This document shows positions 1-64,000 of a DNA stretch of 64,000 nt, in pieces. Numbering within the stretch: the first letter of the stretch is position 1; each line of letters begins with the position of its first letter. Under the pieces are notes generated by a model that worked only from the letters and a program-made list of their open reading frames with translations, had not been told where the DNA came from and did no database searches. The position numbers were made by a program, and so were the translations under genes. This stretch comes from Acidobacteriota bacterium (lineage in GTDB: Bacteria > Acidobacteriota > UBA6911). The stretch lies in contig QHZE01000458.1 in the NCBI GenBank assembly GCA_003225335.1, positions 4,754 to 68,753 of the forward strand. The letters are read 5' to 3'.

Positions 1-463
1 CGCGATGCGGTTCACTCGCTACGTGGACATGCGGTACGTCGGGCAGTCATACGAGCTGATGATCGAGTCGCGCAACTGCGAACTCGAACCGGCAGACATC
101 GGCAGGCTCAACCAGGCGTTCTTCCGGCAGCACGAGCGCGCCTACGGCTACGCTGTCACCACCGAGCCGACCGAGGTGGTCAACCTGCGTGTGACGGCGA
201 CCGGCTTAATTACACGGCCGCAATTGCGGCGCGTGCCGGCCGGCGATGCGGACTCCTCAGCGGCGATCAAGGGTAAGCGGCAAGTGTACTTCAGCGAAGC
301 GGGCCGCCGTGCATCCTGCAAGGTCTACGACCGCTACAAGTTGAGGGCCGGAAACTGGATCGACGGGCCGGCCATCATCGAGGAGGCCGATTCTACCGTC
401 GTGATCCACCCCGGCTTCGGCGCTGGAGTGGACGCCTACGGGAACATCCTGATCCAGGAGTAA
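1..463 (+). CDS. hyuA: Hydantoinase/oxoprolinase A-subunit family protein, C-terminal 152 aa (5' end lies outside the window)
   Basis: The reading frame is open to the window edge. The C-terminal sequence is typical of the HyuA/N-methylhydantoinase A family. A HyuB-family gene follows after 6 nt, which is the canonical A-B arrangement. Confidence 0.6.
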   Translation, partial: AMRFTRYVDMRYVGQSYELMIESRNCELEPADIGRLNQAFFRQHERAYGYAVTTEPTEVVNLRVTATGLITRPQLRRVPAGDADSSAAIKGKRQVYFSEAGRRASCKVYDRYKLRAGNWIDGPAIIEEADSTVVIHPGFGAGVDAYGNILIQE

Positions 464-469
464 GAGCGT

Positions 470-2251
470 ATGTCGAAAGGGGCGAAACCCAGGCCAGTCG
501 CGCGGGAACCACAGCCGACCGGGCTGAGAATGGATCCGATCCGGTTCGAGGTGATGCGCAGCGCCTTCACGGCGGCGGCGGACGAAATGGCGGCCGCGCT
601 GCGCAAAGCAGCTTACTCGATCAACATCAAAACGCGCGCCGACTTTTCGTGCGCCCTGTTCGATTCCCAATTGCGCCTGATCGCCCAGTCGTTCACACAA
701 CCGGTGCACCTTGGCTCAATGCCGCGCGTGGTGCCCTCGGCGGTGGGCAAGTACGGCGTGGAAAAGCTGGGGCCGGGCGATGCGCTGGTAATAAACAACC
801 CTTACTGCAACGCTGTGCACCTGAACGACGTCACGGTCATCGCGCCGTTCTTCAGCGGGAACCAGCTTCAGGGGTATGCGGCGACGATCGCGCACCACGT
901 GGACATCGGCGGCTATGCGCCGGGCGGGTTTTGCATCTCCACCGAAGTGTACCAGGAAGGCGTGATCATACCGGTGGTCAGGCTGGTGGCGGAAGGCAAA
1001 ATTGTGGAAGATGTCTTCAGCCTGATCCTGGCCAACATTCGCTCGCCGCGCCAGTCGGCGGGTGACTTCCGTGCGCAGATTGCCGCAGCCCTTCTGGGCC
1101 AGAAGCGGATGGCGGAAATCATCGCAAAGTTCGGCGACGAGACGGTCAAAGTATTTGTGGAGGAGCTGATCGAGCACACGGAGCGGTGGTCCCGCCAGCA
1201 AATCGGGGCGCTGGCGCAGGGCGAGTACTACGCGGAGGCTTACCGCGATGACGACGGCGTGACGGACAGACCCATCCGCCTGGTGCTGCGTGGCGCGGTT
1301 CGGGACGGCGAAGTTTTCTTCGACCTCACAGGAAGTGACGAGCAACGGGAATCGCCCATGAACTGCACGCTCACGCAAACTTACTCGGCATGCGCCTATG
1401 TGGTGAAGTGCCTCATCGACCCGGATATTCCCACCAACGACGGTTTTTACCGCCTGGTACACGTGGAGGCGCCGGAGGGGACGGTGGTCCACGCCCGCCA
1501 CCCGGCCGGCGTGGTGGGCGGCTGGGAGATCGCGATGCGCCTTTGCGACCTCGGCTTCAAGCTCTTCTCCGACGCCATGCCGGACAAGGTGATGGCCTGC
1601 ACGAAGAGCATCAATTGCCACATGGCTTGCGGAGGCAGAGACCCGCGCGACGGAGAGTACTACACCTTTCTGGAAACGCTGGGAGGCGGGTACGGGGCGC
1701 GGCCGAACAAGGACGGCATGGACGGCGTACAAGCGCATTTCCAGAACACAGAGAACTCGGCAATCGAGGAGACGGAGAACAACTACCCCTTCATGATCAC
1801 GCGGTACGAGTTGATTCCCGATTCGGAGGGCGCCGGTCGCCACCGCGGTGGGCTGGGCATCCGGCGCGACTGGATGTTCCGCGACCATGAAAGCACGCTG
1901 ACGATCTTTTCCGACAGCCGCAAGTTCCCGCCTTGGGGGTTGTTCGGCGGCGGCAGCGGCGCTCCTTCGCGCTACATCATGAATCCGGATGCCGAAGCGA
2001 CGGAACTGCCGTCGAAGGTCACCGCGCGGCTTAAGCCGAACTCCGTAATCAGCTATCGGACACCGGGAGGCGGCGGCTACGGCCCGGCTCTGGAACGCGA
2101 CCCGCAACGGGTCTTGGCCGACGTCATTGACGGGAAGGTGAGTGTGGACCGAGCCCGTGAGGCGTACGGAGTGGTCGTGGACCCGTTGACCCGCAGTGTG
2201 GACCCGGAAGCCACGCGGCAACTGCGCGAGCAGATGACCGTACGGAAATGA
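470..2251 (+). CDS. hyuB: Hydantoinase B/oxoprolinase family protein (HyuB-like, 593 aa)
   Basis: The long ORF follows hyuA after 6 nt. The composition and motifs match the HyuB/N-methylhydantoinase B family (DPIRFEVMRSAF... at the N-terminus). Confidence 0.7.
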   Translation: MSKGAKPRPVAREPQPTGLRMDPIRFEVMRSAFTAAADEMAAALRKAAYSINIKTRADFSCALFDSQLRLIAQSFTQPVHLGSMPRVVPSAVGKYGVEKLGPGDALVINNPYCNAVHLNDVTVIAPFFSGNQLQGYAATIAHHVDIGGYAPGGFCISTEVYQEGVIIPVVRLVAEGKIVEDVFSLILANIRSPRQSAGDFRAQIAAALLGQKRMAEIIAKFGDETVKVFVEELIEHTERWSRQQIGALAQGEYYAEAYRDDDGVTDRPIRLVLRGAVRDGEVFFDLTGSDEQRESPMNCTLTQTYSACAYVVKCLIDPDIPTNDGFYRLVHVEAPEGTVVHARHPAGVVGGWEIAMRLCDLGFKLFSDAMPDKVMACTKSINCHMACGGRDPRDGEYYTFLETLGGGYGARPNKDGMDGVQAHFQNTENSAIEETENNYPFMITRYELIPDSEGAGRHRGGLGIRRDWMFRDHESTLTIFSDSRKFPPWGLFGGGSGAPSRYIMNPDAEATELPSKVTARLKPNSVISYRTPGGGGYGPALERDPQRVLADVIDGKVSVDRAREAYGVVVDPLTRSVDPEATRQLREQMTVRK

Positions 2252-2391
2252 GTCGGGCAATAACAGAGACCGCGGACGCCGTCGTCATCGGCGGCGGGGA
2301 ATCCTTGGCACGAGCACAGCGTACCACCTCACCCGGTTGGTGTTCGGCAAGGCCGTGCCGTTGTTTAGGGAGCGCGAAAGGAGGCGTTTGG

Positions 2392-3561
2392 ATGCAAACG
2401 GCGGATGTGGTTGTCATCGGGGCGGGTATCAACGGAGCGGCCATCGCATACAATCTCGCGAAGCGCGGCCTGAAGAACGTGGTGCTCGTTGAGAAACACC
2501 TGCTGGCTTCCGGCGGAACGGGCAGGTCGGCCGCCTTTCTGCGCCAGCACTATTCGAACGAAGAGTTGGTGCGGATGGCGAAGCGGTCGGTGGAGATTTT
2601 CCGCAATTTCGACGACATGATCGGAGGCGATTGCGGGTACGTGCAGTGCGGTTGGGTTTTCCTGGTTCCCGAGGGCGTGGCGGAGGCTTTCATGGGCAAC
2701 GTGGCCATGCAGCAACGGCTGGGCGTGGACACGCGAGAGATCAGCAAGGAGGAACTGAAGGAGCTCGAACCGCGCGTCAACCTGGCGGACGTGGACAGAA
2801 TCTGTTACGAGAAAACGACGGGGTACGCGAACCCCCACGACTCTACCTACTGCTACGTCCAACGCTTCCGGGAGCTCGGCGGCACGCTGATGCATATGAC
2901 GCCGGTGCAGGGCTTGATGATCGAGAACGGCGCGGTGAAAGGCGTGCGGACCAGCCGGGGCGACATCGCCACTGGCGTGGTGATCAACGCGGCCGGGCCA
3001 TGGGCCCACATTGTCGGGCAGTGGGCAGGGTTGGACGTTCCCATCCAGGTGACGCGGGAGACGGAAATCATCCTGGAGACCGCCGATGTGGACGGGCCGC
3101 CGAGGCTGGCGTTCTCCGATATGGCGAAGGCCATCTACTACCGGCCGGACGGCGGCACCCGCACGCTGCTGGGCCGCGGTTTCCCCAAGCCGTATGAGTT
3201 TGTGGATCCAGACCACTTCAAAGACCAGGCGGACATCGATTTCCTCGACGACATGTCGCGCCGCTTCGTCGAGCGCTTCCCCGGCTTCGAAAAGGCGTTG
3301 TTCATCAACTCTTACGTCGGCCTCTACGACGTCACTCCAGACTGGTATCCCATCCTCGGGAAGGTGGAGGGCCTCAGGGGCTTTCACATGTGCGCGGGAT
3401 TCAGCGGGCACGGCTTCAAGCTGGGTCCGTGCATCGGCGAGCTGATCGCCGAGGAGATAATCGACGGCAAGGCGGAGAGTGTGGACATTTCACGGTTCAG
3501 CCTGTCGCGGTTCTCGCGCGGCGAACTGTTCAGGGCCGCGTACGGGGGCAACCGCGCATAG
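2392..3561 (+). CDS. FAD-dependent oxidoreductase (DAO family, sarcosine-oxidase-beta/D-amino-acid-dehydrogenase-like)
   Basis: A Rossmann dinucleotide motif (DVVVIGAGINGAAIAYNL...VEKH) sits at the N-terminus. An AAAGGAGG ribosome-binding site lies 5-12 nt upstream of the ATG at 2392. The ORF track's longer version starts at 2248 and overlaps the hyuB stop (ATGA); that is an alternative start. Confidence 0.7.
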   Translation: MQTADVVVIGAGINGAAIAYNLAKRGLKNVVLVEKHLLASGGTGRSAAFLRQHYSNEELVRMAKRSVEIFRNFDDMIGGDCGYVQCGWVFLVPEGVAEAFMGNVAMQQRLGVDTREISKEELKELEPRVNLADVDRICYEKTTGYANPHDSTYCYVQRFRELGGTLMHMTPVQGLMIENGAVKGVRTSRGDIATGVVINAAGPWAHIVGQWAGLDVPIQVTRETEIILETADVDGPPRLAFSDMAKAIYYRPDGGTRTLLGRGFPKPYEFVDPDHFKDQADIDFLDDMSRRFVERFPGFEKALFINSYVGLYDVTPDWYPILGKVEGLRGFHMCAGFSGHGFKLGPCIGELIAEEIIDGKAESVDISRFSLSRFSRGELFRAAYGGNRA

Positions 3562-3610
3562 GCGTGCGGGCCGCGCCTTCGGCGCTCCACATCTAATTCA
3601 TTCAACTTCT

Positions 3611-3701
3611 GCTCACCCCTGGCTAATTTCCGTCCCACCCCTTCGCGGTGGAAGAGTTTCGACCCATAGGCGGGGCGGAATGGGTTGCCGTATTTATGGC
3701 C
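3611..3701. repeat. Half-copy of MITE family B (right arm only)
   Basis: About 90 bp are near-identical to the right arm of the family-B elements at 33193-33427 and 56148-56385 (gctcacccctggctaa...ccataggcggggcggaat..gttaccgtatttatgg). Confidence 0.6.
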
Positions 3702-3709
3702 ACATGTAC

Positions 3710-3969
3710 TTAGCTAGTTTCTGGCGCGAAACCAAGGACCCCGAAGGGGTCCAGCAGGACAGCCCAGGGTGCAAGCCCTGGGTTCAAGGGCCAAATTGCG
3801 GAAAGCCCTGAAAGGGCGGCGCAGGGAGTTCGATCTCAACTCCAGATAAATGCTCGTCATAAGGCGCCTCTTTGGTACCGGGACCAACTGCATCGCCCCT
3901 TCGGGGCTTCCCTTGTTACTGTGCTTGTTCCCAGGGCTTGCGCCCTGGGCTTTCCTGAGTCGCCCCTGC
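3710..3969. mobile_element. MITE family A copy, truncated at its distal end
   Basis: This is the reverse complement of the full copy at 19272-19561. It starts with the terminal inverted repeat (TIR) ttagctagtttctggcgcgaaac. The other TIR is missing. The repeat lacks coding capacity of its own, although the frameshifted glycoside-hydrolase-like gene 3916-6334 reads into it for its last codons. Confidence 0.65.
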
Positions 3970-6334
3970 CGGGGGAGAGAACTGTGGAAACGGGTAATAG
4001 ATCTTGTCCCAGGCAACCGGATCGGCGTAATGTCGTCCGTGGTGGAAATTCCAAATATTTTTCATCGTCTGTTCCACCAGCTCCATCCCGCTCACCAGGA
4101 AAAGGTTGGCCCGGTACAGCACCCCTAAGTCCGACGGGTGATCCACCACCTCGGCAAATTTCTCCGTAGTCTTCCTTCCTAATTGCCTCGCCTCCGTAAA
4201 CAGGGCGATGCTGTCGTCCATTCGCCGTAAGAAGTCCTGTTGATCTGACCTGCTGCGTAGCCGGAAGGCCTCTCCAAAGGCAATGTAGGCACGCCGTGCC
4301 GTGATCAAGGTCTGCAGGAGTAGGATGTAAGACTCGGTCTTGTTGCGCAGGTAATTCAACTCTGCGCGCCCGCGCGGTGCCACATTCTGTGAAGCCTTCT
4401 CCAGCGACCGCAAAGCTCTCTTCAACATGTCCACACTTTGTGTGAAGTAGCGAATGCTGTCGTGGCTCTGGCTAATGAATTTTTCCCAGCCCACAGGCCC
4501 CTCGAAAGGATTGGGCTGCCTGTAGAGCTGATAGGCTGTGGCAATCTCGGGGAGCACACTGCAGCAATTGAAGTTGGATCGGCCTACCCAACCCAGACTC
4601 CTTAGGCTTCAGCTTCGGATTCCAGGCGCCTTCGGCCCAATAGCGGTAGTTAGTTTCGGTGCCCCGGGCCCGGTTCAACTGGCCGACCAGGCCCGTCACC
4701 CCGTTCTCCGCTGACCCTTCCAGCGCCCGATCTTTGTCATAGAGGTTTACGTTGAACTGCATTCCGAACATGGCACTGTCGTCATCCAAGCGGTGCACTA
4801 AACTCCGCTCCCGTTCGCCCATCCCGCCGAAGTACTGCATAGGCACTCCTTGGGGCGTCGAGATGGCCCGCGACTCCATGCTGAAGAACGGCACAGTCTT
4901 GGGGAACATCTTGTCTAAGATGGGCATGAGATATCCGCGAAAAATTGTGCCAATACTCAGCCTCACGTTCGGTGCGATGCGGTCCCGCGCCTCGAGCATC
5001 TTTCGGATGATGTGTATCGAACCGATATTGGAATCAAGGACGATGTCGGGATCCCGCTCGTAAGCCGTGTAAGGCGCCCATAACTTAAGAAGCGCGTCGT
5101 ACCTGGGCCGCTCGCTCAGAAAAAGAGACTGGCTGCGCTCGTCTGAACAGTCCGGATAAAGTTCTGGGATCCACAGCAGAAATCCTTCGGCATCCGGATA
5201 GGTGGTGGCCAGAGCTTTTAGACGGCTTTCGTTGATCTCGTGCAGAATGGGGTCGGCCGGGCACATCTGGGTCCCCAGAATTGGGTGGAACGGCAACTGT
5301 GAATTGGCGGCTCGAGTGGCATAACGCGCCAGGTTGCCGGGCAAGGTGGTGGGATCAAAACTTAGTGTCATTTTGATCTTGCGAGTCTTGGCATACCGGA
5401 TCATTTCGTTGAGGAAGTCTCTGGCCACCTGGAAAGCCTGCTCGGGAGTTTCCACATCTTGAAATTCCCGCGGAGCCATCCGTGTCCGGCCGTCAAAGAG
5501 ATGTTGACCTACAGGAAGGTCCTTAATCAGATAAGAGCCGTAGTGATAGCGCCACAGCATGTAGCCGCTCTCTTTTCCTGTGGCGTCGCCCAAGAGCTTG
5601 TGCTCGCCCCGATACTCGAAATCGATCCAGGGTTCGTGCTCAAACCAGCCAAAGTTAAGGTAATTCATCTTCAGTTTAGCCATCTGGTCCAGAAAGGCCT
5701 TGACCTGCGACAGATGCCAGATACTGCGGTTCGGGTAAATGCTCGATATTGCCAGACCTCGACGCGGGAAGGGGGTTTCAACGCGAGCACTAAGAGCAGG
5801 CAGTCGCAGATCCTTGGTTTTCTCTGGCAAGATGTCTTTGTTGAACATGAAGGTCACGCCGAGTTGCTCCAGCAGTTCGTAAGCCGCGTACATAGTTGAG
5901 GCTTCGTCATTACCTCCCACGACCAAGATCTTCCGCCCGGGTAGCCTGGCGGTCTGCAAGACAAAGCCGTCCGATTTCAGACCGGAAAAGCTCACTAATC
6001 CTTTTCCCGCAGCCTGCTGAACCAAGCTGTTGACGGTAGGTCCTCCGAGCAGAATCCACAGTCCGACCGGCTTAGCCGTAGGCTGTCCGACCGAGCTGAT
6101 TTCCAATGCGGCACCGGTGATGGCTGTGATGTAGCGCTGGAGCTCTTCGGCCACAAAGCGGTGGAATGGGGTGACATTGTTGCCGATCACAATGACTGCC
6201 TGGGGCTCCCCGTCACGAACTAGATAGTCGGCTGGCGCTGAGCTGGCTGTCTGTCCATGAGAAGACCTTAAAGGGATGACAGTCAGGGCGCAAATCACGA
6301 ATTTATTTATTATCCGTGCCTTGGGAAAGTTCAT
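3916..6334 (-). pseudogene. Secreted glycoside-hydrolase-like protein (about 830 aa if repaired), frameshifted near 4470-4560; the C-terminal codons come from MITE A
   Basis: Two ORFs overlap in different frames: 6334->4472 (620 aa, signal peptide, ...IVIGNN... N-domain) and 4557->3916 (213 aa). The 213-aa part is homologous to the C-terminal domain of the gene at 38395-39567. The last residues (...PAGATQESPGRKPWEQAQ) are encoded by MITE A. Confidence 0.5.
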
Positions 6335-6501
6335 ACAATCGTCCTTAGATTGGAGTCTCAGCCTTTACACAACGAGCTTTAACCCAGCATTATTTATTCG
6401 CTGCTGGGCACAGCGACACTACCGTCAGCGGTACTCTAGCTAAGAGTCGGCGGCCGAGGAACGAATCATGCCAGCAGACACAAAAAAAGCTATGCTCCAC
6501 T

Positions 6502-9500
6502 TTACCAAATAAACTTAAGGCCAAACTGAATGGCACGCGCCAGTCCTGCGCTGCTGATTATGCCGAAGCTGCTAGACTCTAAGGTGGTGTCCGGGCGGCC
6601 GAGGTTAACAAAATTGAAGGCGTTAAAGAACTCGGCACGAAATTGGAGGCTCTTTGACTCGCTGATCGGAAAATTTTTGTTCAGTGAAAGATCCACGTTT
6701 TTGTATCCAGGCCCATCTAAATACTGAACCCCGGCGTTGCCATAAGTCCTGAAGGCCGGGAGCGCAAAGCACCCGGTATCAAACCATCGTTCGCGCGTGC
6801 GCTGGTCAGGTGGCAGATTGCCGTTACAGATCCGGTTAGGGAAGTGGTTGAAAATAGCTCCGGTATCGGAGGGGTCCGCTATCGTATCGACGTGGAATGC
6901 GGTGCCGGATTGAAGGTTGAAAATACTATTGACCTGCCAACCGTGGAACACCTGCCTGGCCACACCGCTTTTCAGGTTTTGTCCGAGCGGCAGTTCGTAG
7001 CTCATGCTGTAAACAAAAAGGTGGCGGATGTCGAAAACACTGCGGCCGCGATCCAGATCGCCAAGACGATAGTTTCGCGTCGCTTTCGCATCAAAGGAGT
7101 CGTTATCTAAAGCCTTCGACCAGGTATAAGAGGTCTGAAAGGTCAACCCGTGGCTGTAGACCTTGCGTAGCGTTAACTGCAGACCGTTGTAGCTGGAATT
7201 GCTAAAGCCCCGGTCGTCCAAAATAAAGGAAAAACGAGGATAAGGCCGGCGCTCTTCTAAGGGTCTAGTGTCATTAAGGGCAGGGAGCGGCGCAACGTTC
7301 GAGTCAACGCGCTTGGACAGCTTCGTACCCTTTGAACCAATGTAGGCGCCTTCTAGAAACAGGTCACCGGGCAATGTGCGCTGCATGCTTAAGGTCCACT
7401 GCTGGACGTAGGGACTCCTTCGGTCGCTCAGCACAAACAGCGCAATGCCTTCGTAGGAGTTAGGGTCAAGGACATTTACATCGGGAAACAACTTCGAAAT
7501 ATCAATCGTGGGCACATTTTGGTCGCTGACTAACGTCTGACCTACAATGAAGGGAGGGAAATTCCTCTGGAAGGCCCATTCGTTCCCAGGGAGCCGGTCA
7601 TAGAAAATACCGTAGCTGCTGCGAATGGCCCATTTTTGACTCCCCCCTGGCGCCCAGGCAAAGCCGAACCGGGGGGCAAAATCATTACGGTCAGGTGTTA
7701 GCAATCCGCGGGAAACTCCGTCCCTTCCCGCCAGCAGAATCTTGCCAGTGCTAAAGTCAAAAGTCCCGATGTGGTCGTACTTTTCAATCAGCGGCTGGGT
7801 GTACTGATAGCGCAAGCCAAAGTTCAGGGTCAGGTTTTTGGTGAGTTTAAAGTTGTCGTTGACATAAGCATCCCACCAGGTTCCTCTTCGGTAAGCAGCG
7901 GGAGCGTTATTCTGTCCCCCGGCAACGAACGGCGCACCCAACAAGTAATCCGCCACCGAGTGACCGCTGAATTGCCCGGTGAATGTAAGACTCCCGCTCT
8001 GCTGGTACGCACCAATATCACGGAACTGCACACGGATGACCTGGCCGCCTAGAGTGATGTTGTGCCGACCGCGGGTGTAAGCCAGATTGTCAATGAAGTG
8101 ATAGTTGTTGTTTAAGGTGATAACACAATTTTGAAAGGTAAACCCAAAGGTACCAAATCCCGCCAGATCGACTGCTGTGACGCCGTTGCATAGGGGATTC
8201 TGGTTAAGATTTTTGAGACCCAACGCGACTGGCCAATTGGGGCTGCTGACCGCCCCCTCGGGAGTACTCGTAAATAAGACTGCCCGATCCAAACCCGAGC
8301 GAACATCGTTGACAAGGTTCGGACTGAAAACATGAGTCCACGCCAGGACGGCGTTGCGCGTGTTGAATGGACTGCTAGAGCCGTTGAAAGGTAAAATACT
8401 TGTGCCAAATTGGTCCGAGTTTGAAAGAGAAAGCCGGCCGAAAACCTTGTTACGGTCAGAAGAGTTCCAGTCCCCTCGGATATCATATTTATAATCATTC
8501 TGCACGAACCGGGTATTCCCGATTCGATTGAAGGGGCCGTCAGTTAAGGGCGTCGGTGGCGGGATAAATTGGTTATACGTTTTGGCAAACGGGCTAATAC
8601 GATCTGCGGGAATGATGTTTCCCTGGAAAGGCCGCCGGGTGCCTGTATTCGGAACATAGGTAAGGGGGTCGTAAATGATCGTTGCTGGCAGCAACGCGGA
8701 AAAGTCTCCGTTCAGCATGGCCGGGGTGGGCACAATGGCCCGCTCACCCGTGAAAGTTCGGCGGATTCGCTGTCCCTCATAAGCGCCAAAAACAAACACT
8801 TTGTCTTTTACGATCGGTCCTCCGGCCGCCACCCCAAACTGGTTCTGGCGGTTGGGGCCTTTGCCCTGCGCGAAAGCGTTGCGGGCGTCCAGCTTGTCGT
8901 TCCTCAAAAACTCCCAGGCCGCCCCGTGGAATACGTTGGTCCCTGATTTCGTCACCACATTCACTACAGCGGGAAGCCCGTACTCGGGGCTGAAGTATCC
9001 CTGCTGCACCTTGAACTCGCTGATGCCCTCTAGTACCGGCTGGGTCCCCACCGCAGCATAGAAGTTGTGTTTGCTGGGGATGCCGTCGAACAAAATGTCG
9101 TTCGATCCCTCCCGCATCCCGGACACGGCGACAGCAACCCCGGGCCGGCCGCCGGACAAACCCGTTGCATTGCTCTCGACGTTTCCGACAGCCGGATTGA
9201 CTGCGCCGGCCGACAAATAGGCCAAACTCAGAAAGGAGCGTCCGTTGAGCGGCAGTTCCACGATTCTCCTCTCCTCGATGACGTTTCCCAAAGAGGCGGT
9301 TTCAGCGTTGACCGCAACCGGGTTAGCCTCCACATTGACGGTCTGAGTCACTTCGCCAACCTGCAGGACAATGTCTTGCCGGCGTTGCTCGTCTACGCGT
9401 AGGACCAAATCATTTATTGTTGATGTACGAAATGAGACCAGTTCTGCCTTCAGAGAGTAAATTCCAGGCTGTACAAAGACGAATCGGTAATTCCCATTGT

Positions 9501-9702
9501 TGTCACTGTTGATCCTGCGGACTTCGTTGGTTTGAGTGTTGGTTAAAGTCACAGCAACGCCAGATACTACTGCCCCAGACGGGTCGGTAATCGTTCCCAA
9601 CACCTCACCGCTGCTTTTTTGAGCCGCAGCTTTGCCAGCTGCGCACAAAAACAGGATAAGCCCTATCCAGATAGATCGGCTTTTCATAAGGAGCCTCCCC
9701 AA
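6502..9702 (-). CDS. TonB-dependent outer-membrane receptor (CarboxypepD_reg-like N-domain + plug + beta-barrel, 1066 aa)
   Basis: Signal peptide MKSRSIWIGLILFLCAAGKAAAQ. An Acidobacteria-type CarboxypepD_reg domain is present (GTITDPSGAVVSGVAVTLTN...GNYRF). The C-terminus ends ...IQFGLKFIW, with terminal aromatic residues. Confidence 0.8.
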   Translation of the reverse strand: MGRLLMKSRSIWIGLILFLCAAGKAAAQKSSGEVLGTITDPSGAVVSGVAVTLTNTQTNEVRRINSDNNGNYRFVFVQPGIYSLKAELVSFRTSTINDLVLRVDEQRRQDIVLQVGEVTQTVNVEANPVAVNAETASLGNVIEERRIVELPLNGRSFLSLAYLSAGAVNPAVGNVESNATGLSGGRPGVAVAVSGMREGSNDILFDGIPSKHNFYAAVGTQPVLEGISEFKVQQGYFSPEYGLPAVVNVVTKSGTNVFHGAAWEFLRNDKLDARNAFAQGKGPNRQNQFGVAAGGPIVKDKVFVFGAYEGQRIRRTFTGERAIVPTPAMLNGDFSALLPATIIYDPLTYVPNTGTRRPFQGNIIPADRISPFAKTYNQFIPPPTPLTDGPFNRIGNTRFVQNDYKYDIRGDWNSSDRNKVFGRLSLSNSDQFGTSILPFNGSSSPFNTRNAVLAWTHVFSPNLVNDVRSGLDRAVLFTSTPEGAVSSPNWPVALGLKNLNQNPLCNGVTAVDLAGFGTFGFTFQNCVITLNNNYHFIDNLAYTRGRHNITLGGQVIRVQFRDIGAYQQSGSLTFTGQFSGHSVADYLLGAPFVAGGQNNAPAAYRRGTWWDAYVNDNFKLTKNLTLNFGLRYQYTQPLIEKYDHIGTFDFSTGKILLAGRDGVSRGLLTPDRNDFAPRFGFAWAPGGSQKWAIRSSYGIFYDRLPGNEWAFQRNFPPFIVGQTLVSDQNVPTIDISKLFPDVNVLDPNSYEGIALFVLSDRRSPYVQQWTLSMQRTLPGDLFLEGAYIGSKGTKLSKRVDSNVAPLPALNDTRPLEERRPYPRFSFILDDRGFSNSSYNGLQLTLRKVYSHGLTFQTSYTWSKALDNDSFDAKATRNYRLGDLDRGRSVFDIRHLFVYSMSYELPLGQNLKSGVARQVFHGWQVNSIFNLQSGTAFHVDTIADPSDTGAIFNHFPNRICNGNLPPDQRTRERWFDTGCFALPAFRTYGNAGVQYLDGPGYKNVDLSLNKNFPISESKSLQFRAEFFNAFNFVNLGRPDTTLESSSFGIISSAGLARAIQFGLKFIW

Positions 9703-9823
9703 CGGCTAATTTTCCGAAAGAAACCTATTTCATTGTCGCTGGTCAAACTGCTCTGGACCTGGCCGTGATCTCTTCGGCGTCTCTCCGAAGCTAGGGATCA
9801 CGCATTGAGGAAAGTGGGCCTCG

Positions 9824-10516
9824 TCATGTGACGTCGGAGATTTTCTCCAGGGTCTTGCGTCCCTGCTCAACATGATTGCGGAGGAGCTGCTCCGCCAGCT
9901 CGCCGTCCTTTCGCTCGAAGGCCTCGATAATTTGTCGATGCTCCCCGGTAGAATGGTGCATGCGGCCGGGCATGTTGAGCGAGAATATGCGAAATCGGTA
10001 GATCTGCTCCTTGTAGCTGGACACCAGGCTCGAGAGCCTCTGGTTGGTGCATCTGTCCAGGAAAGTCTGATGGAATTCGGTGTTCAGGTTCATGAAGGTG
10101 GAAGCGTCGCCCGCCTTGGCAGCCTTCACCATTTGGCGGTCCAGTTTCCTAAGCTTGCGAATATCGGCTGGCTCCATATTGGCGGCAGCGATCCGAGCGG
10201 CGAGCCCTTCCAGGGCAGCAACAATCGGATAGATTTCACCGAGATCCACCTTGGAGATCTCAGATACTACGGCCCCTTTTCCTGGGTCCAGGGTGACCAA
10301 TCCCTCGTGCTCCAGTCGCATCAACGCCTCCCGGATCGGAGTCCGGCTGATGCCGAGATGGTTCCCAAGATCGACTTCGTTCAGTTTCTGACCCGGCTTG
10401 AGTCCTCCCCTGGTGATAGACTCCTTGAGGAACTCATACACCTCAATCCGCAGAGGCTTCCTCTTAAACCGCTCCTTTTCGAGTTTTAGTTCTTGGAGGT
10501 TGCTTTCGGCCATCAT
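9824..10516 (-). CDS. GntR-family transcriptional regulator (FadR/FCD subfamily)
   Basis: A helix-turn-helix is present (LNEVDLGNHLGISRTPIREALMRLEHEGLV) followed by an FCD-like C-domain. Two adjacent ATG codons at 10516/10513 follow an AGAAAGGAA ribosome-binding site. The ORF track's start at 10561 is probably too long. Confidence 0.8.
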   Translation of the reverse strand: MMAESNLQELKLEKERFKRKPLRIEVYEFLKESITRGGLKPGQKLNEVDLGNHLGISRTPIREALMRLEHEGLVTLDPGKGAVVSEISKVDLGEIYPIVAALEGLAARIAAANMEPADIRKLRKLDRQMVKAAKAGDASTFMNLNTEFHQTFLDRCTNQRLSSLVSSYKEQIYRFRIFSLNMPGRMHHSTGEHRQIIEAFERKDGELAEQLLRNHVEQGRKTLEKISDVT

Positions 10517-10752
10517 CGTTCCTTTCTCTGGATCCCTTGATCTACGGGGAAAGGCGATCAATCGGGCCGAGTGGTCGTAAACGTCGCCTGTGAATGATTC
10601 GACTAGCTACTGGACGAGAGAGACAGATTGTTCACACTCGGCTCTGGATTCCCTCATGTCGCCGGCATCGCCCAGACTATCAGCGTGGGGATTGCTTTCG
10701 ACGCAAACGGTCCATGCTACGTGTCGGTGAGCCGGAGACATGGCATCGTGGC

Positions 10753-11919
10753 TCAAGGCAGAGACCTGGCGACATCGCCGCGATAGATGTCGATAATCTC
10801 ACGATTATAGGCTAACCCGAAACCGGGTTTCTCGGAAGCCTCCATGTAACCGTCCCTTATCGGTGGCCTATTCTCTGGGAGCTCGTGCCACATGGGATCC
10901 CGCTCCGGATCGGGAAACACCTCGACATAAGTCGAGTTGGGAACTGACGCTAAGAGGTGAAGAGCTACCTGAGGCTCCTCATGATGCCCCATCTTGACGT
11001 TCATCATCTGCGCAAAGGTGGCGGCTCTCCTCCATTCCGTGACCCCTCCGGCTATGGTTGCATCTACATTGAGGATGTCGACACATCTGTTGAGAATCAA
11101 ATCGCGGCATCCCAGGCTGGAGATTTCTCCTTGCCCGGCCACGATCGGAATGTCCGTTTCTTCCCGCAAGCGCCTCAGCCCGACCAGCTGATCGTTCCAC
11201 CGGATCGGCTCTTCCAGCCATTCCAGCTCGTAATCCTTGGCGCCACGCGCAAACTGGAGCGCCTCATCGAACGTCCAGGCCTGGTTGGCGTCGCAGCACA
11301 GCAGGAGACGCTTGCCGAAGTGTTTCCGCAGCGTCTCGACTCGCTTCAGATCCTGGGTGATTTGCAGGCTTCCGACCTTAAGCTTGATGCCGGACAGCCC
11401 GAAGGCCAAGAACGACTCGACTTCGCTCACCAGACCTTCGAGATCCCCGGCGCTCCGGTGGTACCCTCCGATCCCGATCACAGGCACCTTGTTTCGAAAG
11501 CCCCCGAGCAGACGCCACACAGGCTTGTTAAGAGCCTTTCCCAGGGTGTCCCAGAGTCCCAGGTCGATGATCGCTATTGCTTGCATGAGAACGGCGTGAT
11601 TGATCAGGTCAAGGGTATGAATGCCCCGGTTGTGAAAGGGGAGCGGAGCAGTACTGATCATCGCCTGCCACAGCTCTTCGATGGGCAGAAGCTCCATTCC
11701 AATGATCCGAGGCGCTAGAAACTCGTTGGCGACCGCCACGACCTTCGCTTGGTAGATATCTTCGTCTCCCCCGAAAGCCTCCCCGAGGATCCCCTCCTCA
11801 GTTTCCACCCTGACGAAAAGGGTATTGCGGGAGACAATTTGGTAGGTGCTTCCTTGAAACGCCCTGTTGAGCCTGCGAACCAATGGAATGACCTGTATGT
11901 TCTTGATCTTTTGAGTCAT
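10753..11919 (-). CDS. Enolase-superfamily sugar-acid dehydratase (mandelate racemase subgroup; L-rhamnonate/L-fuconate/galactonate dehydratase-like)
   Basis: A KxK motif is present (GIKLKVG). The metal-ligand region is present (CCDANQAWT ... LEWLEEP). The fold is a typical MR/MLE N-capping domain plus barrel. The gene is adjacent to the GntR regulator and shares an intergenic region with the divergent operon. Confidence 0.7.
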   Translation of the reverse strand: MTQKIKNIQVIPLVRRLNRAFQGSTYQIVSRNTLFVRVETEEGILGEAFGGDEDIYQAKVVAVANEFLAPRIIGMELLPIEELWQAMISTAPLPFHNRGIHTLDLINHAVLMQAIAIIDLGLWDTLGKALNKPVWRLLGGFRNKVPVIGIGGYHRSAGDLEGLVSEVESFLAFGLSGIKLKVGSLQITQDLKRVETLRKHFGKRLLLCCDANQAWTFDEALQFARGAKDYELEWLEEPIRWNDQLVGLRRLREETDIPIVAGQGEISSLGCRDLILNRCVDILNVDATIAGGVTEWRRAATFAQMMNVKMGHHEEPQVALHLLASVPNSTYVEVFPDPERDPMWHELPENRPPIRDGYMEASEKPGFGLAYNREIIDIYRGDVARSLP

Positions 11920-11960
11920 TGGCTGGAAGTGAGCTAAAATATCTCCGAGATACATTTATA

Positions 11961-11970
11961 TTGTATACAA
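11961..11970. promoter_or_regulatory. Perfect 10-bp palindrome TTGTATACAA, a candidate GntR-type operator in a divergent promoter region
   Basis: The sequence fits the GntR/FadR consensus core (T.GT...AC.A). It lies within about 45 bp upstream of the dehydratase start and about 300 bp upstream of the CoA-ligase operon. Related TGTATACA motifs occur at 41855-41862, 42126-42133 and 26867-26881. Confidence 0.35.
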
Positions 11971-12269
11971 GATCCGCTGAAAGAACATAGTGGAAATTGG
12001 AAATTGATTCGCTTGGCCAACCGGGGTTTCCCGGCCCCCTGATTGTGTCCCGGCAGTACGGCGGCAACCCTCCGGCTCCGGGAGACGGGGAGTCAGGGAG
12101 TTTTGGAGCCGCCCTCTCCATGCCACGAGCCTCGGGAGGTCTGAAGGCCTCCACAAGATTCCGCAGTTTCTACAAGTTGCCAGAGAAACTTTGTAGACAT
12201 TCGGATGGCAATTTCCTATACTATGCGGTTGTATGCAATATACATTATTTGGGCTGGGCGGAAGGACGA

Positions 12270-13499
12270 GTGCGACTCTACGAGTATGAGGCCAAAGAGA
12301 TCTTGAAGGCTCGCGGCATCAATGTTCCGATTGGCCTGTTGATTCCCGGTCACGAGCAGTCGACGCCCATTGATTCCTTGGTTCCGGCGGTTGCCAAGGT
12401 TCAGACCCAACGGGGAAGGCGTCAGAAGCTGGGAGGTGTCGTCGCCGTTGATTCCGTGACATCGGCGCTGGAAATCGTCCAAAAGATGCTGGGACGCGAG
12501 ATTGGTGGCGAGCAGGTGCATCACGTATTGCTGGAGCAGCGCATTCCCTTTGAGGAGGAGTACTTCTTGGGGGTCACCTACGATAGCCTCGCCCGTCGTC
12601 CTGTCGCGGTTTTCAGTGACCGCGGGGGAGTCGACATCGAAGAGGCCGCCGCGTTTCAGCCTGACCGGGTCCACCGTTTGGTCATTAATCCCTGTAAGAA
12701 ATTCCGGAACTATCATGCGTGCGACTGGCTCTGCGGGCTAGGGTTTTCAGGGAAGCGTCTACGCTCATTGACCGATATCGTCAACAGAGTAGTTTCGATG
12801 TTCTTCGAGTACGATGCGTTTCTCCTCGAGATTAATCCGCTGGCGAGAATGGCGGACGACAATTTCGTAGCGCTCGATTGTCATATCGATATTGACGGAG
12901 ACGCCCTGTCACGCGTGCCGCTGAAGCACGTTGAGAACTTGTCCAACCGAGCGGAGGGCACCCGGCGCCTAACTGAGTTCGAGCGGAGGGCACGCGAGAT
13001 CGATGAACTCGATTATCGGGGCGTTGCCGGCCGCGTGGTGGAATGTCCAGGGAACCTGGGGCTCCTGATCGGTGGAGGTGGTGCCAGTTTGACCATCTTC
13101 GATGCCGTGCGAGACTGCGGGGGACGACCGGCCAACTATTGTGAGATTGGAGGAAACCCAACGGTAAGGAAAGTCAAAGAGCTGACGAAGCTCTTGGTCA
13201 GCCAGCCCAACGTGGAAAAACTGGCCGTGATCATGAACGTCGTAAGCAACACGCGGGCAGATCTGGTGGCACGAGGAGTCATCATGGGGATCCGAGAAGC
13301 GGGGAAAGACCCGTGCGAGACGATCGTCGTATTCCGCCTTCCCGGTTCGGGTGAGGATGAGTGTCGGAAGCTGCTGAACTACTATGGCATTCCCTTCAGT
13401 GGGCGAGAACTCCCGATCGACGATGCGGCGGCCCTTGCGGTTGCAAGATGCAACAAGCCGGTGGGGAACGCGGAGGTGTCTCATGGGCATTTTGACTGA
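12270..13499 (+). CDS. ADP-forming acyl-CoA synthetase beta subunit (succinyl-CoA-synthetase SucC-like, ATP-grasp)
   Basis: The N-terminus LYEYEAKEILKARGINVP is typical of SucC. A GTG at 12270 follows GGAAGGA. The C-terminal region has the ligase-CoA domain. The ORF track's start at 11997 runs through the intergenic region. Confidence 0.65.
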   Translation: MRLYEYEAKEILKARGINVPIGLLIPGHEQSTPIDSLVPAVAKVQTQRGRRQKLGGVVAVDSVTSALEIVQKMLGREIGGEQVHHVLLEQRIPFEEEYFLGVTYDSLARRPVAVFSDRGGVDIEEAAAFQPDRVHRLVINPCKKFRNYHACDWLCGLGFSGKRLRSLTDIVNRVVSMFFEYDAFLLEINPLARMADDNFVALDCHIDIDGDALSRVPLKHVENLSNRAEGTRRLTEFERRAREIDELDYRGVAGRVVECPGNLGLLIGGGGASLTIFDAVRDCGGRPANYCEIGGNPTVRKVKELTKLLVSQPNVEKLAVIMNVVSNTRADLVARGVIMGIREAGKDPCETIVVFRLPGSGEDECRKLLNYYGIPFSGRELPIDDAAALAVARCNKPVGNAEVSHGHFD

Positions 13500-14394
13500 C
13501 CAAAATACAACCATAGTCGTCCAAGGCATAACTGGTCGGGAAGCCAGCATCCTGGTCAAAGATTCTCTCGACTACGGCGCCCGGATCCTCGCGGGGGTGA
13601 CGCCCGGCAAAGGCGGGCAGCACGTGTCCGGAGTTATGGTCTACGACTCCGTCAGGAGGGCCGTCCAGGAGCACGGGGTCAATGCGAGTGTCATTTCGGT
13701 GCCGCCCCTGGCGGTAAGAGACGCTGCCTTCGAGGCGCTGGAAAGCGGCATCAAACTTATCGTTATCCTCACAGAGCGCGTTCCAAGACAGGATATCGTG
13801 CAGATTCTCACTTCTGCGGAGGAGGAGGGAGCCAGGGTCATAGGACCCAACAGTCTTGGACTTCTCACCCCGGGCGTTACCAAGGTTGGCGGGCTTGGCG
13901 GGAGCGTGAACAATACGCGTAGGAGTTTCACGAGTGGGACAGTCGGGGTGATTTCCCGAAGCGGCGGCATGACCTGCGAAGTCGCGAATTTGCTCACCCA
14001 AAACGGGATTGGCCAATCGACGTGTGTTAGCATTGGCGGTGACCCGATCGTCGGGTTGAACTTCACGGAGCTTTTCCGCTTCTTTCAAGATGATCCTGAG
14101 ACTGAAGCGGTGACCATTTTCTGCGAGCCCGGGGGGAGCATGGAAGAGCATTTCGCTGCGTACTATGCCACCCAGGAGCATCCGAAACCGGTCGTCGCGT
14201 TCGTGGCAGGCAAGTTCGTCGATCAAATGCCGGGGACTCGATTCGGCCATGCAGCCGTCATCGTCGAGGGTGTGCGGGGAAGCGCTCAACGGAAAGTCGA
14301 AGTCATGCGGAAGGCGGGAATCCACGTGGCGGACAAACTTTCGGAGATTCCACGCCTTGTGAAAACGGTCCTGAATCATGGGAATGTTCATTGA
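13483..14394 (+). CDS. ADP-forming acyl-CoA synthetase alpha subunit (SucD-like CoA-binding/ligase-CoA)
   Basis: MGILTDQNTTIVVQGITGREASI... is a canonical SucD N-terminus. GGAGGTG lies upstream of the ATG at 13483. The gene overlaps the beta-subunit gene by 17 nt. Confidence 0.7.
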   Translation: MGILTDQNTTIVVQGITGREASILVKDSLDYGARILAGVTPGKGGQHVSGVMVYDSVRRAVQEHGVNASVISVPPLAVRDAAFEALESGIKLIVILTERVPRQDIVQILTSAEEEGARVIGPNSLGLLTPGVTKVGGLGGSVNNTRRSFTSGTVGVISRSGGMTCEVANLLTQNGIGQSTCVSIGGDPIVGLNFTELFRFFQDDPETEAVTIFCEPGGSMEEHFAAYYATQEHPKPVVAFVAGKFVDQMPGTRFGHAAVIVEGVRGSAQRKVEVMRKAGIHVADKLSEIPRLVKTVLNHGNVH

Positions 14395-14590
14395 GATTTC
14401 GGTCCGGGATAAAGAGTTCCTCCGGACTGCGGCAGCACGCGCACTCGTGGATGCATGCCCGGTGGAGATCTTTGAGCCGGTCGATCGTCGTGTCCGTGTA
14501 AACAAAGACCAGGAGGATGAGTGCACCTTGTGCGGTCGGTGCCTGGAGATCGCCGGTGACCGGATAGAAATCATCAAGCACTACGATTGA
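14378..14590 (+). CDS. Small Cys-rich ferredoxin-like protein (70 aa)
   Basis: CPVEIFEP...CTLCGRC (CxxCxxC) motifs are present. The gene overlaps the sucD-like stop and directly precedes the E1 beta gene. Confidence 0.4.
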   Translation: MGMFIEISVRDKEFLRTAAARALVDACPVEIFEPVDRRVRVNKDQEDECTLCGRCLEIAGDRIEIIKHYD

Positions 14591-14650
14591 GGGGCAGGGA
14601 GATGCTGGGAAGTTTCGCTTCCGAGCGAGTCCAGAACCACCGGAGCGACG

Positions 14651-15625
14651 ATGAGACAGATCACATACTCGCAGGCCATTAACGAGGCCATCCGCGAAGA
14701 AATGCGGCGCGATCCGAACATTGTCCTCCTGGGTCAGGACATCGGCTCCTACGGCGGGACGTTCGGGGTTTATCGTGATCTATTCGAGGAGTTTGGGGAA
14801 GAACGCGTCCGAGATGGGCCCCTTTCGGAGGCGGCAACGGCTGGTTTTGGCATCGGCTTGGCGATCGCTGGAATGCGCGCCATCGTCGAGATCGAATTCA
14901 TGGATTTCTCGACGCTGGTTCTCGACGCCATCGTCAACCAGGCTGCCAAGATGCGATACTTCTACGGGGGCAAGTTGAAAGTGCCCGTGGTGATTCGAAC
15001 GCCCGCCGCCACCAAGCTTGGGCTGGGCGCACAACATTCACAAAGCCTCGAAGCATGGTTCATGCACAGCCCGGGCTTGAGGATTGCCATGCCGTCGACA
15101 CCCCGCGACGCAAAGGGCCTACTGAAGACGGCCATACGGCAGGATGATCCGGTCGTTTTCATTGAGCATGTTCGCCTGTACGCCAGCAAGGGCGAAGTGC
15201 CCGAAGACGAATACCTCGAGCCGTTCGGGAAGGCCCGAATCGTACGCGAAGGGTCGGATGTGACCGTCGTCGCGGTTGCGATGATGGTGCAGGAGGCGAT
15301 GCAGGCAGCAGAGGAACTGCAAAAGGAGGGGATCAGCGCGGAGCTTATCGATCCTCGGACACTGGCACCTCTGGACCGGGAGACGATCGTGAGGTCGGTG
15401 GAAAAGACTGGCAGGCTGATTGTCACGCACGAGGCCTATCAGACCGCGGGGATCGGTGCCGAGATCGGCCAGATCGCCCAGGAGGGGGCTTTCGACTACC
15501 TCGTCGCTCCGGTAAAGCGTGTGGCGGGTAAGGACCAACCGATACCTTGTGGTACCCTCCAGGAAAAGGTCTTTCCCAACCGCGACCGGATCATCGAGGC
15601 CGTTCGCGATCTCATGGCAAGTTAG
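14651..15625 (+). CDS. TPP-dependent 2-oxoacid dehydrogenase E1 component, beta subunit (transketolase-like C-domain)
   Basis: ...LLGQDIGSYGGTFGVYRDL...MDFSTLVLDAIVNQAAKMRY... matches the E1-beta / acetoin dehydrogenase beta family. Confidence 0.8.
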   Translation: MRQITYSQAINEAIREEMRRDPNIVLLGQDIGSYGGTFGVYRDLFEEFGEERVRDGPLSEAATAGFGIGLAIAGMRAIVEIEFMDFSTLVLDAIVNQAAKMRYFYGGKLKVPVVIRTPAATKLGLGAQHSQSLEAWFMHSPGLRIAMPSTPRDAKGLLKTAIRQDDPVVFIEHVRLYASKGEVPEDEYLEPFGKARIVREGSDVTVVAVAMMVQEAMQAAEELQKEGISAELIDPRTLAPLDRETIVRSVEKTGRLIVTHEAYQTAGIGAEIGQIAQEGAFDYLVAPVKRVAGKDQPIPCGTLQEKVFPNRDRIIEAVRDLMAS

Positions 15626-15629
15626 GACT

Positions 15630-16610
15630 ATGACGCAGTCTTTGAAGACCACGGTACTGGCCCAGGCACAGATGCTCGACTTTTACCGCCAGATGACGCT
15701 CATCCGTCACTTTGAGGAGAGGGTCGTTGAGCTGTTCGGCAAGGGCCTCATCAGCGGGTCGACCCACCCCTGCATTGCCCAGGAGGCCATCGCAGTTGGC
15801 GCTATCGCGGCGGTGAGCCGGGAGGATCAGGTCTTGGCCACCTACCGTGGGCATGGGCAGATGCTGGCAAAGGGAGGGGACCCGAAGAAGATCATGGCTG
15901 AGATCCTTTGCCGGGGGACCGGGTACTGCAAGGGGAAAGGGGGTTCCATGCATCTGTGCGATCCAGAGATAGGGTTTCTGGGAACGAATGCCATCGTCGC
16001 GGCCCACATTCCCATTGCAGCAGGTGTGGCTCTGGCCAACAAGATCCGGGGCAACGGCCTGGTTACTCTCTGCTTTTTTGGCGATGGGGCTTCGAATGAA
16101 GGCGTGTTCTACGAAACGGCCAATATGGCCGCCCTGTGGCGAGTGCCACTCGTGATGATCTGTGAGAATAACGGCTTCGCCATTTCGGTTCCGGTTGAAA
16201 AAGCGGTAAGTGTCAAGGATATCGCCGTGAGAGCGCAGGCGTTCGGGTTTCCGGGCGAGGCGGTGGATGGTAATGACGTGCTCCAGGTTTACGAGATCAC
16301 GCGAAAGGCGGTCGAACGCGCCCGCCGTGGGGACGGGCCTACGTTGATCGAGTGCAAGACCGTGCGCTGGGAGCGTCACAGCGCCATTTCCGCGGGAAAG
16401 TACGCATCCCGGGAAGAAATGAAGCGCTGGCAAAAGACGGACCCCATCCCACGCTTCCGCGCTCACCTGGCCGACACAGTCCGAGTCTCAGGCGCGCAGT
16501 TGGAGTCGATCGAGAGGGAGGCCAGGGAAGTGGGCGACCAGGCGGTAGAGTTTGCCCTTCAAAGCCCTCCGGCTGCAGAGTCGGAGCTGGCGGAAGATAT
16601 CTTTGCCTGA
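15630..16610 (+). CDS. TPP-dependent 2-oxoacid dehydrogenase E1 component, alpha subunit
   Basis: A TPP-binding motif is present (GDGASNEGVFYETANMAALW). YRGHG and GKGGSMH motifs are present. The ATG lies 4 nt after the beta stop. The order is beta then alpha, and no E2/E3 genes are nearby. Confidence 0.8.
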   Translation: MTQSLKTTVLAQAQMLDFYRQMTLIRHFEERVVELFGKGLISGSTHPCIAQEAIAVGAIAAVSREDQVLATYRGHGQMLAKGGDPKKIMAEILCRGTGYCKGKGGSMHLCDPEIGFLGTNAIVAAHIPIAAGVALANKIRGNGLVTLCFFGDGASNEGVFYETANMAALWRVPLVMICENNGFAISVPVEKAVSVKDIAVRAQAFGFPGEAVDGNDVLQVYEITRKAVERARRGDGPTLIECKTVRWERHSAISAGKYASREEMKRWQKTDPIPRFRAHLADTVRVSGAQLESIEREAREVGDQAVEFALQSPPAAESELAEDIFA

Positions 16611-16631
16611 AGCTTCCGAGAGCGCCATCCA

Positions 16632-18035
16632 GTGAAAAGCAGAGCCAGGATCGGGCTCGTAGCCCTCTACTTCGATATGTTCGACGATATCATGCCCCCC
16701 TCCTTTCGGCAGGAAAAGGAAGCCGTCGGCAGAGAAATCGCCACGATGCTGGGTCAGCTCTGCGAAGTCGATTACCCCGGCATTATTGCGAACGAGGCAA
16801 AGGCGGTTGAGGCGGCGGACCGGTGGGGCCAGGCGGGCCTGGACGCCATCATCTTTTTTCCCACGATGGCATCACCTCCTTCGTTCAGCTGGGCAGTGGC
16901 TCGCGCCTCTAAGCTCCCTTTGCTGATTTGGAACGGCCACTTGATCCAAGAGATTCACGACTCATTCACGTATCACGACGCCAATCGATACAGCAGCAAC
17001 GTTGGTACCATCATGGTCACCAACGTCTTTCTGCGGGAGGGCCGTACTTTTCACCTCATCAGCGGCTACTACCGCGATCGGAATGTCCTCGAACAGATAC
17101 GACGATACCTCGATGCGGTGGTTGCGGCGAATCGGCTGCGTAATGCGCGGGTCGGCCGCATCGGTCGCGAGATCCAGGGGTATGCCGACGTGAGTATCGA
17201 GGAAGAACCGCTCCGGTCCAATCTGGGAACTCAGATTGTTCCAATCGAGAAGGAGGAATTGGAGCGCGCTTACCGTGACGTCAATCCTTCCCGGATTCGC
17301 GATCATCGGAATCAACTGGGGGAAGAGTATCAGTTGGAAGTGCCTGAGGAGATCCTGGAGAGTTCCATCCGGATCGCGCTTGCGCTCGAAGACTTGTTCG
17401 TCAAGCATCAGCTGGACGCGGCCGCGATCAATTGCCACTCCGATCTCTTTCGCCGAAACCCTGAAATCGGGCTGGTTGCATGCTATGGGGCCTCCCGGCT
17501 AACGGGAATGGGGTTTCCCGTCTCATGCACGGGAGATATACCGACCTCGATCGCCATGCTGGTCCTGAAGGCTCTTGGCGGGCAAGCGCACTACTGCGAG
17601 TGCGTCATGACGGACCATGTGCAGAACTACATCCTCTTCACCAACACCGGAGAGGGAGACCCCACTCTGGCGCGCACCAATCGTAAGAAATGCCTGATCT
17701 GCAATGAGCACTATCCCGGTCTCCGCGGTGGAGGTGCGAGCCCGGTCTTTTCGTGCCGAGGCGGCGCCGCAACCATGGTTGGATTTTCGCCCAAGATGGG
17801 GGCTGCGAAGGGGCATGTCCTCGTTGCCGCTCAAGGAGAGGTGCTCGGGACCTTCCATGAGGACACCCGGGTGGCCAATGCGGCCTTCCGCTTCAAAAAC
17901 CACAGCTGTCTGGAAGGATTCAATCGCTGGTGCATGGCCGGCGCACCCCATCATGGCGCTTTCACTCTGGGAGACTTCTCCCGACAAATGCAATACGTCG
18001 CAGACTTGTGGGGACCGCAGCTGATCCTCATTTGA
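16632..18035 (+). CDS. L-fucose/L-arabinose isomerase family protein (467 aa)
   Basis: GTG start. The N-terminal ...IGLVALYFDMF... and the C-terminal ...HHGAFTLGD resemble the FucI/AraA-like sugar isomerase family. Confidence 0.55.
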   Translation: MKSRARIGLVALYFDMFDDIMPPSFRQEKEAVGREIATMLGQLCEVDYPGIIANEAKAVEAADRWGQAGLDAIIFFPTMASPPSFSWAVARASKLPLLIWNGHLIQEIHDSFTYHDANRYSSNVGTIMVTNVFLREGRTFHLISGYYRDRNVLEQIRRYLDAVVAANRLRNARVGRIGREIQGYADVSIEEEPLRSNLGTQIVPIEKEELERAYRDVNPSRIRDHRNQLGEEYQLEVPEEILESSIRIALALEDLFVKHQLDAAAINCHSDLFRRNPEIGLVACYGASRLTGMGFPVSCTGDIPTSIAMLVLKALGGQAHYCECVMTDHVQNYILFTNTGEGDPTLARTNRKKCLICNEHYPGLRGGGASPVFSCRGGAATMVGFSPKMGAAKGHVLVAAQGEVLGTFHEDTRVANAAFRFKNHSCLEGFNRWCMAGAPHHGAFTLGDFSRQMQYVADLWGPQLILI

Positions 18036-18184
18036 GAGGCGATAGAGTATGGTCGGAGAGACTCCTGAAGCCGCCCGTTCATACAAGCGCATTCGCGACC
18101 AGGCCGATATCCTTGTCCCTCCCTTCGATCCGGAGCTTTTCCAGCGCCATCACGACGGCATCATCGCCTGAGAGACAGTGCGCC

Positions 18185-19225
18185 ATGCCCGCAGAAGCGA
18201 GTTTCGGAACCGGGATCCTGGTGGTGCTGGTCGGCGCCTTCGCCAACGGCTCCTTCGGCCTGATGCTCAAGTACGCCAAGAGCTGGAAGTGGGAGCATCT
18301 TTGGTTGACCTACTCCGTGTTCGCGATGCTCATAATCCCCTGGACCCTGGGATTTGCCACGGTTCCAGAGCTTCTCACCGTCTTGCGCTCGGCCAGTACT
18401 CGAGACCTGAGCGTCGTCTTCGTATTTGGGTTCGGCTGGGGAATCGGTGCGGTGCTCTACGGTTTGGCACTGAAACTGGTTGGGATGGCCCTGAGCTACT
18501 CAATAGTCGTAGGCCTCACAGCCGCTATCGGCTCGTTGGCACCGCTTGTACTTGTACACCCTGAGGAGGTTTTCACCCTGAGGGGCAGGGTGATCATCAG
18601 CGGGGTCCTCATGATCGTTGTCGGAGTTGTGTTTTGTGCCTGGGCCGGCCATCTGAAGGAGAAGGTGCTCGCATCGACTTCGGTGGGAGCGCATCCGAGT
18701 TCAGAGCGGGAGAACTTTCCGCTCGGGCTGGGCGTTGCGGTTCTTTCGGGAATCCTGTCTCCCATGCTGAACCTGAGCTTCGCCTATGGAACCCCCTTGA
18801 CTCGCCTGGCCGTCGGCCATGGGACGGATCCGCTCTTTGCCGCCAACATCATTTGGGTGGTCGCGCTCTTAGGGGGATTCCTGGTGAACACTGGGTATTG
18901 TGCCTACCTGATTTCCAGCAGGGGCAGCTGGGCATTGATGTCGATAGAGCGCTTCCATTACCTTCTGGGACTCATCATGGGCGTGTTGTGGTCGGCCGGC
19001 ATCGTCTTCTATGGGATCGGCGCTTCCAAGCTCGGGGATCTCGCGGCGGTCGTGGGATGGCCCGTGATGTCCTCGATGGCCATCATGAGTGCAAATCTGT
19101 GGGGTGCAATTGCCGGAGAGTGGGCCGACACCGGTAGAAAACCACGCATCGTCATGTGGCTTTCGGTTGTGGTGCTGGGCGCCGCAATGTTCGTCGTCGG
19201 CTGGGGAGATCGGCTCGGGCGATAG
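18185..19225 (+). CDS. rhaT: L-rhamnose/H+ symporter family (RhaT-like, DMT superfamily) sugar transporter
   Basis: The sequence (KSWKWEHLW...FGFGWGIGAVLYGLALKLVGMALSYSIVVG) is similar in pattern to E. coli RhaT (KKWSWETMW...FGAMWGIGNINYGL...). About 10 TM segments. The internal ATG at 18185 was chosen because the frame upstream runs into the previous gene. Confidence 0.7.
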   Translation: MPAEASFGTGILVVLVGAFANGSFGLMLKYAKSWKWEHLWLTYSVFAMLIIPWTLGFATVPELLTVLRSASTRDLSVVFVFGFGWGIGAVLYGLALKLVGMALSYSIVVGLTAAIGSLAPLVLVHPEEVFTLRGRVIISGVLMIVVGVVFCAWAGHLKEKVLASTSVGAHPSSERENFPLGLGVAVLSGILSPMLNLSFAYGTPLTRLAVGHGTDPLFAANIIWVVALLGGFLVNTGYCAYLISSRGSWALMSIERFHYLLGLIMGVLWSAGIVFYGIGASKLGDLAAVVGWPVMSSMAIMSANLWGAIAGEWADTGRKPRIVMWLSVVVLGAAMFVVGWGDRLGR

Positions 19226-19271
19226 AATGGGCTCGCACTCTCCTTCCGATTTTCCGTCATTTTCTGCAATC

Positions 19272-19561
19272 TTAGCTAGTTTCTGGCGCGAAACTAGCCC
19301 CGCAGGGGCGACTCAGGAAAGCCCAGGGCGCAAGCCCTGGGAACAAGCACAGTAACAAGGGAAGCCCCGAAGGGGCGATGCAGTTGGTCCCGGTACCAAA
19401 GAGGCGCCTTATGACGAGCATTTATCTGGAGTTGAGATCGAACTCCCTGCGCCGCCCTTTCAGGGCTTTCCGCAATTTGGCCCTTGAACCCAGGGCTTGC
19501 GCCCTGGGCTGTCCTGCTGGACCCCTTCGGGGTCCTTGGTTTCGCGCCAGAAAGTAGCTAG
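19272..19561. mobile_element. MITE family A, full copy (about 290 bp) with roughly 22-bp TIRs
   Basis: The TIRs are ttagctagtttctggcgcgaaac ... gtttcgcgccagaaagtagctag. It is the reverse complement of the copy at 3710-3969, with internal sub-palindromes. Confidence 0.7.
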
Positions 19562-19632
19562 AAATGTCCTGTCCGCATCCGTGCAAGCACCTTGCGGTCC
19601 GATCCATGCGTCGATCGGCGCTTGACCCCGTT

Positions 19633-19971
19633 GGGGTGTAATTAGAAGTGCGAGTCACGTTTCATAAATGCGGTAACGTAACGTATTCCGCCCCAGCGGT
19701 GCGAAAGGAAATTAGCCGGGGGTGAGCGAAGCGAACCCCCGCGTAGAAGAGGAACAATGATACGCGCACCCCGGCAGGGGTTGCAGGAGCTCCCCCGCGC
19801 CCGTGCCGCTGCCGGGGCGCATTCGTTTATTCCAATATTCCGGGGGTTCGCCTCGCTCACCCCCCGGCTAAGCTCGCAGCACCCTTCCAGGGCGCCGGGC
19901 CCGATCTGGGAAAATACGTTGGTGTATTTATGAAATCATGAACTTGGTGACTCGCACTTCTGATTACACCC
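19633..19971. mobile_element. MITE family B-related element with extended 25-bp outer TIRs
   Basis: The outer TIRs are ggggtgtaattagaagtgcgagtcac ... gtgactcgcacttctgattacaccc. The core is shared with the B copies at 33193 and 56148 (ttcataaatgcggtaacg...ccggcaggggttgcagga...). Confidence 0.65.
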
Positions 19972-20037
19972 GCCGGTGAGAGACACGACCGGGTCAATTC
20001 AGACCGCGATGCCATCTGGTGTCGCATTCGGGACGTG

Positions 20038-21864
20038 CTACTTCGGGGATTGCTGCGGGGTGCGCTTCCGGATAGCCTCAAGCTCTCTCCGTGCCCGTTG
20101 CTCTTCTTCGGATCTTCCGAGGCTGGCATAGATCTGCGCTAGCTGTTCGAGTGACTCTTCAGCGATTGGGCCTTCCCGTTCCAAGCGAACCGCCGTTTGG
20201 AGATCTGGAATCGCCTGCTCCACCTCGCCCGCTTCCAGCCACGCGTCCGCCACGATCTGGTGGATCCTGGCCGTGGTGGAGTCCTTTCCCGCCAGCAGCC
20301 GGGCCATCCTGTGCGCCGCGTCGCGCCTGGAGAGACGCACGTAGGCCTTCAACAGGGCGGCGATTACTTCCCGATCATCGGGTGCCGTCTTCAGTTGGGA
20401 CTCCAGGCTCTCGGCGGCTTCCGAGTAGCGAGTTGCGGCCAGCAAGCTCAACCCGAGCCATCGGTGCAGATCCGGGATGTCCTGCGTAACCTTGAGCGTC
20501 TGGCGCAGCGCCGTAACGGCGGGATCGAACTGAGAGGTAAGATAGAGGTCAATCCCCAAGAAATAATTGGCCCCCACCAGGCTTGGGTTCAGCTCCAATG
20601 CCTTTCGCAGATTCGCCATCGCTTCGTCCAGTCGGTTCTCGTCGTGGTAGAGGAGCCCCAGATTCATGTACGCTTCCGCCAGGTTCGGCGCTAGCTTCAG
20701 GAGCCGGAGGTATTTCTGTTCCGCCTCGGCCGGTTGTCCGCGTTTTTGGGCGGCGATCGCCTCTCGGAGCGATTCAGCAACGGTGCTCCCGGGATCGAGA
20801 TACTCGACCTTCTGACGGCCTCCGCCGATGAGCATCTTTTCCTTGGCGCCCGTCTCGGTTCGGCGAAGTTCCTCGGCGCGCGCGAGCTCCTTTCGGGCAT
20901 CCTCCACCCTTCCGTTTCGGCTGTAAAGCAGACCCAGGGTGTAATGAGCCTCCCGGTGGTTTGGCTCCAACGCAAGACATCGTAGGAGATGTCTCTCGGC
21001 CGCCGCAAGCGATCCGTCGTTGAGTGCCAATCGGCCCAGGGAGGCGAAGCTGTTGGCATGTTCAGGACGGGCTCTGAGAATCTCGTCGTAGAGCCTGCGG
21101 GCCAAGTCCGGGTCGCCGTTGCCTTCGGCGATCTGCGCCAGATGGAACTTCGCCTCGACGAAGTTGGGATCGAGCTCGAGGCATTGTCGAAGACTTACGG
21201 CAGCTTCCTCTGTCCGCCCGACCTTGTAAAGGTAGTACCCTCGAGAAAAATGACCGTAGGGGCTTCGAGGGTTTCTTCTGAGAACCTCCTGCAGCAAACG
21301 CAGACAGTCTTCAATATCGCCGCGGGCAAAATGGGAGGTGGCGAGGAATAAGGTGTACTGTTCGTTTGCAGGATCGAGCGCCCGTGCCTTCTGAAGCGCG
21401 TGGATGGCATCACCGTAGAGCCCCCTCCCGTAGCCGGTCTCGGCGAGACGAAGTAACAGCTCAGGATCGGAAGTCCCGGCTTTTGTGGCCTGATGGAAGT
21501 ACGAGAGCGCTTCATCGGCGTTGCCGACTTCCTCATTGGCTAGAGAAAGCGAGAGCAGCGCTTCCGGGGAGCTTGGGTCGTGTTCTAGAGCTTTTGCCAG
21601 AATCACGATCGCCTCAGCGGGACGATGCTGGGCAAGGCGCACCCTTCCGAGCAAGCTCAGGGCTCCGGCATGATTCGGTTCTTTCTTGAGAATGGCCTCG
21701 AGGATCTTGGCGGCGCCATTCCAGTGCTCCTGTTTAATGGCTGCACGGGCTTCTTCGAGGCTATCGCGCGCCGTAAGATAGACCGCGTTTGAGGGTGGCC
21801 CGATCAAAAGGACCAACCAAAGGATCGCGATGCGTGGGAATAGATTCGGAACTCTAGCCATCAC
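20038..21864 (-). CDS. Secreted tetratricopeptide (TPR) repeat protein (608 aa)
   Basis: Signal peptide, then more than 12 TPR-like repeats (AxxxYxxALxxxP periodicity). Confidence 0.75.
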   Translation of the reverse strand: MMARVPNLFPRIAILWLVLLIGPPSNAVYLTARDSLEEARAAIKQEHWNGAAKILEAILKKEPNHAGALSLLGRVRLAQHRPAEAIVILAKALEHDPSSPEALLSLSLANEEVGNADEALSYFHQATKAGTSDPELLLRLAETGYGRGLYGDAIHALQKARALDPANEQYTLFLATSHFARGDIEDCLRLLQEVLRRNPRSPYGHFSRGYYLYKVGRTEEAAVSLRQCLELDPNFVEAKFHLAQIAEGNGDPDLARRLYDEILRARPEHANSFASLGRLALNDGSLAAAERHLLRCLALEPNHREAHYTLGLLYSRNGRVEDARKELARAEELRRTETGAKEKMLIGGGRQKVEYLDPGSTVAESLREAIAAQKRGQPAEAEQKYLRLLKLAPNLAEAYMNLGLLYHDENRLDEAMANLRKALELNPSLVGANYFLGIDLYLTSQFDPAVTALRQTLKVTQDIPDLHRWLGLSLLAATRYSEAAESLESQLKTAPDDREVIAALLKAYVRLSRRDAAHRMARLLAGKDSTTARIHQIVADAWLEAGEVEQAIPDLQTAVRLEREGPIAEESLEQLAQIYASLGRSEEEQRARRELEAIRKRTPQQSPK

Positions 21865-22071
21865 CGCAGACTCTAAAAGGTTTTCTGGTCGCCGCCGATT
21901 CTAACTTGGCTACCTAAGCTTTGCAGAAAAACGGGAGTGTTCAGTTCAAAGCCATCAGCCGTTGACATGAACTAGAGGATTTGAGCCTTCTCGAAATCAT
22001 TTCAACTTAACACAGTGTCCCGGAAATGTGGCTTGGTTAGACTGAAGGGCAACCGCCTTGTAAGTATTACT

Positions 22072-22086
22072 GTGTGATAATCACAC
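22072..22086. promoter_or_regulatory. Perfect 15-bp palindrome GTGTGATAATCACAC upstream of the ASPIC/UnbV gene (candidate operator); a TATAAT box lies at about 22113-22118
   Basis: The arms are 7 bp with a 1-bp spacer. It lies 50 bp upstream of the ATG at 22136, in a divergent intergenic region shared with the TPR gene. Confidence 0.3.
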
Positions 22087-22135
22087 TCCCGCAAATCTCA
22101 GGTAGCTAGCATATAATAGCCCTCTTAAGCGTTCC

Positions 22136-23869
22136 ATGGTCTCAAGAAGAGTGACTCTCTCGAAACTCCCGCGGTTGTTTCCCGCCAAGAGGCACTGGAC
22201 ATGGATTGGGACGCTCTCAATCCTGGTCTTCTGCCTGAGATCCGGTTCGGCCGACAGGCCCTCTCCGACCAATCGCTGGCCGACTTTTGTTGATGTTGCA
22301 CAGGAATCGGGCCTCCACTTCCTGCATCGCTCCTCCGCAACATCGAACAAGTATCTGGTCGAAACTATGGGCTCGGGAGTGGGACTACTGGACTATGACG
22401 GCGACGGGTATCTCGACATCTTTCTCCTGAACGGCGCGAAGATCGAGACCGAGATGAAGCCAGGGATGTCACCCGATAAATCGCAATCTCCTTATTGGAA
22501 TCGCCTCTTTCGAAACAACCACGACTGGACATTCACGGATGTCACCGAGCGCGCAGGAGTGCAAGGGAAGGGCTATTCGATGGGGGTAGCGGTGGGAGAT
22601 TATGACAATGACGGCCGACCCGATCTCTATGTCACTGCCTTCCCCTCAAACCAACTCTATTGGAACAAGGGCGATGGAACCTTCGTCGATGTCACAGCAA
22701 GGGCGGGGGTGGGAGGAGGCGGCTGGTCCTCCAGCGCCGGTTTTTTCGACTACGATAACGATGGGAACCTGGACCTTTTCGTCTGTCGGTATATGGAGTG
22801 GGATTTCCATGACATCTCCTGCGGCCGGCCAGAACTGCGTTCTTATTGCGACCCGAAGCAGTTTCCCGCCATTTCCAACCTCCTTTACAAGAACCAGGGC
22901 AACGGGACATTTCTGGACGTGACGCGGACGAGCGGCATCGGCGAGCACCCAAGCAAGGGACTGGGAGTGGCCTTCAACGACTTCGACGGAGACGGGTGGA
23001 CCGACATCATGGTAGCCAACGACGGTGTTCCGCAGTCCCTGTTCCGAAACAACCGTAATGGGACCTTCACCGAGCAAGCCCTGCTTGCCGGTGCCGCCTA
23101 CGACGAAAATGGGAACACCTTCGCAGGCATGGGCATAGATTTTGCCGATTACGACGACGACGGCTGGCCCGATATCTTCATTACGACACTCTCGCTTGAA
23201 AAGTACGCTCTGTTTCGCAATCTCGGTGGAAAGGGTTTTGATTACGTGACCAACCGATCCGGCATCGGCAAGGCCAGCCGGCTGACGGCAGGATGGGGAG
23301 CTTTCTTCTTTGATGCCGATAACGACGGCTGGAAAGACATTTTCGTTGCCCAGGGGCATGTGATGGATACGATTGAATCGACCAACCCTACGCTGCGCTA
23401 CATGCAATCACCGTCGTTATTGCGTAACCTGCGGGGGAGGTTTCAAGATGTTTCCCAGGAGTCCGGCAAGCCGTTCTCCGTCCCTCAAGCCGGCCGGGGA
23501 GCTGCATTCGGCGATCTGGACAACGACGGGAATCTTGATCTTGTGGTCGTGGACCTCGATCGCCCGGTTCAGGTGTTGCGTAACAAGGGGGGACATGACC
23601 CCGGGTGGATCACGCTTAACTTGTCGAGCCCACACTCCAACCGGGACGCTGTAGGTGCCAAGATTCAGGTGGAATCGGAGCCGGGACACGTCCAGTTTGG
23701 GTATGTTACGCGTGCTGTTGGTTATCTCTCCTCGAGCGACGTCCGGACACACTTTGGGCTCGGGGATGCTTCTGTCGTGCAGAGAATCAAGATCCGTTGG
23801 CCGAGCGGAAGCGTGCAAACACTGGAATCAGTGCCCGCCAGGCGCTTCCTTAAACTTTCGGAGCCGTGA
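22136..23869 (+). CDS. CRTAC1-family protein (FG-GAP/VCBS-like repeats + C-terminal ASPIC/UnbV domain), secreted
   Basis: Repeated DYDGDGYLDIF / DYDNDGxxDL calcium-binding FG-GAP motifs are present. The C-terminal ...IKIRWPSGSVQTLESVPARRFLKL is typical of ASPIC/UnbV. Confidence 0.75.
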   Translation: MVSRRVTLSKLPRLFPAKRHWTWIGTLSILVFCLRSGSADRPSPTNRWPTFVDVAQESGLHFLHRSSATSNKYLVETMGSGVGLLDYDGDGYLDIFLLNGAKIETEMKPGMSPDKSQSPYWNRLFRNNHDWTFTDVTERAGVQGKGYSMGVAVGDYDNDGRPDLYVTAFPSNQLYWNKGDGTFVDVTARAGVGGGGWSSSAGFFDYDNDGNLDLFVCRYMEWDFHDISCGRPELRSYCDPKQFPAISNLLYKNQGNGTFLDVTRTSGIGEHPSKGLGVAFNDFDGDGWTDIMVANDGVPQSLFRNNRNGTFTEQALLAGAAYDENGNTFAGMGIDFADYDDDGWPDIFITTLSLEKYALFRNLGGKGFDYVTNRSGIGKASRLTAGWGAFFFDADNDGWKDIFVAQGHVMDTIESTNPTLRYMQSPSLLRNLRGRFQDVSQESGKPFSVPQAGRGAAFGDLDNDGNLDLVVVDLDRPVQVLRNKGGHDPGWITLNLSSPHSNRDAVGAKIQVESEPGHVQFGYVTRAVGYLSSSDVRTHFGLGDASVVQRIKIRWPSGSVQTLESVPARRFLKLSEP

Positions 23870-23870
23870 G

Positions 23871-24018
23871 GCCGGGCTCCAGTGGCAGGCTGCGGCCCGC
23901 AGGCCCGCTGGCCGCGTTGCTCGCTCCTTACATACCGCAACGGGTATGCTCGTCGCTCGCGCCTTGCCAGCGGGCTGAGGGCCTGCAGCAAAGTGCAAAT
24001 GCTATTCTGTGACGTGCC
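23871..24018. repeat. MITE family C partial copy
   Basis: It is similar to the element at 59171-59441 (gcaggcccgctgg...cgagcg... core and a cctgcagcaaagtgcaaatg...-type terminus). It lies directly after the stop of the ASPIC gene. Confidence 0.5.
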
Positions 24019-24764
24019 CTAACCGGAAAAGCTCAAATAATCCATCCTACCGCCGTCTACAGTTACGATCTGTCCGGTCATGAAGCTGGCGTCGGAGGAA
24101 GCCAGAAAAGCGACGACAGAGGCGATGTCGGAGGGCTCGCCGACCCGGCGCAGGGCACTCCTCCCGGCGAAATCTTTCACCAGGCCATCTACCTCCTCCG
24201 GGGTCCTCCCGCGAGTCACAATGTCGGTCTTCACAAGCCCGGGGGCAACAGCATTGACGTTAATGTTGTACGGCCCGAGCTCGAATGCGAGCCGCTTGGT
24301 CAGCGTCATCGCGGCGGCCTTTGTGGTGCCGTAGAACGTAGTTCCCGAAGACGCGTTCGCGTAGCCTGCGATTGAGGTGATGTTTACGATCGAGCCGGAC
24401 CGTTGATGAGTCATCGAAGGGATCACGGCGCGAACACAGTGGAGAATCCCCTGGAGATTAACACGCCACATCTTTTCGAGGTCACGGTACAGATCTGCGT
24501 CCAAGTAAGAGAACAGATCGCCATGGTGAACCACCGCGGCGTTGTTAACCAGAACGTCGAGACGGCCAAACCTCTCGATTGCTTGCTGGACCATCGAATG
24601 CACTGCGGCGCTGTCGGCCACATCCGCTTGAATCGCCAGTGCCTCTCCTCCCGCGGCCCCGATGCCCTCGACGACCTGCCGAGCAGCGGAGAGGCCCCGG
24701 TTACCAGGGCTACTCTACCAAGAAATCTCTTGCACTGTACCAGGCCGTCTTCTGTGTGTTGCAT
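24019..24764 (-). pseudogene. Short-chain dehydrogenase/reductase (SDR) with a frameshift about 24650-24700
   Basis: The N-terminal glycine motif (GRVALVTGAS) is in one frame (ORF 24764->24423). The remaining 200 aa, with the NNAAV, YxxxK-like and PGLVKTD motifs, are in another frame (24621->24019). Confidence 0.6.
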
Positions 24765-24777
24765 AGGCCCCCGACTA

Positions 24778-25271
24778 GGTCCTCTTGGTGGACACGAAGT
24801 TCACAAACCTGTCAAATTTGCATCATGGGTCTCGCTCGGGAGGGCACGGCTTCAGCCGTGCCGCTAAAATTGGGTCAAGCCGGGGCTTTAGCCCCTGAGG
24901 GACTGCATCGACTCACTGTTGTGCAACACCTCAGCGGCTAAAGCCTCTCCTCCTGATACGCATTCCTACGGCACGACTGAAGTCGTGCCCTCCCGTGTTA
25001 AATAGCCAGATCCAGCACGGGTTCCTCCCCGACTGGCTGGGCGGCGGTATGAGGATCCCTCGCTATACATAGCGAGCAGACCTCATACCGCCGAGGGTAG
25101 GGAACCGCCGATGGACGCCGATCCACGCCGATGAGCGGCGCCGAACATCGGCGTGCATCCGCGTTCATCGGCGGTTTCAAACAACTGCGCTTGTTCCATT
25201 TCTCTTTTATCAACCATGCCTCTCGGACGAAATTTGACCATTTTGTGAACTTTGTGTCCACCAAGTGGACC
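24778..25271. repeat. Structured intergenic element bounded by inverted copies of an about 45-bp motif (aaatttgac..ttgtgaactttgtgtccaccaag), full of hairpins
   Basis: The left arm at 24778-24826 is the reverse complement of the right arm at 25228-25271. The interior contains several perfect hairpins (gggagggcacggcttcagccgtgccgc; ggctttagcc...ggctaaagcc; ggtatgagg...cctcatacc). A third copy of the motif is at 48708-48747. Confidence 0.45.
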
Positions 25272-25359
25272 TAGCCTATCATCGTAAAGAGTGAATACAA
25301 AGTGCAGGATACACAAATCGGTTGATTCCTCTGGCCGTCGCCTATACCGTGAAAAGAGC

Positions 25360-26694
25360 ATGTCGCCGAGGAACGCAGGAACGATGTCCGAGATCCGACC
25401 TGTGGAAAGCGCTCACTGGCAGTTTGACAATGTGCGCTGGTTGATTGTTGGCGTGCTGTTTTGCGGTAGCCTCGTGAACTATCTCGATCGCGTGGCGCTT
25501 TCTATCGTTGTGCCGCAGATCCGTGGAGAGTTCGGCCTCAGCAACAGCGATTACGCGCTGATCCTGAATGCCTTCATGGCGGCCTACGCTTTGTCATACG
25601 GATTCGGGGGAAAGCTCGCCGATTGGCTGGGTACGCGGGCAAGCTTTTACGTGACAGTCGGCTGGTGGTCGGTCGCCGCCTGTCTGCACAGCCTATCCCG
25701 GGGCCTCGTTTCGTTAGCCGCCTTTCGCTTCATGCTGGGTCTGGGCGAGGCAGGATATTTCCCGAGCGGAATTCGGGCGATTTCCGAGTGGTTTCACCCG
25801 CGGGATCGCAGTAAGGCGGTCGGCATTCTCCTGGCGGGCATGAGCGTCGGAGCTCTTTTGGGTCCGCCGGTGGTTGCCGCTCTGACCCTCAAGTTCGGCT
25901 GGCGGGTGATGTTTTTGCTCACCGGAGCTCTTGGGTTTTCGTTGCTGCTCCCCTGGAGCTTGTTCTACAGGAGGCCCGAAAGGCACCCCTGGGTGACGCC
26001 GGGCGAGCGAGAATATCTGAAGGAAGCCGCTGCCGTCCCCGAAGGAGCCTACGAGAGGCGAATGATGGTGCGGGACTTCCTGCGTTACCGGACCGTCTGG
26101 ACCGTGATTGCGGCGCGGCTGATCTTGGATTCCAGCAATTATTTCTTCCTCTTCTGGATCCCGGACTACCTGATCCGCCAGCGGGGTTTCAGTCTGGCGA
26201 TGATCGGCGGGATGCTTTGGATCCCCTACGTGGCCTCGGACGTTGGCTTGATCACCGGGGGTTGGACTTCGAGCTATCTGATGCGTCGTGGCTTCCCCGT
26301 GGGGTTTGCACGCAAGAGCTGCATGGTCGGTTTCGCTTCGCTGCTCCCGCTGGTCGTTCTGGTGAATTGGTCTACCAGCCCTACCTGGATTATCGCGTTA
26401 CTCTCGATTGTGCTGTTTGGCTTTGCAGGTATAGCAGTGAACATACAAACAGTGGCAACCGATCTGGCTCCCAGCCACTCTGTGGGAACCCTGTATGGCA
26501 TCGCTGGATTTTCCGGTAGCGTTGGGGCGGTGTTTCTGCAGACCGTGATAGGCTACCTGGCGGACCGAGGCAGGTACGGCCTGATTTTCGGCATGGTAGG
26601 GTTTCTGCCTTTCGTGTCCGCACTAATCATGTTGACGGCCCCTATTGGAACACTTCGCAGGCCGGAACCGGCGCCCGATCTTGAAGGAACATAG
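25360..26694 (+). CDS. MFS transporter (anion:cation symporter/hexuronate-like subfamily)
   Basis: 12 predicted TM segments. The MFS signature region is present (DRVALSIVVPQ...GLGEAGYFPSG...). The start is at an internal ATG (MSPRNAG...). Confidence 0.8.
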   Translation: MSPRNAGTMSEIRPVESAHWQFDNVRWLIVGVLFCGSLVNYLDRVALSIVVPQIRGEFGLSNSDYALILNAFMAAYALSYGFGGKLADWLGTRASFYVTVGWWSVAACLHSLSRGLVSLAAFRFMLGLGEAGYFPSGIRAISEWFHPRDRSKAVGILLAGMSVGALLGPPVVAALTLKFGWRVMFLLTGALGFSLLLPWSLFYRRPERHPWVTPGEREYLKEAAAVPEGAYERRMMVRDFLRYRTVWTVIAARLILDSSNYFFLFWIPDYLIRQRGFSLAMIGGMLWIPYVASDVGLITGGWTSSYLMRRGFPVGFARKSCMVGFASLLPLVVLVNWSTSPTWIIALLSIVLFGFAGIAVNIQTVATDLAPSHSVGTLYGIAGFSGSVGAVFLQTVIGYLADRGRYGLIFGMVGFLPFVSALIMLTAPIGTLRRPEPAPDLEGT

Positions 26695-26917
26695 GCCATT
26701 CGACGTAGATTCGGACGGTTTCGTTAGAACGTGCGGTTGGTGCTGCCGATAAAGCTGCTGTGGCCGTGGCTCTAATCGCGGTCCTGTTTGCGTCAACCGC
26801 GGATGCCTCGATGGTGCAGCGACGACGAACGCGAGGGTGAATAACCCATTGACCACTCCAGAATCCGTGTATATAGTATACAGAGATCTCACACCGGTCG
26901 AATCTCGTGGAGTGGTG

Positions 26918-29260
26918 ATGGGAGGGAAAGGTCGCCGTCTTCGGCAGCTCTATCTGTTAGCTCTTTCACTGTGGATCTCCGGCATTGGCCCGGGCGAGGC
27001 AAAGGACAATCTTGGTGTACGCCTCCCTTCCCTGGAGCGAATCCTCCCACTGGGGGGTCGAGCCGGTACGGAGGTCTCTGTGTCGTTGCTGGGCGACATG
27101 CTGTCAAACACCGAAGCTGTCGAGTTCGACTGCGCGGATCTCAGCTTCAAACTCGGCAAAGCCAACGCCGGTGGAATTGACGGCGCGATTCGGATCTCAC
27201 CGGGTGCCGCCCTGGGTCCCCACATGTTGCGAGCCAGAACCAAGGACGGGCGGACCAATGCGTTAATGTTTACCGTGGGTCAGTTCACCCCTGTCGCCGA
27301 GCAAGAACCCAACGAGTCCAAGGACCAGGCCCAGAAGGTCGCTCCGCCGTGTGAGATTTACGGCAGCATGGGAAAGGAGGACCGAGACTACTTCTCAGTC
27401 CAGGCGGAGGCCGGCGAGCGCTGGCTGTTTGAAATCCGGGCGGCTCAATACGGTTCGACTTTCGAGAGCCAGTTATACCTTCGTGACGAGAACGGAAGAG
27501 AGCTTGCTTTCAACGACGACCGTGGAGACTTCGATGTCAACTCGATGATCGATTTTACCTTCAGGAAAAAGGGCAAATACTTCGTTCACGTGGATGCCTT
27601 CAGAAATGTGCGCAGCTGGGAGTTCACGAAAAACTGCGGCTATGTTCTTCGCATTTCTAAACTCCCGCGTCTCTCCTACATTGCGCCGCTGGGTGCTCGG
27701 GCAGGAAGCACTGTCAAGCTGCACATCGCGGGAGTCGCTCTCCAAGAAACACGGCGGGTTTTCCTGTCGCCGACGCGACGCGGAGAGTACTCCACTCTGT
27801 CGATACCGTGGACGCTTCCGGTTCGTTTTGTGGAGGACTTTTCCAGCGTGGCCGAGGCTCCCAGAGTGGAAGCGAAGGTCCTAACGGCTGGCCCCGAAAG
27901 TGCGGAGGTGGAGTTCACTGCTCCCGCGGAACCGTTAGGCACATGGTCGGTGTTTGTGGAGGGGAAGGACGGGATAACGGATCCGATGCTCTTTGAGGTA
28001 GGCCGGGAAGATGAGCTCGCCGAAGTCGAGCCTAATGACGCGCGCGATGCTCCCCAGCCGATTGCTCTGGAAGGGGAGAAGCCTCTGGTCATCAACGGCG
28101 CTTTGCAGCGCCGAAAAGTGACCGAGCTGATCCAGGACGTGGACTTCTATGCGCTGAAGGCGAAGAAGGGTGTTCCGTTACACCTGTACACCGTCGCCTA
28201 TCAGTTGCGGGCGCCGGAGATCGATACGGTTCTGAGGGTGCTCGACTCCAAGGGAAAAGTGCTGGCCGAGAGCGACGATTTGACTGCAGGCCGGGGCTTC
28301 CTGATGGGCTCGGCCGACAGTAGCCTGTTTTACGTTCCCGAACAGGATGAAGAGATCTTCGTAACCGTTCTGGACAGGGTCGGGAGGGGTGGGCCGAGCT
28401 ACCAGTACCGCCTTCATATCAAGGTCGAAGAGCCTGGTTTTCACCTTATTGTCGCTCCACAGTCCGGGCTCCGGTCCGTGCCGATTTCCAATTTCACCGT
28501 TCCTCGAGGAGGCGAGGCCAACCTGCTTGTTAGCCTGTTTCGCCTGCCACCCCAAAGCTATTCGGACGATCCTCTCGCAGCCTCTTTGGCTCCGCCTCCC
28601 GGTGCTGTCATGAAGGGAGTGGTGCGGGTCTGGGTTGAAGGGCTGCCGCCCGGTGCGACCGCAGTGGAAAACAAGTTTCGTGCCGATGAGATCACGGAAC
28701 CCGGAGGGGATGGCGTCACGATGGCGATCCCCGAACGGCTGGTGACGATCAACATGCCGGCCTCGGTCCCAGCGGGAACTTACCCGTTCCGGGTGATGGG
28801 TGAGGTCATCGGGAACGAAAAGGTCCGCGCCGTCGGCGTGGCCATGGACAGTATGGGCGGCCTGATGGGGTCCTGGAACTACTTCAATCTTCCGGGCGCG
28901 GAGACCATGCTCACTGTCATTGATCCCGGAGGAATGACGCTCGAGCTTGAGAAGGACAAGGTCAGCATTGCCCAGGGGGGATCGACCGAAATCATCATAA
29001 CCAACTGGCGGAAAAAGGATGATGATCCTTTACCCAAGATACGGATGGTCCATGTTCCAGAAGGGCTCCGGCATGAGGTGAGCATTGGTGAAAAGGGCAA
29101 TCTTTTGGTCACGCTACGCGCCGGTGAAGATTTACCGATCAAACCGATCGAGGATGTGTACATAGAGATTGAACTGGGCAACCGGATCGTCTCCACACGC
29201 CCTTTTAACATCACGGTCTTTGCTAAGGAAAAAGAAGGCCTCACAGCCGGTCAGTTCTAA
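26918..29260 (+). CDS. Large secreted protein with pre-peptidase C-terminal (PPC)-like domains
   Basis: Signal peptide. There are at least two PPC-like segments (DRDYFSVQAEAGERWLFEIRAA...; DVDFYALKAKKGVPLHLYTVAY...DDLTAGRGF...). It sits immediately upstream of a DUF1549/DUF1553 + DUF1501 pair. Confidence 0.5.
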   Translation: MGGKGRRLRQLYLLALSLWISGIGPGEAKDNLGVRLPSLERILPLGGRAGTEVSVSLLGDMLSNTEAVEFDCADLSFKLGKANAGGIDGAIRISPGAALGPHMLRARTKDGRTNALMFTVGQFTPVAEQEPNESKDQAQKVAPPCEIYGSMGKEDRDYFSVQAEAGERWLFEIRAAQYGSTFESQLYLRDENGRELAFNDDRGDFDVNSMIDFTFRKKGKYFVHVDAFRNVRSWEFTKNCGYVLRISKLPRLSYIAPLGARAGSTVKLHIAGVALQETRRVFLSPTRRGEYSTLSIPWTLPVRFVEDFSSVAEAPRVEAKVLTAGPESAEVEFTAPAEPLGTWSVFVEGKDGITDPMLFEVGREDELAEVEPNDARDAPQPIALEGEKPLVINGALQRRKVTELIQDVDFYALKAKKGVPLHLYTVAYQLRAPEIDTVLRVLDSKGKVLAESDDLTAGRGFLMGSADSSLFYVPEQDEEIFVTVLDRVGRGGPSYQYRLHIKVEEPGFHLIVAPQSGLRSVPISNFTVPRGGEANLLVSLFRLPPQSYSDDPLAASLAPPPGAVMKGVVRVWVEGLPPGATAVENKFRADEITEPGGDGVTMAIPERLVTINMPASVPAGTYPFRVMGEVIGNEKVRAVGVAMDSMGGLMGSWNYFNLPGAETMLTVIDPGGMTLELEKDKVSIAQGGSTEIIITNWRKKDDDPLPKIRMVHVPEGLRHEVSIGEKGNLLVTLRAGEDLPIKPIEDVYIEIELGNRIVSTRPFNITVFAKEKEGLTAGQF

Positions 29261-29294
29261 AGGGCTCTGAGAGGCCGGACTCGAGGGTTGGAGG

Positions 29295-31877
29295 ATGGTT
29301 TCAGGCGAACGCGTGGGATTGTTGCTCTTCATGGCTGTAGCGCTTGGCTTCCTTGTCGCAGACTCCGCCCAACCCGTGATCTCGGGAGTCTCGGTGGAAG
29401 GACACAAGGGGGATGAATCGGGATCCGCCGCCCGAAAGGGGGGCGCCGATCGCTCCGGCGAAAAGCCTGTACCTGTTCTTCCGCGAGGAGTGCCGAAGAA
29501 GATCGTACTCGAACCGGATGGGATTCACCTCAGCCATCCGGGGGTGACGCAGCGTCTGGTCGCCACGGGTCACTATGGCGATGGGACCTCGTATGATGTC
29601 ACCGAGGCGTGTCAGTATGAATCCCTCGCTCCCGGAGTTGTGACGGTCAGCGCGGATGGTGTCTTGAAAGCCGTAGCCCCAGGCCGGGTATTTGTGAGAG
29701 CCCGCATGGGACGGACCAGTTCGAGAATCAGTGTGAGCGTGGCCAACAATCAAGCCGGGGTGACCGTGAATTTCGGTCAGGATCTGCTTTCGATCTTCAC
29801 CCAGAAGGCGTGCAACAACCCAACCTGTCACGGTGCCATTGCTGGTCAGAACGGCTTCAAGCTTTCGCTCTTCGGCTATGATCCCAAGGCCGATTACGAG
29901 ATGATCGTGAAAGACAAGAACGGCCGGCGTGTCGACCTTGAAAACCCAGAACAGAGCTTGATTCTGCGAAAGCCGTCGCTCAGCGTACCCCACGGCGGCG
30001 GGTTGCGGTTGCCCAAGGACTCGCAGGAGTACCAGACGATCTTGAACTGGCTGCGGCAAAGGGCCACCTACAATGCCGACGGTCCCCGCGTTGTAGACCT
30101 GGAAATCTTCCCCAAAGACCGGGTTCTTGTGGGCTTGGGAACAACCCAGCACCTTGTTGTGCTCGGGCATGTTTCGGACGGGGCGACACGTGACATGACT
30201 CGCGAGGTCCGCTACCAGGTTAAAGATGAAAACATCGTGACAGTGGAGCCTGACGGGAGAGCGAAAGCCGTGGCGCCCGGGCAAACGCACGTGATGATTC
30301 GAGGCATGGGACGTGTCAGCGTGGCGCGCGTCGGTGTGATCAAGGAGCCTCCGCCGAAAGACTATCCGAGACTGGTGGCAGACAACTTCGTTGACGAGGC
30401 CGTCTTCAAGCAACTGCGGAGGCTGAATCTGGATCCGTCGGAGTTGTCCGGCGACGACGAGTTCTTGCGCCGCGTCTACCTCGACGTGATCGGGCTTCTT
30501 CCGACGCCTGCTGAACGGGAGCGGTTTCTGCACGACGGTCGCAAGGACAAACGTGGCCGCCTCATCGACGAGCTGCTGGCACGGCCTGAGTACGCGGCAT
30601 TCTGGACTACGAAGTTTGAAGACAGCTTCCGGAACCACCAGACACCCATCCAGAGTCGGGCCCAGGGCGCTTTCAGGAGGTACATCTACAGATTTCTGGA
30701 CGAAGACCGGCCTTACGATGAGGTGGTTCGGGAGATGCTGAGCAGCGTTGGAGATCAGACTCAGAACCCCGCAGCCTGCTTCTGGGCTCCGATGGCAGAT
30801 ATCGTGGTCGACGATCTCAAAGTAAACCTGGCGACCACAACGGTGAGCCGGCTCTTTCTCGGCAGCCGAATGGAATGTGTGGAATGCCACAATCACCCGC
30901 TGGAAAATCTCACCCAGAACGACTTTTTCGACCTGAGCGCCTTTTTTGGCCAGTTGCGCCTGAAGCACGGTTACGAGGCCTATCGGCGTGTGTGGTATCT
31001 CGATCCCGACAGAAAGGTGCTGCACCCCCGGACCAAGGAGCCGCTCAAGCCGGGGATTCCGTTTGACCGGAGCTTCCCTGTGCGCAGCACCGGAGATCAT
31101 CGGGTGGATCTGGCACGATGGATCACGAAGCCAGACAACCCGTTCTTCTCCCGGGCGATTGTCAACCGGGTCTGGCGTGAGTATCTCAACGTTGGGATCG
31201 TGGAACCCTTCGACGATTTCAGAACCACTAATCCACCGAGCAACCAGGAGTTGCTCGACGGACTCGCGCACTATCTGGTTGCCAACGGCTTCCGGTTGAA
31301 GGCCGTGCATCGGGCGATTCTGAACTCCAGGACGTACCAGTTAACCTCCAGGCCCAATCGGCACAATGAGCTCGACGGCCCGCAGCTTTTCACCCACTAC
31401 AACGTACGCATGTTGCCGGCTGAGGTGATCCTCGACGCCCTGGCGCAGGTCAGCGGGGTCGAGCAGCGCTTTCAGTTCTATCCCAAGGGGACCCGTGCGA
31501 TCGACGTGATCTATCCCGATTATCCTGGTTACTTCCTGGACATCTTCGGGTATCTTCAGAGGTTGAGCCTCGAAGAACGGCGCAAGGAGCCCAGCCTGAG
31601 CCAGGCATTGCATATGATGTTCGGCGACACGGTGCTCACGAAGATACAGAGCAAAGACAATATAATCGGTCAGCTCTTGAAGGCGGGCAAGAGCGACGAA
31701 GAGATTCTGAATGAGCTGTTCTTGAAGGCGTACGCGCGCAACCCGGCAGCCGAGGAGTTGAATTTGACGAGGCGCTATTTAGCCGACGGTCAGGAGAAGG
31801 GACTCGAGAGAAAAGAAGTGTTTGATGATCTCCTATGGATCGTCTTAAACTCAAAAGAATTCATGGTTAACCACTGA
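29295..31877 (+). CDS. DUF1549/DUF1553 (PSCyt2/PSD1) domain protein with an N-terminal Big_2 Ig-like domain
   Basis: The DUF1549 region is present (RRVYLDVIGLLPTPAERERFLHD...LIDELLARPEYAAFWTTKF). A DUF1553-like CVECHNHPLEN motif is present. The RBS GAGGGTTGGAGG is present. Confidence 0.75.
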   Translation: MVSGERVGLLLFMAVALGFLVADSAQPVISGVSVEGHKGDESGSAARKGGADRSGEKPVPVLPRGVPKKIVLEPDGIHLSHPGVTQRLVATGHYGDGTSYDVTEACQYESLAPGVVTVSADGVLKAVAPGRVFVRARMGRTSSRISVSVANNQAGVTVNFGQDLLSIFTQKACNNPTCHGAIAGQNGFKLSLFGYDPKADYEMIVKDKNGRRVDLENPEQSLILRKPSLSVPHGGGLRLPKDSQEYQTILNWLRQRATYNADGPRVVDLEIFPKDRVLVGLGTTQHLVVLGHVSDGATRDMTREVRYQVKDENIVTVEPDGRAKAVAPGQTHVMIRGMGRVSVARVGVIKEPPPKDYPRLVADNFVDEAVFKQLRRLNLDPSELSGDDEFLRRVYLDVIGLLPTPAERERFLHDGRKDKRGRLIDELLARPEYAAFWTTKFEDSFRNHQTPIQSRAQGAFRRYIYRFLDEDRPYDEVVREMLSSVGDQTQNPAACFWAPMADIVVDDLKVNLATTTVSRLFLGSRMECVECHNHPLENLTQNDFFDLSAFFGQLRLKHGYEAYRRVWYLDPDRKVLHPRTKEPLKPGIPFDRSFPVRSTGDHRVDLARWITKPDNPFFSRAIVNRVWREYLNVGIVEPFDDFRTTNPPSNQELLDGLAHYLVANGFRLKAVHRAILNSRTYQLTSRPNRHNELDGPQLFTHYNVRMLPAEVILDALAQVSGVEQRFQFYPKGTRAIDVIYPDYPGYFLDIFGYLQRLSLEERRKEPSLSQALHMMFGDTVLTKIQSKDNIIGQLLKAGKSDEEILNELFLKAYARNPAAEELNLTRRYLADGQEKGLERKEVFDDLLWIVLNSKEFMVNH

Positions 31878-31894
31878 TCTTACAAGGAGAGTGC

Positions 31895-33184
31895 ATGAGA
31901 ATCGCGCCGTCCGACTTGAAGTGCTGCCAGGGCAGGAGAGATTTCATAAAAATCGGCACGATGGGACTGGGCGGCATCACCCTGGCGAGCCTGCTGAGGG
32001 ACCAGAAGCTGTTCGCCTCACCCGCGAAGGACCTCAACTGTATCGTCTTATTTCAGCTTGGAGGCAACAGCCAGGTCGACACTTTCGACCCGAAGCCTGA
32101 GGCTCCTCCCGAGGTCCGGGGCAGCTTCAAAGCCATCAAAACCGCAGTGCCGGGAATCTACTTTTCCGAGCTGCTCCCGGAGTCTGCTGCGCGGCTGAGG
32201 AAGTTTGCGGTGATTCGGTCGATGCATGGGGATGATGCGATCCATGAGAGCGCGCAGCAGTACGTGATCAGCGGCACCAAAAGGAGAAATGACCTGGTGC
32301 ACCCGGCTTTGGGATCGGTGGTGACGCACGAATGGGGTGCGAAAAACGGACTTCCCCCTTACGTTGCCGTACCGAGCATGAGTCGTTCCGGGGGAGCTGG
32401 TTTCCTGGGATCGCTTTACGACCCGTTCAATGCCGGCGATCCCAATGCCAAGAACTTCTCGGTCAAGGACCTTACCCTCCCGCTCGGAATGAAGCTGGAG
32501 CAGGCCCAGGCACGCGCGGAGCTGCTGAAAGCCCTCGATTTACGCTTCCGCCAGGTGGAACGAGCCGGCTTGCTCGAGCGCATGGATGAGTTCTATCAGA
32601 AGGCCTACGACCTGGTGAGTTCACCGGCTGCGAAGAAGGCGTTCGACATAGCGGAAGAAAGTGAAAAGACCCGGGACAGCTACGGCCGAACCGCGGTTGG
32701 CCAAGGGGCCCTGCTGGCTCGACGACTGGTGGAGTCGGGGGTGCGGGTGGTTACGGTCTTCCATGGCGGCTACGATACTCATACCGAGAATGAGCCCGGT
32801 ATGAAGAAGGTCAACACCGAGTTTGACCGCGCGTTTGCGACCCTGCTCGATGATCTGGAAAGTCGTGGGCTGCTCGAGACGACGCTAGTGCTCGTTCTGA
32901 CCGAATTCGGACGTACCCCACGCCTCAACAACTATGCGGGAAGAGATCACTGGCCGCGGTCCTTCTCGGTTGCGCTCGCGGGTGTTGAAATCAGCGGAGG
33001 TGTAGTGGTAGGAAGCACAACGCCCACGGCCTCGGACCCCAAGGATGATCCGGTGTCGGTTGAGGACCTGGCATTCACCGTCTACAAGGTCCTGGGCATC
33101 GATCCCAACAAGGAGTTCCACGCAAACGGCCGTCCCATCAAGATCGCCAACAATGGCAAGTTGATTGGCGCGCTCTTCACTTAG
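31895..33184 (+). CDS. DUF1501 family protein (sulfatase-fold, Tat signal)
   Basis: A Tat-like N-terminus (RRDFIKIGTMGLGGITLASL) is present. Motifs: VVTVFHGGYDTHTEN...VLTEFGRTP. RBS AAGGAGA. Confidence 0.8.
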   Translation: MRIAPSDLKCCQGRRDFIKIGTMGLGGITLASLLRDQKLFASPAKDLNCIVLFQLGGNSQVDTFDPKPEAPPEVRGSFKAIKTAVPGIYFSELLPESAARLRKFAVIRSMHGDDAIHESAQQYVISGTKRRNDLVHPALGSVVTHEWGAKNGLPPYVAVPSMSRSGGAGFLGSLYDPFNAGDPNAKNFSVKDLTLPLGMKLEQAQARAELLKALDLRFRQVERAGLLERMDEFYQKAYDLVSSPAAKKAFDIAEESEKTRDSYGRTAVGQGALLARRLVESGVRVVTVFHGGYDTHTENEPGMKKVNTEFDRAFATLLDDLESRGLLETTLVLVLTEFGRTPRLNNYAGRDHWPRSFSVALAGVEISGGVVVGSTTPTASDPKDDPVSVEDLAFTVYKVLGIDPNKEFHANGRPIKIANNGKLIGALFT

Positions 33185-33192
33185 GGCTCTGG

Positions 33193-33427
33193 TTCATAAA
33201 TACGGTAACGAATTTCGCCCCAGCGGGGCGCGTGGGAGCTTAGCCAGGGGTGAGCGCTTTTTGCGAACCCTGGAACAGGGCCTGCGTGACCAACGCGCCC
33301 CGGCAGGGGCAGCCAGGGGTTCGCAAAAAACGCTCACCCCTGGCTAATTTAATTTCCTCACACCCCTTCGGGGTGGAAGAGCTTTGACCCATAGGCGGGG
33401 CGGAATACGTTACCGTATTTATGGCCG
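33193..33427. mobile_element. MITE family B copy (about 235 bp)
   Basis: The TIRs are cataaatacggtaacg ... cgttaccgtatttatg. The internal inverted repeat is ttagccaggggtgagcgc...gcgctcacccctggctaa. Confidence 0.7.
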
Positions 33428-33460
33428 TGTATACTTAGGGAGTGAGACGAATGCTGAGTC

Positions 33461-35077
33461 TCAGTGTTGAGCATTGCCGGCCGTCTTTGCCTCGGGGACT
33501 ATACGAAAGAATGCCTTTTGAACCGTCTCCCGATTGGCGATGTTGTCTTGAACCTTGACTTCCAGTTCGTAATTCGACGGAGGTATCCCTTCCAGCTTGA
33601 ACACCAACGCGATGAGGACACGGTCGGGGAGAATGACGGTCTTGTGTTGTTGTGGAGCATCGATCAGGGTCGCGCCCTCGCTGTTCTTGATCAGGGCCGT
33701 CACTGCAACCTCGGGAGCGAAGGTACTGGTATCTATGGCTGATCCGTAGATCTCAAAATAGATCCCAAGGCTCCTGTCGGACTCGAACATCCCGTCCAGC
33801 GAGGGATAGACCTTCCAGCCCATGGCTGTAACGAATGGATCAGGTAGTGACTCCCCTTCTGCGGGAATGATGTAGTCTGCCAGAACGAGTGACGAGAGAG
33901 CCAGGTCCGACGGCAGTCGCGAGGGAAGATCCAGCTTTCTCTCGACCACGCCGAGCTTCCCGCTCTCCGCATCCTTTATCACGATGTTGAGCTTGTACAG
34001 GCCGGGAGGCACCGGGAGCTGCTTCTGGAAATAAACATCCCTGGAGCTTGCTGTTCCCCCCTCCTGAGTGTCGTGATAGATCGTGTCCTCGAACTCATGG
34101 ATGATTCTGCCCCCGATTGCCTGGATAGATCCGTAGAGGTGGACGGTAGCGCGGTGAAGGCCGCCGGGCAGATCCTTGTAGGTTAACCCTTCCTTGGGAA
34201 CCTTCACCGTTATCGGCACCAAAAACGCTTTATCATTGAAGAGCAGGTAGGAGTTGGCAACCAGAAATGGGACGAGATTGTAGGTGACGCGGGTCTGAAC
34301 GCTTGCTTTGAGATCGCTGAATTTGATTTCGGGCGGGCGCAGAACCTGAAAGTAGGTGTTCAGCTTTATAAATGGATTGGACAGCTTCCGATAGGCGCCT
34401 TCCCCTTCGGCTCCTAGGTCGCGCATTGCGTTCATCGTCCTGACCCGTCCCTGACGTGTTTCCTGGCCGATCATCTCATAGAACGTCTGCCCTCCACCGG
34501 GCATATGGAGCAAAGCATCTTTTTCTTCCGGGCGCAGCGCCAGGCGAAACCCGCCAGTCATGCTGGGATCCACGAATTCGAGGTCGATTCCATCCCCCAC
34601 GCCCTCGACGTGGTTGTAGTACCACTTTTCGAAGGGGTAGGTCCGTGTGGACCCTCCCCCTTCATACAACGGCCTCTGATGCATCGCTCCGGCAGAGTAG
34701 CGTTCCCGGCTTGTCGGGGGCCCGAAGACGATGTAAACCCGACCCCGATCCGTCTTCCAGCCCGGAATACCCGCGTCGCGAAAATTCTCGTTGGCGAAGG
34801 CAATCCGGCGATAGTGCTCTTCTTTGAACTCGTTGTCTGCCGTCGTCGGGTCGGTGTCCCGGCGCCTCCAGAATTGTTCGATGAAATTTTCCTTCTCCTC
34901 CGGCCCAGCCAGCTTCTGGAAGACGCTCTTCTCTTCTGGTGTGATGATGTACACCACATCTTCCTTGAGCCATTTCTCGAAGGGGTCGGACTTCGAGCCG
35001 CGACCCTCCTGGCCCTCCAATCCTGGTGTCAAGAGACCCAGGTATATCACAAATATCAAGGATATCCGACGCAACAT
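33461..35077 (-). CDS. GWxTD domain-containing protein (secreted)
   Basis: Signal peptide MLRRISLIFVIYLGLLTPG. The GWxTD region is present (VVYIITPEEKSVFQKL...EQFWRRRD...IPGWKTDRGRVYIVFGPP). The start is at the internal ATG 35077, not the ORF track's 35368. Confidence 0.7.
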   Translation of the reverse strand: MLRRISLIFVIYLGLLTPGLEGQEGRGSKSDPFEKWLKEDVVYIITPEEKSVFQKLAGPEEKENFIEQFWRRRDTDPTTADNEFKEEHYRRIAFANENFRDAGIPGWKTDRGRVYIVFGPPTSRERYSAGAMHQRPLYEGGGSTRTYPFEKWYYNHVEGVGDGIDLEFVDPSMTGGFRLALRPEEKDALLHMPGGGQTFYEMIGQETRQGRVRTMNAMRDLGAEGEGAYRKLSNPFIKLNTYFQVLRPPEIKFSDLKASVQTRVTYNLVPFLVANSYLLFNDKAFLVPITVKVPKEGLTYKDLPGGLHRATVHLYGSIQAIGGRIIHEFEDTIYHDTQEGGTASSRDVYFQKQLPVPPGLYKLNIVIKDAESGKLGVVERKLDLPSRLPSDLALSSLVLADYIIPAEGESLPDPFVTAMGWKVYPSLDGMFESDRSLGIYFEIYGSAIDTSTFAPEVAVTALIKNSEGATLIDAPQQHKTVILPDRVLIALVFKLEGIPPSNYELEVKVQDNIANRETVQKAFFRIVPEAKTAGNAQH

Positions 35078-35208
35078 AATCGCGTCCTTCAACAGCAATC
35101 TGTCCGTCCCGGCAGCCCTTCTAAAAGCACTCGCTCTAGTGCACCAGATGCTGACACATCCTTTCGAGCGCTGCAAGAGACTGAAGCCGCAGTAACGCCT
35201 TGAGAGCA

Positions 35209-36300
35209 TTACCAAGCCGCCGAACCAAAGTGCGTCAGTACTCCGATGAAGGCCTGCTCGCTGCGACCATCGAGGAAGCCAGCATCCGTGAACGTGGCGA
35301 TCGGATTCACTGGGGAGCCGGTTCCGCCCTTGACGGGGATCGGTGCCACTGTCAATAAAAACTCCCATCGTTTGCGCTTGGCGGCAGCCTCACTCAGCGC
35401 CTCGAGATCGCAGTTGTCGAAAATGGGCACACCCATGGCAATCAAGACCAGTTGGTGGATCGGCTGCGCGACACCTTCAACTCCCGATGGCATGACGTCG
35501 CTGGCGGCGTCGCTCCCGAGCATCGCCACATCCCGCGCCTTCAGCCATCGTGTACAAGATGCATGAAGCCCGGCGGATCTTGCGGCAGGATCCCAAGGAC
35601 CGACGGCTGCCCGCCTCGCCCAACGGCCCGTACGGATGAAGAGCACATCTCCGCTCGACACTTTCACCCCTGCCTTCTTCTCCCATGCCTCGAGGTCCTC
35701 GGTGTAGATGGGGATCCCGGGTTCGAGGTAAGGCACACCTTTCAGCCTCGGAATATCCATCAGGAGGCCTCGAGTGAAGATGCCGTTCTTGAGGGTTTCG
35801 ATGCCAAGCTTGGCCGCACCTTTTTCGCTCACCTGTTCTTGCGAGAAGCCATTGTACATTTTCCCTCGATAGAGCATGTGGCAGAGCGCATCGAGATGCG
35901 TGTGAGCAAAGCCGTGATAGGAGACCGTGTAGGTGTCAAGCCAGAACTGAACCGAGTCATTGATCACCAGCCGGCTCATGACGTGCCCGAAGGGCGACGG
36001 ATTGTCGACAGCTTTCTCCTTCTCGGTATCTCGTGCGAGTGAAACCGATATCCCTTCCCTGACCAGCGCCGCCGACTGCTTCCGCTTTGCCGGAGTGATA
36101 AGATTGACGGCACCGAGCTGGTCCTCCTTGCCCCATCGCCCCCAGTTGGAAAGTTCGCTCATCCACCGGTCGATATCCGCCCGAGTCAGTGTTCGCTTTT
36201 CCTGAACGAGTGCCTGGTGTAAGGTTGCCAGAGGGATCACGGCATGGGTGGCGCCCCCGACTGCTACCACTGCCAAGAAGCTGTATACGAAGATTCTCAT
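35209..36300 (-). CDS. Cyclase family protein (kynurenine formamidase-like fold), secreted
   Basis: Signal peptide MRIFVYSFLAVVAVGG. The putative-cyclase motif FAHTHLDALCH is present. Confidence 0.6.
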   Translation of the reverse strand: MRIFVYSFLAVVAVGGATHAVIPLATLHQALVQEKRTLTRADIDRWMSELSNWGRWGKEDQLGAVNLITPAKRKQSAALVREGISVSLARDTEKEKAVDNPSPFGHVMSRLVINDSVQFWLDTYTVSYHGFAHTHLDALCHMLYRGKMYNGFSQEQVSEKGAAKLGIETLKNGIFTRGLLMDIPRLKGVPYLEPGIPIYTEDLEAWEKKAGVKVSSGDVLFIRTGRWARRAAVGPWDPAARSAGLHASCTRWLKARDVAMLGSDAASDVMPSGVEGVAQPIHQLVLIAMGVPIFDNCDLEALSEAAAKRKRWEFLLTVAPIPVKGGTGSPVNPIATFTDAGFLDGRSEQAFIGVLTHFGSAAW

Positions 36301-36478
36301 TCTGAGTATCTCCCGTGAACAGGTTGACGGAATCCGGCGTGTTGCATCTCGGCCACTCTCTGGAGTGGGACTACCCCTGGCTGATCCTTCGCTAACCATC
36401 TTCCCCGGAAATGCGTTGTACTGAACATGAGGTCGAGGAGGGCGGCTGTTTGATCACGAACTGCGATCTTCCCTTCTC

Positions 36479-37918
36479 CTATTGAAGCTGCCGAATGAGG
36501 GCTGATGCCCGTTCGACGGCGACCTGCTCGGACTCCGGACGAAGAGCCACCGGCAGGCTGTAGGCCTGGACGAAGAGGTCCGGGACCGCATAGCTCTCAT
36601 GAAGCTTCCATCCGCCCTGAGGATAATCCTCGGCGCGCGGCAGGTAACCGATGGAGCCGTTCGTGTAACCCAGGACCTGTGTGTGCTGGAAGGGGGACTT
36701 GGCTTTGATGGCGAGGCCGGTCTCGAAGAAAGCCTCGACGTTCAGCCCGGTCAGAACGATGTCATTTACCCGGATAGCCTGAATCACCAGGTCGATCGTG
36801 GGAGCGCCGTCGCGCACGGCATCGACAAGGTTTTTCGACCAATCCGCCATCTTCGCGGCGACGCGAATTTCCCAGTCTTGGGCCCCACCCGCTATTCTCT
36901 CCGAGAGCGTCTTCTGCCACTTATCGCGGATCTTCTGGGCCTCCTCGAACGACGGCAGCTCGATGAACCGGAGCTTGACGATCTCTTCGGCCGCCGCCAG
37001 GTACGTGCAGGTATCCCCTTCGACAGCCAACCACGGCGTGAACAGGATGTTGGGGATTTTGCCGAGTGGTCTCCTTGGCCCTCGGCGAACGTGGGTACGC
37101 AGACTCGCCGCAACCTGCAGAGCTTCTCCTCCCAACATCCGCCCGGCCCGATTCTTGTTCTGGCGGCAGTCGACCTCGTAACCGATCCCGACTGCCGGGT
37201 TGATATTGCCGCCGCACCCCTGTAGGAATAGCGCCGTGCCGCCCAGCTCCTTTTCCAAGACCTCACGGGCCGCACCTGGATAGTCGGATGAGGCCACCAT
37301 CGAGCGGGGACCCACCGTTACGGGGTGGCACCCGTAGCTGAACTGGACGGCGATAGGACTGCCCTCGAGATCATCGACGCGGATCACGCCCACCGCCGGG
37401 TCAATGGGCGCGCCAGGCACCTCTCCCAGGACGTCTTTGCCATCGGGGCCGGTCTCACGCCGGTAGACTCCGATGTGACTCTCGCCCCAGCCCGCGCCGA
37501 TACGCGCCTCCTGCAAACTCTGGTTCGCTTCGATTGTGGCCCCGACAAGCGACCGGATGAAGTTGTCTTGATAGCGCTGCTTGACGCTTCTCTGCTCGGA
37601 CGTGATCTCCATCCAGCCAGGAAAGGCTGGGGCGCTGTGAGTGTGGCTCATGTTGAGCATCACATGGGATGCGGGTGTCTCGATCGCCTCGGCGACCTTC
37701 CGGCGCGCCTCCGACACGACTGACCCGGGAATCAGGCAGAGGTCGCAGGCGATGATAGCAACCTTGCTCGATCCGTTTGCCAGAACCAGCACTGTCGCTG
37801 TGAGGTCCGTCTCGATCGCCTGTATCGGATCTCCAAACAGCCTCAAGCCTACTTTGTCGTGTCCGGTGACGGGATTTATCACGCGGCGCACGACGCCAGC
37901 AAAGAGTGTGTTAGACAT
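36479..37918 (-). CDS. Neutral/alkaline ceramidase-like hydrolase (N-terminal domain family)
   Basis: ...VAIIACDLCLI...VMLNMSHTHSAPA... resembles the neutral ceramidase N-domain. ATG at 37918 with a GGAGG ribosome-binding site. Confidence 0.45.
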   Translation of the reverse strand: MSNTLFAGVVRRVINPVTGHDKVGLRLFGDPIQAIETDLTATVLVLANGSSKVAIIACDLCLIPGSVVSEARRKVAEAIETPASHVMLNMSHTHSAPAFPGWMEITSEQRSVKQRYQDNFIRSLVGATIEANQSLQEARIGAGWGESHIGVYRRETGPDGKDVLGEVPGAPIDPAVGVIRVDDLEGSPIAVQFSYGCHPVTVGPRSMVASSDYPGAAREVLEKELGGTALFLQGCGGNINPAVGIGYEVDCRQNKNRAGRMLGGEALQVAASLRTHVRRGPRRPLGKIPNILFTPWLAVEGDTCTYLAAAEEIVKLRFIELPSFEEAQKIRDKWQKTLSERIAGGAQDWEIRVAAKMADWSKNLVDAVRDGAPTIDLVIQAIRVNDIVLTGLNVEAFFETGLAIKAKSPFQHTQVLGYTNGSIGYLPRAEDYPQGGWKLHESYAVPDLFVQAYSLPVALRPESEQVAVERASALIRQLQ

Positions 37919-38328
37919 ACTCAACCTCCAAGGTATTACCGTGCCAATCCGGGACGACGCTCGATCGTCTGGGATCCAAAAAAGTGCGATGCGCTTTTTA
38001 CTCGGCGGCGGAATCGATCCATTTGGTGTACGTCGACCATCAGGATAGTTGTTTTACCACAAACAAAAAACAATTCGGGCCTCGATCCAGCGCCTTCGCT
38101 AGCCTTGCCCCTCTAATCCGAATGGTAAAATACCTTATTCATAATACACCAATTATAGAGAGAAGAGAGAATTTCGACCGCCTGCTCGATCCCGGCCGGC
38201 TCGACGGTGCATTGTCAGCGCGAGTTGCATGCAGCGGAGAGATCGATTCCCGAAGCTCATGTCAGAGCGAGAGGAAAGGTGGAAGCCGGTACTCCCTGGC
38301 AGATGTGAGGTGCGGCCTATCTATTTCG

Positions 38329-38357
38329 TTGACAGCGTCCTTTGTCGAATGCAAAAT
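38329..38357 (+). promoter_or_regulatory. Sigma-70-like promoter candidate (TTGACA-17 bp-CAAAAT) in an AT-rich stretch upstream of the 38395 gene
   Basis: TTGACA at 38329-38334 and CAAAAT at about 38352-38357. It lies in an unusually AT-rich island (ctatatactatattc). Confidence 0.25.
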
Positions 38358-38394
38358 ACTATATACTATATTCTTTTGGGCGCCTTAAGCACAT

Positions 38395-39567
38395 GTGCTC
38401 ATTAAACTTTCGGCTTCGGCGAGCAAAGCGGGTCCTGAGCCTTGGGTGACTCTCGGTCACTGCGCCGTCTGCCCCGCACAGGGTAGCGGGACGAAAACGA
38501 TGAGATATAAGGCGGAGAGTGGGAGCTATCTTCGACCCCATATAGGCTCGGCCTGCTGTGCGCCTGGGGTCCTTGTCTTTTGCGTTATCGTCGGGCTAAC
38601 CCGTCCTTCGCTCCCGGCGGCGGGCGAACAAAAACGGAAGCACGACGAAGCGCGGACCGATCGGTTCAAACAATGGCTGAATGGAGATGTGGTGTACATC
38701 ATCACACCAGAGGAACGCGCCGTCTTCGAGAAACTAAGCACGGACGACGAGAGGGAGCGGTTCATCGAGCAGTTCTGGAAGAGGCGCGAAGGCGGCTGGA
38801 ATCCTTCGCTCACGCCCGAAGAGTTCTATCGCGGGTATGTAGGTCGTGTCTTCGGCATAAGGGCCCTCGACACGATGCTCCGAGCTTACCGGAGCCTCGA
38901 TGAAAATGAGATGTTTATGGGCCTCGAGTCCGAGTTCAACGACTCCCACTTCTTTCTCGGACTCGGCAACTTCCTCAACTATGCCGACACGCGTGACATT
39001 CGCATGATGGGTCAATTCCACACGCAGAGTAACCCGTTTGAGGGCCCGGATTTTCCGAGATGGAACGTCAAGGAGCAGGACCGGTCTCCCTGGGTCGAGG
39101 AGTGTCGCTACCGCCGCGACCGGTTTGCCGAAGGCATCGAGCGGTTGAAAAAAGCCCTGAGCTATCGGCATCAGGCTCGCGAGAAGGTGCTACCAGGCTC
39201 GAGAGACGAGCTGGAGTATCTGATCTTCAAAACCGATACCTACATTCCGCATCTGGAAACCGTCCGGGTCCTTCTGGGAGGCTATATGGCGTATGACGCC
39301 GCCTTCCGTGCCAGGAAAAAGGGGGACGAGAAGGAGATGCTGCTCGAGCTGGACAGATGCGAGTCACTGTTCGTACGGGCGCGCGCCCTGGCGCGGGAGA
39401 CCGCAGGACAGGTTGCGGGGAAGGCGGACGACCCGACGGAGAAATACATATTGTTCCGGTACAACGTGCGTTTTGTCATCCCCATCGCCGAGTTCTGCAA
39501 GTTCATCAAGAATGTCGTGGCCTTTCATCATGGCGAGCCTACTGGTCCGAGGTGGACTGGGAGGTAA
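38395..39567 (+). CDS. Chimeric protein: N-terminal GWxTD-N-like region + C-terminal about 130-aa domain shared with the 3916-4557 and 40800-41320 loci
   Basis: DVVYIITPEERAVFEKLSTDDERERFIEQFWKRRE parallels the 33461 GWxTD protein but lacks the GWxTD motif itself. The C-terminus ELEYLIFKTDTYIPHLETV...KNVVAFHHG is paralogous to 40890-41260 and to 3916-4557. An alternative start is at 38500 (MRYKAESG..). Confidence 0.45.
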   Translation: MLIKLSASASKAGPEPWVTLGHCAVCPAQGSGTKTMRYKAESGSYLRPHIGSACCAPGVLVFCVIVGLTRPSLPAAGEQKRKHDEARTDRFKQWLNGDVVYIITPEERAVFEKLSTDDERERFIEQFWKRREGGWNPSLTPEEFYRGYVGRVFGIRALDTMLRAYRSLDENEMFMGLESEFNDSHFFLGLGNFLNYADTRDIRMMGQFHTQSNPFEGPDFPRWNVKEQDRSPWVEECRYRRDRFAEGIERLKKALSYRHQAREKVLPGSRDELEYLIFKTDTYIPHLETVRVLLGGYMAYDAAFRARKKGDEKEMLLELDRCESLFVRARALARETAGQVAGKADDPTEKYILFRYNVRFVIPIAEFCKFIKNVVAFHHGEPTGPRWTGR

Positions 39568-39589
39568 TTACCCTCGGCAGGACTTACGC

Positions 39590-40426
39590 ATGAAACTGAA
39601 GCTTGCGTGTGCCGACTTCACGTTCCCCCTGCTGCCGCACGATCACGTTCTGGATCTCATTGCCGGGCTCGGGATCGAAGGAGTCGATGTCGGCGTGTTC
39701 GGTGAGCGTTCCCACCTCCGCCTGGATCGGGTCGCAAAGGATATCAGGGGTTCCGCCCGGGAACTCTCGGCGAAGATCCGTGACCGCGGGCTGGAGCTTT
39801 CGGACATATTCCTGATTCCCGGCGACTTCAGAACCCTGGCTCCAAACGATCCGGCTCCAGAGATGCGGAGTAAGTCCCGCGATCTCTTTCAGCGCATTCT
39901 TGAATTTACCGCCCGATGCAACGCCCCTCATATGACGGGCCTGCCAGGCGTCCATTGGGAGGAGGAGTCCCTCGAACTGTCTCTTGAGCGCGCGTCGGAC
40001 GATCTGGCCTGGAGGGTCGAGCAGGCGAAACAGGTCGGTGTCACGTTCTCCGTCGAGCCGCACATACACTCGGTCGTGCCGACACCTCCGGAGGCCGAGC
40101 GTCTGGTCAAGATGACACCCGGGCTGACCCTGACGCTGGATTACGGGCACTTCACGTACCTGGGCATCGCGGACGCTGCGGTTGAGCCGCTGCTCCGCCA
40201 CTCCTCGCACTTCCAGGCTCGCGGCGCCTGCAAGTCCCGTCCCCAAGCCTCCTTCAAGGAGAACACCATCGATTTCGCCCGGGTGCTCCGTGCCATGAAG
40301 CGCCTCAAGTACCGGGGATACGTAGCCCTCGAATACGTTTGGATTGAATGGGAGCACTGCAACGAGGTCGACAACCTTTCGGAGACCATTTTGCTGCGTG
40401 ATTTTCTCAGGTCGGTCAAACTGTAG
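39590..40426 (+). CDS. Sugar phosphate isomerase/epimerase (xylose-isomerase-like TIM barrel)
   Basis: MKLKLACADFTFPLL... and the AP-endonuclease-2/TIM-barrel family pattern are present. The start is at the internal ATG 39590, 23 nt after the previous stop. Confidence 0.7.
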   Translation: MKLKLACADFTFPLLPHDHVLDLIAGLGIEGVDVGVFGERSHLRLDRVAKDIRGSARELSAKIRDRGLELSDIFLIPGDFRTLAPNDPAPEMRSKSRDLFQRILEFTARCNAPHMTGLPGVHWEEESLELSLERASDDLAWRVEQAKQVGVTFSVEPHIHSVVPTPPEAERLVKMTPGLTLTLDYGHFTYLGIADAAVEPLLRHSSHFQARGACKSRPQASFKENTIDFARVLRAMKRLKYRGYVALEYVWIEWEHCNEVDNLSETILLRDFLRSVKL

Positions 40427-40448
40427 CTTTACTCCAGGGAGTGTCGTG

Positions 40449-40763
40449 ATGAGATCGAAAGGCATTGCGCTGAGGCTGAGGCCCGGCCGTTACGAAGACT
40501 ACAAACAACGGCACGACGAGTTATGGCCGGAACTGGAGGAGATCCTCGAGGCGAACGGTGTCAGCATGGTCATCTATCGCTTCAACGACTATCTTTTTGT
40601 GCACGAGACGGCCCCATCGGAGGAAGCTTGGGAGAGGTTGGGTGCGCATCCCGTCACGGCGCGCTGGAATGTCTACATGGCGGATGTGCTGGAAACCGAC
40701 GAAGATGGGAATATCCGTTTTTATCGTTTGCCTCTCGCCTTCGCCTTTGGGGAGTTCCGGTAA
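40449..40763 (+). CDS. rhaM: L-rhamnose mutarotase
   Basis: 104 aa. ...LRPGRYEDYKQRHDELWPELEEIL...NDYLFVHETAPSEEAWERLGAHPVTARWNVYMADVLETDEDGN... closely matches the RhaM family pattern (...HEEYxxRHDEIWPEL...). Confidence 0.75.
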   Translation: MRSKGIALRLRPGRYEDYKQRHDELWPELEEILEANGVSMVIYRFNDYLFVHETAPSEEAWERLGAHPVTARWNVYMADVLETDEDGNIRFYRLPLAFAFGEFR

Positions 40764-40799
40764 CTGCCGAATCAGGGCACATTCTTAAGGACCCTTTAT

Positions 40800-41320
40800 G
40801 GAGAACGGATCAGCCGGGGAAGTCGCTCTCGCCCTCGGAGGAGAGCCTCAGGCGGCGATTGTCATCGGGCCAGGTCTCACCGGGAGCGCAACACGAGCTC
40901 GAGTATTTGATCTTCAAGACCGAGACCTACATCTCGCACCTGCAGACCATTCGTGCGTTTCTGGGAGGCTTCATCGCCTATGATGCAGCCTTCCGGGCCA
41001 AGCAAAAGAAGGATGAGAAGCAAATGTTGGATCAGTTTGACATGTGCGAGTTCCTTTTCTCCGAGACCCGGGACCAGGTTTTGAAAACTGTGAAGCAGCT
41101 GGCCGCGTCAGCGTTTGTTGAGGATCCCACAGAGAAGTACCTCCTGTTTCGCTACAACGTACGTTTCGTGCTACCGATCGAGCAGTTCGGCAAGTTCATC
41201 AAGAATGTGGTCAATTTTCACCACGGCCAGCCCTACTGGGAAAGGGTCGACTGGGGTTTGATTGCCCCGGCCCGTACGGGTGACAGGCCGTGTGACGCGC
41301 GTCTCCGACGGGAGGTTTAA
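40800..41320 (+). pseudogene. Orphan fragment: only the C-terminal about 140 aa of the 38395-39567-type domain, with no plausible start
   Basis: ...HELEYLIFKTETYISHLQTIRAFLGG...KNVVNFHHGQPYWERVDW is paralogous (about 75% nt identity) to 39190-39560. The upstream frame overlaps rhaM. Confidence 0.4.
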
Positions 41321-41731
41321 GATGGTCGGAGGCTACCATCTCTCCACGCCCGTAGACATGGGGCGGACGGTGGCCCTTCAGGTCGGGAGCATTCACAGCG
41401 TCGTCAGCGCAAAGCTCAATCCCGGGCACGATCCTCTGGTCTACAGGCACATCGGCCTGGAGCCGAAGGACGCGCAGATCGTAGTGGTCAAGTGCGTGGT
41501 AGGGCACATGAAATCCTACGCCGGGATCATGAAGAAAACCATCTGGACCGATTGTCCGGGTGCGACCCCGTCAAACTTGACGCACTCAAGCACCGATTGG
41601 TCCCTCGCCCGCTGTTCCCGCTCGACAGGGCCGGCGTTTTGAACTGCCCTTCAAGGCTGCCGATGGAGCCGACATTGACGATATTTCCCCCGCCGGCTCT
41701 GCGCCCGAACGTGCCTTCGGCCAGGGGTTGA
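41262..41731 (+). pseudogene. MlrC-like (M81 family) C-terminal fragment with an internal frameshift
   Basis: ...RVTRVSDGRFKMVGGYHLSTPVDMGRTVALQVGSIHSVVSAK...VVKCVVGHMKSYAGIMKK... matches the MlrC C-terminal domain. The last part (..VKLDALKHRLVPRPLFPLD) is in another frame. The N-terminal about 350 aa are missing. Confidence 0.5.
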
Positions 41732-42154
41732 AGTATGCCGGAAGTCGGAGGCCACAGTGCCTGTGACGGGCGTCTTCATCTGGGACATGGCCCGGACAGC
41801 CGAGACGGAACCCGCTAAAAAATTTGTTGCTTGTCTGAATTGTATGTTACATATTGTATACATTCGGCACTGGGTGATTCGTTGGGCGGTAGACCCGGGT
41901 TCCTTAAATCAAAGCTCTCCGGTCCCCGTTTATTCCCCCGGGGCTGAAGGCGAAAAGATGGCTCAAGAGGGCGCTTCGTTCGGCGGACTTCGATTTTTTG
42001 GACGCATTTGTGCAACTATTTGCATCTTTTGCCGCAAGGCGCCTTCGACGTGCGGCGTCTAGGTGTTTGATTTAGCTGACCTTGGCAGGTTGTGGCGTTT
42101 CATGGTAAGCATCTTGCTTGTATCCTGTATACAGACTCGAGCGTGGGGGGCACC

Positions 42155-45100
42155 ATGAGTACAAGAAGGTTCGCGCCTTTCTTGACGATCGCTCTTTTTG
42201 TGATCGGCATGAAGGTGTGGGCACAGCAGCCGACCGGAGCAATTGGCGGCCGCGTGGTCGACAGCACTCAGGCCGTCGTTCCCGGAGCGGAGGTGAGCGC
42301 GCACAATCTCGAAACCGGCCTGACACGAAACGGTATCTCCAATGAAGAGGGGCTGTTTCGTTTCCCTGCACTGCCGGCGGGCCGGTACGACTTGACGGTT
42401 AACATGCAGGGGTTCAAAAAGGTGGTTATCAGCAACATCAAGCTGGATGTCGGCAGCATCGTCGACCAAACTGTAGTTCTTGAAATAGGACAGGTGACCG
42501 AACAGGTCACGGTCGAGGCAAACATCAATACCGTCAACACCATCTCCCCCGACCTGGGAGCGGTTGTAGGTGAGCAGATGGTGCGAGAGCTTCCGCTCAA
42601 CGGGCGGAACTTCGTTCAGCTGGCCGGAATCCAGTCCGGGGTTGTGCCGGACACGCACGGCCGCTCGACCGCCGGTGGCATCAACCGTCGCAGCGGGATC
42701 GCTGTGGCGATTTCCGGCAGCCGGCCGAGCTCCACGGCTTTCATTTTCGACGGAATACCATTCAAGGAGCACTTCTACGGCGCTCCCGGAACCCTTCAGC
42801 CTATCGACTCCATCCAGGAGTTCAAGGTGCAGAAGGGCTTCTTTACAGGACGATATGACTCGGCTGGAGTGATCAACCTGGTGACCAAGTCGGGGACCAA
42901 CCGTGTCCATGGAACGATTTGGGAGTTCTTCCGCAACGACAACTTCGATGCGCGGAAGTTCTTTGACGTTGGCAAGCTCCCCGAATTCCGGCAGCACCAA
43001 TACGGCTTCGAGACGGGCGGGCCGGCGATCAGAAACAAGCTGTTCTGGTTCGCCTCTTACGAGGCGGTACGCTTCTTCCGCATCGGCCAGGGATTCGCCA
43101 CTGTTCCGTCGCTGGCCTGGCGTAATGGCGACCTATCGAGCGTGAAGACACCGGTCATGGATCCCTTGACGGGGCAGCCGTTCCCCAATAACCAGATTCC
43201 ATCAACCCGCTTCGCTCCTTTCACCAAGCAGTTCCTGGATGAGGGGTTCATTCCGCCGCCCACACCCGGCCGTGAAAACCTGGCATTCAACTACACAGGA
43301 CAGGCGCCAACAGTGCAGGACGACGATAAGTGGGTGTGGCGAGGTGACTATGTTAAATCGGACAAAGACAAGTTTTTTGGGCGCGCCATCTATTCCAAGT
43401 CGTCTCTTGTTGCGCGGAGCCCGCTGAAGGGCCTGGATGACGACACCCCGCTTCGAGGGACCAACGTCGTTCTGAACTGGACGCACGTATTCACTCCCAG
43501 GTTACTGGTAGACGGGCGGGTGGGATTGAACCGTTCCTGGATGGCCCTGGCGCTCCTTCCCAGCCGTGACACCGACCCGATATGGTCGCAGCAGTTCAAG
43601 ATCAACAACATCAATACGAGCACTCTCTGCAACTTTCCGCCGAGCGCCGACATCGCCGGCATCGGCCGTTTTGGGGGCCGCGGCGACTGCATCCGTCCCA
43701 TTGACAACGACTACTATTACATGGCGGATCTGAATTATACGAGAGGCAAGCACCAGATGGCCTTCGGTTTCACGGTCGTGGACAAGTTCATCCAGCAACT
43801 GGCGGCTTCCTGGACGCAGGGGGCGTTTAGCTTTACCGGGGCCATCACCGGGGACGGTATGGCGGACTTCCTCCTGGGTCACCCGGAGAGCGCCATCGGC
43901 GCGGCTCCGGGTGCACCGAACCGGGTCTCCCTCTGGTGGGATGTTTATTTTGAAGATCAGTATCGGGTGAGTCGGAACTTCAGCTTGACCGCTTCGCTGC
44001 GCTATCAGCTCCATCCCTGGTTCTCGGTCGCCGGATCCACCCCGGCGGACAGAACCATCCACGTTTTTGATCCGGTCCGCCCTGGCGGCGGAGTGACCTT
44101 CGGAGAAAAGGTCATCGACACCGACAGGAACGATTGGGCGCCTCGCCTGGGATTTGCCTGGACGCCCTTCGGAAAGGACGATTTCGTGATCCGCAGCAGT
44201 TTCGGGATCTTCTATGACGAGACCCCTGGCAACCAGATGGGCTGGGATGCGATCGGCCCGGAACGCGGCAGTTTCTCCTCCGCAGGCAGCACCGACCCGA
44301 GGAACCCGGTAGTCATCCAGGGTCTCTTTGCGCCGGCTGTGCCATTCACCCTGACCGGATTCAACGAGGCGTTGGATAAGGGCACGCCGATCGGTCTCCT
44401 CCCCACCATGTTCTCCTCGCGCCGCCGCCAGCCCTATCTCCAGAGCTGGACCCTCAGCATCCAAAAAGCGCTGCCGAAACAGATGCTCGGCGAGGTTGCC
44501 TACGTCGGCCAGCACGGTTTGAAACTGTCCAAGCGCGTGGAACCGAACCGCCCGCTGCCAAGCGCAACCGACACTCGTCCGTTGGACCAGCGGCGTCCGT
44601 GGCGGAATATCGTGATCGTCCTCATGGATGACGGTATTGCCCAGTCCCATTACAACGCCCTGCAACTGTCGCTGCGCAGAACGACGGCCAATTTCAGCTT
44701 CATCGCGGGCTATACCTATTCCAAGGACACAGCCTGGGACGATTACGGCCCCTGGAAGAACTACGCATTGTTCGATCCAGGTAACAGCCGTACCAACTGG
44801 GATGTCCCTCACAGGTTTTCGTTCAGCTGGAATTACGAGATGCCGCATTTGGCTGGTCAAAATGCCCTGGTCCGCCACGGTCTGGGAGGCTGGCAGTTTG
44901 GCGGCATCACCTCCATAGAGAGCGGCACGCCTTTCGGCATCGGTATGTCGGCGGACCGTTCCAATACAGGGACCGTGTTCACCAAGTACCCGAACCGGCT
45001 GCGCGATGGGAGCCTGCCCGGCGATCAGCGCACGCCTGACAGGTGGTTCGACACTTCGGCCTTTGAGCTGCCGCCATTGAACACATACGGAAACGCGGGT

Positions 45101-45337
45101 GCCAACATCCTGGATGCCGATGGGCTGATCAACCAGGACATTGCGCTCATCAAGAACTTCGCTCTCCGGCCTCTGGGAGAGGGGGCGCGAGTGCAGTTCC
45201 GCGCCGAGTTGTTCAATGCTTTCAATCATCCGAACTTCCGCGGCCCGTCTTCGAACGTCCAAGCCAGCACCTTCGGCAGGGTCAGTTCCACGCTCGATGC
45301 CCGCATCATCCAGTTCGCTCTCAAGCTCCATTTCTAA
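42155..45337 (+). CDS. TonB-dependent outer-membrane receptor (CarboxypepD_reg-like + plug + barrel, 1060 aa)
   Basis: Signal peptide MSTRRFAPFLTIALFVIGMKVWAQQ. ...IGGRVVDSTQAVVPGAEVSAHNLETGL...GLFRFPALPAGRYDL. C-terminus ...IQFALKLHF. It is a paralog of 6502-9702. Confidence 0.8.
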   Translation: MSTRRFAPFLTIALFVIGMKVWAQQPTGAIGGRVVDSTQAVVPGAEVSAHNLETGLTRNGISNEEGLFRFPALPAGRYDLTVNMQGFKKVVISNIKLDVGSIVDQTVVLEIGQVTEQVTVEANINTVNTISPDLGAVVGEQMVRELPLNGRNFVQLAGIQSGVVPDTHGRSTAGGINRRSGIAVAISGSRPSSTAFIFDGIPFKEHFYGAPGTLQPIDSIQEFKVQKGFFTGRYDSAGVINLVTKSGTNRVHGTIWEFFRNDNFDARKFFDVGKLPEFRQHQYGFETGGPAIRNKLFWFASYEAVRFFRIGQGFATVPSLAWRNGDLSSVKTPVMDPLTGQPFPNNQIPSTRFAPFTKQFLDEGFIPPPTPGRENLAFNYTGQAPTVQDDDKWVWRGDYVKSDKDKFFGRAIYSKSSLVARSPLKGLDDDTPLRGTNVVLNWTHVFTPRLLVDGRVGLNRSWMALALLPSRDTDPIWSQQFKINNINTSTLCNFPPSADIAGIGRFGGRGDCIRPIDNDYYYMADLNYTRGKHQMAFGFTVVDKFIQQLAASWTQGAFSFTGAITGDGMADFLLGHPESAIGAAPGAPNRVSLWWDVYFEDQYRVSRNFSLTASLRYQLHPWFSVAGSTPADRTIHVFDPVRPGGGVTFGEKVIDTDRNDWAPRLGFAWTPFGKDDFVIRSSFGIFYDETPGNQMGWDAIGPERGSFSSAGSTDPRNPVVIQGLFAPAVPFTLTGFNEALDKGTPIGLLPTMFSSRRRQPYLQSWTLSIQKALPKQMLGEVAYVGQHGLKLSKRVEPNRPLPSATDTRPLDQRRPWRNIVIVLMDDGIAQSHYNALQLSLRRTTANFSFIAGYTYSKDTAWDDYGPWKNYALFDPGNSRTNWDVPHRFSFSWNYEMPHLAGQNALVRHGLGGWQFGGITSIESGTPFGIGMSADRSNTGTVFTKYPNRLRDGSLPGDQRTPDRWFDTSAFELPPLNTYGNAGANILDADGLINQDIALIKNFALRPLGEGARVQFRAELFNAFNHPNFRGPSSNVQASTFGRVSSTLDARIIQFALKLHF

Positions 45338-45578
45338 AAACGAGCGCTGGCGCCCTTGGGGGCCGGCCCCGTCGCGGGCCGGTCTCCGTCCCTCTCTATT
45401 CTGGCGGCCTCCGACTGAGACTCACCGGCTGCCGTTTGTGCGAGAGGCTCGTGCGCGGGAGGTGCGATGCGCCTGGCCAGATCGGGCTCACGCAGGGTCC
45501 CAGGGCAGAAATCGTGGACTCCAGCGGAGCCATGATAAATTGTGACAGACACCATACATTCGGGAGGTAGGGAATCCC

Positions 45579-45992
45579 ATGAGAGGTAGGGTACAAAGAC
45601 ACAAATTCAGCCCGTTTCTGATTGGTGCGGCGGGACTGCTTCCCTGGGCCCTGGCCGGCCAGGGCCGGGCAACGCAGGACATCGTCATGGATTCGGGCGA
45701 GGAAAAGGTCACTATAACTCAAGACGAGCTTGAGAAGGGGCAGAAGGTCTTCGAGAAGGAATGCGTCACCTGTCATATGAAGACCGAGCTGGTTGCAAAG
45801 AACCCGACCATGGACCTGACCGATGGAAAGTGGAAACATGGCGGCAAGCTTTCTCAGATCGAGCACACGATCCGAGAAGGGATTCCCGACACCGACATGG
45901 CGCCGCTGAAAGAAAAACTCTTGCCCCGTGAGATCAGGTACGTCGCCAAGTATGTCGTGTATCTGAACTACGGAAAAGAAGGGCAGAAATAA
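45579..45992 (+). CDS. Cytochrome c (single CxxCH), secreted
   Basis: Signal peptide. Heme-binding motif CVTCH. 137 aa. Confidence 0.6.
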   Translation: MRGRVQRHKFSPFLIGAAGLLPWALAGQGRATQDIVMDSGEEKVTITQDELEKGQKVFEKECVTCHMKTELVAKNPTMDLTDGKWKHGGKLSQIEHTIREGIPDTDMAPLKEKLLPREIRYVAKYVVYLNYGKEGQK

Positions 45993-46007
45993 GGGGGGGC
46001 CGAGCGA

Positions 46008-46364
46008 GTGTCGCTGACTACGATCCTTCTCGCTGCCGTCCTGCTAAGCTCCGCCTCGCCGGGTGACGAGGAAAGGAGCGTCGAAGGGACCCTCGTCGAT
46101 CAGAAGTGCGCTCCTTTCTACCAGGAATCGGCAGCCGACCTTCCTGCCCATGGAAAGCGTTGTGCGCTCGGCTGTAGGGAAAGCGGCTACGGGGTGATGG
46201 TTGGAAGGAAGTACATCTCCTTCAACTCCCAGGGAAGCCGCCTGGCCGAGGAGTGGCTCGAGAAAACGACAAAAGAGACCGATCTCAGAGTTGTCGTGAT
46301 CTTCGTCCTCGACAGCGCCAGCCAGAGCTATACGGTAAAAAGCATCAACAACCCCCGGGAGTAG
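46008..46364 (+). CDS. Hypothetical small secreted protein (GTG start)
   Basis: N-terminal hydrophobic signal-like segment. No recognisable family. Confidence 0.3.
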   Translation: MSLTTILLAAVLLSSASPGDEERSVEGTLVDQKCAPFYQESAADLPAHGKRCALGCRESGYGVMVGRKYISFNSQGSRLAEEWLEKTTKETDLRVVVIFVLDSASQSYTVKSINNPRE

Positions 46365-46485
46365 CGGGGCGATCTTTTCTTCGGGACCACGGCGAGTTCG
46401 ATCTTCTGCCTCGTCAGGTGAGCTCCACATCCCTGTCGCCCAGAAGGGATGCGATGGGGATCGAGCGTACGGCCTTGTCTAAATC

Positions 46486-46700
46486 CTAGGAAATCGTAAA
46501 TGTGTCGGCTGCCACGATGCGACCGCAGGATTCCTCTTCTTTCTCGCCAGGCTGTCTGGCCGCGGCGAGGACGGACTGGGCAGAGCCTTTAGGAACAATG
46601 AAGCCACCGTCATCATCGCCGATGACCAGGTCTCCCGGTCGACCGTGATGCCCGTTTCGAACGATGTCCGCCGACCTGGCTAGCTTAGCTGAAAAGAGGC
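46486..46700 (-). pseudogene. RraA-family (regulator of RNase E activity A / HMG-CPA aldolase-like) C-terminal remnant, about 70 codons, no start
   Basis: ...VRNGHHGRPGDLVIGDDDGGFIVPKGSAQSVLAAA... matches the conserved RraA C-terminus (PGDxxVxDDDGVVxxP). The frame runs straight into the tRNA-Cys 3' end, and the N-terminal about 110 aa are absent. Confidence 0.55.
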
Positions 46701-46776
46701 TGGAGGCGCCGAGCGGATTCGAACCGCTGCATAAAGGTTTTGCAGACCTCTCCCTTAGCCACTTGGGTACGGCGCC
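46701..46776 (-). tRNA. tRNA-Cys (anticodon GCA), 73 nt + encoded CCA
   Basis: A manual fold gives: acceptor GGCGCCG/CGGCGCC; U8 A9; D-stem CCC/GGG; anticodon stem GAGGU/ACCUU; loop CUGCAAA (anticodon GCA); T-arm AGCGG-TTCGAAT-CCGCT; discriminator U73, a Cys identity element; CCA. Confidence 0.9.
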
Positions 46777-46930
46777 TCAGTATCACAAGGCAGGAATCTT
46801 TTTAGCTACTTTCGGCGACATTTTCAAGGGTTTCCCGCATCGCATGATCATCAACCAGCCAGGATTCGCGTCGTGTCCGCGCCTCCAGCAGTGTCGGCTT
46901 GGACGCCTGAGCCGACCAGACCTCGATTTG

Positions 46931-46976
46931 GCCACAGAGCCACGGAGAAGTCTCTGTGTCTCCGTGGCTCTGTGGC
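46931..46976. other. Perfect 18-bp-stem hairpin (gccacagagccacggaga-agtctctgtg-tctccgtggctctgtggc)
   Basis: It lies about 95 bp downstream of the REC-HD-GYP gene stop. There is no U-tract on either strand, so it could be a terminator, a processing site or a protein-binding site. Confidence 0.3.
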
Positions 46977-47070
46977 TGAAGATCTGATTCGAGTTAATTC
47001 GTGGATTCGCGGGTCAGGTCGGATTCATCCGCGTCAATCGGCGTGCATCTGCGGTTCCGTACCTGCAGAA

Positions 47071-48213
47071 TCAGGCTCCAATTTCCAAAAGGGTGGCATC
47101 AAGGGGCAAAATATCCTCGGCATCCATCGGGGATTCCTGGCGACACGTATCCTGGATTTTGCGCGCCTCTTCAAGATTCTCAAAGAAGACGTCGAGTATC
47201 TGGGGATCGAAGTGGGAGCCACGGCCTTTGAGCATTGCTTCGCAGGCTCGTTCGTTGCTGAGGGCCTCCTTGTACGGCCGCGGGGTAGTCAGAGCATCAA
47301 ACACATCCGCAACAGCACAGATACGCCCGTACAACGGGATCTCTTCTCCGGCGAGCCCATAAGGGTAGCCCGTACCATCCCACTTCTCGTGATGGGAAAG
47401 GGCAATGCTCTCCCCTGCTTGCAGGAGCTTCGAGAGAGAGCCGTGTAGGATACAAGCGCCGATGACAGTGTGGCGTTTCATAATGGCCCATTCAACCGGA
47501 TTGAGCTTGCCGGCCTTCAGCAGGATGGCGTCAGGAATGCCGATCTTTCCCACATCATGCATCGGACTGGCATAGCGTAGGATCTCCACCTCGCCTGGAG
47601 GCAAGTCGAGGCTCCGGCCAATAAGGGCGCAGTAGTGGCTCATGCGTTGAATGTGAGCTGCCGTGTTCCCGTCTTTGTATTCTGCCGCCACAGCCAGACG
47701 TTGGATGGTGTCGAGGTGAGCGTCGTAGGCGCTCCGTTGAGCCTCAGCCATGGCCTGCAACGCCTGGTGGAGATCGGCCGTGCGCTTGCGCACCGTTTGC
47801 TCCAGGAGGGCTTGATTCCTCCTAAGCGCGTCCCGGGCTTCCTTCGTCTTCAGCAAAGACGACAGACGGACTCCGAGTTCTGTCAGGTCGACCGGTTTGG
47901 AGATAAAGTCATTTGCGCCCGCTTCGACCGCACGGAGCCGGGACTGTTTGCCGGACAGAGCCGTCACCATAACGATCGGGATCTCGTCAAGATCCGGATT
48001 ATTGCGAATTTGTTTGGCCACTTCGAAGCCGTCCATTCCGGGCATCGTCGCATCCAGAAGTACGAGGTCTATCTCCAGCTTCACCTTGGCCAGCGCTTCG
48101 ATTCCGTCCCGAGCACATTCAGACTCGTACCCTAAACAAGACACCATTGAGGCCAGCGTCTCTCTGTTGGGCTCTTCGTCATCTACGATTAAAATCTGTT
48201 TAAGGCGGTGCAT
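47071..48213 (-). CDS. Response regulator with an HD-GYP phosphodiesterase output domain (REC + HD-GYP)
   Basis: The REC domain is present (ILIVDDEEPNRE...D..MPGMDG...K). The HD-GYP motifs are present (HHEKWDGTGYPYGL). The start is at the internal ATG 48213, because the ORF track's 48273 is a GTG. Confidence 0.8.
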   Translation of the reverse strand: MHRLKQILIVDDEEPNRETLASMVSCLGYESECARDGIEALAKVKLEIDLVLLDATMPGMDGFEVAKQIRNNPDLDEIPIVMVTALSGKQSRLRAVEAGANDFISKPVDLTELGVRLSSLLKTKEARDALRRNQALLEQTVRKRTADLHQALQAMAEAQRSAYDAHLDTIQRLAVAAEYKDGNTAAHIQRMSHYCALIGRSLDLPPGEVEILRYASPMHDVGKIGIPDAILLKAGKLNPVEWAIMKRHTVIGACILHGSLSKLLQAGESIALSHHEKWDGTGYPYGLAGEEIPLYGRICAVADVFDALTTPRPYKEALSNERACEAMLKGRGSHFDPQILDVFFENLEEARKIQDTCRQESPMDAEDILPLDATLLEIGA

Positions 48214-48707
48214 CAATTTACTTTTTTCCCTATCCAGGGCAGATTCAGCTCTGACACCCTTGAAAATGGGCACAGAATGCAGTCCTGTACCCTGAGGAAC
48301 CGGAGGGCTCTGCTTGATCGTCCCGCCGAGTCCGACACGTTAGACGTGAACTTGAGACTTGGCGCTTATTCTCCAGAAGGAATCATGTGAAAGTCCGTGT
48401 CCCGTAGACTTGATCGGCAGGTTTGTACTCCAATTAGCAACCTTTCGGGGACAAAATTCGACCCTGGGCGCACCGGAACCAAGGAAACGACTCCGGCACT
48501 GATCGACTTCTGGACTTAAGCTCTTCGACTTGCTGAGGTTAGGATGGAGGTCGAAACGGAATTCGACCCCGCGCTTTCAACCTTGGCAATGCCTCCGGCA
48601 GCACAAAGCAGGCAGGTGAAACGTCAAAACACCGGCGCATGGCCGTCTCGGCCATGACCGGCTTAGATCCCCACTTCCCACGGGCGGGACACCCGTGCCA
48701 CGAGCCT

Positions 48708-48747
48708 GATGCAAATTTGACCGAATTGTGACTTTGTGCGCACCAAG
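48708..48747. repeat. Third copy of the 40-45-bp motif tgatgcaaatttgacc..ttgtgactttgtgcgcaccaag
   Basis: It matches the arms of the 24778-25271 element. It lies just 3' of the PaaK-like gene stop (48759). Confidence 0.4.
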
Positions 48748-48758
48748 AAAACACCGGC

Positions 48759-50120
48759 TCATGGTTGGCTCGATTCGAGGTCGGAAGTGTATTGGTTGAT
48801 TTTATCCTCGACGGCAATGACTTCTACGTCGATGGTTTGGGCGCCGAACAGCGGTTTCAAGGCGGCGCGCGCCGCATCCAGAAGCGGCAGCGCGGTTTCA
48901 GAGAGACGTAAAATGACGGTGCCATCGGCGCGCTGGTGCAGACCGAACTGCGGAATAGGAAACTGGCCGAGAGCATGCGTGACATCGATATTGTTGATCC
49001 ATTCTTCGCTTTCCGTGCGAAACCGAACAGGTGGCCGGCCGGATAGACCGGTCAGCACTGGCGCCTCTGGGCTGAAAGAAAGCGAAGCGTAATCACCAGT
49101 GCGGTAACGCAGCAACGGCAGGCAAAAATTGAATCCACCGGTAAGCGTGATTTCGCCTCTTTCGCCGACGTTCACCGGATGCCCGGCCTTGTCGAGGATT
49201 TCGACGTAGAGCATCGGTTGCAACAAGACATGACCGCCGACCGCCGGATCGAACACGGCTACCGGACCTGCTTCGTTGAGCGAGTAGACGTCGAGCACGG
49301 GACAACCGAAGCGTTCCTCGAGACGTCGCCTCAAGCCGGGCGACAACATCATCGAGACCGAAATCAAAGCGCGCGGCCTCGCCGTGATCGGCAGGTTTAG
49401 AAGCTCAGCAAACGAAATTGGATCGCCCCCATAGACTTCTGGCGCCAGCGCGTCGAGATATCGCGCCCGGTCATCGGGGTCGCGCCAATCGTTCGGATGC
49501 AGATTGATCTTGGCCAATCCTGATTCGTCCATCGTCGGCGTCACCGACACATACGTGAAGCACTTGCGCTGATGGCCCAACAGCACGACACCCACTTGTC
49601 CGCCCCCGTGTGTGAGGTCAACGCCGAACCTTCGCAACGCCCGTTTGTGAAAAGCGAGATAACGACCGGCAACCATGGGGTGCGAGGCGATAAGCATGGG
49701 ATGGCCGGAAGTACCGGTAGTGCGGAAATTGATGAGCCGATCCAATTCGACCGAATCAGGAACGAAACGGGCGATGTCGGCGGCAAAATCGGCGCGCGAT
49801 ACGGTTGGTAGATCTTCAAAACGCGGCGGGGGCGAGCCGAGCGCTCGATAGAACGGAACGTCTTCAAAAGTACGCGCAACAAACGCTGTTGCCCAAGACG
49901 GCATGCAGCCCCGCGACCAACCCACAGCGGCTTCCAGGACTTCGCGTTCAAAAATCCGCAGCGCCTCGATATCCGCCGCCGTGAGGCGGTTGCCGCTTTG
50001 ATTGCGATAGACGGGCGCGGCGGGATGCTCGCGCATGAATTCGAGCATGCGCCGTCCCGCTTCCGTAAGCGTAGGGTAACGATCGTGATCGGTGACGAGG
50101 TCGCTCATTCGCGCGTCCAC
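48759..50120 (-). CDS. Adenylate-forming enzyme, phenylacetate-CoA ligase (PaaK)/coenzyme F390 synthetase-like
   Basis: 453 aa. ...NFRTTGTSGHPMLIASH... is a P-loop-like adenylation motif. The overall architecture is PaaK/F390-synthetase. It is the last gene of the minus-strand operon and overlaps the upstream gene by 16 nt. Confidence 0.7.
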   Translation of the reverse strand: MDARMSDLVTDHDRYPTLTEAGRRMLEFMREHPAAPVYRNQSGNRLTAADIEALRIFEREVLEAAVGWSRGCMPSWATAFVARTFEDVPFYRALGSPPPRFEDLPTVSRADFAADIARFVPDSVELDRLINFRTTGTSGHPMLIASHPMVAGRYLAFHKRALRRFGVDLTHGGGQVGVVLLGHQRKCFTYVSVTPTMDESGLAKINLHPNDWRDPDDRARYLDALAPEVYGGDPISFAELLNLPITARPRALISVSMMLSPGLRRRLEERFGCPVLDVYSLNEAGPVAVFDPAVGGHVLLQPMLYVEILDKAGHPVNVGERGEITLTGGFNFCLPLLRYRTGDYASLSFSPEAPVLTGLSGRPPVRFRTESEEWINNIDVTHALGQFPIPQFGLHQRADGTVILRLSETALPLLDAARAALKPLFGAQTIDVEVIAVEDKINQYTSDLESSQP

Positions 50121-50689
50121 TTGTCGGCCGATTCTTCGGCGGCCTTCTTGGCCAACGCCTCGCGGATGGCACGCGCGCGGCGCTCGGCGGCGCGACTCGC
50201 TTCCAGCAGACGGCGGCGCTCGGTACTGCTCAGGCTGGAGAGCCGATCTGTGGCTTGCGCAATGGTCTCGCGCGCCGGGCGATAGTTGAGACGCGCCAAT
50301 ACCACGCGCGCAAGCTCTTCGCGCCGATCGGTGTCGTTCACGAATTTATGCGCCGCCGTGGCCGCAGCCAGTTCGGTAACGGTTTCGTCGAGCACGCGCA
50401 GCGCGTCCGCTTGCGGGATTTTTACGGACACAAACCATTCATCCGCGAGCAGCCAAACCGTAATCATTGCAAGCGCAAGCCGATTTCGATCGATCTTCGC
50501 GTCCGCTCCATGAAAGCGCATGAGCGCGGCAGCCGGGGCTCGAGCGCCGTACAGAGACAAAAGATCGTTCACCAAGGCCGGAACAAACACGCGACCCGTT
50601 GTACCGATCCGTGGTTCATCGAGAAAATCAGGCGGCGTCTCGGCCAGACGTCGCGTCAGCTTTTCCAGTATTGGGCCTTGTCGTTCCAT
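50105..50689 (-). CDS. Hypothetical protein (194 aa, C-terminal charged/coiled region)
   Basis: No recognisable domain. It is translationally coupled, with its start 4 nt after the rSAM stop and an overlap with the next gene. Confidence 0.4.
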   Translation of the reverse strand: MERQGPILEKLTRRLAETPPDFLDEPRIGTTGRVFVPALVNDLLSLYGARAPAAALMRFHGADAKIDRNRLALAMITVWLLADEWFVSVKIPQADALRVLDETVTELAAATAAHKFVNDTDRREELARVVLARLNYRPARETIAQATDRLSSLSSTERRRLLEASRAAERRARAIREALAKKAAEESADKWTRE

Positions 50690-50692
50690 GGT

Positions 50693-51661
50693 TCAGACGG
50701 CGAACTTGGCAAAAACATGGGTAGAAGGACAATCGTTGCACACCGGCGCCGGCTTGCGCTCGCGCGCCGTCGCGAAACTCCCGGGCAAGGAGAGCAAACC
50801 GTCGACGGAGCAAACGGCCTTTAGCGGCAGACCGAAATTCTCTGACGTGAAACTACATGGCGAGACACGGCCGCGCTCATCGACGAACAGGAAGCTCTCG
50901 CCGGGGGCACAATCGTTGACCGCAAGACTGATGTCGTGCGTGCTCGCGTCGATCCTTCTGAGATACTGCCCGCTTCCACATAAGCGCACACCCCGGCGAG
51001 CGAGTCTTGAACGCAGCCTGGGCAATATCGCCGACAGGGTTTGCGAATCTTGGCGCCGTAAACGGTGTGCGGAGAAGAATGCCGGTCGATCGCGTCCACC
51101 CAGTTGATTGAAGGTGATCTCATCGAATCCCCATCCGGCGAGCGCTTCACACAAGTCGGCGAACATCGTCAAATTGTCGCGCATGAGCACGACATTGGCA
51201 CGCAGTTTTAGCTGCGCCGCCATTGCAGTACGCGCCTGTGCGAGCGTTTGCACCGCTTCACGAAGTTGGTGCCAACCTCCAGGCCAACCTCTCACGTGCT
51301 CGTGAAATTCGGCGAAGCCGTCCACGCTCACGGTAAGCTCGGAAAAGCATTCAAGAATGTGACGCTGCACGCGCCCCAGGTGAAGCGTCGTGCCATTAGT
51401 CGTCGCGCTGACTTCAATCTGGAAAGTTTGACGCAATCGGTGCGAGACCTCGAACACAGGACGCCAAAGCAACGGTTCACCGCCGAGCCAACTCAAGAGG
51501 ATGCGTTCACCGGTCGTTCGTCGATACTCGCCCAGCACTCGACAAAACCGTTCCACCATCTGCTCATCCACGTCTTGCCGTGAGCGGGAAAGCGTTCGGT
51601 CATAGGCGCAGAAAGGGCATGAGCGATTGCAGCGTTCGGTGACGCGCCAAACGACGATCAT
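50693..51661 (-). CDS. Radical SAM enzyme with a C-terminal SPASM/twitch-like Cys-rich region
   Basis: N-terminal CNRSCPFC (CxxxCxxC). C-terminal Cys cluster ...CGSGQY...CAPGE...SPCSF...CNDCPSTH. The ATG overlaps the upstream stop (ATGA). Confidence 0.75.
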   Translation of the reverse strand: MIVVWRVTERCNRSCPFCAYDRTLSRSRQDVDEQMVERFCRVLGEYRRTTGERILLSWLGGEPLLWRPVFEVSHRLRQTFQIEVSATTNGTTLHLGRVQRHILECFSELTVSVDGFAEFHEHVRGWPGGWHQLREAVQTLAQARTAMAAQLKLRANVVLMRDNLTMFADLCEALAGWGFDEITFNQLGGRDRPAFFSAHRLRRQDSQTLSAILPRLRSRLARRGVRLCGSGQYLRRIDASTHDISLAVNDCAPGESFLFVDERGRVSPCSFTSENFGLPLKAVCSVDGLLSLPGSFATARERKPAPVCNDCPSTHVFAKFAV

Positions 51662-53484
51662 GGGTGAGTCTCCGCCCGGGTCGCCTTTTCTTTTGCTGCA
51701 TAGTGGCGCCGGCTGAACGAGCGCGCGAATTCGAGCAAATCCTCAAATTTCGCGATGGCGTGTATCTCCCATCCCTGTTCCCGGCGTGCCCGCTTCAAGT
51801 CCTCGAATACCGGCAAGTTCCGCCCGGCTTTTTTTTGATCCCACGCCGCCGGCAGGTTCAACGCCATCGTCCCGCCCGCGCGGCCTGTTGCGAGCGCATT
51901 GGCGGAGATATCCCATCCGCTATTGCCGCGCTCGTCACGCTCGAACATGGTCGTTATGCCGTCGTCGGAAATCATCAGGATGTGGACGGGCCGGCTGTTC
52001 GCATTCCTGCCTGCATACGTGTCGCGCAGCTGATGAATCGGAAAACACGTCCCTCCACCGTAGAACCCCGTGAGCACCTTCAGGATTTTGTCTTCGTCGC
52101 GCACGAATCCATCGGTGTGCAAGACCTGGTTCTTGCCGCTCCATAACGTCACCTGCACTCTTGAGCCGACGCGCAACGCCGACAGCGCAATGATTGCGCC
52201 GGCCAGCGTGAGATACGACGTTTGCCGCTGCGGGTTTGGCATGGAACCGGAACTGTCGACGTACATATCGAGATCGACCGGCATCCGGTCCGGGGTTCGG
52301 CCCGTTTCGCGGCCATATAATCGCCGCACCGTGGTGAGGCCGGGAATAGGCCGAGGCGACTGCATCACGCTCTGCAGCCAGTCAACTTCGTCTAATGGAT
52401 CGCCGATGTCCCAAGGCTCCAGACCCTCCATTTGCGGTTCGTGCGATTCCGGTATCTCGCGGGTCGGGAATCGGACGATATGCGGCAAGGCCCGTTCGCG
52501 GTAATAGCGAACCGCGATGTCGTGATCGGACAGTTTGATCCCGGCCGCTTTCAATATCTCGCCGTATTCGAAAGGCTCGCGTGCCTGGCCCGAAGAGTTC
52601 GACGATTTCTCTCGTCCTTCAGGGTCCTCGCCAACGGGTTCATCGAGACCGGAGATGCTCGGATCTTCCGCCGGATGGACGGCGCCTTCAATCTCATCCG
52701 CCTCGATGTCCTGCGCGCCGGACGGCTCGCATCCTTCGGCGGCATCCTTCGTGTCGTGCAAATAGTCGAGCGCCTTTTTATTTTCAGTGTCCTCAACCAG
52801 ATACGGCAGTAAGAGGGTTGCGAACTTTCCGGCGCCCCTCAGCCAGTCATTAGCGTATACACGGATCAATCGCGCGCCCAGCCAGGCATCGGTATCAAGA
52901 CGCTCATCGGCGCTGCCGCCGCCCAGCGTGCCTTTGTCCAATTTCCACAAGTTTTCATAAACCCGCATGTAAAGCGTCCACACGCCGCTTTGCTTCGCCT
53001 GCCCGTCGCCCGAGGCTTGCGCCAGCCGCTTGTATATATCCGCCATGCGCAAGTCGGCCTGGCGTTGCAATCGATCATTGATGTAGAGATCGGTGTAGAG
53101 ATTGGCAACCATCGGCGCGTGCCGCTCGAGTGTGGGCAATGCCCGCCGGATTCGAGCGAGCAACCGAAACTGATCGGTGGCGTTGCCCGGAGCGAGCACG
53201 TGATGGCCAATCTCATGCGCGAGAATCTCAACGGCGTAGTCGTCGAGGCCGAGGCTGTGTACCGTTTCGAGATCCACGACCACGCTTTGATCGGCGAGGC
53301 GGATCATAGCGAAGCTGCCGCTCAGGCCTTCCTGTGCCGCTTCCACGCGGCTCTCGCACAAGCGCGCATCACGCAACCGCGTGAACTTGCTCCACACTGC
53401 GACTGCTTGCGGCCATGCCGCGCGCCAGCGCTCGATCAGTGCCGAGCGCTTAGCAAGGAATTCGGCGTCGCGCAAAACGCTCAT
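51658..53484 (-). CDS. vWA domain protein with an N-terminal HExxH (zincin-like) region
   Basis: N-terminal AHEIGHHVLAP (HExxH). C-terminal MIDAS DLDMYVDSSGSM plus the vWA fold. The start at 53484 overlaps the upstream stop (ATGA). Confidence 0.7.
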   Translation of the reverse strand: MSVLRDAEFLAKRSALIERWRAAWPQAVAVWSKFTRLRDARLCESRVEAAQEGLSGSFAMIRLADQSVVVDLETVHSLGLDDYAVEILAHEIGHHVLAPGNATDQFRLLARIRRALPTLERHAPMVANLYTDLYINDRLQRQADLRMADIYKRLAQASGDGQAKQSGVWTLYMRVYENLWKLDKGTLGGGSADERLDTDAWLGARLIRVYANDWLRGAGKFATLLLPYLVEDTENKKALDYLHDTKDAAEGCEPSGAQDIEADEIEGAVHPAEDPSISGLDEPVGEDPEGREKSSNSSGQAREPFEYGEILKAAGIKLSDHDIAVRYYRERALPHIVRFPTREIPESHEPQMEGLEPWDIGDPLDEVDWLQSVMQSPRPIPGLTTVRRLYGRETGRTPDRMPVDLDMYVDSSGSMPNPQRQTSYLTLAGAIIALSALRVGSRVQVTLWSGKNQVLHTDGFVRDEDKILKVLTGFYGGGTCFPIHQLRDTYAGRNANSRPVHILMISDDGITTMFERDERGNSGWDISANALATGRAGGTMALNLPAAWDQKKAGRNLPVFEDLKRARREQGWEIHAIAKFEDLLEFARSFSRRHYAAKEKATRAETHP

Positions 53485-54482
53485 AGCAGAGGAAACAACC
53501 GTATAGTGAAGGTGTAGAGGGAAGTGACCGCTATGGTATGTTCGTTGCACGTCACAGCCAGTCCGTCCTCCGGCAAGTCGAGCTCGACTTGACGTCCGCC
53601 CAACAAAAGCTTCGATCCTTTTAGCGGCGCCGTTTTTGCGCGCAGGTCGATCTTCGAGCCATCGAATTCTTCGGCCGTGGCCGGATGTAGTACCGCGCCG
53701 TAGGCATCAGCGATCAGGAAACTGAATCGATCGAAGCTCTTTACGCAGAAACCTTCGGCGTTGGCGCGAACTTCGGGCGGCGCGCGAAATATCCCGCCAA
53801 AACCCGTGAACTGTCCGATTTCGATACCCTGTAACGCACGACGCTTTTCAACGGCCGGCGCCCACCAGGGGTCAGCCAGGAAGTTTTCGCGCACGGACGT
53901 CCACTTATCGCCCGCGGCTGCTCCCACGGCGGCAAGCGCAACGTTTTCGGGCAGCTGGTCAGCAACCCGAATCGCGCCCAAGCGAAAGTGCGCGAGGCCA
54001 CCGCGCCACGCCATGATCTGCCCTATTGCTCGCAAGCATGAGACGGAATCGGCGTATTTGGCTAAATCAGTCATGCCCTGTATCCATTGATCGGCGCGCG
54101 CGTTCGGTACCTTGCCGATATTCACCGCTGCATTGGTAAGCGCGCCGAGCACTTCCACCGGCTGTTCCGACACCAGGCGCGCGTATTGGGGCGCCAGCGC
54201 TTGCCAGACGCGATCGATAAGCTCGCTGCGGGCGCCTGGACCCGCAAGCGCTTGACCAACGAGCTCGAGCCCAATGTCGTACGCCACGACGGCGACCGGC
54301 GCCACACGTTCTGGAGCGATCTCGGCGACGGAGCGTACTACCGCATCCACACTCGTGCGCAAGAAGGCGGCGAAGGCCATGCTGTCGAGCGCCGGATAGT
54401 GATGTTTCGCCTCCGCGACGCGGGCATTGAACTGCGCCCGGCCGGCAGCGAGCACTCGAGCCAAGGGATCAGAGATGGTCAT
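53481..54482 (-). CDS. Hypothetical protein (333 aa) encoded between the MoxR and vWA genes
   Basis: No recognisable motif. Its position matches the third component seen in ternary vWA-MoxR systems. Its start abuts the MoxR stop. Confidence 0.4.
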   Translation of the reverse strand: MTISDPLARVLAAGRAQFNARVAEAKHHYPALDSMAFAAFLRTSVDAVVRSVAEIAPERVAPVAVVAYDIGLELVGQALAGPGARSELIDRVWQALAPQYARLVSEQPVEVLGALTNAAVNIGKVPNARADQWIQGMTDLAKYADSVSCLRAIGQIMAWRGGLAHFRLGAIRVADQLPENVALAAVGAAAGDKWTSVRENFLADPWWAPAVEKRRALQGIEIGQFTGFGGIFRAPPEVRANAEGFCVKSFDRFSFLIADAYGAVLHPATAEEFDGSKIDLRAKTAPLKGSKLLLGGRQVELDLPEDGLAVTCNEHTIAVTSLYTFTIRLFPLL

Positions 54483-56063
54483 TTATTGTGAGCGCAGCCA
54501 GTGTAGATAGTTGGTATAGCGCTGATGCAGATATTTAAGCTTGAGCAGATCGTCGTACAGGTGACCATATAATTTGCGGCCCTTTACGAGTTCGCCGATC
54601 AAGCGCTCGATCTTGGAAAGCCTTGAACGCGTCTCGCGCTCGCTGAGACCGTCCAATCCCTTGGCAAAATCGGCGGAGAGTTCGCCGACCGCATCGTTGC
54701 GATCAAGATCGAGACGGTTGTACTCGTCGTTGGCGAGATCGAACAAGCGGCGCAGCCATCCCAGACGGTCTGTGCGATACGCTGCATTCTCCGGAAGACC
54801 GAAGAACGGCGCATCCAGATCCGGCTGCAGTTTGTCGTGCAACACGAACGGCAGAGTCTGGCGCACGTCTTCGAGCTCCACGGTTCGGTTACCCCGAAAA
54901 TATGTCAGCGCCTTGGCAAAAATCAGCAGAGTCATCAGATTGCGCACCGACAAACCGTTGCGCGTCTGACATCCCAGGTCCTTGAGCCGATCGCGGCCGT
55001 TATCCGCTGCCACCATCTGACCCCAGTCGATACCGGAAAGCCGCGCGGTATCTTTCGTCATGTATTCGAACTGGGCGCCTGCGGTTTCAAAGAGCTCGAA
55101 CTGGCTGGCGAAGAATTCCAACCGGCGGCGCACCTCGACAGGTACTTCCACCTGGAGGATCTGCTCGCCGAGACGTTCGACCTCTTTTTCGGTGAATACA
55201 ATCTCGCGTGGCACAACCTCTTCGGGTCGAATGTTTTCTTCGATACGCACCAACAGATCACCGAGGAAGCGCGGGTTAAACGCCAGCGCCTGTACGATCA
55301 CGTCGATGCGGTCGCGCAGCGCTTCGATTACCTGGTAAGTGCCGCCGCCCTGGTCGTCGTTCGCCGTCAGGTACCACGCGGATTCCGGGCATTCGTAGAT
55401 ATGGTTCAGCACCTCCGCGTAGTTGTCCCCCATGACCGTCAACAACGCGCTTTGCGTGCGCGTGGGGATACGGTTGTATTCATCGACAATTTTCACCCGC
55501 ATCGACAACCACGAGCGCCACGCGATGCGGATGTCGTTCATGCTCTGCGCGTTCACCAAATCCGCCGGCAACGGATTGCCGAGCAAATCGGCGATCGTCA
55601 TTTGCGGATGTCCATGCTGCATTGCGCGGCGTACTTCGCGCACTGGATAACCGGCCAAGACGCCCATCAAAACTGCGCTTGCCGTTTTGCCTCGGCCTGC
55701 ACCGCCGACGAACAAGCATTTGCGCCGGGTCGCGAATGTCAACAGCGGGAACAAGATGAAGCTGGAGTAACTTTGAGCGGAGGGGAGCGTCAGCGTTCGT
55801 TTGCTGTCTCCAACCGCATATGTCTGCGCCGGTCCATCGTTGTACTCGACATCGTAGTGCGGGCTGATGACCGCATTGTTCACGATCCAGAAGTAAGCCT
55901 GCCGAAGTTTTTCATCGAGGGCCTGACTTCCTTCCTCGACCGCGGCGCCCGTTTGAATTGGTCCCTCATACAGGTCTGCAACGTCGAATTGACGAGTCTT
56001 CGGCGGGGCTTTCGGATTGGTGGGAGCTTGGGATACGCGCTGAAAAATGTTGAAAGGTGCCAT
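54483..56063 (-). CDS. MoxR-like AAA+ ATPase (with N- and C-terminal extensions)
   Basis: Walker A LFVGGAGRGKTASAV. Walker B KIVDEYNRI. The MoxR-type lid ...LSVRNLMTLLIFAKALTYFRG. AGGACGA RBS. Confidence 0.75.
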   Translation of the reverse strand: MAPFNIFQRVSQAPTNPKAPPKTRQFDVADLYEGPIQTGAAVEEGSQALDEKLRQAYFWIVNNAVISPHYDVEYNDGPAQTYAVGDSKRTLTLPSAQSYSSFILFPLLTFATRRKCLFVGGAGRGKTASAVLMGVLAGYPVREVRRAMQHGHPQMTIADLLGNPLPADLVNAQSMNDIRIAWRSWLSMRVKIVDEYNRIPTRTQSALLTVMGDNYAEVLNHIYECPESAWYLTANDDQGGGTYQVIEALRDRIDVIVQALAFNPRFLGDLLVRIEENIRPEEVVPREIVFTEKEVERLGEQILQVEVPVEVRRRLEFFASQFELFETAGAQFEYMTKDTARLSGIDWGQMVAADNGRDRLKDLGCQTRNGLSVRNLMTLLIFAKALTYFRGNRTVELEDVRQTLPFVLHDKLQPDLDAPFFGLPENAAYRTDRLGWLRRLFDLANDEYNRLDLDRNDAVGELSADFAKGLDGLSERETRSRLSKIERLIGELVKGRKLYGHLYDDLLKLKYLHQRYTNYLHWLRSQ

Positions 56064-56147
56064 CGTTTCGTCCTGTATCGTGTCCTCGGACTTCTGATTG
56101 TCGAAGTCCGAGGACCACTGACCTCACCGCACTTACTAGGGATTTCG

Positions 56148-56385
56148 CAAATACGGTAACCTAACCGCTCCGGAGCGGTAGGAACTTAGCCAGGGGTGAG
56201 CGCTTTTGCGAACCCCTGGAACCCGTGCCTACGCGACCAACGCGCCCCGGCAGGGGCGCGGGGAACTCCTGCAACCCCTGCCGGGGTGCGTATCGTTGTT
56301 CCTATTCTACCCGGGGGCTCGCTTCGCTCACCCCCAGCTAAGCTCCTTGCGCCCCGCCGGGGCGAAATGCGTTACCGTTTTATGG
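56148..56385. mobile_element. MITE family B copy inserted between two genes of the operon; it supplies the stop codon of the 776-aa gene
   Basis: The TIRs are gcaaatacggtaac ... gttaccgttttatgg. The TAA stop of the 56380-58710 gene is formed by the terminal nucleotides 56380-56382. Confidence 0.7.
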
Positions 56386-58710
56386 ATCACCTACTTCGTT
56401 CGGAAACTCGCGAATCGTTCTCTCCTGAAGCTCGGTTTCGATCGCGCGCGGCGACCGTATCTTGCGCACGAGATCGATCGCAGCGGGCGCTTCAAAACCT
56501 CGCGATCTCAAGAAACAAGCTGCCACCGTTCCGGCCCGCCCCAAGCCGCCGACGCAGTGAACCAGTACATTTTCCCCATCCTTCAGTTGTTTCGACAGTC
56601 GGGAAACAGCATCTAATAGTTCGGTTCGACCCGGCACGCGTCCATCAACGGCAGGCAAATGCTCCACTTCGATCCCGAGCGCGCTGTACCGGGACAACAG
56701 ATCGTTTACGCCGTATCGGTGGAATTCGTCGTCAGTCAACAAACAAATAACTCTATCGATATGCTCGTTCATTAAGACTCTTAAATCCTCGTCGAGCGAA
56801 CGTCCATAATCGCGACGCCCCGGCATAATAGTAAGGCCGAGTCTGCCTGGGGTGGTGATAGCCTGAGGCAGCCAATCGATACGAAGCGGCCCAACTCGTG
56901 AAGCGCGCTGTGTCAAGGCATCGGCAGCGAGGCACGCCGAGTACAGTGCCCACCGTTTTTGCCATATGTTTGACTCTTGAAAACTCAGCGTATGGACGGC
57001 GTACCGAATATGACCGATTAACCATTGAGAGGGGTCACGATCAGCGTGAACCAGCTCGGGATAGTGCTCGCGCAGCAGGCCGACGATCCGGTAGGCGCGT
57101 CTGAGCTCCGGATGGGTCACCGCAGCGTTCAGCGCCGGCAGTGGCGCCGCCAGATCTTCGATCGCTATCAACAGTTCGCTTATTTGGATCGCTTGAGCGA
57201 AGTCGTGCTCATTTTCGATCCTGGTGAAAATATAGAGCAGGTCGTTTTCAAGTTTGATCAAGTCCCGCAACACATGGCCGCGGTGCGCATGAAAGAAATC
57301 GATCAGCCACACATTCGCTTGGCCGTCGATAATGATGTTTGCGCCATTGAGATCGCCGTGCACGTATGAGAAATAGTGGGAACGCGGGATGCGCGGCAAG
57401 GCGGCCAGCGTTTGACCGTAGAACTTCACAATATTTGGCGCGTTTCTGCCACCCGGAAATTCCAATGAATCGGTCCCGGCCGGCGCGCTGAGAACCTCTC
57501 CGACCCTGTGCGCAACCGAAGACGCCCATTCCGGTTTGAAGTCGTAATACTGAAAGAGATCCGACCGTTCGGCCTGCGCGGCACGATAAAAGCGGCCCAG
57601 CTGATCAACGAATACTGAATCAAGTATTCGTTTGACGTCTTGATCAGACGCACCGGCTTCATAGATTTTCTGAAACGAACGGGAATCGCCGCGTCCCATG
57701 GCGGCATAGCGATATTTGATGGCGCCCCGTGTTTCCAGATCCGCAAAGTCCGCGACACGCGGAGCCGAATTCCCCAGCACCGCTTCAATCCGCTCAAACG
57801 ATGTACGCTCCTTGCCGATGAGCGCCTTTGGGCCGATCTTCACGACATGCGGCACCTGCTCATGGCCATGGAGGTCGATGCTTTTTGTTCCGAGAACAAA
57901 GTTGCCAGAGAATCCGCCATCCAATGTGCGAACGTCGACATGTCGACAACCGCGGAACAGGTAACGCACTAACTTGCGGTCGGTATCGCTAAGCGCCGTT
58001 TTGTCGAGCACCTGTACGTCGGGATGTTTTTGGCTGAATCCAATAAGCGGCGCGTCCTCGACCTTCCCGCCAAGGAACTCGATGAATTCGCCTACCGACG
58101 GTATAACATCCACCCCAAGAATACGTTCGAGCTGATCAAGCGCCACGAAGTGATTTTCGCGCGACGAGCTTGCCGTGAGCGCGGAACACACCGCCAGGCG
58201 GAAGTGCGGATAACGACTGCGCAGATCGTAGCCGAGGAAAGTGATCTTCGCTTCCGTCCACACGCCCATCAATCCCACGCATACCGCAGTTGTGCAATAA
58301 GGGCGCAGGACGTCGTCCAGGTGTGCATCGACAAAGTTGCTTAGCGTTGTCGCGTCAACGATTTCGAGGCGCTTGTTCGCGTGTACGTTTTGGATGTCAA
58401 AGACAAATTCGGCTCCAATCGAATTTCGTAAACAATGCCGGCCAAATTGCTCCAGATGAGACCGCTGCTTCGGGTCGCTGGAATCATGCCAGTCGCGAAC
58501 ATGAATGACCTTGAGGATTTCATCGGGTTGAGCATGCGCCCACGTGATCATGCGAGCGACGGGCCCCTCCGCCGGATTCCTTCCCAACAAACGCAGTGAT
58601 TCGTCGTGACCGACGTGCAATGCATTCGGTAACCCTTCGAAACGGCCAACCGGACCGACGAAGTCGTTCTGCAGGCAGTCGGTTATAAGGATCGAGGTGT
58701 TCGCCGACAT
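56380..58710 (-). CDS. Three-domain fusion protein: isochorismatase-like hydrolase + APH/kinase-like domain + protein-tyrosine/dual-specificity phosphatase (776 aa)
   Basis: N-terminus: ILITDCLQNDF ... TTAVCVGLMG (isochorismatase/nicotinamidase-type motifs with a Cys). Middle: SYVHGDLNGANIIID...WLIDFF (Brenner HGD...N and DF kinase motifs). C-terminus: VLVHCVGGLGRAGT (HCx5R PTP loop). Confidence 0.7.
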   Translation of the reverse strand: MSANTSILITDCLQNDFVGPVGRFEGLPNALHVGHDESLRLLGRNPAEGPVARMITWAHAQPDEILKVIHVRDWHDSSDPKQRSHLEQFGRHCLRNSIGAEFVFDIQNVHANKRLEIVDATTLSNFVDAHLDDVLRPYCTTAVCVGLMGVWTEAKITFLGYDLRSRYPHFRLAVCSALTASSSRENHFVALDQLERILGVDVIPSVGEFIEFLGGKVEDAPLIGFSQKHPDVQVLDKTALSDTDRKLVRYLFRGCRHVDVRTLDGGFSGNFVLGTKSIDLHGHEQVPHVVKIGPKALIGKERTSFERIEAVLGNSAPRVADFADLETRGAIKYRYAAMGRGDSRSFQKIYEAGASDQDVKRILDSVFVDQLGRFYRAAQAERSDLFQYYDFKPEWASSVAHRVGEVLSAPAGTDSLEFPGGRNAPNIVKFYGQTLAALPRIPRSHYFSYVHGDLNGANIIIDGQANVWLIDFFHAHRGHVLRDLIKLENDLLYIFTRIENEHDFAQAIQISELLIAIEDLAAPLPALNAAVTHPELRRAYRIVGLLREHYPELVHADRDPSQWLIGHIRYAVHTLSFQESNIWQKRWALYSACLAADALTQRASRVGPLRIDWLPQAITTPGRLGLTIMPGRRDYGRSLDEDLRVLMNEHIDRVICLLTDDEFHRYGVNDLLSRYSALGIEVEHLPAVDGRVPGRTELLDAVSRLSKQLKDGENVLVHCVGGLGRAGTVAACFLRSRGFEAPAAIDLVRKIRSPRAIETELQERTIREFPNEVGDP

Positions 58711-58721
58711 GGCGCTCGGAG

Positions 58722-58997
58722 TTATGAGTTTTTCGCTGGTGTTTGAACGGATTGTTCAGCTCGTCGTTTTTCATCGACAAGTCTGGCTTCGGTTATTAAT
58801 TCGTCACATTTGATAAGTAGCGGGAACACCTCGCCGGTCCTATTCCGCGGAATCTCCTCCGCCCCTTCGGTTGTCAGCGTTTCCGTGGACGTCAGCAAAT
58901 AAATACGGGTGGGCGCTCGACGGGGCAGGGGTTGGCCATTTGCTATCGGGAAATGTGTCTTAAATCCAATATCGGCCGGTTTGATTCCGATAACCAT
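58722..58997 (-). CDS. Small hypothetical protein (91 aa) immediately upstream (11 nt) of the 776-aa gene
   Basis: ATG start with no recognisable family. It is a possible first gene of the operon. Confidence 0.3.
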   Translation of the reverse strand: MVIGIKPADIGFKTHFPIANGQPLPRRAPTRIYLLTSTETLTTEGAEEIPRNRTGEVFPLLIKCDELITEARLVDEKRRAEQSVQTPAKNS

Positions 58998-59170
58998 ATG
59001 GCGCAGTCCTACATAAACATCGGCCGGCTTGTAATCTTCCGTTACGTTCTTGCGGCGGGATTTTGCGCGAAAACGATGTTCGGGCGGGCACAGGTCCCGG
59101 CCCTACAGGTCTGCGGGAAGGCCGAGTTTACATAGAAGGCACCAAGAATCGCACGTTTTTCGATCCTTAA

Positions 59171-59441
59171 GGCTCGCGCAGAAATAACTTCACATTTTGC
59201 TGCAGGCCCCCAGGCCCGCTGGTGAGGCGCGAGCGACGAGCTATACCCGGGGCCGTATGTGAGGAGCGAGCAACAAAGCCAGCGAGCCTGCGGGCCGCAG
59301 CCCGCAGGGGCGCGGCGGCAAGGGCGCGTATCGGCTTCGTTGCCGCTCCTCGACGATGTCCGACATCGCCTTCGTCGCGGCGCCTCGCATTTGCCCGCCC
59401 GGCGCTCGCGCCAAAATGTGAATTTATTTCTGCGCGAGCCC
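59171..59441. mobile_element. MITE family C, full copy (about 270 bp) with 29-bp TIRs and a CTTAA/TTAA flanking direct repeat
   Basis: The TIRs are ggctcgcgcagaaataacttcacattttg ... caaaatgtgaatttatttctgcgcgagcc. It is flanked by cttaa on both sides, and the right TTAA contains the stop codon of the hydrolase gene. Confidence 0.6.
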
Positions 59442-61559
59442 TTAAGCCTTTAAGGCCTGCCAGGAGTCCCACGATGCTTCATCCAGGACTTCCACGTTGC
59501 CAGCTTCCTGATAAGCCCTGCGGACGTCGGAAGTCTCCATGCGCTTGGCGGAGCCGTCCACTCCACCGGCTATCACAACCTGCCGCGGGGCGATCCCCGC
59601 AACCAGCCTGGGCAGGTCGGTGTGATTCAGTAGATTTGTCACAAAGTTGCCGAATGGATGCACGTAATTCTCAGCATCCACGAGCGCACGGAAAGAGATC
59701 AGCCCTCCTGCGAGATGGAGGGCCCCGATGGAGGTCTCCAGCGACGCGGCAAAAATTGCGGGGACGGTCATCATCCCCTTCGCCGCGAGAATCAGAGGCC
59801 GGCCGGCGAGGTCGACGCGGGCCCGAAGGGCCTGAACAAGCGCCAGAATATCCGTGACGCGCTGGCCCAGCAGCGGTTTCCCCAGAATCAACGAGGCCCA
59901 GGCATACTCTTCTTCGCTGTTGTGGGACCTTGCATAACGGGCCGCCCCGCGCGAAAACTCGGGCGTCAGATCACCGGCGCCTCTCAAGTCCGGGGCGCAT
60001 ACTACGCAGCCCGCCGTAGCGACCCTATCGTAGGTCTCTCCTTCGTGCCACTGCCCGCGCGCCGCCGGCTCCAGCACGACTACGACAGGCTTGGAACGGT
60101 CTGTCTCCTTAGGCCGAAAGAGCCAGGCCGGGATCCAGACTCGCGGCGCCGAAGGAACCTCAATTGCCTCGATCTCTGTGCGACGAAACCGCGTGCGCCC
60201 CAGCGTTGCGGCGCGGACGGCGCTGGCTGGGCGCTCGACTCCCAGCAGCTCCTCGAGCTTGACCGGAATGGCCCCCACCTCGCGCTTCTTGTTCAGGGAA
60301 AATGGTGTCTCGCTTTGCAGCGACTGCACCACGCTGCCCGACGCCGTCACAAAGAGCGTGGTCTCGGGCTCCGGCGACACCTGCGGTTCCTCTTCGACCG
60401 CTCGCGCCTCGCCCTTGAGCCAGCGGCCGAGCCAACTATAGATCTGAAGGCGCATCGCGTAGGCGAGCCCGTGAGGCAGCGGTGTGCTGTTCCAGGAAAT
60501 ACGGTCGCCGCGCCCCATGGTCTCGTAAATTTTCCGCAGCTTTTGAAACTCTTCCCATCCACTTGTAATGTAGTTCGAAGAGTAAGTGCCGAAAAAGTCC
60601 TTATCGCTCACCAGGACCAGGAGCGGCTTGGGAGCGAGCGGGTAGAGCAGGTCCCATCGATCGAAACCAATCGGGCCGGAACCAATGAAGTTCTGCTCGG
60701 CGTCATCGGTCGACCCTGGCGGGTTGAAGTTCGCGCAGGCCACGTTCTCGGTGTTAGGGCACACGATGGCTGCGGCAGCCAGGCGGTCGTCCACGCAGGC
60801 GAGGAGCATCGTGGTGGTTCCTCCGCCCGACTGTCCGGTCGAAGCGAGCCGCGAGCCATCGACCATCGGGTGCGAGGCAAGGTAATCAAGGCTCCGAATC
60901 CCATCCCAAACTTGCATCCGCGTGCTGGTGTCGCCGAACAACAGCATTTGCCGACCCGGCGCGGTGTGTTCTTCGTCGGCGTTCAGCCGGGTCCGGAATG
61001 GTTCTTCGGCCGGGTAATAGGTTCGCTCTCCCTGCCCCATCGGATCAAAGGCCAACACGACGTAGCCGAGTTTCGCGAGTCCTTGGCAGCACCGTTGGTA
61101 AAGGTCATAAGCCTTGCCGTCGGTGGCATGTCCCATTTGAAACAGGACCCCGGGGAATGGCGGGCGGCCCGAGGTTGGCACGTAGAGATTTGCCGGAACA
61201 AAAAACCTCGGCTGGCTCTCGTACACCACCTTTTCGATCCGGTAGCCTTCGCGCTCGAACGAGCCAACGGTCCGCGCGTTCAGCGGGGTGCGCTCCGGCG
61301 TTCCCCCCACGAGCTTCCAGAAGGTTTTTCGAACCCAGCGCTGGCGATCGCGGATCGCCGCTGTTGTGGTCAGTTTCGCGATCTCTTGATTGCGCAGGTT
61401 ATAGGCGCGCTGAGCCAGGATGCGAAGATAATCCGGCAGGCACCGCGAATAGCTCCGGTAGTTCGCAGCGGGAACCGCCCCTTGGCCGTGCACGACTCCG
61501 GGGAAAGCGGCTATTGCGGCCGTCATGGATAGCAATTGCCGTCGGGTTAGCATAGTCAA
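59442..61559 (-). CDS. Tat-secreted alpha/beta-hydrolase family protein (acetylxylan-esterase/dienelactone-hydrolase-like; two hydrolase-like halves)
   Basis: Tat motif TRRQLLSMTAAIAAFPG. Nucleophile elbow GQSGGG. 705 aa. Confidence 0.65.
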   Translation of the reverse strand: MTMLTRRQLLSMTAAIAAFPGVVHGQGAVPAANYRSYSRCLPDYLRILAQRAYNLRNQEIAKLTTTAAIRDRQRWVRKTFWKLVGGTPERTPLNARTVGSFEREGYRIEKVVYESQPRFFVPANLYVPTSGRPPFPGVLFQMGHATDGKAYDLYQRCCQGLAKLGYVVLAFDPMGQGERTYYPAEEPFRTRLNADEEHTAPGRQMLLFGDTSTRMQVWDGIRSLDYLASHPMVDGSRLASTGQSGGGTTTMLLACVDDRLAAAAIVCPNTENVACANFNPPGSTDDAEQNFIGSGPIGFDRWDLLYPLAPKPLLVLVSDKDFFGTYSSNYITSGWEEFQKLRKIYETMGRGDRISWNSTPLPHGLAYAMRLQIYSWLGRWLKGEARAVEEEPQVSPEPETTLFVTASGSVVQSLQSETPFSLNKKREVGAIPVKLEELLGVERPASAVRAATLGRTRFRRTEIEAIEVPSAPRVWIPAWLFRPKETDRSKPVVVVLEPAARGQWHEGETYDRVATAGCVVCAPDLRGAGDLTPEFSRGAARYARSHNSEEEYAWASLILGKPLLGQRVTDILALVQALRARVDLAGRPLILAAKGMMTVPAIFAASLETSIGALHLAGGLISFRALVDAENYVHPFGNFVTNLLNHTDLPRLVAGIAPRQVVIAGGVDGSAKRMETSDVRRAYQEAGNVEVLDEASWDSWQALKA

Positions 61560-62108
61560 GCCGGCCTATCGGGCCGCCCAGTATGCGGTGACCGACACGT
61601 AAGTGTTGTTTTCGAGATTGGCTAGAAGCGAGCGCCGCATTGCATAAATATCCAAGTCGCCTTGTTGTTGGTAGAGCACCGTACCGCGAAATCGATCTGC
61701 CATCATGAACCACCACTAACACTCACTAAAAAGGGCGACATTTTACCATGGAAACCTGCTTTGGAGATCTTGAGGTCTGTGTGCGCTGTCGCTCCAGACG
61801 GGTCCCACACCTGGGACGAGGAGTCCTGCGGCCGGACACTTCCGGGGCCTTCTTCGAGAGGACCAGCCGCTGATAAGTCGTGCCCCATCTGGGACGCCCG
61901 GAGCCTCGGACTATTGGCATGAAGATTGCTGGGTGTTGCACTAGATCGACCCGCTTCAAAGGAGGTGTCTATGTTTTCCCTCTGGCAGGACCTTCGCTAC
62001 GCCGCCAGGACGCTGGGCAGGGCCCGAATCAAACAAAAACGAACCAAAAGTGATGGTCGAACGTCTACTCTAGCGATAAGATTTCATGGTAGATTATCTA
62101 CCAACGAT

Positions 62109-62462
62109 ATGGCAAAGGGATCTCCCAACCGGATCGAACTGCTTCAGGGCACGCTCGACATGCTTATCCTGCGGACGCTGCTGTTTGGCCCCGCTCACGG
62201 ACACGAGATAGCCAAGCACATCCAGCGGACGACGGTCGACGTGCTGCAGGTCGAGCATGGCTCGCTTTATCCGGCCCTGCATCGGCTGGAACGCAAGGGC
62301 TGGGTCATATCGAAGTGGGAGATGGCGAAGGACCGCAAGCGCGAGCTCAAGTACTACCGGCTGACGCCGTCGGGTAAGAAGCAGCTCGCCCTGGAGGAGT
62401 CCAAGTGGAAGCAATTGGCCGGCGCCATCGCGCGGGTAATGTGGCCGGCCGAGGAGGGGTGA
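62109..62462 (+). CDS. PadR-family transcriptional regulator
   Basis: A winged helix-turn-helix is present (LDMLILRTLLFGPAHGHEIAKHIQ...LYPALHRLERKGWV). The start is at the internal ATG 62109. Confidence 0.8.
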   Translation: MAKGSPNRIELLQGTLDMLILRTLLFGPAHGHEIAKHIQRTTVDVLQVEHGSLYPALHRLERKGWVISKWEMAKDRKRELKYYRLTPSGKKQLALEESKWKQLAGAIARVMWPAEEG

Positions 62463-62463
62463 A

Positions 62464-64000
62464 ATGCGCTGGTGGCGCTCGATGGGCAACTGGCTGCCGT
62501 GGTCCTCACGGCAGCGGCGGGAGGAGGATCTCGACCGCGAAATCCGCGCTCATCTGGAGCTTGAAGCGGAAGAGCAACAGGACTCCGGCCTGGCCGCGGA
62601 AGAGGCCCGCTACGCCGCCCAGAGGGCCTTGGGAAACGCGACATTGGTGAAGGAAGATGTGCGCGAAATGTGGGGTTGGAGTTCACTGGAACGGCTGAAG
62701 CAGGACCTCCGCTATCCAGCGCGAACCTTTGGCCTATCCGCCATTACCGGGGTGCTGTTCGGCCTGGCGCCGGCTCTACGTCTTTCGCGCGCCAACCTTC
62801 AGGAATACCTCAAGGCGGGCGGCAGAATCGGCGGGGCCGAAATGCGGAAGAGCGCGCGCAGCGCCCTTGTGGTGTCGGAAGTAGCCCTCGCGCTAGTGCT
62901 TCTGTCAGGCGCCGGCCTCCTGGTGAAGAGTTTTTGGCGGCTGCTCGAAGTCCGGCCGGGTTTTAACCCCGAAAGCGTCCTGGCGGCGAGAATCAACTTA
63001 CCCGCGGTGAAGTATCCGGAGCCTCACAAGCAGAATGAGTTCGTGCATCAATTGCTCGGCAGGATCCAAGGCCTGCCCGGCGTGCGCGAGACCGCCGTCT
63101 CCACCTCCATTCCATTTTCGGACGTTACGGATGTCGGCATCCGCATCGACCGACGCGCGCCTGGAACCCCCGAATCCGGAACCGCGGCTAACTACTACGC
63201 CGTTACGCCGCGCTATCTCCAAGCGATGGGAATCCCACTGATGCGCGGGCGCTTCTTCACGGAGCGCGACACCTTGGCGAGCCAGCCTGTGGTGATCATC
63301 AACGAGGTGATGGCCAGGCGATTCTTCCCCAACGAAGACCCGATTGGAAAGCGATTGGACATTTCCGGCCCGACATACCTGCGTGAGATCGTCGGGGTCG
63401 TGGGTGACGTGAAGCAGGGTGGTCTCAGGGCCTCGAAGACACCGCAGGTTTATGAACCATTCCTTCAGAAGCCGTCGAATTCCTTCAATGTTGTCCTGCG
63501 TGCGGCGGGCAACCCAATGCACGTGGCCGAAGCGGTCCGCCATGAGGTGCTGGCTATTGACAAGGAGCAACCGGTTTCAAACGTCCGGACCATGGAGGAA
63601 CTTGTCGCCCGTTCGGTAACACAGGACCGGCTCTCCGCATTCCTGCTCGGACTGTTTGCGGCCTTGGCCCTGGGTTTGGCCGCTATCGGAATCTACGGTG
63701 TGATGGCATACCTTGTTACCCAAAGAACGCATGAGATTGGAATCCGGATAGCGCTTGGCGCTCACCAGAGAGGCATTCTGCAGCTTGTTCTTGAGCAGAG
63801 CTTGCGGATGGTGCTGCTGGGCCTTGGGATTGGGCTGGCAGCTTCGCTCGCACTGACTCGCGTTTTGGGGAACCTGTTATATGAAGTGAAGCCGAGCGAT
63901 CCCCTAATATTCATCGCAGTATTCATTTTGCTCTTGGACGTAGCTCTCATCGCGGCGTTCATCCCCGCCCGCCGCGCCTCGCGCGTCGATCCAATGGTGG
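62464..64000 (+). CDS. FtsX-family ABC-transporter permease of the Acidobacterial 'ADOP'/MacB-like type, apparently lacking the first FtsX repeat; the 3' end lies beyond the window
   Basis: ATG 2 nt after the padR stop. The N-terminal cytoplasmic leader MRWWRSMGNW...LKQDLRY is typical of ADOP. It is followed directly by the end of an FtsX half (LFGLAPALRLSRANLQEYLKAGG) and one complete FtsX domain (TM + ECD + 3 TM). No stop occurs before the window edge. Confidence 0.7.
   Translation, partial: MRWWRSMGNWLPWSSRQRREEDLDREIRAHLELEAEEQQDSGLAAEEARYAAQRALGNATLVKEDVREMWGWSSLERLKQDLRYPARTFGLSAITGVLFGLAPALRLSRANLQEYLKAGGRIGGAEMRKSARSALVVSEVALALVLLSGAGLLVKSFWRLLEVRPGFNPESVLAARINLPAVKYPEPHKQNEFVHQLLGRIQGLPGVRETAVSTSIPFSDVTDVGIRIDRRAPGTPESGTAANYYAVTPRYLQAMGIPLMRGRFFTERDTLASQPVVIINEVMARRFFPNEDPIGKRLDISGPTYLREIVGVVGDVKQGGLRASKTPQVYEPFLQKPSNSFNVVLRAAGNPMHVAEAVRHEVLAIDKEQPVSNVRTMEELVARSVTQDRLSAFLLGLFAALALGLAAIGIYGVMAYLVTQRTHEIGIRIALGAHQRGILQLVLEQSLRMVLLGLGIGLAASLALTRVLGNLLYEVKPSDPLIFIAVFILLLDVALIAAFIPARRASRVDPMV

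Follow-up and report, generated by a model that had tools for sequence, protein, structure and literature searches.

A GntR-headed gene cluster in a soil Acidobacterium that may belong to an uncharacterised sugar-acid pathway

What are the two subunits of a ThDP-dependent E1, a two-subunit ADP-forming CoA ligase and a ferredoxin-like protein doing among sugar genes headed by a GntR regulator? The question is raised by a 64-kb stretch of DNA from a soil Acidobacterium (the window), and no description of such a cluster was found in the literature searched. Our answer, offered tentatively, is that the cluster may be part of a widespread, uncharacterised sugar-acid pathway in soil bacteria.

All nine genes reported in the first-pass annotation are intact ORFs of the families named there. 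They form two divergent operons, a co-directional MR-GntR pair on the minus strand (MR first, GntR second) and a seven-gene run from SucC to RhaT on the plus strand, within which neighbouring genes overlap or are separated by 1-150 nt. The divergence described earlier thus stands, while several gene starts had to be corrected: the long ORFs 11997-13499, 15519-16610 and 17930-19225 carry spurious 5′ extensions, and the first extension contains the promoter-like site and an operator. An SDR gene close to the cluster carries a frameshift, and of an MlrC-like gene only a fragment is present. The features are as follows (L numbers, here and below, denote related loci).

4472-6334, minus strand: GH67N-like protein, probably associated (uptake/depolymerisation); homologues in E1-clade loci L096 and L101 (60% identity)
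6502-9702, minus strand: TonB-dependent-type outer-membrane barrel, probably associated (uptake/depolymerisation)
9824-10516, minus strand: GntR+FCD regulator (Pfam FCD 105.9 bits, GntR 62.3 bits)
10753-11955, minus strand: MR_MLE_N/C dehydratase, 'MR2' (MR_MLE_C 172 bits, MR_MLE_N 47.8 bits)
11954-11970, minus strand: operator copy 1 (inverted-repeat pair I1)
12194-12222, plus strand: putative sigma-70-like promoter (consensus match)
12229-12245, plus strand: operator copy 2 (inverted-repeat pair I1)
12270-13499, plus strand: SucC-like ligase subunit (ATP-grasp_2 138 bits, Citrate_bind 29 bits)
13483-14394, plus strand: SucD-like ligase subunit (CoA_binding, Succ_CoA_lig and Ligase_CoA domains)
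14378-14590, plus strand: 70-aa Cys-rich ferredoxin-like ORF (weak Fer4 matches, below cut-off)
14651-15625, plus strand: E1 beta (Transket_pyr and Transketolase_C domains)
15627-16610, plus strand: E1 alpha (E1_dh 267 bits)
16632-18035, plus strand: AraA-like protein (Arabinose_Iso_C 31 bits)
18185-19225, plus strand: RhaT-family (DMT) transporter (Pfam RhaT 122 bits)
19519-19535, plus strand: putative terminator-like hairpin GGACCCCTTCGGGGTCC with T-rich tail, 3′ of RhaT (consensus match)
39593-40426, plus strand: AP_endonuc_2 protein, xylose-isomerase-like TIM barrel, probably associated (87.6 bits)
40449-40763, plus strand: rhaM-like mutarotase, probably associated (TIGR02625 52 bits, cut-off 99.6; tblastn E = 8e-14)

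That the cluster is a single regulatory unit, as first supposed, is supported by a 17-bp GntR-type operator, TTGTATRCAATATAMAT, one copy of which precedes each operon; these are its only two exact matches in the window. Copy 1, which reads TTGTATACAATATAAAT on the minus strand, lies directly upstream of the MR start codon, and copy 2, TTGTATGCAATATACAT, is placed between a -10-like hexamer and the SucC start; as pair I1 the two are 88% complementary. The sigma-70-like promoter before SucC, TAGACA-17-TATACT, agrees with the consensus at 10 of 12 positions and is a consensus match only. The operator is kept upstream of SucC in L168 (CTGTATGCAATATACAC), L002 (CTGTATGCAATATACAA) and L085 (CTGTATACAATGTCC), the loci in which an orthologous GntR (51-67% identity) stands beside SucC. 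The regulator itself belongs to the FadR-like subfamily by its FCD effector domain (Pfam) and reaches no NCBIfam equivalog cut-off. We read the region, with the same reserve as the pathway as a whole, as a single catabolic unit, two divergent operons under GntR repression.

MR2 is predicted to be an MR-subgroup-like acid-sugar dehydratase of the enolase superfamily. Its nearest NCBIfam models, L-talarate/galactarate dehydratase (168 bits) and arabinonate dehydratase (158 bits), are both far below cut-off, the RhamD model gives 99 bits against a cut-off of 393, and none of its closest structures (3msy, 3no1 and 4h83) has an assigned function. It is probably not a rhamnonate dehydratase, because L171 has a separate RhamD-like dehydratase. 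Orthologues of MR2 (49-66% identity) adjoin E1 or E2 in at least 16 distinct loci, and MR2 is the most constant neighbour of E1. Where the lyase CCL has taken the place of E1 (L002, L003 and L085), the ORFs called for MR2 are split or short, and it is decaying.

The E1 belongs to a large, distinct clade, which has beta-then-alpha gene order and invariant active-site signatures and lies within sugar clusters at more than 25 loci. E1 beta exceeds the cut-off of NF006667 (370.5 bits; cut-off 321), and its 81-88% identity to the orthologues in L001, L006, L087 and L093 suggests purifying selection. E1 alpha stays below that of TIGR03182 (365.8 bits; cut-off 393.85), has an intact ThDP motif GDG...NN, and finds its best PDB match in human PDHA1 (215 bits, residues 8-325 aligned). 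Mitochondrial and alphaproteobacterial PDH E1 and AcoAB share its fold, its ThDP motif and the equivalents of catalytic His63 and His263, but the clade departs from them in gene order, in signatures (Phe61 to Ser, YRYHGHS to VRWERHS), in partners (MR dehydratases, CoA ligases or transferases) and in an E2 that is reduced to lipoyl and PSBD domains in six of its loci. The signatures GSTHPC, TYRGHG and TVRWERHS are common to all beta-then-alpha loci and recur in 110 of the 120 best database matches of E1 alpha.

The first-pass annotation spoke of an E1 lacking E2 and E3. This holds for the 64-kb window, where no E2, E3, lipoyl protein or CoA-ester lyase is encoded, but not for orthologous operons, which start with a lipoyl E2 or mini-E2; the E1 without E2 is a peculiarity of this lineage. 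The order in L001, L006 and L087 is E2-SucC-SucD-small-E1b-E1a. Because E1-clade genes adjoin E2 in 17 related loci (a full E2 in 11, a lipoyl+PSBD mini-E2 in 6), the E1 chemistry is probably lipoyl-dependent. In L094-96, L101 and L110-111 a family-III CoA-transferase stands in place of the SucCD-like ligase, which shows that a thioester is handled beside E1.

The ligase, earlier called succinyl-CoA-synthetase-like, is by its domains and scores a citryl-CoA-synthetase (CCS)-like ADP-forming acid-CoA ligase, not an SCS. Its SucC-like subunit, the ATP-grasp (beta/large) one, passes the gathering cut-off for Citrate_bind, has no Ligase_CoA match in Pfam, reaches 232 bits on the SCS-beta model against a cut-off of 370, and stands equally far from the SCS-beta of Thermus (165 bits) and the CCS of Hydrogenobacter (6hxq_B, 160 bits). 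The SucD-like subunit, the CoA-binding (alpha/small) one, reaches 296 bits against cut-offs of 336 and 353 on SCS-alpha models; its phosphohistidine motif FGHAA, read from the translation, is kept. Resemblance to Hydrogenobacter CcsAB/Ccl and ATP-citrate lyase extends to the CCS-specific insert, the GGGGAS and NTRxD loops and Citrate_bind in the large subunit, and to CCL in sister loci. Unlike in those systems, there is no CCL in the window, the ligase has E1, sugar genes and a dehydratase of the MR type as partners instead of reductive-TCA genes, and a small Fe-S-like subunit is conserved. CCS is not known to have such a subunit.

This small protein has one CP...CxxCxxC set, sufficient for a single [4Fe-4S] cluster; in the Desulfobacterales versions two complete Cys motifs are retained. 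Of 80 loci, spread across phyla, about 60 have a homologue after SucD, or after SucD and a lyase. It had been placed in an oxidative module with E1. Since it is a conserved companion of the ligase family in loci without any E1, we assign it to the ligase as an accessory protein.

The AraA/FucI-fold protein is presumed to be an aldose-ketose isomerase of a rare family, with only 15 homologues among 5.8 billion proteins. Its AF2 model (pLDDT 93.4) matches L-arabinose isomerases in Foldseek at TM 0.87-0.89 and, like L-fucose isomerases, it has the AraA fold, but identity to L-arabinose isomerases is 15-18% and the canonical residues E306, E331 and H348 are without aligned counterparts; conserved within the family itself are H269, D302, E323, D343, H440 and H441. 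In L095, L096, L107 and L171 an SDR gene accompanies the isomerase-like one, as in kduI-kduD; the KduI fold differs from the AraA fold. The transporter is predicted to be a RhaT-family (DMT) sugar:proton symporter (233.8 bits on the best NCBIfam RhaT model, cut-off 369), and in L001, L006, L087, L170 and L171 the E1 operon is flanked by a homologue of RhaT.

A deoxy-hexose (rhamnose) context, suggested at first reading, remains plausible. The rhaM and sugar-phosphate isomerase genes mentioned then correspond to the rhaM-like ORF and the AP_endonuc_2 gene listed above, the product of the latter being 61% identical to its L168 homologue, and loci that share the E1 clade carry RhaT, GH106 rhamnosidase and a RhamD-like dehydratase (the last two in L171). 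As in the non-phosphorylative L-rhamnose/L-fucose pathways (LRA1-4; LRA1-3 + LRA5-6), an enolase-superfamily dehydratase would give a 2-keto-3-deoxy acid. Unlike in those pathways, the operon is without a rhamnose 1-dehydrogenase, lactonase, KDR aldolase, KDR 4-dehydrogenase or diketo-hydrolase, and a ThDP E1 and a CoA ligase would replace the aldolase or hydrolase step.

Directly observed are the gene families, the structure of the operons, the operator they share, the conservation of neighbourhoods and the link of the E1 clade to lipoyl E2; the substrate, the order of steps, the ligase direction and the use of E2/E3 in trans are inferred. The RhaT-type symporter would import a sugar derived from rhamnose-containing glycans (L-rhamnose itself, or a sugar or sugar acid released along with it), which would be processed with the AraA-fold isomerase. 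The MR-type dehydratase would form a 2-keto-3-deoxy sugar acid, and the dedicated E1 would oxidatively decarboxylate this onto a lipoyl carrier, with carrier, E2 and E3 supplied from elsewhere in the genome, to give a beta-hydroxyacyl-CoA. The CCS-like ligase, with the ferredoxin-like protein as third subunit, would interconvert this thioester and the free acid, and in the lyase-less version here would probably yield ATP. The nearest parallel is sucAB-sucCD of the TCA cycle, where one operon joins a 2-oxoacid dehydrogenase of the lipoyl-dependent kind to a two-subunit, ADP-forming CoA ligase, as in the E2-headed L001, L006 and L087, allowing 2-oxoacid to pass through acyl-CoA to acid and ATP. 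Here, by contrast, E1 is a heterotetrameric alpha/beta enzyme closest to PDH, not E1o, the ligase is CCS-like with an extra subunit, and the setting is a GntR-controlled sugar cluster without E2/E3 in the window.

The best reading is still oxidative decarboxylation of a 2-keto-3-deoxy acid, part of the variant pathway first proposed, since E1 has no neighbour more constant than the MR dehydratase. The ATP-forming part of that proposal fares worse: most relatives pair the ligase with citryl-CoA-lyase or CitE-type lyases, a pairing that points to acid activation, so the direction here could be ATP-yielding or acid-activating. Against the model as a whole also stand the missing lipoyl protein, E2 and E3; the CCS-like acid-binding loops and the dicarboxylate-type CoA-transferase substitutes, both of which suit a hydroxy-dicarboxylate more than something derived from a 6-deoxy-hexonate; the doubt that MR2 acts on rhamnonate; and L168, which keeps ligase, small protein and isomerase without E1. 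The operon also encodes no sugar 1-dehydrogenase or lactonase, and the SDR gene nearby carries a frameshift.

The usual coupling to lyases is the core of an alternative that we consider unlikely, in which the ligase and its Fe-S subunit would spend ATP on activating a hydroxy-acid similar to citrate, malate or citramalate, a CoA-ester lyase from another part of the genome would release acetyl-CoA and a 2-oxoacid or aldehyde, and E1, with E2/E3 in trans, would oxidise the 2-oxoacid (e.g. pyruvate or an oxaloacetate-like acid). It draws on the order SucC-SucD-CitE-like lyase-small protein in most loci of the ligase family, on the closest sister loci L002 and L085 (GntR MR / SucC SucD small CCL), whose CCL passes NCBIfam cut-offs, on L098, L103 and L104, where E2, SucCD, CCL, E1 and MR2 share one operon, on the CCS-type loops and on PDH E1 as the closest relative type of E1. 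However, a lyase is absent from the window and from within 10 kb in L001, L006 and L087, the active-site positions of the clade differ from those of PDH-type E1s, and the constant MR2-E1 adjacency is left unexplained.

Is the missing E2 a sign of decay? A decaying or mosaic cluster, in which the ancestral operon was E2-SucCD-small-E1 and this lineage lost its E2, together with any lyase, and kept an incomplete pathway, seems improbable. E2 does lie directly upstream of SucC in L001, L006 and L087, the nearby SDR and MlrC-like genes are damaged, and MR and GntR decay in sister loci; but all nine ORFs and both operators are intact, E1 beta is conserved as noted, the identical arrangement occurs on several contigs of other metagenome assemblies (L088-L092, 96-100% protein identity), and the 90%-identity cluster of each protein holds 11-42 sequences from many contigs.

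We rate lower still an oxidative ketose cleavage, in which the isomerase would form a ketose out of the imported sugar, an acetoin dehydrogenase/transketolase-like E1 would cleave a C2 unit from it in the form of acetyl- or glycolyl-lipoyl/CoA, and the ligase would turn the thioester into acid and ATP. Natural-product biosynthesis offers a precedent in E1/E2-like systems by which glycolaldehyde units are oxidatively transferred from ketoses, the isomerase gene comes directly after that of E1 alpha both here and in L093, the minimal L087 operon (RhaT / E2-SucCD-small-E1) has no MR gene, and automated source names include acetoin:DCPIP oxidoreductase. Yet identical active-site signatures mark the E1 clade in many loci without the isomerase, the constant partner being MR2; the ligase and CoA-transferase families indicate dicarboxylates; and there is no acoABCL order, AcoC or AcoL. 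Chance proximity of a housekeeping pyruvate/acetoin dehydrogenase E1 and succinyl-CoA synthetase, for which E1 beta's score above the PDH-beta subfamily cut-off and the NCBI names alpha-ketoacid dehydrogenase and succinate-CoA ligase might speak, is very improbable and largely refuted by the sub-cut-off scores of E1 alpha and both ligase subunits, Citrate_bind in place of Ligase_CoA, the operator common to these genes and the MR-GntR operon, their recurrence in sugar clusters and the lack of an adjacent E2 or E3.

The combination of dehydratase, E1 and CCS-like ligase recurs in many uncultured soil bacteria, and it probably marks an undescribed route for burning plant-derived sugar acids.

Every gene that the first-pass annotation had named in this cluster was recovered by ORF listing and Pfam/NCBIfam scans. 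The cluster reads as follows, the protein-family calls being from the Pfam/NCBIfam scans.

9824-10516, minus: GntR regulator with an FCD domain
10753-11955, minus: enolase-superfamily (MR/MLE) protein, called MR2 here together with its orthologues
11954-11970, minus orientation: predicted operator copy abutting the MR start codon
12194-12222: promoter-like site before the plus-strand genes
12229-12245: predicted operator copy between a -10-like hexamer and the SucC start
12270-13499, plus: SucC-like ATP-grasp subunit
13483-14394, plus: SucD-like CoA-binding subunit
14378-14590, plus: Cys-rich ORF of 70 aa (ORF listing)
14651-15625, plus: E1 beta
15627-16610, plus: E1 alpha
16632-18035, plus: AraA-like protein
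18185-19225, plus: RhaT-family symporter
19519-19535: terminator-like hairpin after the plus-strand genes

All of the genes are intact. Neighbouring plus-strand genes either share 17 nt or have gaps of 1-150 nt between them, and long 5′ extensions on three ORFs are artefacts of mechanical ORF listing. The cluster proteins are identical to PYU99562-PYU99567, from a contig (71,941 bp) of an Acidobacteria MAG, whose public annotation is generic or hypothetical only.

The E1 subunits carry the Pfam domains E1_dh, Transket_pyr and Transketolase_C (267, 144 and 136 bits), and the ThDP motif FFGDGASNEG...ICENNG can be read in the translation of E1 alpha; by domains and motif the pair is predicted to be a ThDP-dependent 2-oxoacid dehydrogenase E1 of the heterotetrameric (alpha2beta2) type. 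E1 beta scores above the cut-off of the PDH-beta subfamily model (370.5 versus 321) and E1 alpha just under that of the PDH-alpha model (365.8 versus 393.85). Human PDHA1 is the best structural relative of E1 alpha (215 bits); the ThDP motif and the equivalents of His63 and His263 are common to both, but in E1 alpha Phe61 is replaced by Ser and YRYHGHS by VRWERHS, within a clade-specific TVRWERHS loop. E1 groups were separated by a metagenome scan with E1 beta and neighbourhood scoring. Members of the window's clade have the gene order beta-then-alpha, 60-88% identity in E1 beta and invariant GSTHPC, TYRGHG and TVRWERHS signatures, whereas ordinary PDH-like operons run alpha-then-beta and reach at most 57% identity to E1 beta. 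The clade signature is present in 110 of the 120 best database matches to E1 alpha, all at least 58% identical to the query. The gene order also departs from the acetoin operon acoA-acoB-acoC-acoL, which has its own E2 and E3; there are no AcoC- or AcoL-like genes in the window, and acetoin is mentioned only in automated source names.

The first-pass annotation had described an E1 lacking E2. Within the 64 kb this is correct: tblastn with the E2 of L001, a related acidobacterial locus, gave no match, and Pfam scans of nearly all large ORFs found no lipoyl, E2-core or Pyr_redox/E3-like genes. It does not hold for the related loci, since a full E2 is found in 11 loci across the E1 clade and six more (L099, L107, L108, L109, L113, L171) have a lipoyl domain only, directly upstream, with a PSBD detected in four of the six. 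The operon order in L001/L005, L006 and L087, all Acidobacteriota loci, is E2-SucC-SucD-small protein-E1 beta-E1 alpha, with RhaT divergent. Only three informative loci are without any lipoyl partner: the window, L106 and L170. The presence of E2 or mini-E2 in the related loci argues that the E1 clade is lipoyl-dependent and that the absence of E2 from the window is lineage-specific. The E2-less arrangement is identical, at 96-100% protein identity, on contigs of other metagenome assemblies (L088-L092), and we infer that the window E1 uses E2 and E3 in trans. The mini-E2 is a protein of about 160 aa with a lipoyl domain and in most cases a PSBD, without the acyltransferase core; it lies directly upstream of MR2 or E1 beta (an example is L171:7334-7825).

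MR2 has MR_MLE N- and C-terminal domains, and the motifs GIKLKVG, CCDANQ, LEEP, AGQGE, NVDAT and MGHHEEP were located in it by inspection rather than by structural alignment. With the KxK motif, D/E/E metal ligands and His-Asp dyad thus recognised, it is predicted to be an acid-sugar dehydratase of the MR subgroup of the enolase superfamily; its nearest model is talarate/galactarate dehydratase. Assignment as L-rhamnonate dehydratase (RhamD/LRA3) was rejected on the score (99 bits against NF011968, cut-off 393) and because in L171 a distinct RhamD-like gene (279 bits) lies next to MR2. The genes that travel with the E1 are:

MR2 (49-66% identity to that of the window): at least 16 distinct loci, no more than a few kb away
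SucCD-like ligase, with the small protein or citryl-CoA lyase (CCL): window, L001, L006, L087, L098, L103, L104
Family-III CoA-transferase with a CitE-like lyase: L094-96, L101, L110-111
A second MR type, SDR, AP_endonuc_2, AraA-like, GH67N-like, ceramidase-like and cyclase genes: several loci

The CoA-transferases have succinate-glutarate and succinyl-CoA:mesaconate enzymes as their nearest models. With ligase and CoA-transferase plus lyase as alternates, the thioester-handling role beside the E1 appears to be filled by either. In L002, L003 and L085, where CCL replaces the E1, the MR2 calls are split or short ORFs. The AraA-like gene of E1-clade loci often overlaps the SDR gene, and several of the partner genes in the last line also occur elsewhere in the window.

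The ligase does not qualify as succinyl-CoA synthetase (SCS) by curated criteria: the SucC-like subunit scores 232.5 against a cut-off of 370, the SucD-like subunit 296 against cut-offs of 336 and 353, and where SCS beta has a C-terminal Ligase_CoA domain the SucC-like C-terminus matches Citrate_bind instead. Its domains (ATP-grasp_2, CoA_binding, Succ_CoA_lig, Ligase_CoA) place it in the ADP-forming acid-CoA ligase superfamily that includes SCS, citryl-CoA synthetase (CCS) and ACLY, and the phosphohistidine-loop motif FGHAA is read in the translation of the alpha subunit. By score the SucC-like protein lies as far from Thermus SCS-beta (165 bits) as from Hydrogenobacter CCS (6hxq_B, 160 bits). 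The insert ...ExExxxIDxxDxRGxAGxxVE... and the loops GGGGAS and NTRxD are common to it and CCS, while SCS has other sequences at these positions, so the large subunit looks more like CCS than SCS. CCL, the partner of CcsAB, is adjacent in L002, L085, L098 and L103-105, but there is none in the window. Malate-CoA ligase (MtkAB) was rejected at 171 bits against NF010647 (cut-off 604).

To describe ligase neighbourhoods, 80 genomic loci around relatives were scored with tblastn. The genes usually run in the order SucC-SucD-(CitE-like lyase)-small protein, which was found in MAGs with annotations of Desulfobacterales, Dehalococcoidia/Chloroflexota, Binatia, Myxococcota and Acidobacteriota. The recurrence of this order across these phyla indicates that the 70-aa protein goes with the ligase as a conserved partner, whether or not an E1 is present. 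The first-pass annotation had counted this ferredoxin-like ORF as part of an oxidative module; its place after the ligase in loci without any E1 contradicts this and rules it out as the E1 electron acceptor. Against Pfam Fer4_9 it scores 18.5 bits (cut-off 27), and four Cys remain (CP...CxxCxxC), a set that ligates one cluster in two-cluster ferredoxins. By alignment, Desulfobacterales homologues keep both full ferredoxin Cys motifs and the acidobacterial proteins keep the four ligands of one cluster.

The lyases beside the ligase are CitE/RipC/malyl-CoA-lyase-like, and in the closest sister loci, L002 and L085, they are citryl-CoA lyases scoring above NCBIfam cut-offs. Their matches to the citE, RipC and malyl-CoA lyase models and to C-C_Bond_Lyase exclude HpaI/YfaU-type aldolases. 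From this pairing, the commonest context of the ligase family is acid activation followed by cleavage. A lone large subunit, unexpected for the family, was seen in L170 (7802-9025) and L009, as a SucC-like ATP-grasp gene without a SucD-like partner. The L170 gene overlaps the start of E1 beta; MR2, a NIPSNAP protein, a CitE-like lyase and RhaT follow.

The regulator has wHTH and FCD domains and is predicted to be a GntR/FadR-subfamily repressor with divergent targets and a palindromic operator of core TnGT...ACnA. The candidate operator is the 17-bp element TTGTATRCAATATAMAT (also TTGTATGCAATATACAT). Its two copies inside the 314-bp divergent region are the only exact matches to TTGTATRCAATATAMAT in the 64 kb; relaxed matching gives 8 matches versus 0.8 expected. 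The form CTGTATGCAATATACA lies upstream of SucC in L168 and L002, and a degenerate form in L085, all three loci having GntR genes orthologous to that of the window (51-67% identity). In these loci the 15-17-bp element was recognised by direct sequence reading, and a simple GntR palindrome scan there found no match. The first-pass annotation had tied its proposal to a GntR regulon that takes in the E1 and SucCD-like genes. As the operator precedes both divergent operons and is conserved in the orthologous loci, the predicted regulon does include them. Weaker copies (TGTATACTATATACA, TGTATACAATATGTA, TGTATACAGGATACA) occur at 26868-26882 and within 41848-42133 (41848-41862, 42119-42133), one near-copy coinciding with the start of a gene for a PPC-domain protein and the other two lying on either side of the start of the second TonB-type outer-membrane barrel gene (42092-45337); this hints at a regulon that extends beyond the two operons.

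The AraA-like protein has only 15 detected family homologues among 5.8 billion proteins. Its AlphaFold (AF2) model (pLDDT 93.4) matches L-arabinose isomerases in Foldseek at TM 0.87-0.89, 15-18% identity and E down to 1e-35, and then L-fucose isomerases; the modelled fold is that of L-arabinose isomerase. In a low-confidence HMMER alignment the isomerase residues E306, E331(333) and H348(350) are T, T and N in the window protein, and at H447(450) only a His pair (440-441) is kept. The score against NF002795 is 47.7 bits (cut-off 622), and the residues near-invariant in the family are H269, D302, E323, D343, H440 and H441. By its model, then, the protein belongs to the AraA fold and is not demonstrably an L-arabinose isomerase. 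In L168 (7756-11455) the order is GntR, then SucC, SucD, small protein and, directly after, AraA-like, which ties the ligase to this rare family. A ceramidase-like gene, AP_endonuc_2, a second AraA-like paralogue, an epimerase, an MR protein, a 2-hydroxyacid dehydrogenase and an SSF transporter follow, and there is no E1 or lyase within 10 kb. No model fully explains this isomerase-ligase arrangement without an E1.

The symporter belongs to RhaT at family level (122 bits, cut-off 27) but misses the equivalog level (best 233.8 versus 369). Other links to rhamnose come from related loci and from elsewhere in the window. L171, in a 6.8-Mb genome, has RhaT, a RhamD-like dehydratase, DHDPS, SDR, mini-E2, MR2, E1 beta and E1 alpha, with a GH106 rhamnosidase and an SDR-isomerase pair beside them; GH106 is also found in L107 and L110. 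A rhaM-like gene is inside the L098 operon and at 40449-40763 in the window. An MFS transporter gene (25291-26694, plus) has as its best model the D-galactonate (anion:cation symporter) subfamily (240 bits, below cut-off), suggesting an acid-sugar importer in the neighbourhood alongside RhaT.

Several other features of the window were recorded. GH67N-like, 'ceramidase_alk'-like and PF04199 cyclase proteins recur around E1 and ligase clusters (window 4472-6334 and 35290-37924; L001, L096, L101, L168). The first two had no informative PDB match and the set no informative NCBIfam match; they could be glycan-processing enzymes of an uncharacterised kind. Upstream of the cluster, the plus-strand stretch 5-3561 holds genes for hydantoinase A/B (oxoprolinase-like) and for a sarcosine-oxidase-like FAD enzyme, and hydantoinase A/B genes are also near the sister SucCD-CCL cluster (L002:1-3713), which may reflect synteny or a functional link. 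At 24019-24760 (minus) an SDR gene is frameshifted, its Rossmann N-terminus GRVALVTGAS... being in another frame than the 200-aa ORF; it is either a pseudogene or an assembly error. At 40523-41642 (plus), after an ORF without a family match, a 126-aa ORF retains just the C-terminal portion of an MlrC-like peptidase (MlrC_C, profile positions 68-173), probably as the remnant of a gene. The minus-strand run 48759-58710 encodes an AMP-binding-like protein, a radical SAM protein, two large proteins without a family, a MoxR-like AAA_3 ATPase and a 776-aa protein with TCAD9 and dual-specificity phosphatase domains, with a response-regulator/HD protein adjoining; it looks like a conflict or signalling system unrelated to the sugar-acid cluster.

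The conserved MR2-E1-(E2) core is most simply read as follows: MR2 would convert a sugar acid to a 2-keto-3-deoxy acid, which a dedicated dehydrogenase complex would convert to a beta-hydroxyacyl-CoA; this would be cleaved (CitE/CCL) or de-esterified by CoA-transferase or ligase, and in the window, which has no lyase, the thioester would be conserved as ATP by the ligase. We regard this model as close to an even prospect. It essentially retains the earlier proposal of decarboxylation leading to ATP, with three corrections: the E1 would be lipoyl-dependent, the ferredoxin-like protein would be a ligase subunit, and the acyl group probably resembles citrate or glutarate. The last is suggested by the CCS-type loops, the dicarboxylate CoA-transferase substitutes and the proximity of MR2 to talarate/galactarate dehydratase. 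Put as a general route, which we offer tentatively, a lipoyl-dependent '2-keto-3-deoxy-sugar-acid dehydrogenase' (the TVRWERHS E1 clade) would replace the aldolase of non-phosphorylative pathways. The beta-hydroxyacyl-CoA would go through a CitE-/CCL-type lyase to acetyl-CoA and an aldehyde or, in the window, through a three-subunit CCS-like ligase with an Fe-S protein to the free acid and substrate-level ATP.

One concrete and chemically coherent, if unproven, scheme would start from 5-keto-4-deoxyglucarate, derived from hexarate or unsaturated uronate, and lead to 3,4-dihydroxyglutaryl-CoA, then to 3,4-dihydroxyglutarate with ATP, and by an MR dehydratase to 2-oxoglutarate. In the alternative instance L-KDR, the 2-keto-3-deoxy acid of the L-rhamnose route, would give 3,4-dihydroxypentanoyl-CoA, a variant that fits the RhaT and rhaM genes better and the ligase family worse. 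The main rival to the dehydrogenase-then-ligase model has the ligase running in the activating direction, as is typical of its family, and the E1 oxidising the 2-oxoacid released by a lyase; it must place that lyase elsewhere in the genome, and we consider it unlikely. Still less weight goes to oxidative cleavage of a ketose, to a decaying mosaic and to housekeeping functions.

A literature search found no description of this gene combination. Given this result, the generic annotation, and parts that all belong to known superfamilies, we rate as new the combination itself: an oxidative sugar-acid pathway in which a 2-oxoacid dehydrogenase is joined by a CCS-like ligase. Three results can be taken separately: the TVRWERHS E1 clade; the three-protein CCS-like ligase, whose conserved ferredoxin-like subunit makes it an unstudied architecture whatever the pathway; and the rare family of AraA-fold proteins that the data also define. 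All components are soluble enzymes, accessible to expression and assay. If the model is true, 2-keto-3-deoxy sugar acids, central intermediates of oxidative sugar catabolism, would have a third generic exit alongside aldol cleavage and dehydration, namely oxidative decarboxylation to a CoA thioester, which would yield additional NADH and perhaps ATP. Soil metagenomes commonly contain the E1 clade, and Acidobacteriota are major degraders of plant polysaccharides, so models of soil carbon flow would then gain a pathway.

What the first reader, a model, noticed from the sequence alone, without database searches (positions are those of the whole stretch)
48759..58997. Eight-gene co-directional operon combining a MoxR-vWA core with a radical SAM enzyme, an adenylating enzyme and a hydrolase/kinase/phosphatase fusion
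Gene order on the minus strand is: small ORF (91 aa), the 776-aa isochorismatase-like/kinase-like/PTP fusion, MoxR AAA+ ATPase, an unknown 333-aa protein, HExxH-vWA, radical SAM/SPASM-like, an unknown 194-aa protein, and a PaaK/F390-synthetase-like enzyme. Every junction downstream of MoxR is a 0-16 nt overlap (ATGA-type), so these genes are almost certainly co-translated. MoxR + vWA (+ a third protein) is the core of reported NTP-dependent 'ternary' signalling/conflict systems. I do not recognise the combination with a radical SAM enzyme, an adenylating enzyme and a kinase/phosphatase fusion as a described system. It lies next to a tRNA, a response regulator and MITEs, in an accessory-looking setting.
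Basis: partly seen in the sequence, partly recalled or inferred. Interest (0 to 1): 0.9.

Follow-up and report, generated by a model that had tools for sequence, protein, structure and literature searches.

The report
MoxR-vWA gene cassette tied to NAD salvage
This is a real, widely conserved but undescribed gene cassette built around a MoxR ATPase and a protease-vWA protein. In most other bacteria it sits inside vitamin B3 (NAD) salvage operons, so it probably serves NAD metabolism rather than being a classic defence system.

Summary
Seven of the eight minus-strand ORFs are real genes. The 91-aa ORF is probably noise. All domain calls hold: nicotinamidase-like/TCAD9 kinase-like/DSP-phosphatase fusion, MoxR, HExxH-vWA with an intact MIDAS motif, radical SAM, PaaK-like adenylating enzyme. 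The tight ATGA-type junctions downstream of MoxR are also confirmed.

The conserved unit is MoxR, a 333-aa protein, zincin-vWA, a 194-aa protein and the PaaK-like ligase, always in that order. It was kept in 80 genomes from several phyla. The radical SAM gene is optional (about a quarter of loci).

The main new result is context. In 35 of 37 assessable lineages a NadR-like gene adjoins the cassette, often with the nicotinamide-riboside transporter PnuC. In some genomes the cassette continues a pncA-pncB-nadM-ADP-ribosylglycohydrolase array next to NrtR.

The three-domain fusion is a facultative partner. It adjoins the cassette in eight other contigs in three arrangements, and elsewhere sits beside NAMPT, NadM and an NAD-kinase-like gene.

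The 194-aa family ends almost invariably in Arg-Glu-COOH.

No phage, plasmid or PADLOC match was found, and no paper in the searchable library describes the cassette. It is best read as a new variant of MoxR-vWA three-component systems coupled to NAD salvage. The mechanism is inferred only.

The parts
58722..58997 (-). 91-aa ORF, probably not a gene
   Evidence: GC3 is 0.48 against 0.61-0.73 for neighbouring genes. tblastn matches only in near-identical contigs of the same strain (L090-L092), and only partial in two of them. Small ORFs ahead of the fusion gene in L088 and L089 are unrelated. No Pfam, NCBIfam or PADLOC hit.
56380..58710 (-). 776-aa fusion: nicotinamidase-like (isochorismatase fold) + TCAD9 kinase-like + DSP-type protein-tyrosine-phosphatase-like domain; a facultative partner of the cassette
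   Evidence: Pfam TCAD9 E 2.8e-61, CDKN3/PTP-SAK/DSPc, weak isochorismatase. HGDLNGAN, IDF and HCVGGLGRAGT motifs and an RDWHD...H motif. The family profile hits nicotinamidases 3s2s and 1ilw, and KAP/DSP phosphatases. More than 1400 full-length homologues. Adjacent to the cassette in L087, L088, L100, L104, L123, L134, L153 and L159.
56171..56356 (.). MITE-like element (32-nt terminal inverted repeats, 81% complementary) inside the 316-nt spacer between the fusion gene and MoxR
   Evidence: the repeat finder pair I2. The spacer is full of GC-rich palindromes. The same junction is 13-33 nt in L087, L100, L104 and L153.
54483..56063 (-). MoxR-family AAA+ ATPase, 526 aa, with conserved N- and C-terminal extensions
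   Evidence: AAA_3 28.7 bits and AAA_lid_2 22.8 bits, both just above cut-off. Walker A GGAGRGKTAS and Walker B IVDEYNR are conserved. Profile hit to MoxR structure 2R44, E 1.9e-6. 67-92% identity in other genomes.
53481..54482 (-). 333-aa conserved 'third component': helical N-domain plus a beta C-domain resembling 2-3 propeller blades
51658..53484 (-). 608-aa zincin-like (HEIGHH) domain, acidic linker and vWA domain with a complete MIDAS motif
   Evidence: Translation. Invariant H90, E91, H94, H95 and D406...D410, S412, S414...T479...D507 in 32 orthologues. VWA_2 is sub-threshold in 19 of 32 members. No solved-structure match by sequence.
50693..51661 (-). Radical SAM enzyme, 322 aa, with a C-terminal 4-Cys (twitch/SPASM-like) motif; an optional member of the cassette
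   Evidence: Radical_SAM E 7.5e-13. Weak hits of similar strength to NirJ, SPASM maturases, viperin and MoaA. CX3CX2C and C251/C269/C308/C311 are conserved. Present in 21 of the 80 genome loci. Found in another position in L123.
50105..50689 (-). 194-aa all-helical protein ending in an exposed helix and a near-invariant ...Arg-Glu-COOH tail
48759..50120 (-). PaaK-like adenylate-forming (ANL) enzyme; start at 50120 (GTG) or 50108 (ATG, ATGA overlap with the 194-aa gene)
   Evidence: AMP-binding E 1.2e-8; DVU_1553-family and PaaK hits. Best solved relatives are PaaK 2y4o and AjiA1. TTGTSGHP, YRTGD, GRPP and C-terminal DK motifs are conserved. Always directly after the 194-aa gene.
47071..48273 (-). 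Response regulator with an HD-GYP-type domain; a neighbour, not a conserved part of the cassette
   Evidence: Response_reg + HD_5. 485-nt gap from the ligase gene. Only weak, scattered similar genes in other loci.

Best explanation
The window carries one copy of a conserved, chromosomal, previously undescribed MoxR-vWA module. Its genes are MoxR ATPase, a 333-aa helical/propeller-like adaptor, a zincin-vWA protein, an optional radical SAM enzyme, a 194-aa helical protein ending in Arg-Glu-COOH, and a PaaK-like adenylating enzyme.

Shown: across bacteria this module is part of nicotinamide-riboside/NAD salvage operons.
- It is usually followed by PnuC and a NadR-like NMN adenylyltransferase/riboside kinase.
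- In some genomes it continues a pncA-pncB-nadM-ADP-ribosylglycohydrolase array next to NrtR.
- In this Acidobacteria-like genome PnuC and NadR are missing from the locus. The module is instead preceded by a nicotinamidase-like/kinase-like/phosphatase fusion, which is a recurrent facultative partner and is itself found beside NAMPT, NadM and an NAD-kinase-like gene elsewhere.

Inferred working model:
- The vWA MIDAS site captures an acidic peptide. The best candidate is the exposed Arg-Glu-COOH tail of the 194-aa protein.
- The MoxR hexamer, docked through the 333-aa adaptor, uses ATP to remodel the bound complex. The zincin domain may clip it.
- The tightly coupled PaaK-like enzyme adenylates a carboxylate. 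This could be the terminal Glu of the 194-aa protein or a pyridine carboxylate such as the nicotinic-acid moiety of a riboside or nucleotide.
- The output controls or feeds the NR to NMN to NAD route.
- The radical SAM enzyme and the fusion protein are accessory tailoring or regulatory activities.
For: Cassette conservation and order: 80 genome loci in Beta-, Gamma-, Alpha- and Deltaproteobacteria, Acidobacteria, Verrucomicrobia and Anaerolineales.

NAD link:
- A NadR-like gene adjoins the cassette in 35 of 37 assessable clusters (70% identity clusters); PnuC is present in about 30 loci.
- NadR-like proteins match TIGR01526 over their full length (E 1e-43 to 1e-50). PnuC scores above the TIGR01528 cut-off.
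- Paucimonas has NrtR directly upstream, with divergent pncB-nadE-nadM-ARH.
- Massilia L010 and L038 have a shared palindromic box before the pncA-like gene, and the ARH stop lies 2-3 nt from the MoxR ATG.

Fusion partner:
- Adjacent to the cassette in three arrangements, with gaps of 13-33 nt.
- The nicotinamidases are the only matches to its N-domain among the 60 solved-structure matches listed.
- Other contexts include NAMPT, NadM, an NAD-kinase-like gene and NrtR.

Catalytic competence: Walker A/B, HExxH, MIDAS, ANL core motifs and rSAM cysteines are all conserved.

Tail: Glu is the last residue in 94% and Arg the penultimate in 88% of 144 diverse members. The tail is flexible in the model.

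Translational coupling of the 194-aa gene with the ligase gene, and of MoxR, 333-aa and vWA.

Not defence-like: no PADLOC system, no phage or plasmid copies, and stable synteny in Janthinobacterium.
Against: - No biochemical role for a MoxR-vWA machine in NAD salvage is known, and none of the mechanistic steps was tested.
- The window itself has no NadR, PnuC or NrtR within 64 kb and no NrtR-like box.
- A few lineages place the cassette under other regulators, for example LuxR/LuxI/MarR in L040.
- Adenylation of a protein C-terminus by a PaaK-like enzyme has no precedent known to me.
- The ligase's substrate cannot be read from the sequence.
- Gene adjacency shows functional linkage but not its direction. 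The cassette could consume NAD-derived molecules rather than make them.
Confidence: 0.5

Rival explanations
1. It is an NTP-dependent conflict (anti-phage or abortive-infection) system of the MoxR-vWA ternary type. MoxR-vWA would threshold the release of an effector. The NAD genes (NadR, PnuC, nicotinamidase fusion) would serve NAD depletion or restoration, or build a toxic or signalling pyridine-nucleotide analogue during infection.
For: - The MoxR + vWA + conserved third protein layout matches Kaur et al. 2020.
- Pfam names the fusion's kinase-like domain 'ternary complex associated'.
- That paper's simple FtsH-type systems pair a vWA protein with an alpha-helical N-domain, a radical SAM enzyme and a separate peptide gene.
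- The rSAM core scores against prokaryotic viperin models.
- Some loci lie near GmrSD, Xre/MbcA-type antitoxin, RHS and integrase genes.
- NAD is a common battleground in phage defence (PMC9503650).
Against: - No recognisable toxin or effector domain, and no hypervariable region.
- MoxR is 67-92% identical and the 194-aa protein about 65% identical across phyla.
- The locus is syntenic in about 25 Janthinobacterium species.
- PADLOC finds no system.
- No copies on phages or plasmids.
- The defining features of each described ternary subtype are missing (see membership test).
- The neighbours are ordinary salvage genes, next to an NrtR regulator gene and a shared palindromic box that is a candidate operator.
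Confidence: 0.25
2. It is a biosynthetic pathway for a small molecule built on or cut from a protein scaffold (RiPP- or cofactor-like, as for PQQ, mycofactocin or LysW-type carrier chemistry), or for a modified pyridine nucleotide. The 194-aa protein would be the precursor or carrier, the zincin the processing protease, the rSAM and ligase the tailoring enzymes, and MoxR-vWA the assembly chaperone.
For: - A near-invariant C-terminal Arg-Glu-COOH, with the stop-codon position conserved.
- A zincin motif, an rSAM with an auxiliary 4-Cys motif and an adenylating enzyme in one operon.
- Full-length weak similarity of the rSAM to the mycofactocin and PapB maturases.
- Kaur et al. describe zincin + precursor + rSAM peptide-processing add-ons to ternary systems.
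- LysW and Pup use a C-terminal Glu as an attachment point (my own knowledge).
Against: - The rSAM is absent from about three quarters of the loci and was lost repeatedly.
- The 194-aa protein is conserved along its whole length and folds into a compact helical domain, unlike a leader-core peptide.
- Only the last two tail residues are strongly conserved. The Trp noted in close relatives is Y/W/M/A family-wide.
- No partner-protein residues track the presence of the rSAM.
Confidence: 0.2
3. The neighbourhood is an accidental juxtaposition of unrelated genes.
For: - The fusion gene is absent within 10 kb of the cassette in all 80 genome loci.
- In the window it is separated from MoxR by 316 nt carrying a mobile-looking repeat.
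- The response regulator and tRNA are not conserved neighbours.
Against: - The five core genes keep the same order and tight spacing in 80 genomes.
- The fusion adjoins the cassette in eight further contigs at 44-76% fusion identity, in three arrangements, including a 4-nt overlap with the rSAM gene in L123.
Confidence: 0.03

Closest known systems
MoxR-vWA-centric 'ternary' systems of Kaur, Burroughs, Iyer & Aravind 2020 (eLife 9:e52696; PMC7159879), especially the beta-propeller-containing and the simple FtsH subtypes
   Same: - A MoxR AAA+ ATPase, a vWA partner with a long helical N-terminal region and an acidic linker, and a conserved third protein.
- An occasional radical SAM gene plus a separate protein with a conserved C-terminus.
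- Association with a TCAD9-domain protein.
- The third protein here combines a helical region with propeller-like blades.
   Different: - No FtsH-type, VMAP-C or iSTAND third component.
- No four-bladed propeller after the vWA domain.
- Ordinary GRGKT P-loop.
- No effector or hypervariable domains.
- Strong sequence conservation.
- Adds a PaaK-like ligase and a 194-aa Arg-Glu-COOH protein.
- Embedded in NAD salvage operons, which that paper does not report.
MoxR + metallopeptidase-vWA pair of group 2.2 jumbo phages (Iyer et al. 2021, Viruses 13:63; PMC7824862)
   Same: The same two-gene logic: a MoxR ATPase with a vWA co-chaperone carrying an N-terminal metallopeptidase domain, proposed to couple remodelling with proteolytic processing.
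   Different: - No detectable sequence relatives of this MoxR or vWA in 50,697 phage records.
- The phage pair is proposed for virion assembly.
- It lacks the 333-aa, 194-aa, ligase and NAD-gene partners.
PnuC-NadR nicotinamide riboside salvage and the NrtR regulon (Rodionov et al. 2008, PMC2330246)
   Same: In most genomes the cassette is co-directional and overlapping with pnuC and a nadR-like gene. In some it lies next to NrtR, pncA/pncB, nadM and nadE.
   Different: - The five cassette proteins are not part of any described NAD pathway or NrtR regulon; that paper has no occurrence of 'ATPase', 'Willebrand', 'AMP-binding', 'CoA ligase' or 'radical'.
- The NadR-like proteins score below the TIGR01526 cut-off.
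- The window's copy has no PnuC or NadR.
MoxR-vWA enzyme activases and metal-insertion chaperones (CbbQ-CbbO, NorQ-NorD, CoxD-CoxE, RavA-ViaA, BchI-BchD)
   Same: An AAA+ hexamer plus a MIDAS-containing adaptor that grips an acidic residue of a client and remodels it. This is the most established way such pairs work (summarised; details from my own knowledge).
   Different: - The client is unknown.
- The vWA protein carries a zincin motif instead of an AAA-like or CoxE-type N-domain.
- Two extra dedicated proteins and an adenylating enzyme belong to the unit.
C-terminal-Glu carrier and tag proteins (LysW/ArgW amino-group carriers; Pup)
   Same: A strictly terminal Glu on a flexible tail, encoded next to an ATP-dependent ligase. 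Pup is also handled by an AAA+ ATPase (my own knowledge).
   Different: - The ligase here is of the ANL/PaaK type, not ATP-grasp or glutamine-synthetase-like.
- The 194-aa protein has no sequence or fold similarity to LysW or Pup.
- No attachment chemistry was shown.

Membership tests
MoxR-vWA ternary systems (generic definition, Kaur et al. 2020) | MoxR-clade AAA+ ATPase with intact Walker A/B | tested here: met
   AAA_3 and AAA_lid_2 above cut-off. Profile hit to MoxR structure 2R44. GRGKT and DEYNR are invariant.
MoxR-vWA ternary systems (generic definition, Kaur et al. 2020) | vWA partner with metal-binding MIDAS aspartates | tested here: met
   DxSxS, T and D are invariant in 32 orthologues. 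Pfam VWA_2 is only sub-threshold at 18.8 bits.
MoxR-vWA ternary systems (generic definition, Kaur et al. 2020) | A conserved third component encoded with the pair | tested here: met
   The 333-aa protein lies between MoxR and vWA in 83 loci.
MoxR-vWA ternary systems (generic definition, Kaur et al. 2020) | Variable effector domains or hypervariability typical of conflict systems | tested here: not met
   No effector domain in any cassette protein. Mean column conservation is 0.47-0.80 across phyla.
Beta-propeller-containing ternary subtype | [quoted passage not shown] | tested here: not met
   The protein ends about 20 residues after the last vWA element.
Beta-propeller-containing ternary subtype | Third component with a variable N-terminal region and membrane segment, then TPR and beta-propeller | tested here: inconclusive
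Beta-propeller-containing and FtsH ternary subtypes | Peculiar MoxR P-loop of the form GXXXTAKS (said to be frequent, not universal) | tested here: not met
   The P-loop is GGAGRGKTAS.
FtsH ternary subtype | Third component with two FtsH-type AAA+ domains | tested here: not met
   No such gene in the window operon or in the related loci. The 333-aa protein has no AAA+ hit.
VMAP and iSTAND ternary subtypes | VMAP-C domain or inactive STAND NTPase in the third component | tested here: not met
   No Pfam hit of any kind for the 333-aa protein at E up to 5. Fold search gives only propeller-blade matches.
Peptide-processing add-on (zincin + small precursor + rSAM/SPASM; FxSxx-COOH type) | Small, rapidly diverging precursor with a conserved C-terminal peptide | tested here: not met
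   The 194-aa protein is conserved throughout (73% mean column identity among close members) and is folded. Only the terminal Arg-Glu is strongly conserved.
Peptide-processing add-on (zincin + small precursor + rSAM/SPASM; FxSxx-COOH type) | Radical SAM/SPASM maturase always present with the precursor | tested here: not met
   The rSAM is present in only 21 of 80 genome loci, while the 194-aa gene is in 73.
PaaK-like subfamily of adenylate-forming (ANL) enzymes | ANL core motifs and closest similarity to PaaK-type ligases | tested here: met
   TTGTSGHP, YRTGD, GRPP and C-terminal DK are conserved. Best solved relatives are PaaK and AjiA1. Scores are far below the PaaK and DVU_1553 equivalog cut-offs, so this is a distinct family.
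PnuC-NadR nicotinamide riboside salvage operon | PnuC transporter and NadR (NMN adenylyltransferase + riboside kinase) in the locus | tested here: not met
   Absent from the 64-kb window by tblastn. Present next to the cassette in 35 of 37 assessable lineages elsewhere.
Known anti-phage defence systems (PADLOC-DB v2) | Any cassette protein matching a defence-system model | tested here: not met
   Only the rSAM core matches pVip models (E 2.8e-15, residues 3-165), which is generic rSAM similarity. The other seven proteins have no hit.
Nicotinamidase (PncA) branch of the isochorismatase superfamily (N-domain of the fusion) | Asp-Lys-Cys triad and a DxH...H metal site; nicotinamidase activity | tested here: inconclusive
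   Invariant K155, C175 and the RDWHD...H motif. Nicotinamidases 3s2s and 1ilw are the only N-domain matches among the 60 listed. The Pfam score is below cut-off. Activity cannot be tested here.

The most novel reading that the evidence does not exclude
The cassette performs a so far unknown, ATP-driven step of pyridine-nucleotide metabolism. One example: a PaaK-type enzyme adenylates the terminal Glu of a dedicated 194-aa carrier protein, or the nicotinic-acid carboxylate of a riboside or nucleotide, while a MoxR-vWA-zincin machine loads, remodels or releases it. That would feed or gate the PnuC/NadR route to NAD. It would be a new enzyme-chaperone system in a pathway thought to be fully mapped, and the first metabolic role for a 'ternary' MoxR-vWA system.
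Probability: 0.25. Interest if true: 0.85.

Novelty: new variant of a known kind. Interest (0 to 1): 0.66.

Why it matters
- NAD salvage in bacteria is regarded as essentially complete. Here five proteins of unknown function, including two families with no domain annotation (656 and at least 204 clusters), are co-operonic with PnuC/NadR in almost every lineage that has them. That implies a missing function in nicotinamide-riboside or NAD handling.
- It would give MoxR-vWA 'ternary' systems, so far interpreted only as conflict systems, a metabolic or regulatory client that can be tested in culturable hosts (Janthinobacterium, Massilia, Paucimonas, Collimonas).
- The near-invariant Arg-Glu-COOH tail next to an adenylating enzyme is a concrete biochemical hypothesis.
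- The nicotinamidase-kinase-phosphatase fusion (more than 1400 homologues) gains a functional context.

Tried and rejected
- PADLOC scan of all eight proteins: only generic pVip similarity for the rSAM core.
- Kaur et al. 2020: 'TCAD' or 'TCAD9' does not occur in the main text; 'radical SAM' occurs once, in the FtsH-subtype section. The one supplementary file held has none of TCAD, rSAM, radical, isochorismatase, PTP, NadR, PnuC, ligase or propeller. The related 2021 eLife paper also has nothing.
- Literature searches for NrtR+MoxR and PnuC+NadR+MoxR found no paper; MoxR+NadR found one, where the two terms are unrelated.
- tblastn of MoxR and vWA against phages, and of MoxR against plasmids: no match.
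- Sequence and profile searches of the solved-structure library: nothing for the vWA protein. For MoxR only the profile gave a hit, to 2R44.
- Fold search of the 194-aa model: no meaningful match.
- Fold search of the 333-aa model: only partial propeller matches.
- The afdb50 library was unavailable.
- Profile-profile comparison of the 333-aa and the 194-aa families with the vWA family: no internal homology.
- A shared regulatory motif upstream of MoxR: the enriched TGCAATAATTTC word is almost confined to the Janthinobacterium-type loci and looks like a lineage-specific promoter element, not a common operator.
- The Massilia/Paucimonas NrtR-like box is absent from the window.
- Residues in partner proteins that track rSAM presence: none.
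- Rfam: no riboswitch near the operon.
- Direct homology between the fusion's N-domain and the Paucimonas PncA-like protein: not detectable by BLASTP.

Full report
**1. What is in the window**

Profile searches confirm every domain call.

- The 776-aa protein matches Pfam TCAD9 ('ternary complex associated domain 9', E 2.8e-61). It also matches several DSP-type phosphatase families at 607-751 and, weakly, the isochorismatase domain at 51-196.
- Its sequence shows an APH-like catalytic loop (HGDLNGAN), an IDF motif, a canonical HCVGGLGRAGT phosphatase loop and an RDWHD...H motif.
- The next gene matches the MoxR families AAA_3 and AAA_lid_2 just above their cut-offs. A profile of 30 orthologues hits the MoxR structure 2R44.
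- The 608-aa protein has HEIGHH, an acidic linker and a vWA domain. The DxSxS...T...D MIDAS residues are invariant in 32 orthologues, although VWA_2 scores below its cut-off.
- The 322-aa protein is a radical SAM enzyme with CX3CX2C and four conserved C-terminal cysteines.
- The last gene is an adenylate-forming enzyme whose closest solved relatives are PaaK and AjiA1. Its core motifs are intact.
- The 333-aa and 194-aa proteins have no hit in Pfam, NCBIfam or PADLOC.

Two corrections are needed.

- The 91-aa ORF is probably not a gene. Its GC3 is 0.48 against 0.61-0.73 for the neighbours. It is found only in near-identical contigs of the same strain, and only partially in two of them.
- The fusion gene is separated from MoxR by 316 nt that contain a MITE-like element with 32-nt inverted ends.

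An Acido-Lenti-1 RNA elsewhere in the window suggests an Acidobacteria-like host. So does the closest cassette relative, which is in an Acidobacteria MAG.

**2. The conserved unit**

The 333-aa protein has 204 detected homologues, all unannotated. A scan of one genome per species found 153 loci, of which 80 were kept with 10-kb flanks.

tblastn of all window proteins against these loci gives a clear picture.

- MoxR, 333-aa, zincin-vWA, 194-aa and ligase are present in that order wherever the contig is complete.
- MoxR is 67-91% identical in these loci, and 92% in the related contig L086. vWA is 55-84%, the ligase 55-78%, the 194-aa protein 40-84% and the 333-aa protein 32-76% identical.
- The hosts are Beta-, Gamma-, Alpha- and Deltaproteobacteria, Acidobacteria, Verrucomicrobia and Anaerolineales.
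- The radical SAM gene sits between vWA and the 194-aa gene in only 21 of the 80 genome loci. These are scattered over the tree. One close relative keeps a 40-codon ORF in its place.
- The rSAM is therefore ancestral or mobile, but dispensable.
- None of the 80 loci has the fusion gene, the 91-aa ORF or the upstream hydrolase within 10 kb.

**3. The unexpected context: NAD salvage**

Clustering of flanking ORFs showed two conserved co-directional genes after the ligase.

- One is PnuC. It scores above the TIGR01528 cut-off.
- The other is a NadR-like protein with an HxGH nucleotidyltransferase domain and a P-loop kinase domain. It matches TIGR01526 over its full length (E 1e-43 to 1e-50), below the cut-off.
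- After dereplication at 70% identity, 35 of 37 assessable lineages have the NadR-like gene next to the cassette. It usually overlaps the preceding gene. In four loci it lies just upstream of MoxR, and in one it lies downstream on the opposite strand.
- In Paucimonas, NrtR lies directly upstream of MoxR, with divergent pncA-like, pncB, nadE, nadM-Nudix and ADP-ribosylglycohydrolase genes.
- In two Massilia genomes the order is pncA-like, pncB, nadM, ARH, MoxR, 333-aa, vWA, 194-aa, ligase, pnuC, nadR, all on one strand. The ARH stop lies 2-3 nt from the MoxR start.
- The same palindromic box (ACTTAGTT-N9-AAnTAAGT) sits before the first gene there, and in the Paucimonas NrtR/pncA intergenic region.
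- No paper in the searchable library links MoxR with NrtR, PnuC or NadR.

**4. The fusion protein is a real but facultative partner**

The three-domain architecture is itself widespread, with more than 1400 full-length homologues. It adjoins the cassette in eight further contigs.

- It lies upstream and co-directional, with 13-33-nt gaps, in L087, L100, L104 and L153. The gap is 223 nt in L134.
- It is divergent in L088 and L159.
- In the divergent cassette of L123 it lies downstream. There the order is MoxR, 333-aa, vWA, 194-aa, ligase, rSAM, fusion, and the fusion start overlaps the rSAM stop by 4 nt.
- L087 reproduces the window's gene order and adds PnuC and NadR.
- The 316-nt spacer in the window is thus best explained by the MITE-like insertion.

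Elsewhere the fusion sits beside NadM-Nudix, NAMPT, a Band-7 protein and an NAD-kinase-like protein, once with NrtR. It also sits beside STAS/SpoIIE partner-switching genes.

For its N-domain, the only matches among the 60 listed in a profile search of solved structures are nicotinamidases.

Among fusion-linked cassettes that can be assessed, three of four lack NadR and PnuC, and four of five have the rSAM. The numbers are small, but they hint that the fusion may substitute for, or complement, the NadR/PnuC pair.

**5. The two unknown proteins**

- The 194-aa model (pLDDT 87.8) is all-helical with a long terminal helix whose end is flexible. It matches no known fold.
- An exhaustive HMM search finds 656 clusters at 50% identity for the 194-aa family. 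Almost all are stand-alone proteins of 190-200 residues aligned to their very last residue.
- In 144 diverse members the last residue is Glu in 135 and Asp in 4. The penultimate residue is Arg in 127. The Trp seen in close relatives is not conserved.
- The 194-aa gene is always immediately followed by the ligase gene, usually overlapping it.

**6. How it most likely works**

*Shown:* a conserved five-gene MoxR-vWA module with intact catalytic motifs is genetically coupled to NR/NAD salvage genes. It is also coupled, facultatively, to a radical SAM enzyme and to a nicotinamidase-like/kinase/phosphatase fusion.

*Established for the families* (summarised): vWA MIDAS sites bind an acidic residue of an extended peptide, and the MoxR ring uses ATP to remodel or release the bound client.

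*Inferred:*
- The Arg-Glu-COOH tail of the 194-aa protein is the MIDAS ligand and/or the ligase substrate.
- The 333-aa protein is the adaptor.
- The zincin domain processes the client.
- The ligase adenylates either that terminal Glu or a pyridine carboxylate.
- The output gates or feeds the NR to NMN to NAD route.

I give the system-level statement about 0.5, and any single mechanistic step no more than about 0.25.

**7. Rivals**

- *Conflict system.* This reading keeps some weight. The layout is ternary-like, TCAD9 is associated, a viperin-like score is seen for the rSAM core, and NAD is a common battleground. Against it: there is no effector and no variability, no PADLOC hit, no phage or plasmid copies, and synteny is stable across Janthinobacterium.
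- *RiPP or cofactor pathway.* This fits the tail, the zincin and the rSAM. It is weakened by the repeated loss of the rSAM and by the conservation of the whole 194-aa protein.
- *Accidental juxtaposition.* This is excluded.

**8. Comparison with known systems**

The nearest described kind is the MoxR-vWA ternary systems of Kaur et al. 2020. The defining third components or vWA architectures of all four subtypes are absent.

A metallopeptidase-vWA + MoxR pair is reported in jumbo phages, but it shows no detectable sequence relationship to this one.

I therefore classify the locus as a new variant of a known kind. Its novel feature is the tight coupling to NAD salvage and the ligase/Arg-Glu-COOH protein pair.

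Noticed in passing
window:19296-19341 (-): Rfam Acido-Lenti-1 sRNA, 47.4 bits against a gathering score of 37. Together with the closest cassette relative being in an Acidobacteria MAG (L041), this suggests the window comes from an Acidobacteria-like genome.
   Followed up: no
window:59171-59440: A second MITE-like element between the fusion-gene region and the upstream 705-aa alpha/beta-hydrolase gene. It has 40-nt inverted arms, 85% complementary, 190 nt apart.
   Followed up: no
window:46931-46976: A perfect 18-nt inverted repeat with a 10-nt loop, about 155 nt from tRNA-Cys (46701-46776). It could be a terminator or a repeat element.
   Followed up: no
L084:9518-9991 and 25 Janthinobacterium-type loci: An extra 157-aa gene with no family hit is inserted between MoxR and the 333-aa gene. 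It occurs in 25 loci, all in the Janthinobacterium-type group, which lack the rSAM and PnuC.
   Followed up: partly
L007:11011-18140 and L081:6067-11882: In these two loci the cassette is split by about 5 kb of foreign DNA. The split lies between vWA and rSAM in L007, and between the 333-aa gene and vWA in L081. These may be insertions that inactivate the operon.
   Followed up: no
L089:5082-20583; L094, L096, L136: The fusion gene recurs with a Band-7 protein and a 310-aa NAD-kinase-like protein (L094, L096, L136). NAMPT is added in L094 and L096, and NrtR in L096. In Sinimarinibacterium (L089) the fusion sits with NadM-Nudix, NAMPT and Band-7, next to a WYL-type regulator, an integrase-like gene and a 2416-aa RHS/teneurin-like protein. 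This may be a separate NAD-centred module.
   Followed up: partly
L093-L169 (about 9 loci, e.g. L131:570-908, L125:42-989): In another subset the fusion gene is preceded by a STAS-domain anti-sigma antagonist and a SpoIIE/PP2C-HATPase-like protein. This suggests partner-switching control of, or by, the fusion.
   Followed up: no
L087:1328-1981: A DUF4291 gene directly precedes the fusion gene in the contig that best reproduces the window's gene order. Its role is unknown.
   Followed up: no
L085:16512-17222 and L082:17733-18455: Unannotated genes of about 236-240 aa follow nadR-like in two loci. They were not compared with each other.
   Followed up: no
L040:5829-8350: In a Hyphomonadaceae genome that lacks NadR and PnuC at the locus, the cassette is preceded by LuxR, LuxI, a stand-alone receiver domain and a MarR regulator. 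The window also has a response regulator (HD-GYP) nearby, so non-NrtR regulation may be a theme in NadR-less copies.
   Followed up: partly

Follow-up and report, generated by a model that had tools for sequence, protein, structure and literature searches.

A conserved six-gene operon in an Acidobacteria MAG encodes a MoxR-type ATPase and a zincin-vWA protein together with two orphan proteins and a PaaK-type ligase

The window, a stretch of 64,000 nucleotides from an Acidobacteria MAG, contains a six-gene operon on the minus strand, encoding a MoxR-type AAA+ ATPase, an orphan protein of 333 aa (X333), a vWA protein with an N-terminal zincin-like domain (zincin-vWA), a radical SAM enzyme, a second orphan protein of 194 aa (Y194) and a PaaK-type ligase. 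This gene order, with the radical SAM gene as an optional component, is syntenic in approximately 80 loci, and no function is assigned to the six-gene system in the literature that we searched. The features are as follows:

56380..58710, minus strand: accessory protein of 776 aa, combining a nicotinamidase-like (isochorismatase) N-domain with a TCAD9 kinase-like domain and a DSP-type phosphatase
56064..56379, minus strand: intergenic leader of the operon, containing GC-rich palindromes; a perfect hairpin of 13 bp (56082-56115) lies 19 nt before the AAA+ ATG
54483..56063, minus strand: MoxR-type AAA+ ATPase, 526 aa (public name 'ATPase', PYU99591.1)
55683-55706, minus strand: Walker A GGAGRGKT, residues 120-127
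55479-55496, minus strand: Walker B VKIVDE, residues 190-195
53481..54482, minus strand: X333, orphan 333-aa protein
51658..53484, minus strand: zincin-vWA protein, 608 aa
53200-53217, minus strand: HEIGHH, residues 90-95, predicted zincin metal-binding and catalytic motif
52243-52257, minus strand: MIDAS DSSGS, residues 410-414
51958-51972, minus strand: ISDDG, residues 505-509, carrying the MIDAS partner Asp D507
50693..51661, minus strand: radical SAM enzyme, 322 aa, with CNRSCPFC at residues 11-18 and a Cys-rich C-terminus
50105..50689, minus strand: Y194, orphan 194-aa helical protein with motifs DxDRREELAR, PxGE and DR
50108-50140, minus strand: conserved C-terminal tail of Y194, AEESADKWTRE-COOH
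48759..50108, minus strand: PaaK-type adenylate-forming (ANL) ligase, 449 aa (public name 'capsule biosynthesis protein CapK')

The original prediction covered the first three genes, which are present on the minus strand where they had been placed and make up the 5' half of the operon. Five of five junctions are gaps of 0 to 3 nt or ATGA overlaps: the start ATG of X333 abuts the AAA+ stop codon, the X333 stop shares an ATGA with the vWA start, and the same overlap joins the radical SAM start to the vWA stop and the ligase start (ATG 50108) to the Y194 stop. The AAA+, X333 and zincin-vWA genes are translationally coupled to the radical SAM, Y194 and ligase genes. While the predicted MoxR/vWA unit is real, it is not a ternary system, given this coupling and given that the order of the core (AAA+, X333, zincin-vWA, Y194 and ligase) is constant in at least 12 phyla. 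Upstream, a gap of 316 nt separates the AAA+ gene from the 776-aa accessory gene; this leader matched no family in an Rfam search, and a scan for consensus promoters and terminators gave nothing informative.

The zincin-vWA protein runs from a zincin-like N-domain (residues ~1-245) through a linker that is acidic and disordered (~245-320) to a divergent vWA domain (~395-600). Its span had been predicted from the longest ORF, starting at GTG 53550 (630 aa). We replaced this by ATG 53484, which is almost certainly the start, because it forms the overlap with X333, an independent gene call on a sister contig likewise gives 608 aa, and homologues align from residue ~14. We then compared 82 full-length representatives with identities of 31-66%, collected without a motif filter. 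H90, E91 and H94 each occur in 79 of these, and the full HExxH is found at the aligned position in 78, which refutes the possibility that the motif is not conserved among relatives; in alignment A2, H90, E91, G93 and H94 are invariant. The MIDAS residues are likewise conserved (D410 in 81/82, S412 in 82/82, S414 in 81/82; the full aligned D-x-S-x-S in 80/82), and the partner D507 is at least 90% conserved and invariant in alignment A2, bearing out the prediction of a vWA protein with a MIDAS, which is complete. Even relatives at 26% identity retain both motifs alike, and judging from these sequences the conservation is more than chance. The HEIGHH motif sits on a helix (residues 84-96) that follows a three-stranded sheet, and the model of the N-domain matches zincin peptidases, in line with the predicted N-terminal HExxH module. 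Because the catalytic Glu is as conserved as the His ligands, this domain points to hydrolysis over metal binding alone. The vWA fold itself is probable from weak matches (Pfam VWA_2 at 1e-3, below the cutoff; TRAP vWA at E 0.038) taken together with the MIDAS motifs. The extra domain lies at the N-terminus, and no effector domain, or anything else, follows the vWA domain, whereas the effector domains of published vWA-MoxR systems are C-terminal to it (PMC8195603).

The metallopeptidase-vWA fusion is itself not new, because the architecture has already been noted in group 2.2 jumbo phages, where a vWA co-chaperone with an N-terminal metallopeptidase is encoded beside a MoxR gene and the pair is proposed to act in virion assembly (PMC7824862). 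In both settings a MoxR-type ATPase gene adjoins a vWA gene, and a zincin-like HExxH domain precedes the vWA domain in one polypeptide of ~600-700 aa; the best matches of our N-domain model in BFVD were phage 'VWFA domain containing' proteins (635-699 aa, probability 0.82-1.0). A sequence match, by contrast, is absent. The phage proteins have what we take to be the DUF2201_N plus DUF2201 architecture of Pfam, and neither DUF2201 model was found in the zincin-vWA protein even at E 10. A tblastn search with this protein against 50,697 phage records was empty, and it is likewise absent from 72,556 plasmid records. Unlike the phage pairs, the system described here is chromosomal and has 4-5 conserved partners in addition (X333, Y194, the PaaK-type ligase and NadR/PnuC).

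The ATPase is, by its sequence matches, a divergent MoxR-type enzyme. Pfam assigns AAA_3 (1.3e-6; 28.7 bits against a cutoff of 27) and AAA_lid_2, and among solved structures the family profile matches MoxR 2r44 best (E 1.2e-9), with the ChlI lid second. The predicted Walker motifs are confirmed by 30 orthologues from many phyla, among which G120, G123, G125, K126 and T127 of Walker A and D194 and E195 of Walker B are invariant. X333, the partner of the zincin-vWA protein, evolves fast, at 16-58% identity where the ATPase stays 58-84% identical between phyla. The idea that this ORF is not conserved is refuted by more than 200 homologues (45-75% identity); in profile searches it lies between its AAA+ and vWA neighbours at nearly every locus, and its AF2 model (pLDDT 91) shows an N-terminal domain of 12 helices followed by a beta domain at the C-terminus. 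X333 gave no family or PDB match. In particular, it lacks any VMAP, iSTAND, FtsH or effector-domain match, and we rejected it as a third component of the VMAP, iSTAND or FtsH type. One natural protein, P0250, is a fusion of X333 with zincin-vWA, which supports a physical complex between the two.

The 3' half of the operon carries the radical SAM, Y194 and ligase genes. The radical SAM enzyme (Pfam Radical_SAM, 7.5e-13) has its best NCBIfam matches, all below cutoff, among SPASM/twitch-type maturases; it aligns end to end with the mycofactocin maturase MftC, also below cutoff, and has weak matches to prokaryotic viperins. Neither Y194 nor any of 27 orthologues had a match in Pfam or the PDB. 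Conservation covers the N-terminal 140 aa of Y194; in 54 of 59 homologues the last residue of the tail is acidic, and in 40 of 59 the residue at -4 is aromatic. Actinobacterial tails end in Y or V, retaining the aromatic residue in 3/4; because these lack the terminal acidic residue, a Glu side chain is not the universal MIDAS ligand or ligation site. The profile of the ligase matches phenylacetate-CoA ligases (9e-24) and the PaaK-like ligases 6wuq and 6siw, with matches to PaaK structures at 9e-24 to 3e-17. The A3, A5, A7, A8 and A10 motifs are conserved (TTGTSG, Y-S-x-x-E, YRTGD and G-R, with K436 in 21/26), as in PaaK-family ligases such as phenylacetate-CoA ligase, AjiA1 (6wuq) and NatL2 (6siw). 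Homology to the structures is, in contrast, limited to residues ~220-420, the N-terminal ~200 aa being specific to this family. PaaK-like ligases such as 6siw and 6wuq act without CoA. All NCBIfam equivalogs scored far below cutoff against the ligase, the best being the DVU_1553 family with 75 bits versus 300, and no gene context here supports the public 'CapK' label.

Syntenic loci occur in Proteobacteria, Verrucomicrobiota, Chloroflexota, Gemmatimonadota, Acidobacteriota, Planctomycetota, Bacteroidota, Actinomycetota, Myxococcota, Leptospiraceae and Riflebacteria. Among 45 complete loci with full flanks, we counted the AAA+ gene in 43, X333 in 40 (more by HMM), Y194 and the ligase in 39 each, a NadR-like gene in 31, PnuC in 19, the radical SAM gene in 12 (mostly directly upstream of Y194) and the TCAD9 gene in 3. 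Two nicotinamide-riboside salvage genes, nadR (matching TIGR01526 at 1e-53 along its whole length) and pnuC (TIGR01528, above cutoff), are the usual flanking genes of the core, while the window carries the rarer accessory gene, a homologue of which adjoins or interrupts the system in L007, L036, L048 and L051. This 776-aa protein matches TCAD9 (2.8e-61), CDKN3/PTP-SAK/DSPc and, weakly, Isochorismatase in Pfam, and KAP phosphatase (7e-17) and the nicotinamidases 1ilw/3s2s (~1e-3) in a PDB sequence search.

We tentatively favor, at somewhat less than even probability, a remodelling machine of the MoxR/vWA type, in which a built-in peptidase would process Y194 and the ligase would activate a carboxylate. 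The MoxR ATPase ring would drive conformational work via the vWA co-chaperone, as in characterised MoxR-vWA pairs; the vWA protein would bind X333, in keeping with the natural fusion, and its intact MIDAS would hold a peptide of a client protein. By gene context, the most likely client is the co-encoded Y194, whose fixed-length tail (…A-x-E-A-A-x-K-[Y/W]-x-R-E-COOH) resembles a docking or processing site. The zincin domain, with its conserved catalytic Glu, would cleave the client, and the ligase would adenylate a carboxylate, most simply the C-terminus of Y194 or of its cleavage product, and couple it to an amine or hydroxyl acceptor. Y194 and the ligase are paired by adjacent overlapping genes and were duplicated as a unit in L024. 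Where present, the radical SAM enzyme may modify Y194 further, and NadR and PnuC, or the nicotinamidase-like/kinase-like/phosphatase protein of the window, may link the system to pyridine-nucleotide supply.

A functional analogy, and only that, is the Pup-proteasome, which combines a small protein whose conserved C-terminal tail ends in Glu or Gln, a carboxylate-activating ligase, a hydrolase for the same tail and an AAA+ ATPase to recognise the tagged protein. The corresponding parts here have unrelated folds, as the ligase is ANL/PaaK-type rather than the glutamine-synthetase-like PafA, the hydrolase is a zincin rather than Dop, the ATPase is MoxR rather than Mpa, and proteasome genes are absent; conjugation would be an analogy only. 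Against the processing of Y194 stand its length of 194 aa and conserved globular part, which set it apart from the usual small precursor peptides; a ligase that could equally act on a small-molecule acid; the NadR/PnuC association, the strongest contextual signal, which the model does not account for; and loci L034, L037 and L083, where AAA-X333-vWA is present and no Y194 or ligase lies nearby.

An unlikely alternative, though the best of those considered, is a metal-centre or cofactor maturation machine, in which the ATPase/vWA pair inserts a metal or assembles a cofactor on a client and the HExxH site serves mainly for metal binding or hand-over. Maturation is the classical role of MoxR-vWA pairs, as in CobST, BchID, NorQD and CoxDE, and the ATPase is MoxR/ChlI-type. 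A pyridine-nucleotide-derived cofactor, comparable to the nickel-pincer nucleotide that derives from NaAD, might be built by the ligase together with NadR, PnuC, the radical SAM enzyme and the nicotinamidase-like protein; if it adenylated a nicotinate-type carboxylate, an ANL ligase would parallel the chemistry of NadE/LarE. The reading fits the robust association with NadR/PnuC and with the nicotinamidase-like/kinase-like/phosphatase protein. A housekeeping function would suit the very high conservation, the ordinary metabolic neighbourhood and the lack of phage and plasmid copies, and at two Leptospiraceae loci genes for CDF and ZupT zinc transporters are inserted within the operon. However, these transporters are limited to one lineage, the radical SAM enzyme occurs in only ~27% of loci, the conserved set holds no candidate client enzyme or catalytic chelatase subunit, and the conserved catalytic Glu argues for hydrolysis, not only metal binding.

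Less probable still is a pathway to a peptide-derived product of the PQQ, mycofactocin or FxSxx-COOH kind, released as a signal, toxin or cofactor, with Y194 as the precursor whose tail is cross-linked or modified, cut by the zincin and completed by the ligase, and MoxR-vWA as the presenting chaperone. The Y194 tail does hold an aromatic residue and Glu, the same operon encodes the zincin peptidase, and the radical SAM enzyme with its Cys-rich C-terminus and MftC-like alignment is encoded directly upstream. A published precedent also adjoins vWA-MoxR systems, combining zincin peptidases and a radical SAM enzyme with a small conserved-C-terminus protein (PMC7159879). Yet cross-linking is not the core chemistry, because the radical SAM enzyme is missing from about three quarters of loci; moreover, Y194 is long and conserved over its N-terminal 140 aa, actinobacterial tails diverge at the terminal residues, and the conserved set has no exporter besides PnuC, an NR transporter.

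The original reading, a vWA-MoxR 'ternary' conflict (anti-invader) system with X333 as a new sensor or effector, is the least probable; in an NAD-linked variant of it, NadR/PnuC would buffer NAD+ loss. Such systems, including a 'simple' FtsH type and attached peptide-processing modules, were described by Kaur, Burroughs, Iyer and Aravind in 2020 (PMC7159879), and they share with ours a core of MoxR and vWA joined by an extra protein specific to the system, a large helical region N-terminal to the vWA domain, a stand-alone radical SAM enzyme beside a small stand-alone protein, a zincin peptidase predicted to process a conserved-C-terminus protein, and TCAD9, the domain found next door here. Unlike those described there, our system has no VMAP, iSTAND, FtsH or vWA-fused beta-propeller and no effector domain C-terminal to the vWA domain, its peptidase shares a polypeptide with the vWA domain instead of having its own gene, Y194 (194 aa) lacks an FxSxx, RxD or poly-acidic tail, and its constant partners, the PaaK-type ligase and NadR/PnuC, are mentioned neither in the main text nor in one supplement of that paper. 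The fast-evolving third protein, the weak viperin matches, the neighbouring gene with its PTP-SAK-type phosphatase and TCAD9, named for ternary-complex association, and a patchy distribution with, by sequence identity, clear lateral transfer (at 84%/74% identity, the Acidobacterial copy is closer to Paucimonas than to other Acidobacteria, at 63-69%) speak for a conflict role; against it, no core protein matched PADLOC, X333 has no effector-domain match and no effector domain follows the vWA, no toxin-like or NAD-degrading domain was recognised, phage and plasmid records lack the vWA protein, the surrounding genes belong to ordinary metabolism and not to defence islands, and the system is seemingly near-universal in Janthinobacterium.

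The remodelling machine with a built-in peptidase remains the reading that we tentatively prefer, for what is a widespread chromosomal system of which the window holds one copy.

The locus consists of six open reading frames (ORFs) arranged head to tail on the minus strand, from 56063 to 48759. In operon order, their junctions read TAA immediately followed by ATG, ATGA, ATGA, a 3-nt gap and ATGA, and the six genes form one translationally coupled operon. Two of them encode orphan proteins, which we call X333 and Y194 after their lengths, and a third encodes a protein with an N-terminal HExxH domain and a C-terminal vWA domain, called zincin-vWA below.

Features of the operon and of the region upstream of it, in order of transcription
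58710..56380, minus strand: nicotinamidase-like/TCAD9/phosphatase gene, 776 aa; upstream of the operon leader
56064-56379, minus strand: GC-rich leader, 316 nt; directly 5' of the AAA+ gene
56063..54483, minus strand: AAA+ ATPase, 526 aa; ORF read
54482..53481, minus strand: X333, 333 aa; ORF read
53484..51658, minus strand: HExxH/vWA protein (zincin-vWA), 608 aa; ORF read, corrected start
51661..50693, minus strand: radical SAM enzyme (rSAM), 322 aa; ORF read
50689..50105, minus strand: Y194, 194 aa; ORF read
50108..48759, minus strand: AMP-forming ligase, 449 aa; ORF read

The vWA gene of the original prediction is real and its start had to be moved: the 630-aa reading from GTG 53550, which is the longest ORF and the span then proposed, was rejected in favor of ATG 53484 (608 aa), on the basis of the ATGA overlap, the way homologues align and an independent gene call of 608 aa in a sister contig. 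Public records name the proteins of the operon “ATPase”, “hypothetical protein”, “VWA domain-containing protein” and “capsule biosynthesis protein CapK”. The leader contains many GC-rich palindromes, and 19 nt before the AAA+ start it has a hairpin of 13 perfectly paired bp (56082-56115). At 33224-33310 there is a second copy of 89 bp of this leader (87.6%; seen via the sister contig), which suggests a small repeated extragenic element. Searches of the region before the operon, in the window and in six loci, found no Rfam RNA family or riboswitch, and a scan of the upstream region for consensus promoters and terminators gave fewer matches than shuffled sequence. At the other end, 485 nt past the operon, lies a gene for a response regulator with an HD-GYP (HD_5) c-di-GMP phosphodiesterase domain (47071-48273, minus strand), which we rejected as part of the system because it does not neighbor the operon in other loci.

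The operon is conserved far beyond this genome. A scan of one genome per species returned 80 loci, from Beta- and Gammaproteobacteria, Verrucomicrobiota, Chloroflexota, Gemmatimonadota, Acidobacteriota, Planctomycetota, Bacteroidota (Flavobacterium), Actinomycetota, Myxococcota, Leptospiraceae, Riflebacteria and others. As the scan used the HExxH peptide as its pattern, these loci were considered for synteny only. The order AAA+, X333, zincin-vWA, optional rSAM, Y194, ligase is kept throughout, and is also found on Pfam-annotated contigs from other sources. Component frequencies were counted in those 45 loci for which the flanks reach 5.5 kb or more in both directions.

Components of the system in the 45 loci counted
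AAA+ ATPase: 43/45
X333: 40/45 (by BLAST; more by HMM)
Y194: 39/45
Ligase: 39/45
NadR-like gene: 31/45
PnuC: 19/45
Radical SAM enzyme: 12/45
TCAD9 tri-domain gene: 3/45

The genes that were noticed initially are the front half of a system that comprises five to eight genes and is widespread and uncharacterised, being present in at least 12 phyla and thousands of sequences. Identity between its members is 58-84% for the ATPase, 36-74% for zincin-vWA, 29-69% for the ligase and 23-71% for Y194, and goes down to 16-25% for X333. TIGR01526 (1e-53) covers the full length of the NadR-like proteins, and the PnuC proteins score above the cutoff of TIGR01528. In Proteobacteria their genes come downstream of the ligase, in Flavobacterium and Actinomycetota they precede the ATPase, and in one planctomycete they have a divergent orientation; because position and orientation vary in this way among lineages, the association is not a frozen accident of one lineage, and the genomic link to nicotinamide-riboside salvage is robust. 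Neither NadR nor PnuC was found in the 64-kb window. The TCAD9 gene there encodes a weakly matching isochorismatase/nicotinamidase-like N-terminal domain, a TCAD9 kinase-like domain (2.8e-61) and a DSP-type phosphatase; elsewhere, such a gene lies between Y194 and the ligase (locus L036) or abuts NadR (loci L007 and L051). Around 130 bp at its 5' end (58696-58825) have no counterpart in the sister contig, where the gene encodes 828 aa, a difference that may reflect an indel, or a small insertion that alters the N-terminal end of the protein.

Some loci depart from the common layout. Genes for CDF and ZupT zinc transporters lie between zincin-vWA and Y194 in two Leptospiraceae loci (L053:11664-13180 and L076:11682-13547). 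Two distant versions, L082 and L083, have a vWA protein of 26% identity in which HExxH and MIDAS are kept. L082 carries the vWA gene, a 194-aa gene and the ligase, together with ORFs that by eye resemble an aminotransferase and a HemN-like radical SAM enzyme; L083 carries an rSAM-like gene and an unknown gene of 342 aa, then AAA+ and vWA with a gene of 286 aa where X333 would be, and an Hsp70-like gene opposite, and lacks Y194 and the ligase.

The copy in the betaproteobacterium Paucimonas lemoignei (84% identity for AAA+, 74% for vWA) is nearer to the operon studied here than those of other Acidobacteria metagenome-assembled genomes (69/53% and 63/46%), which points to a fairly recent lateral transfer. 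The GC content of the operon is the same as that of the rest of the window, its neighbors are ordinary metabolic genes, and a tblastn search with the vWA protein found no match in 50,697 phage and 72,556 plasmid records. Homology with the 99.6%-identical sister contig (L002, GCA_009772875.1) ends exactly at a tRNA-Cys(GCA) gene (46701-46776, minus strand). Past it, the sister contig carries a phage-type integrase and an HTH_17 excisionase (L002:16784-18917), and the sequence of the window differs. The tRNA gene is therefore a site of integration whose occupant differs between the two assemblies.

The first gene encodes an ATPase whose Walker A (GGAGRGKT, residues 120-127) and Walker B (VKIVDE, residues 190-195) motifs are invariant in 30 orthologues. 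Pfam AAA_3 matches at 28.7 bits (cutoff 27), with the alignment confined to profile positions 37-129, and AAA_lid_2 at 22.8 bits (cutoff 22.7). In a comparison of the family profile with the PDB, the best match was the MoxR structure 2r44 (1.2e-9), followed by the lid of the Mg-chelatase ChlI. The MoxR type that had been read from the Walker motifs is thus borne out, with the qualification that the match is marginal and the protein around 200 aa longer than typical MoxR proteins; judging by these profiles, it is a divergent, unusually long MoxR-type AAA+ protein. In 43/45 complete loci, the second gene after it in the operon is the one for the vWA protein.

For the conservation of motifs in zincin-vWA, we relied solely on a HMMER search of 1.84 billion representative sequences without any motif filter, from which 82 full-length relatives (31-66% identity) were kept. 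The HEIGHH motif (residues 90-95) proved well conserved: H90, E91 and H94 are each present in 79/82 relatives, G93 in 81/82, and the whole HExxH at the aligned position in 78/82, so that the motif to which the original prediction drew attention is not lost among homologues. H90, E91 and H94 are all invariant in an alignment of the family (A2). The MIDAS is likewise as predicted, with DSSGS at residues 410-414 (D410 in 81/82, S412 in 82/82, S414 in 81/82, the whole DxSxS at the aligned position in 80/82) and a partner Asp in ISDDG; its Thr lies in a GGGT loop in most sequences, where the alignment is not strict. N128, D132, E177 and D507 are conserved in at least 90% of the relatives, D507 being invariant in A2, and relatives at 26% identity retain HEVGH and DxSGS. 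The MoxR ATPase is therefore accompanied by a partner with an intact MIDAS and a zincin-like domain in which the catalytic Glu is conserved.

In the predicted structure, the N-terminal domain has the elements of a zincin fold, namely a mixed sheet, then an active-site helix (84-96, carrying HEIGHH), then a helical lower subdomain. Candidates for the third metal ligand are the invariant D132 and the near-invariant N128 and E177. No Pfam peptidase family matched this domain, and among its relatives there were weak matches confined to the motif region, to M48 (0.0025, one relative) and to a PHROG “metallo-protease” (0.006). The Pfam models DUF2201_N and DUF2201, which represent a metallopeptidase-vWA family, gave no match up to E 10 when each domain was scanned by itself. 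Less firm is the vWA assignment, which rests mainly on the complete MIDAS signature: Pfam VWA_2 matches at E 1e-3 and 20 bits, below its cutoff of 27, the family profile matches the TRAP vWA structure 4hql weakly (E 0.038), and NCBI names the homologues “VWA domain-containing protein”. One protein of the representative library (P0285, 1114 aa) has a T4 Rnl1-type RNA ligase domain (PF09511, 1e-37) N-terminal to a complete zincin-vWA with HEVGHH and DCSGS intact.

X333 is the product of a real, conserved gene, contrary to the possibility raised initially that its ORF might lack homologues: it has more than 200 homologues at 45-75% identity, and its profile matches in the same operon position in nearly every locus. 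A natural fusion of X333 and zincin-vWA (P0250, 927 aa) ties the two physically. Scans of Pfam, NCBIfam, PADLOC and PHROGs gave no match for X333, nor did Pfam for 19 diverse orthologues scanned singly, and PDB sequence and profile searches with X333, Y194 and the vWA protein returned nothing useful.

The original prediction saw X333 as a possible new member of a vWA-MoxR ternary system. Its MoxR assignment and its zincin-vWA fusion stand, while the ternary grouping with X333 is too narrow and does not hold on comparison. Such systems are defined by a VMAP, iSTAND, FtsH or a beta-propeller fused to vWA, with effectors C-terminal to the vWA domain (PMC7159879; PMC8195603). Here, X333 and its 19 orthologues have no Pfam match, the vWA domain is C-terminal in zincin-vWA with nothing after it, no beta-propeller is fused to it, and no second AAA+ protein of the kind with two FtsH domains occurs in the operon or within around 10 kb in Pfam-annotated loci. 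In jumbo phages, a MoxR protein has been noted next to a vWA protein that carries a metallopeptidase at its N-terminus (PMC7824862). Among viral structures, the N-domain model is best matched by phage vWA proteins of the same length, whereas there is no sequence match to those phage proteins, or to any Pfam family for the N-domain. The nearest published idea, from PMC7159879, is a peptide-processing add-on in which a zincin and a radical SAM enzyme accompany a small protein whose C-terminus is conserved. The FxSxx-COOH module described there has a small, fast-diverging precursor (FxSxx, RxD or acidic C-terminus), a separate zincin and a radical SAM/SPASM enzyme; in our system, the tail of Y194 reads K[Y/W]xRE, the protein has 194 aa and the zincin is fused to vWA, so that motifs, sizes, fusion state and constant partners all differ. 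A literature search with terms including vWA-MoxR ternary, PnuC/NadR/MoxR and MoxR + PaaK yielded no description of this gene set, and TCAD, PnuC, NadR and PaaK are absent from the text and one supplement of PMC7159879 and from PMC8195603.

The back half of the system centers on Y194 and the ligase. Y194 has the conserved motifs DxDRREELAR, PxGE and DR, and a C-terminal tail of the form A-x-E-[A/S]-A-x-K-[Y/W]-x-R-E-COOH. Its last residue is Glu or Asp in 54/59 homologues (RE in 45), and Tyr or Trp occupies position -4 in 40/59. In four copies from actinobacteria the last residue is Tyr or Val, yet -4 is still aromatic in three of these; what hardly varies is therefore the presence of an aromatic residue at a set distance from the free C-terminus. 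Neither Pfam, NCBIfam, PADLOC nor PHROGs matched Y194, and 28 orthologues scanned singly had no match either. The ligase profile matches phenylacetate-CoA ligases (9e-24) and the PaaK-like ligases 6wuq and 6siw, which act without CoA. The motifs T[ST]GT[ST]G, Y-S-x-x-E, Y-R-T-G-D and G-R are conserved, with a C-terminal Lys in 21/26 sequences, corresponding to ANL motifs A3, A5, A7, A8 and A10. By these motifs the protein is a PaaK-family ANL enzyme, and it is probably active in adenylation. Its N-terminal 200 aa or so are family-specific, and no named equivalog reached its cutoff; a CapK/capsule function was rejected, as capsule genes are absent nearby. The rSAM has a CxxxCxxC site and a Cys-rich C-terminus, and aligns with SPASM/twitch maturases, end to end with MftC, all far below cutoff. 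It was the only protein matched by PADLOC-DB 2.0 (generic pVip, 2.8e-15); we rejected a viperin function, since the generic core alone matches and the enzyme is optional. One Acidobacteria locus (L024, 11725-16735) carries two consecutive Y194-ligase pairs with an rSAM gene between them, so that Y194 and the ligase were duplicated together.

In characterised MoxR-vWA pairs, the MIDAS of the vWA protein holds a client peptide, which the ATPase ring remodels (PMC7159879). From genomic context, we tentatively lean towards a model, at somewhat less than an even chance, in which Y194 would be captured by its C-terminal tail through a MoxR/vWA/X333 complex and cut by the zincin domain, after which the PaaK-type ligase would adenylate a carboxylate, most simply that of the tail, and join it to an acceptor, with the rSAM adding an optional modification. 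This leaves the NAD link unexplained. The NadR, PnuC and nicotinamidase signal, together with the zinc transporters, would be put to best use by classical MoxR-type maturation of a metal site or cofactor, in which the ligase would act on a nicotinate-type carboxylate; we consider this unlikely, as it comes with no client enzyme. A peptide-derived product akin to PQQ, mycofactocin or the FxSxx peptides would suit the combination of a zincin, a small protein and a radical SAM enzyme, yet the latter is absent from around three-quarters of the loci, and we think this quite improbable. Very doubtful is a conflict system of the ternary type named in the original prediction, given that there is no effector, mobile-element association or defence-island context, and that PADLOC-DB 2.0 matches none of AAA+, X333, vWA, Y194, ligase and TCAD9 protein. 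A long shot, finally, is an ANL-based pathway of protein C-terminal ligation (tagging), an analogue of pupylation and ubiquitination across at least 12 phyla, in which Y194 would serve as modifier. Its fixed-length C-terminal tail would be converted to an acyl-adenylate and attached to target amines by the PaaK-type enzyme, the zincin domain would act as a processing or de-conjugating peptidase, MoxR/vWA/X333 would act as reader and unfoldase recognising the tag via the MIDAS, and flux would be tied to NAD+/nicotinamide-riboside status.

To our knowledge, MoxR-vWA pairs are common and few have a known client. Here, such a pair comes with a fixed set of partners: a built-in putative zincin peptidase, a PaaK-type ligase, two orphan families that Pfam does not contain and, in the majority of genomes, the NadR/PnuC genes for nicotinamide-riboside salvage. 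Cultivable hosts include Janthinobacterium, Flavobacterium, Collimonas and Hahella. With the tail of Y194 as the substrate of the ligase, as in the model of capture, cutting and ligation, the system would represent a new chemistry of protein modification; with a pyridine nucleotide as the substrate, it would represent a new cofactor pathway.
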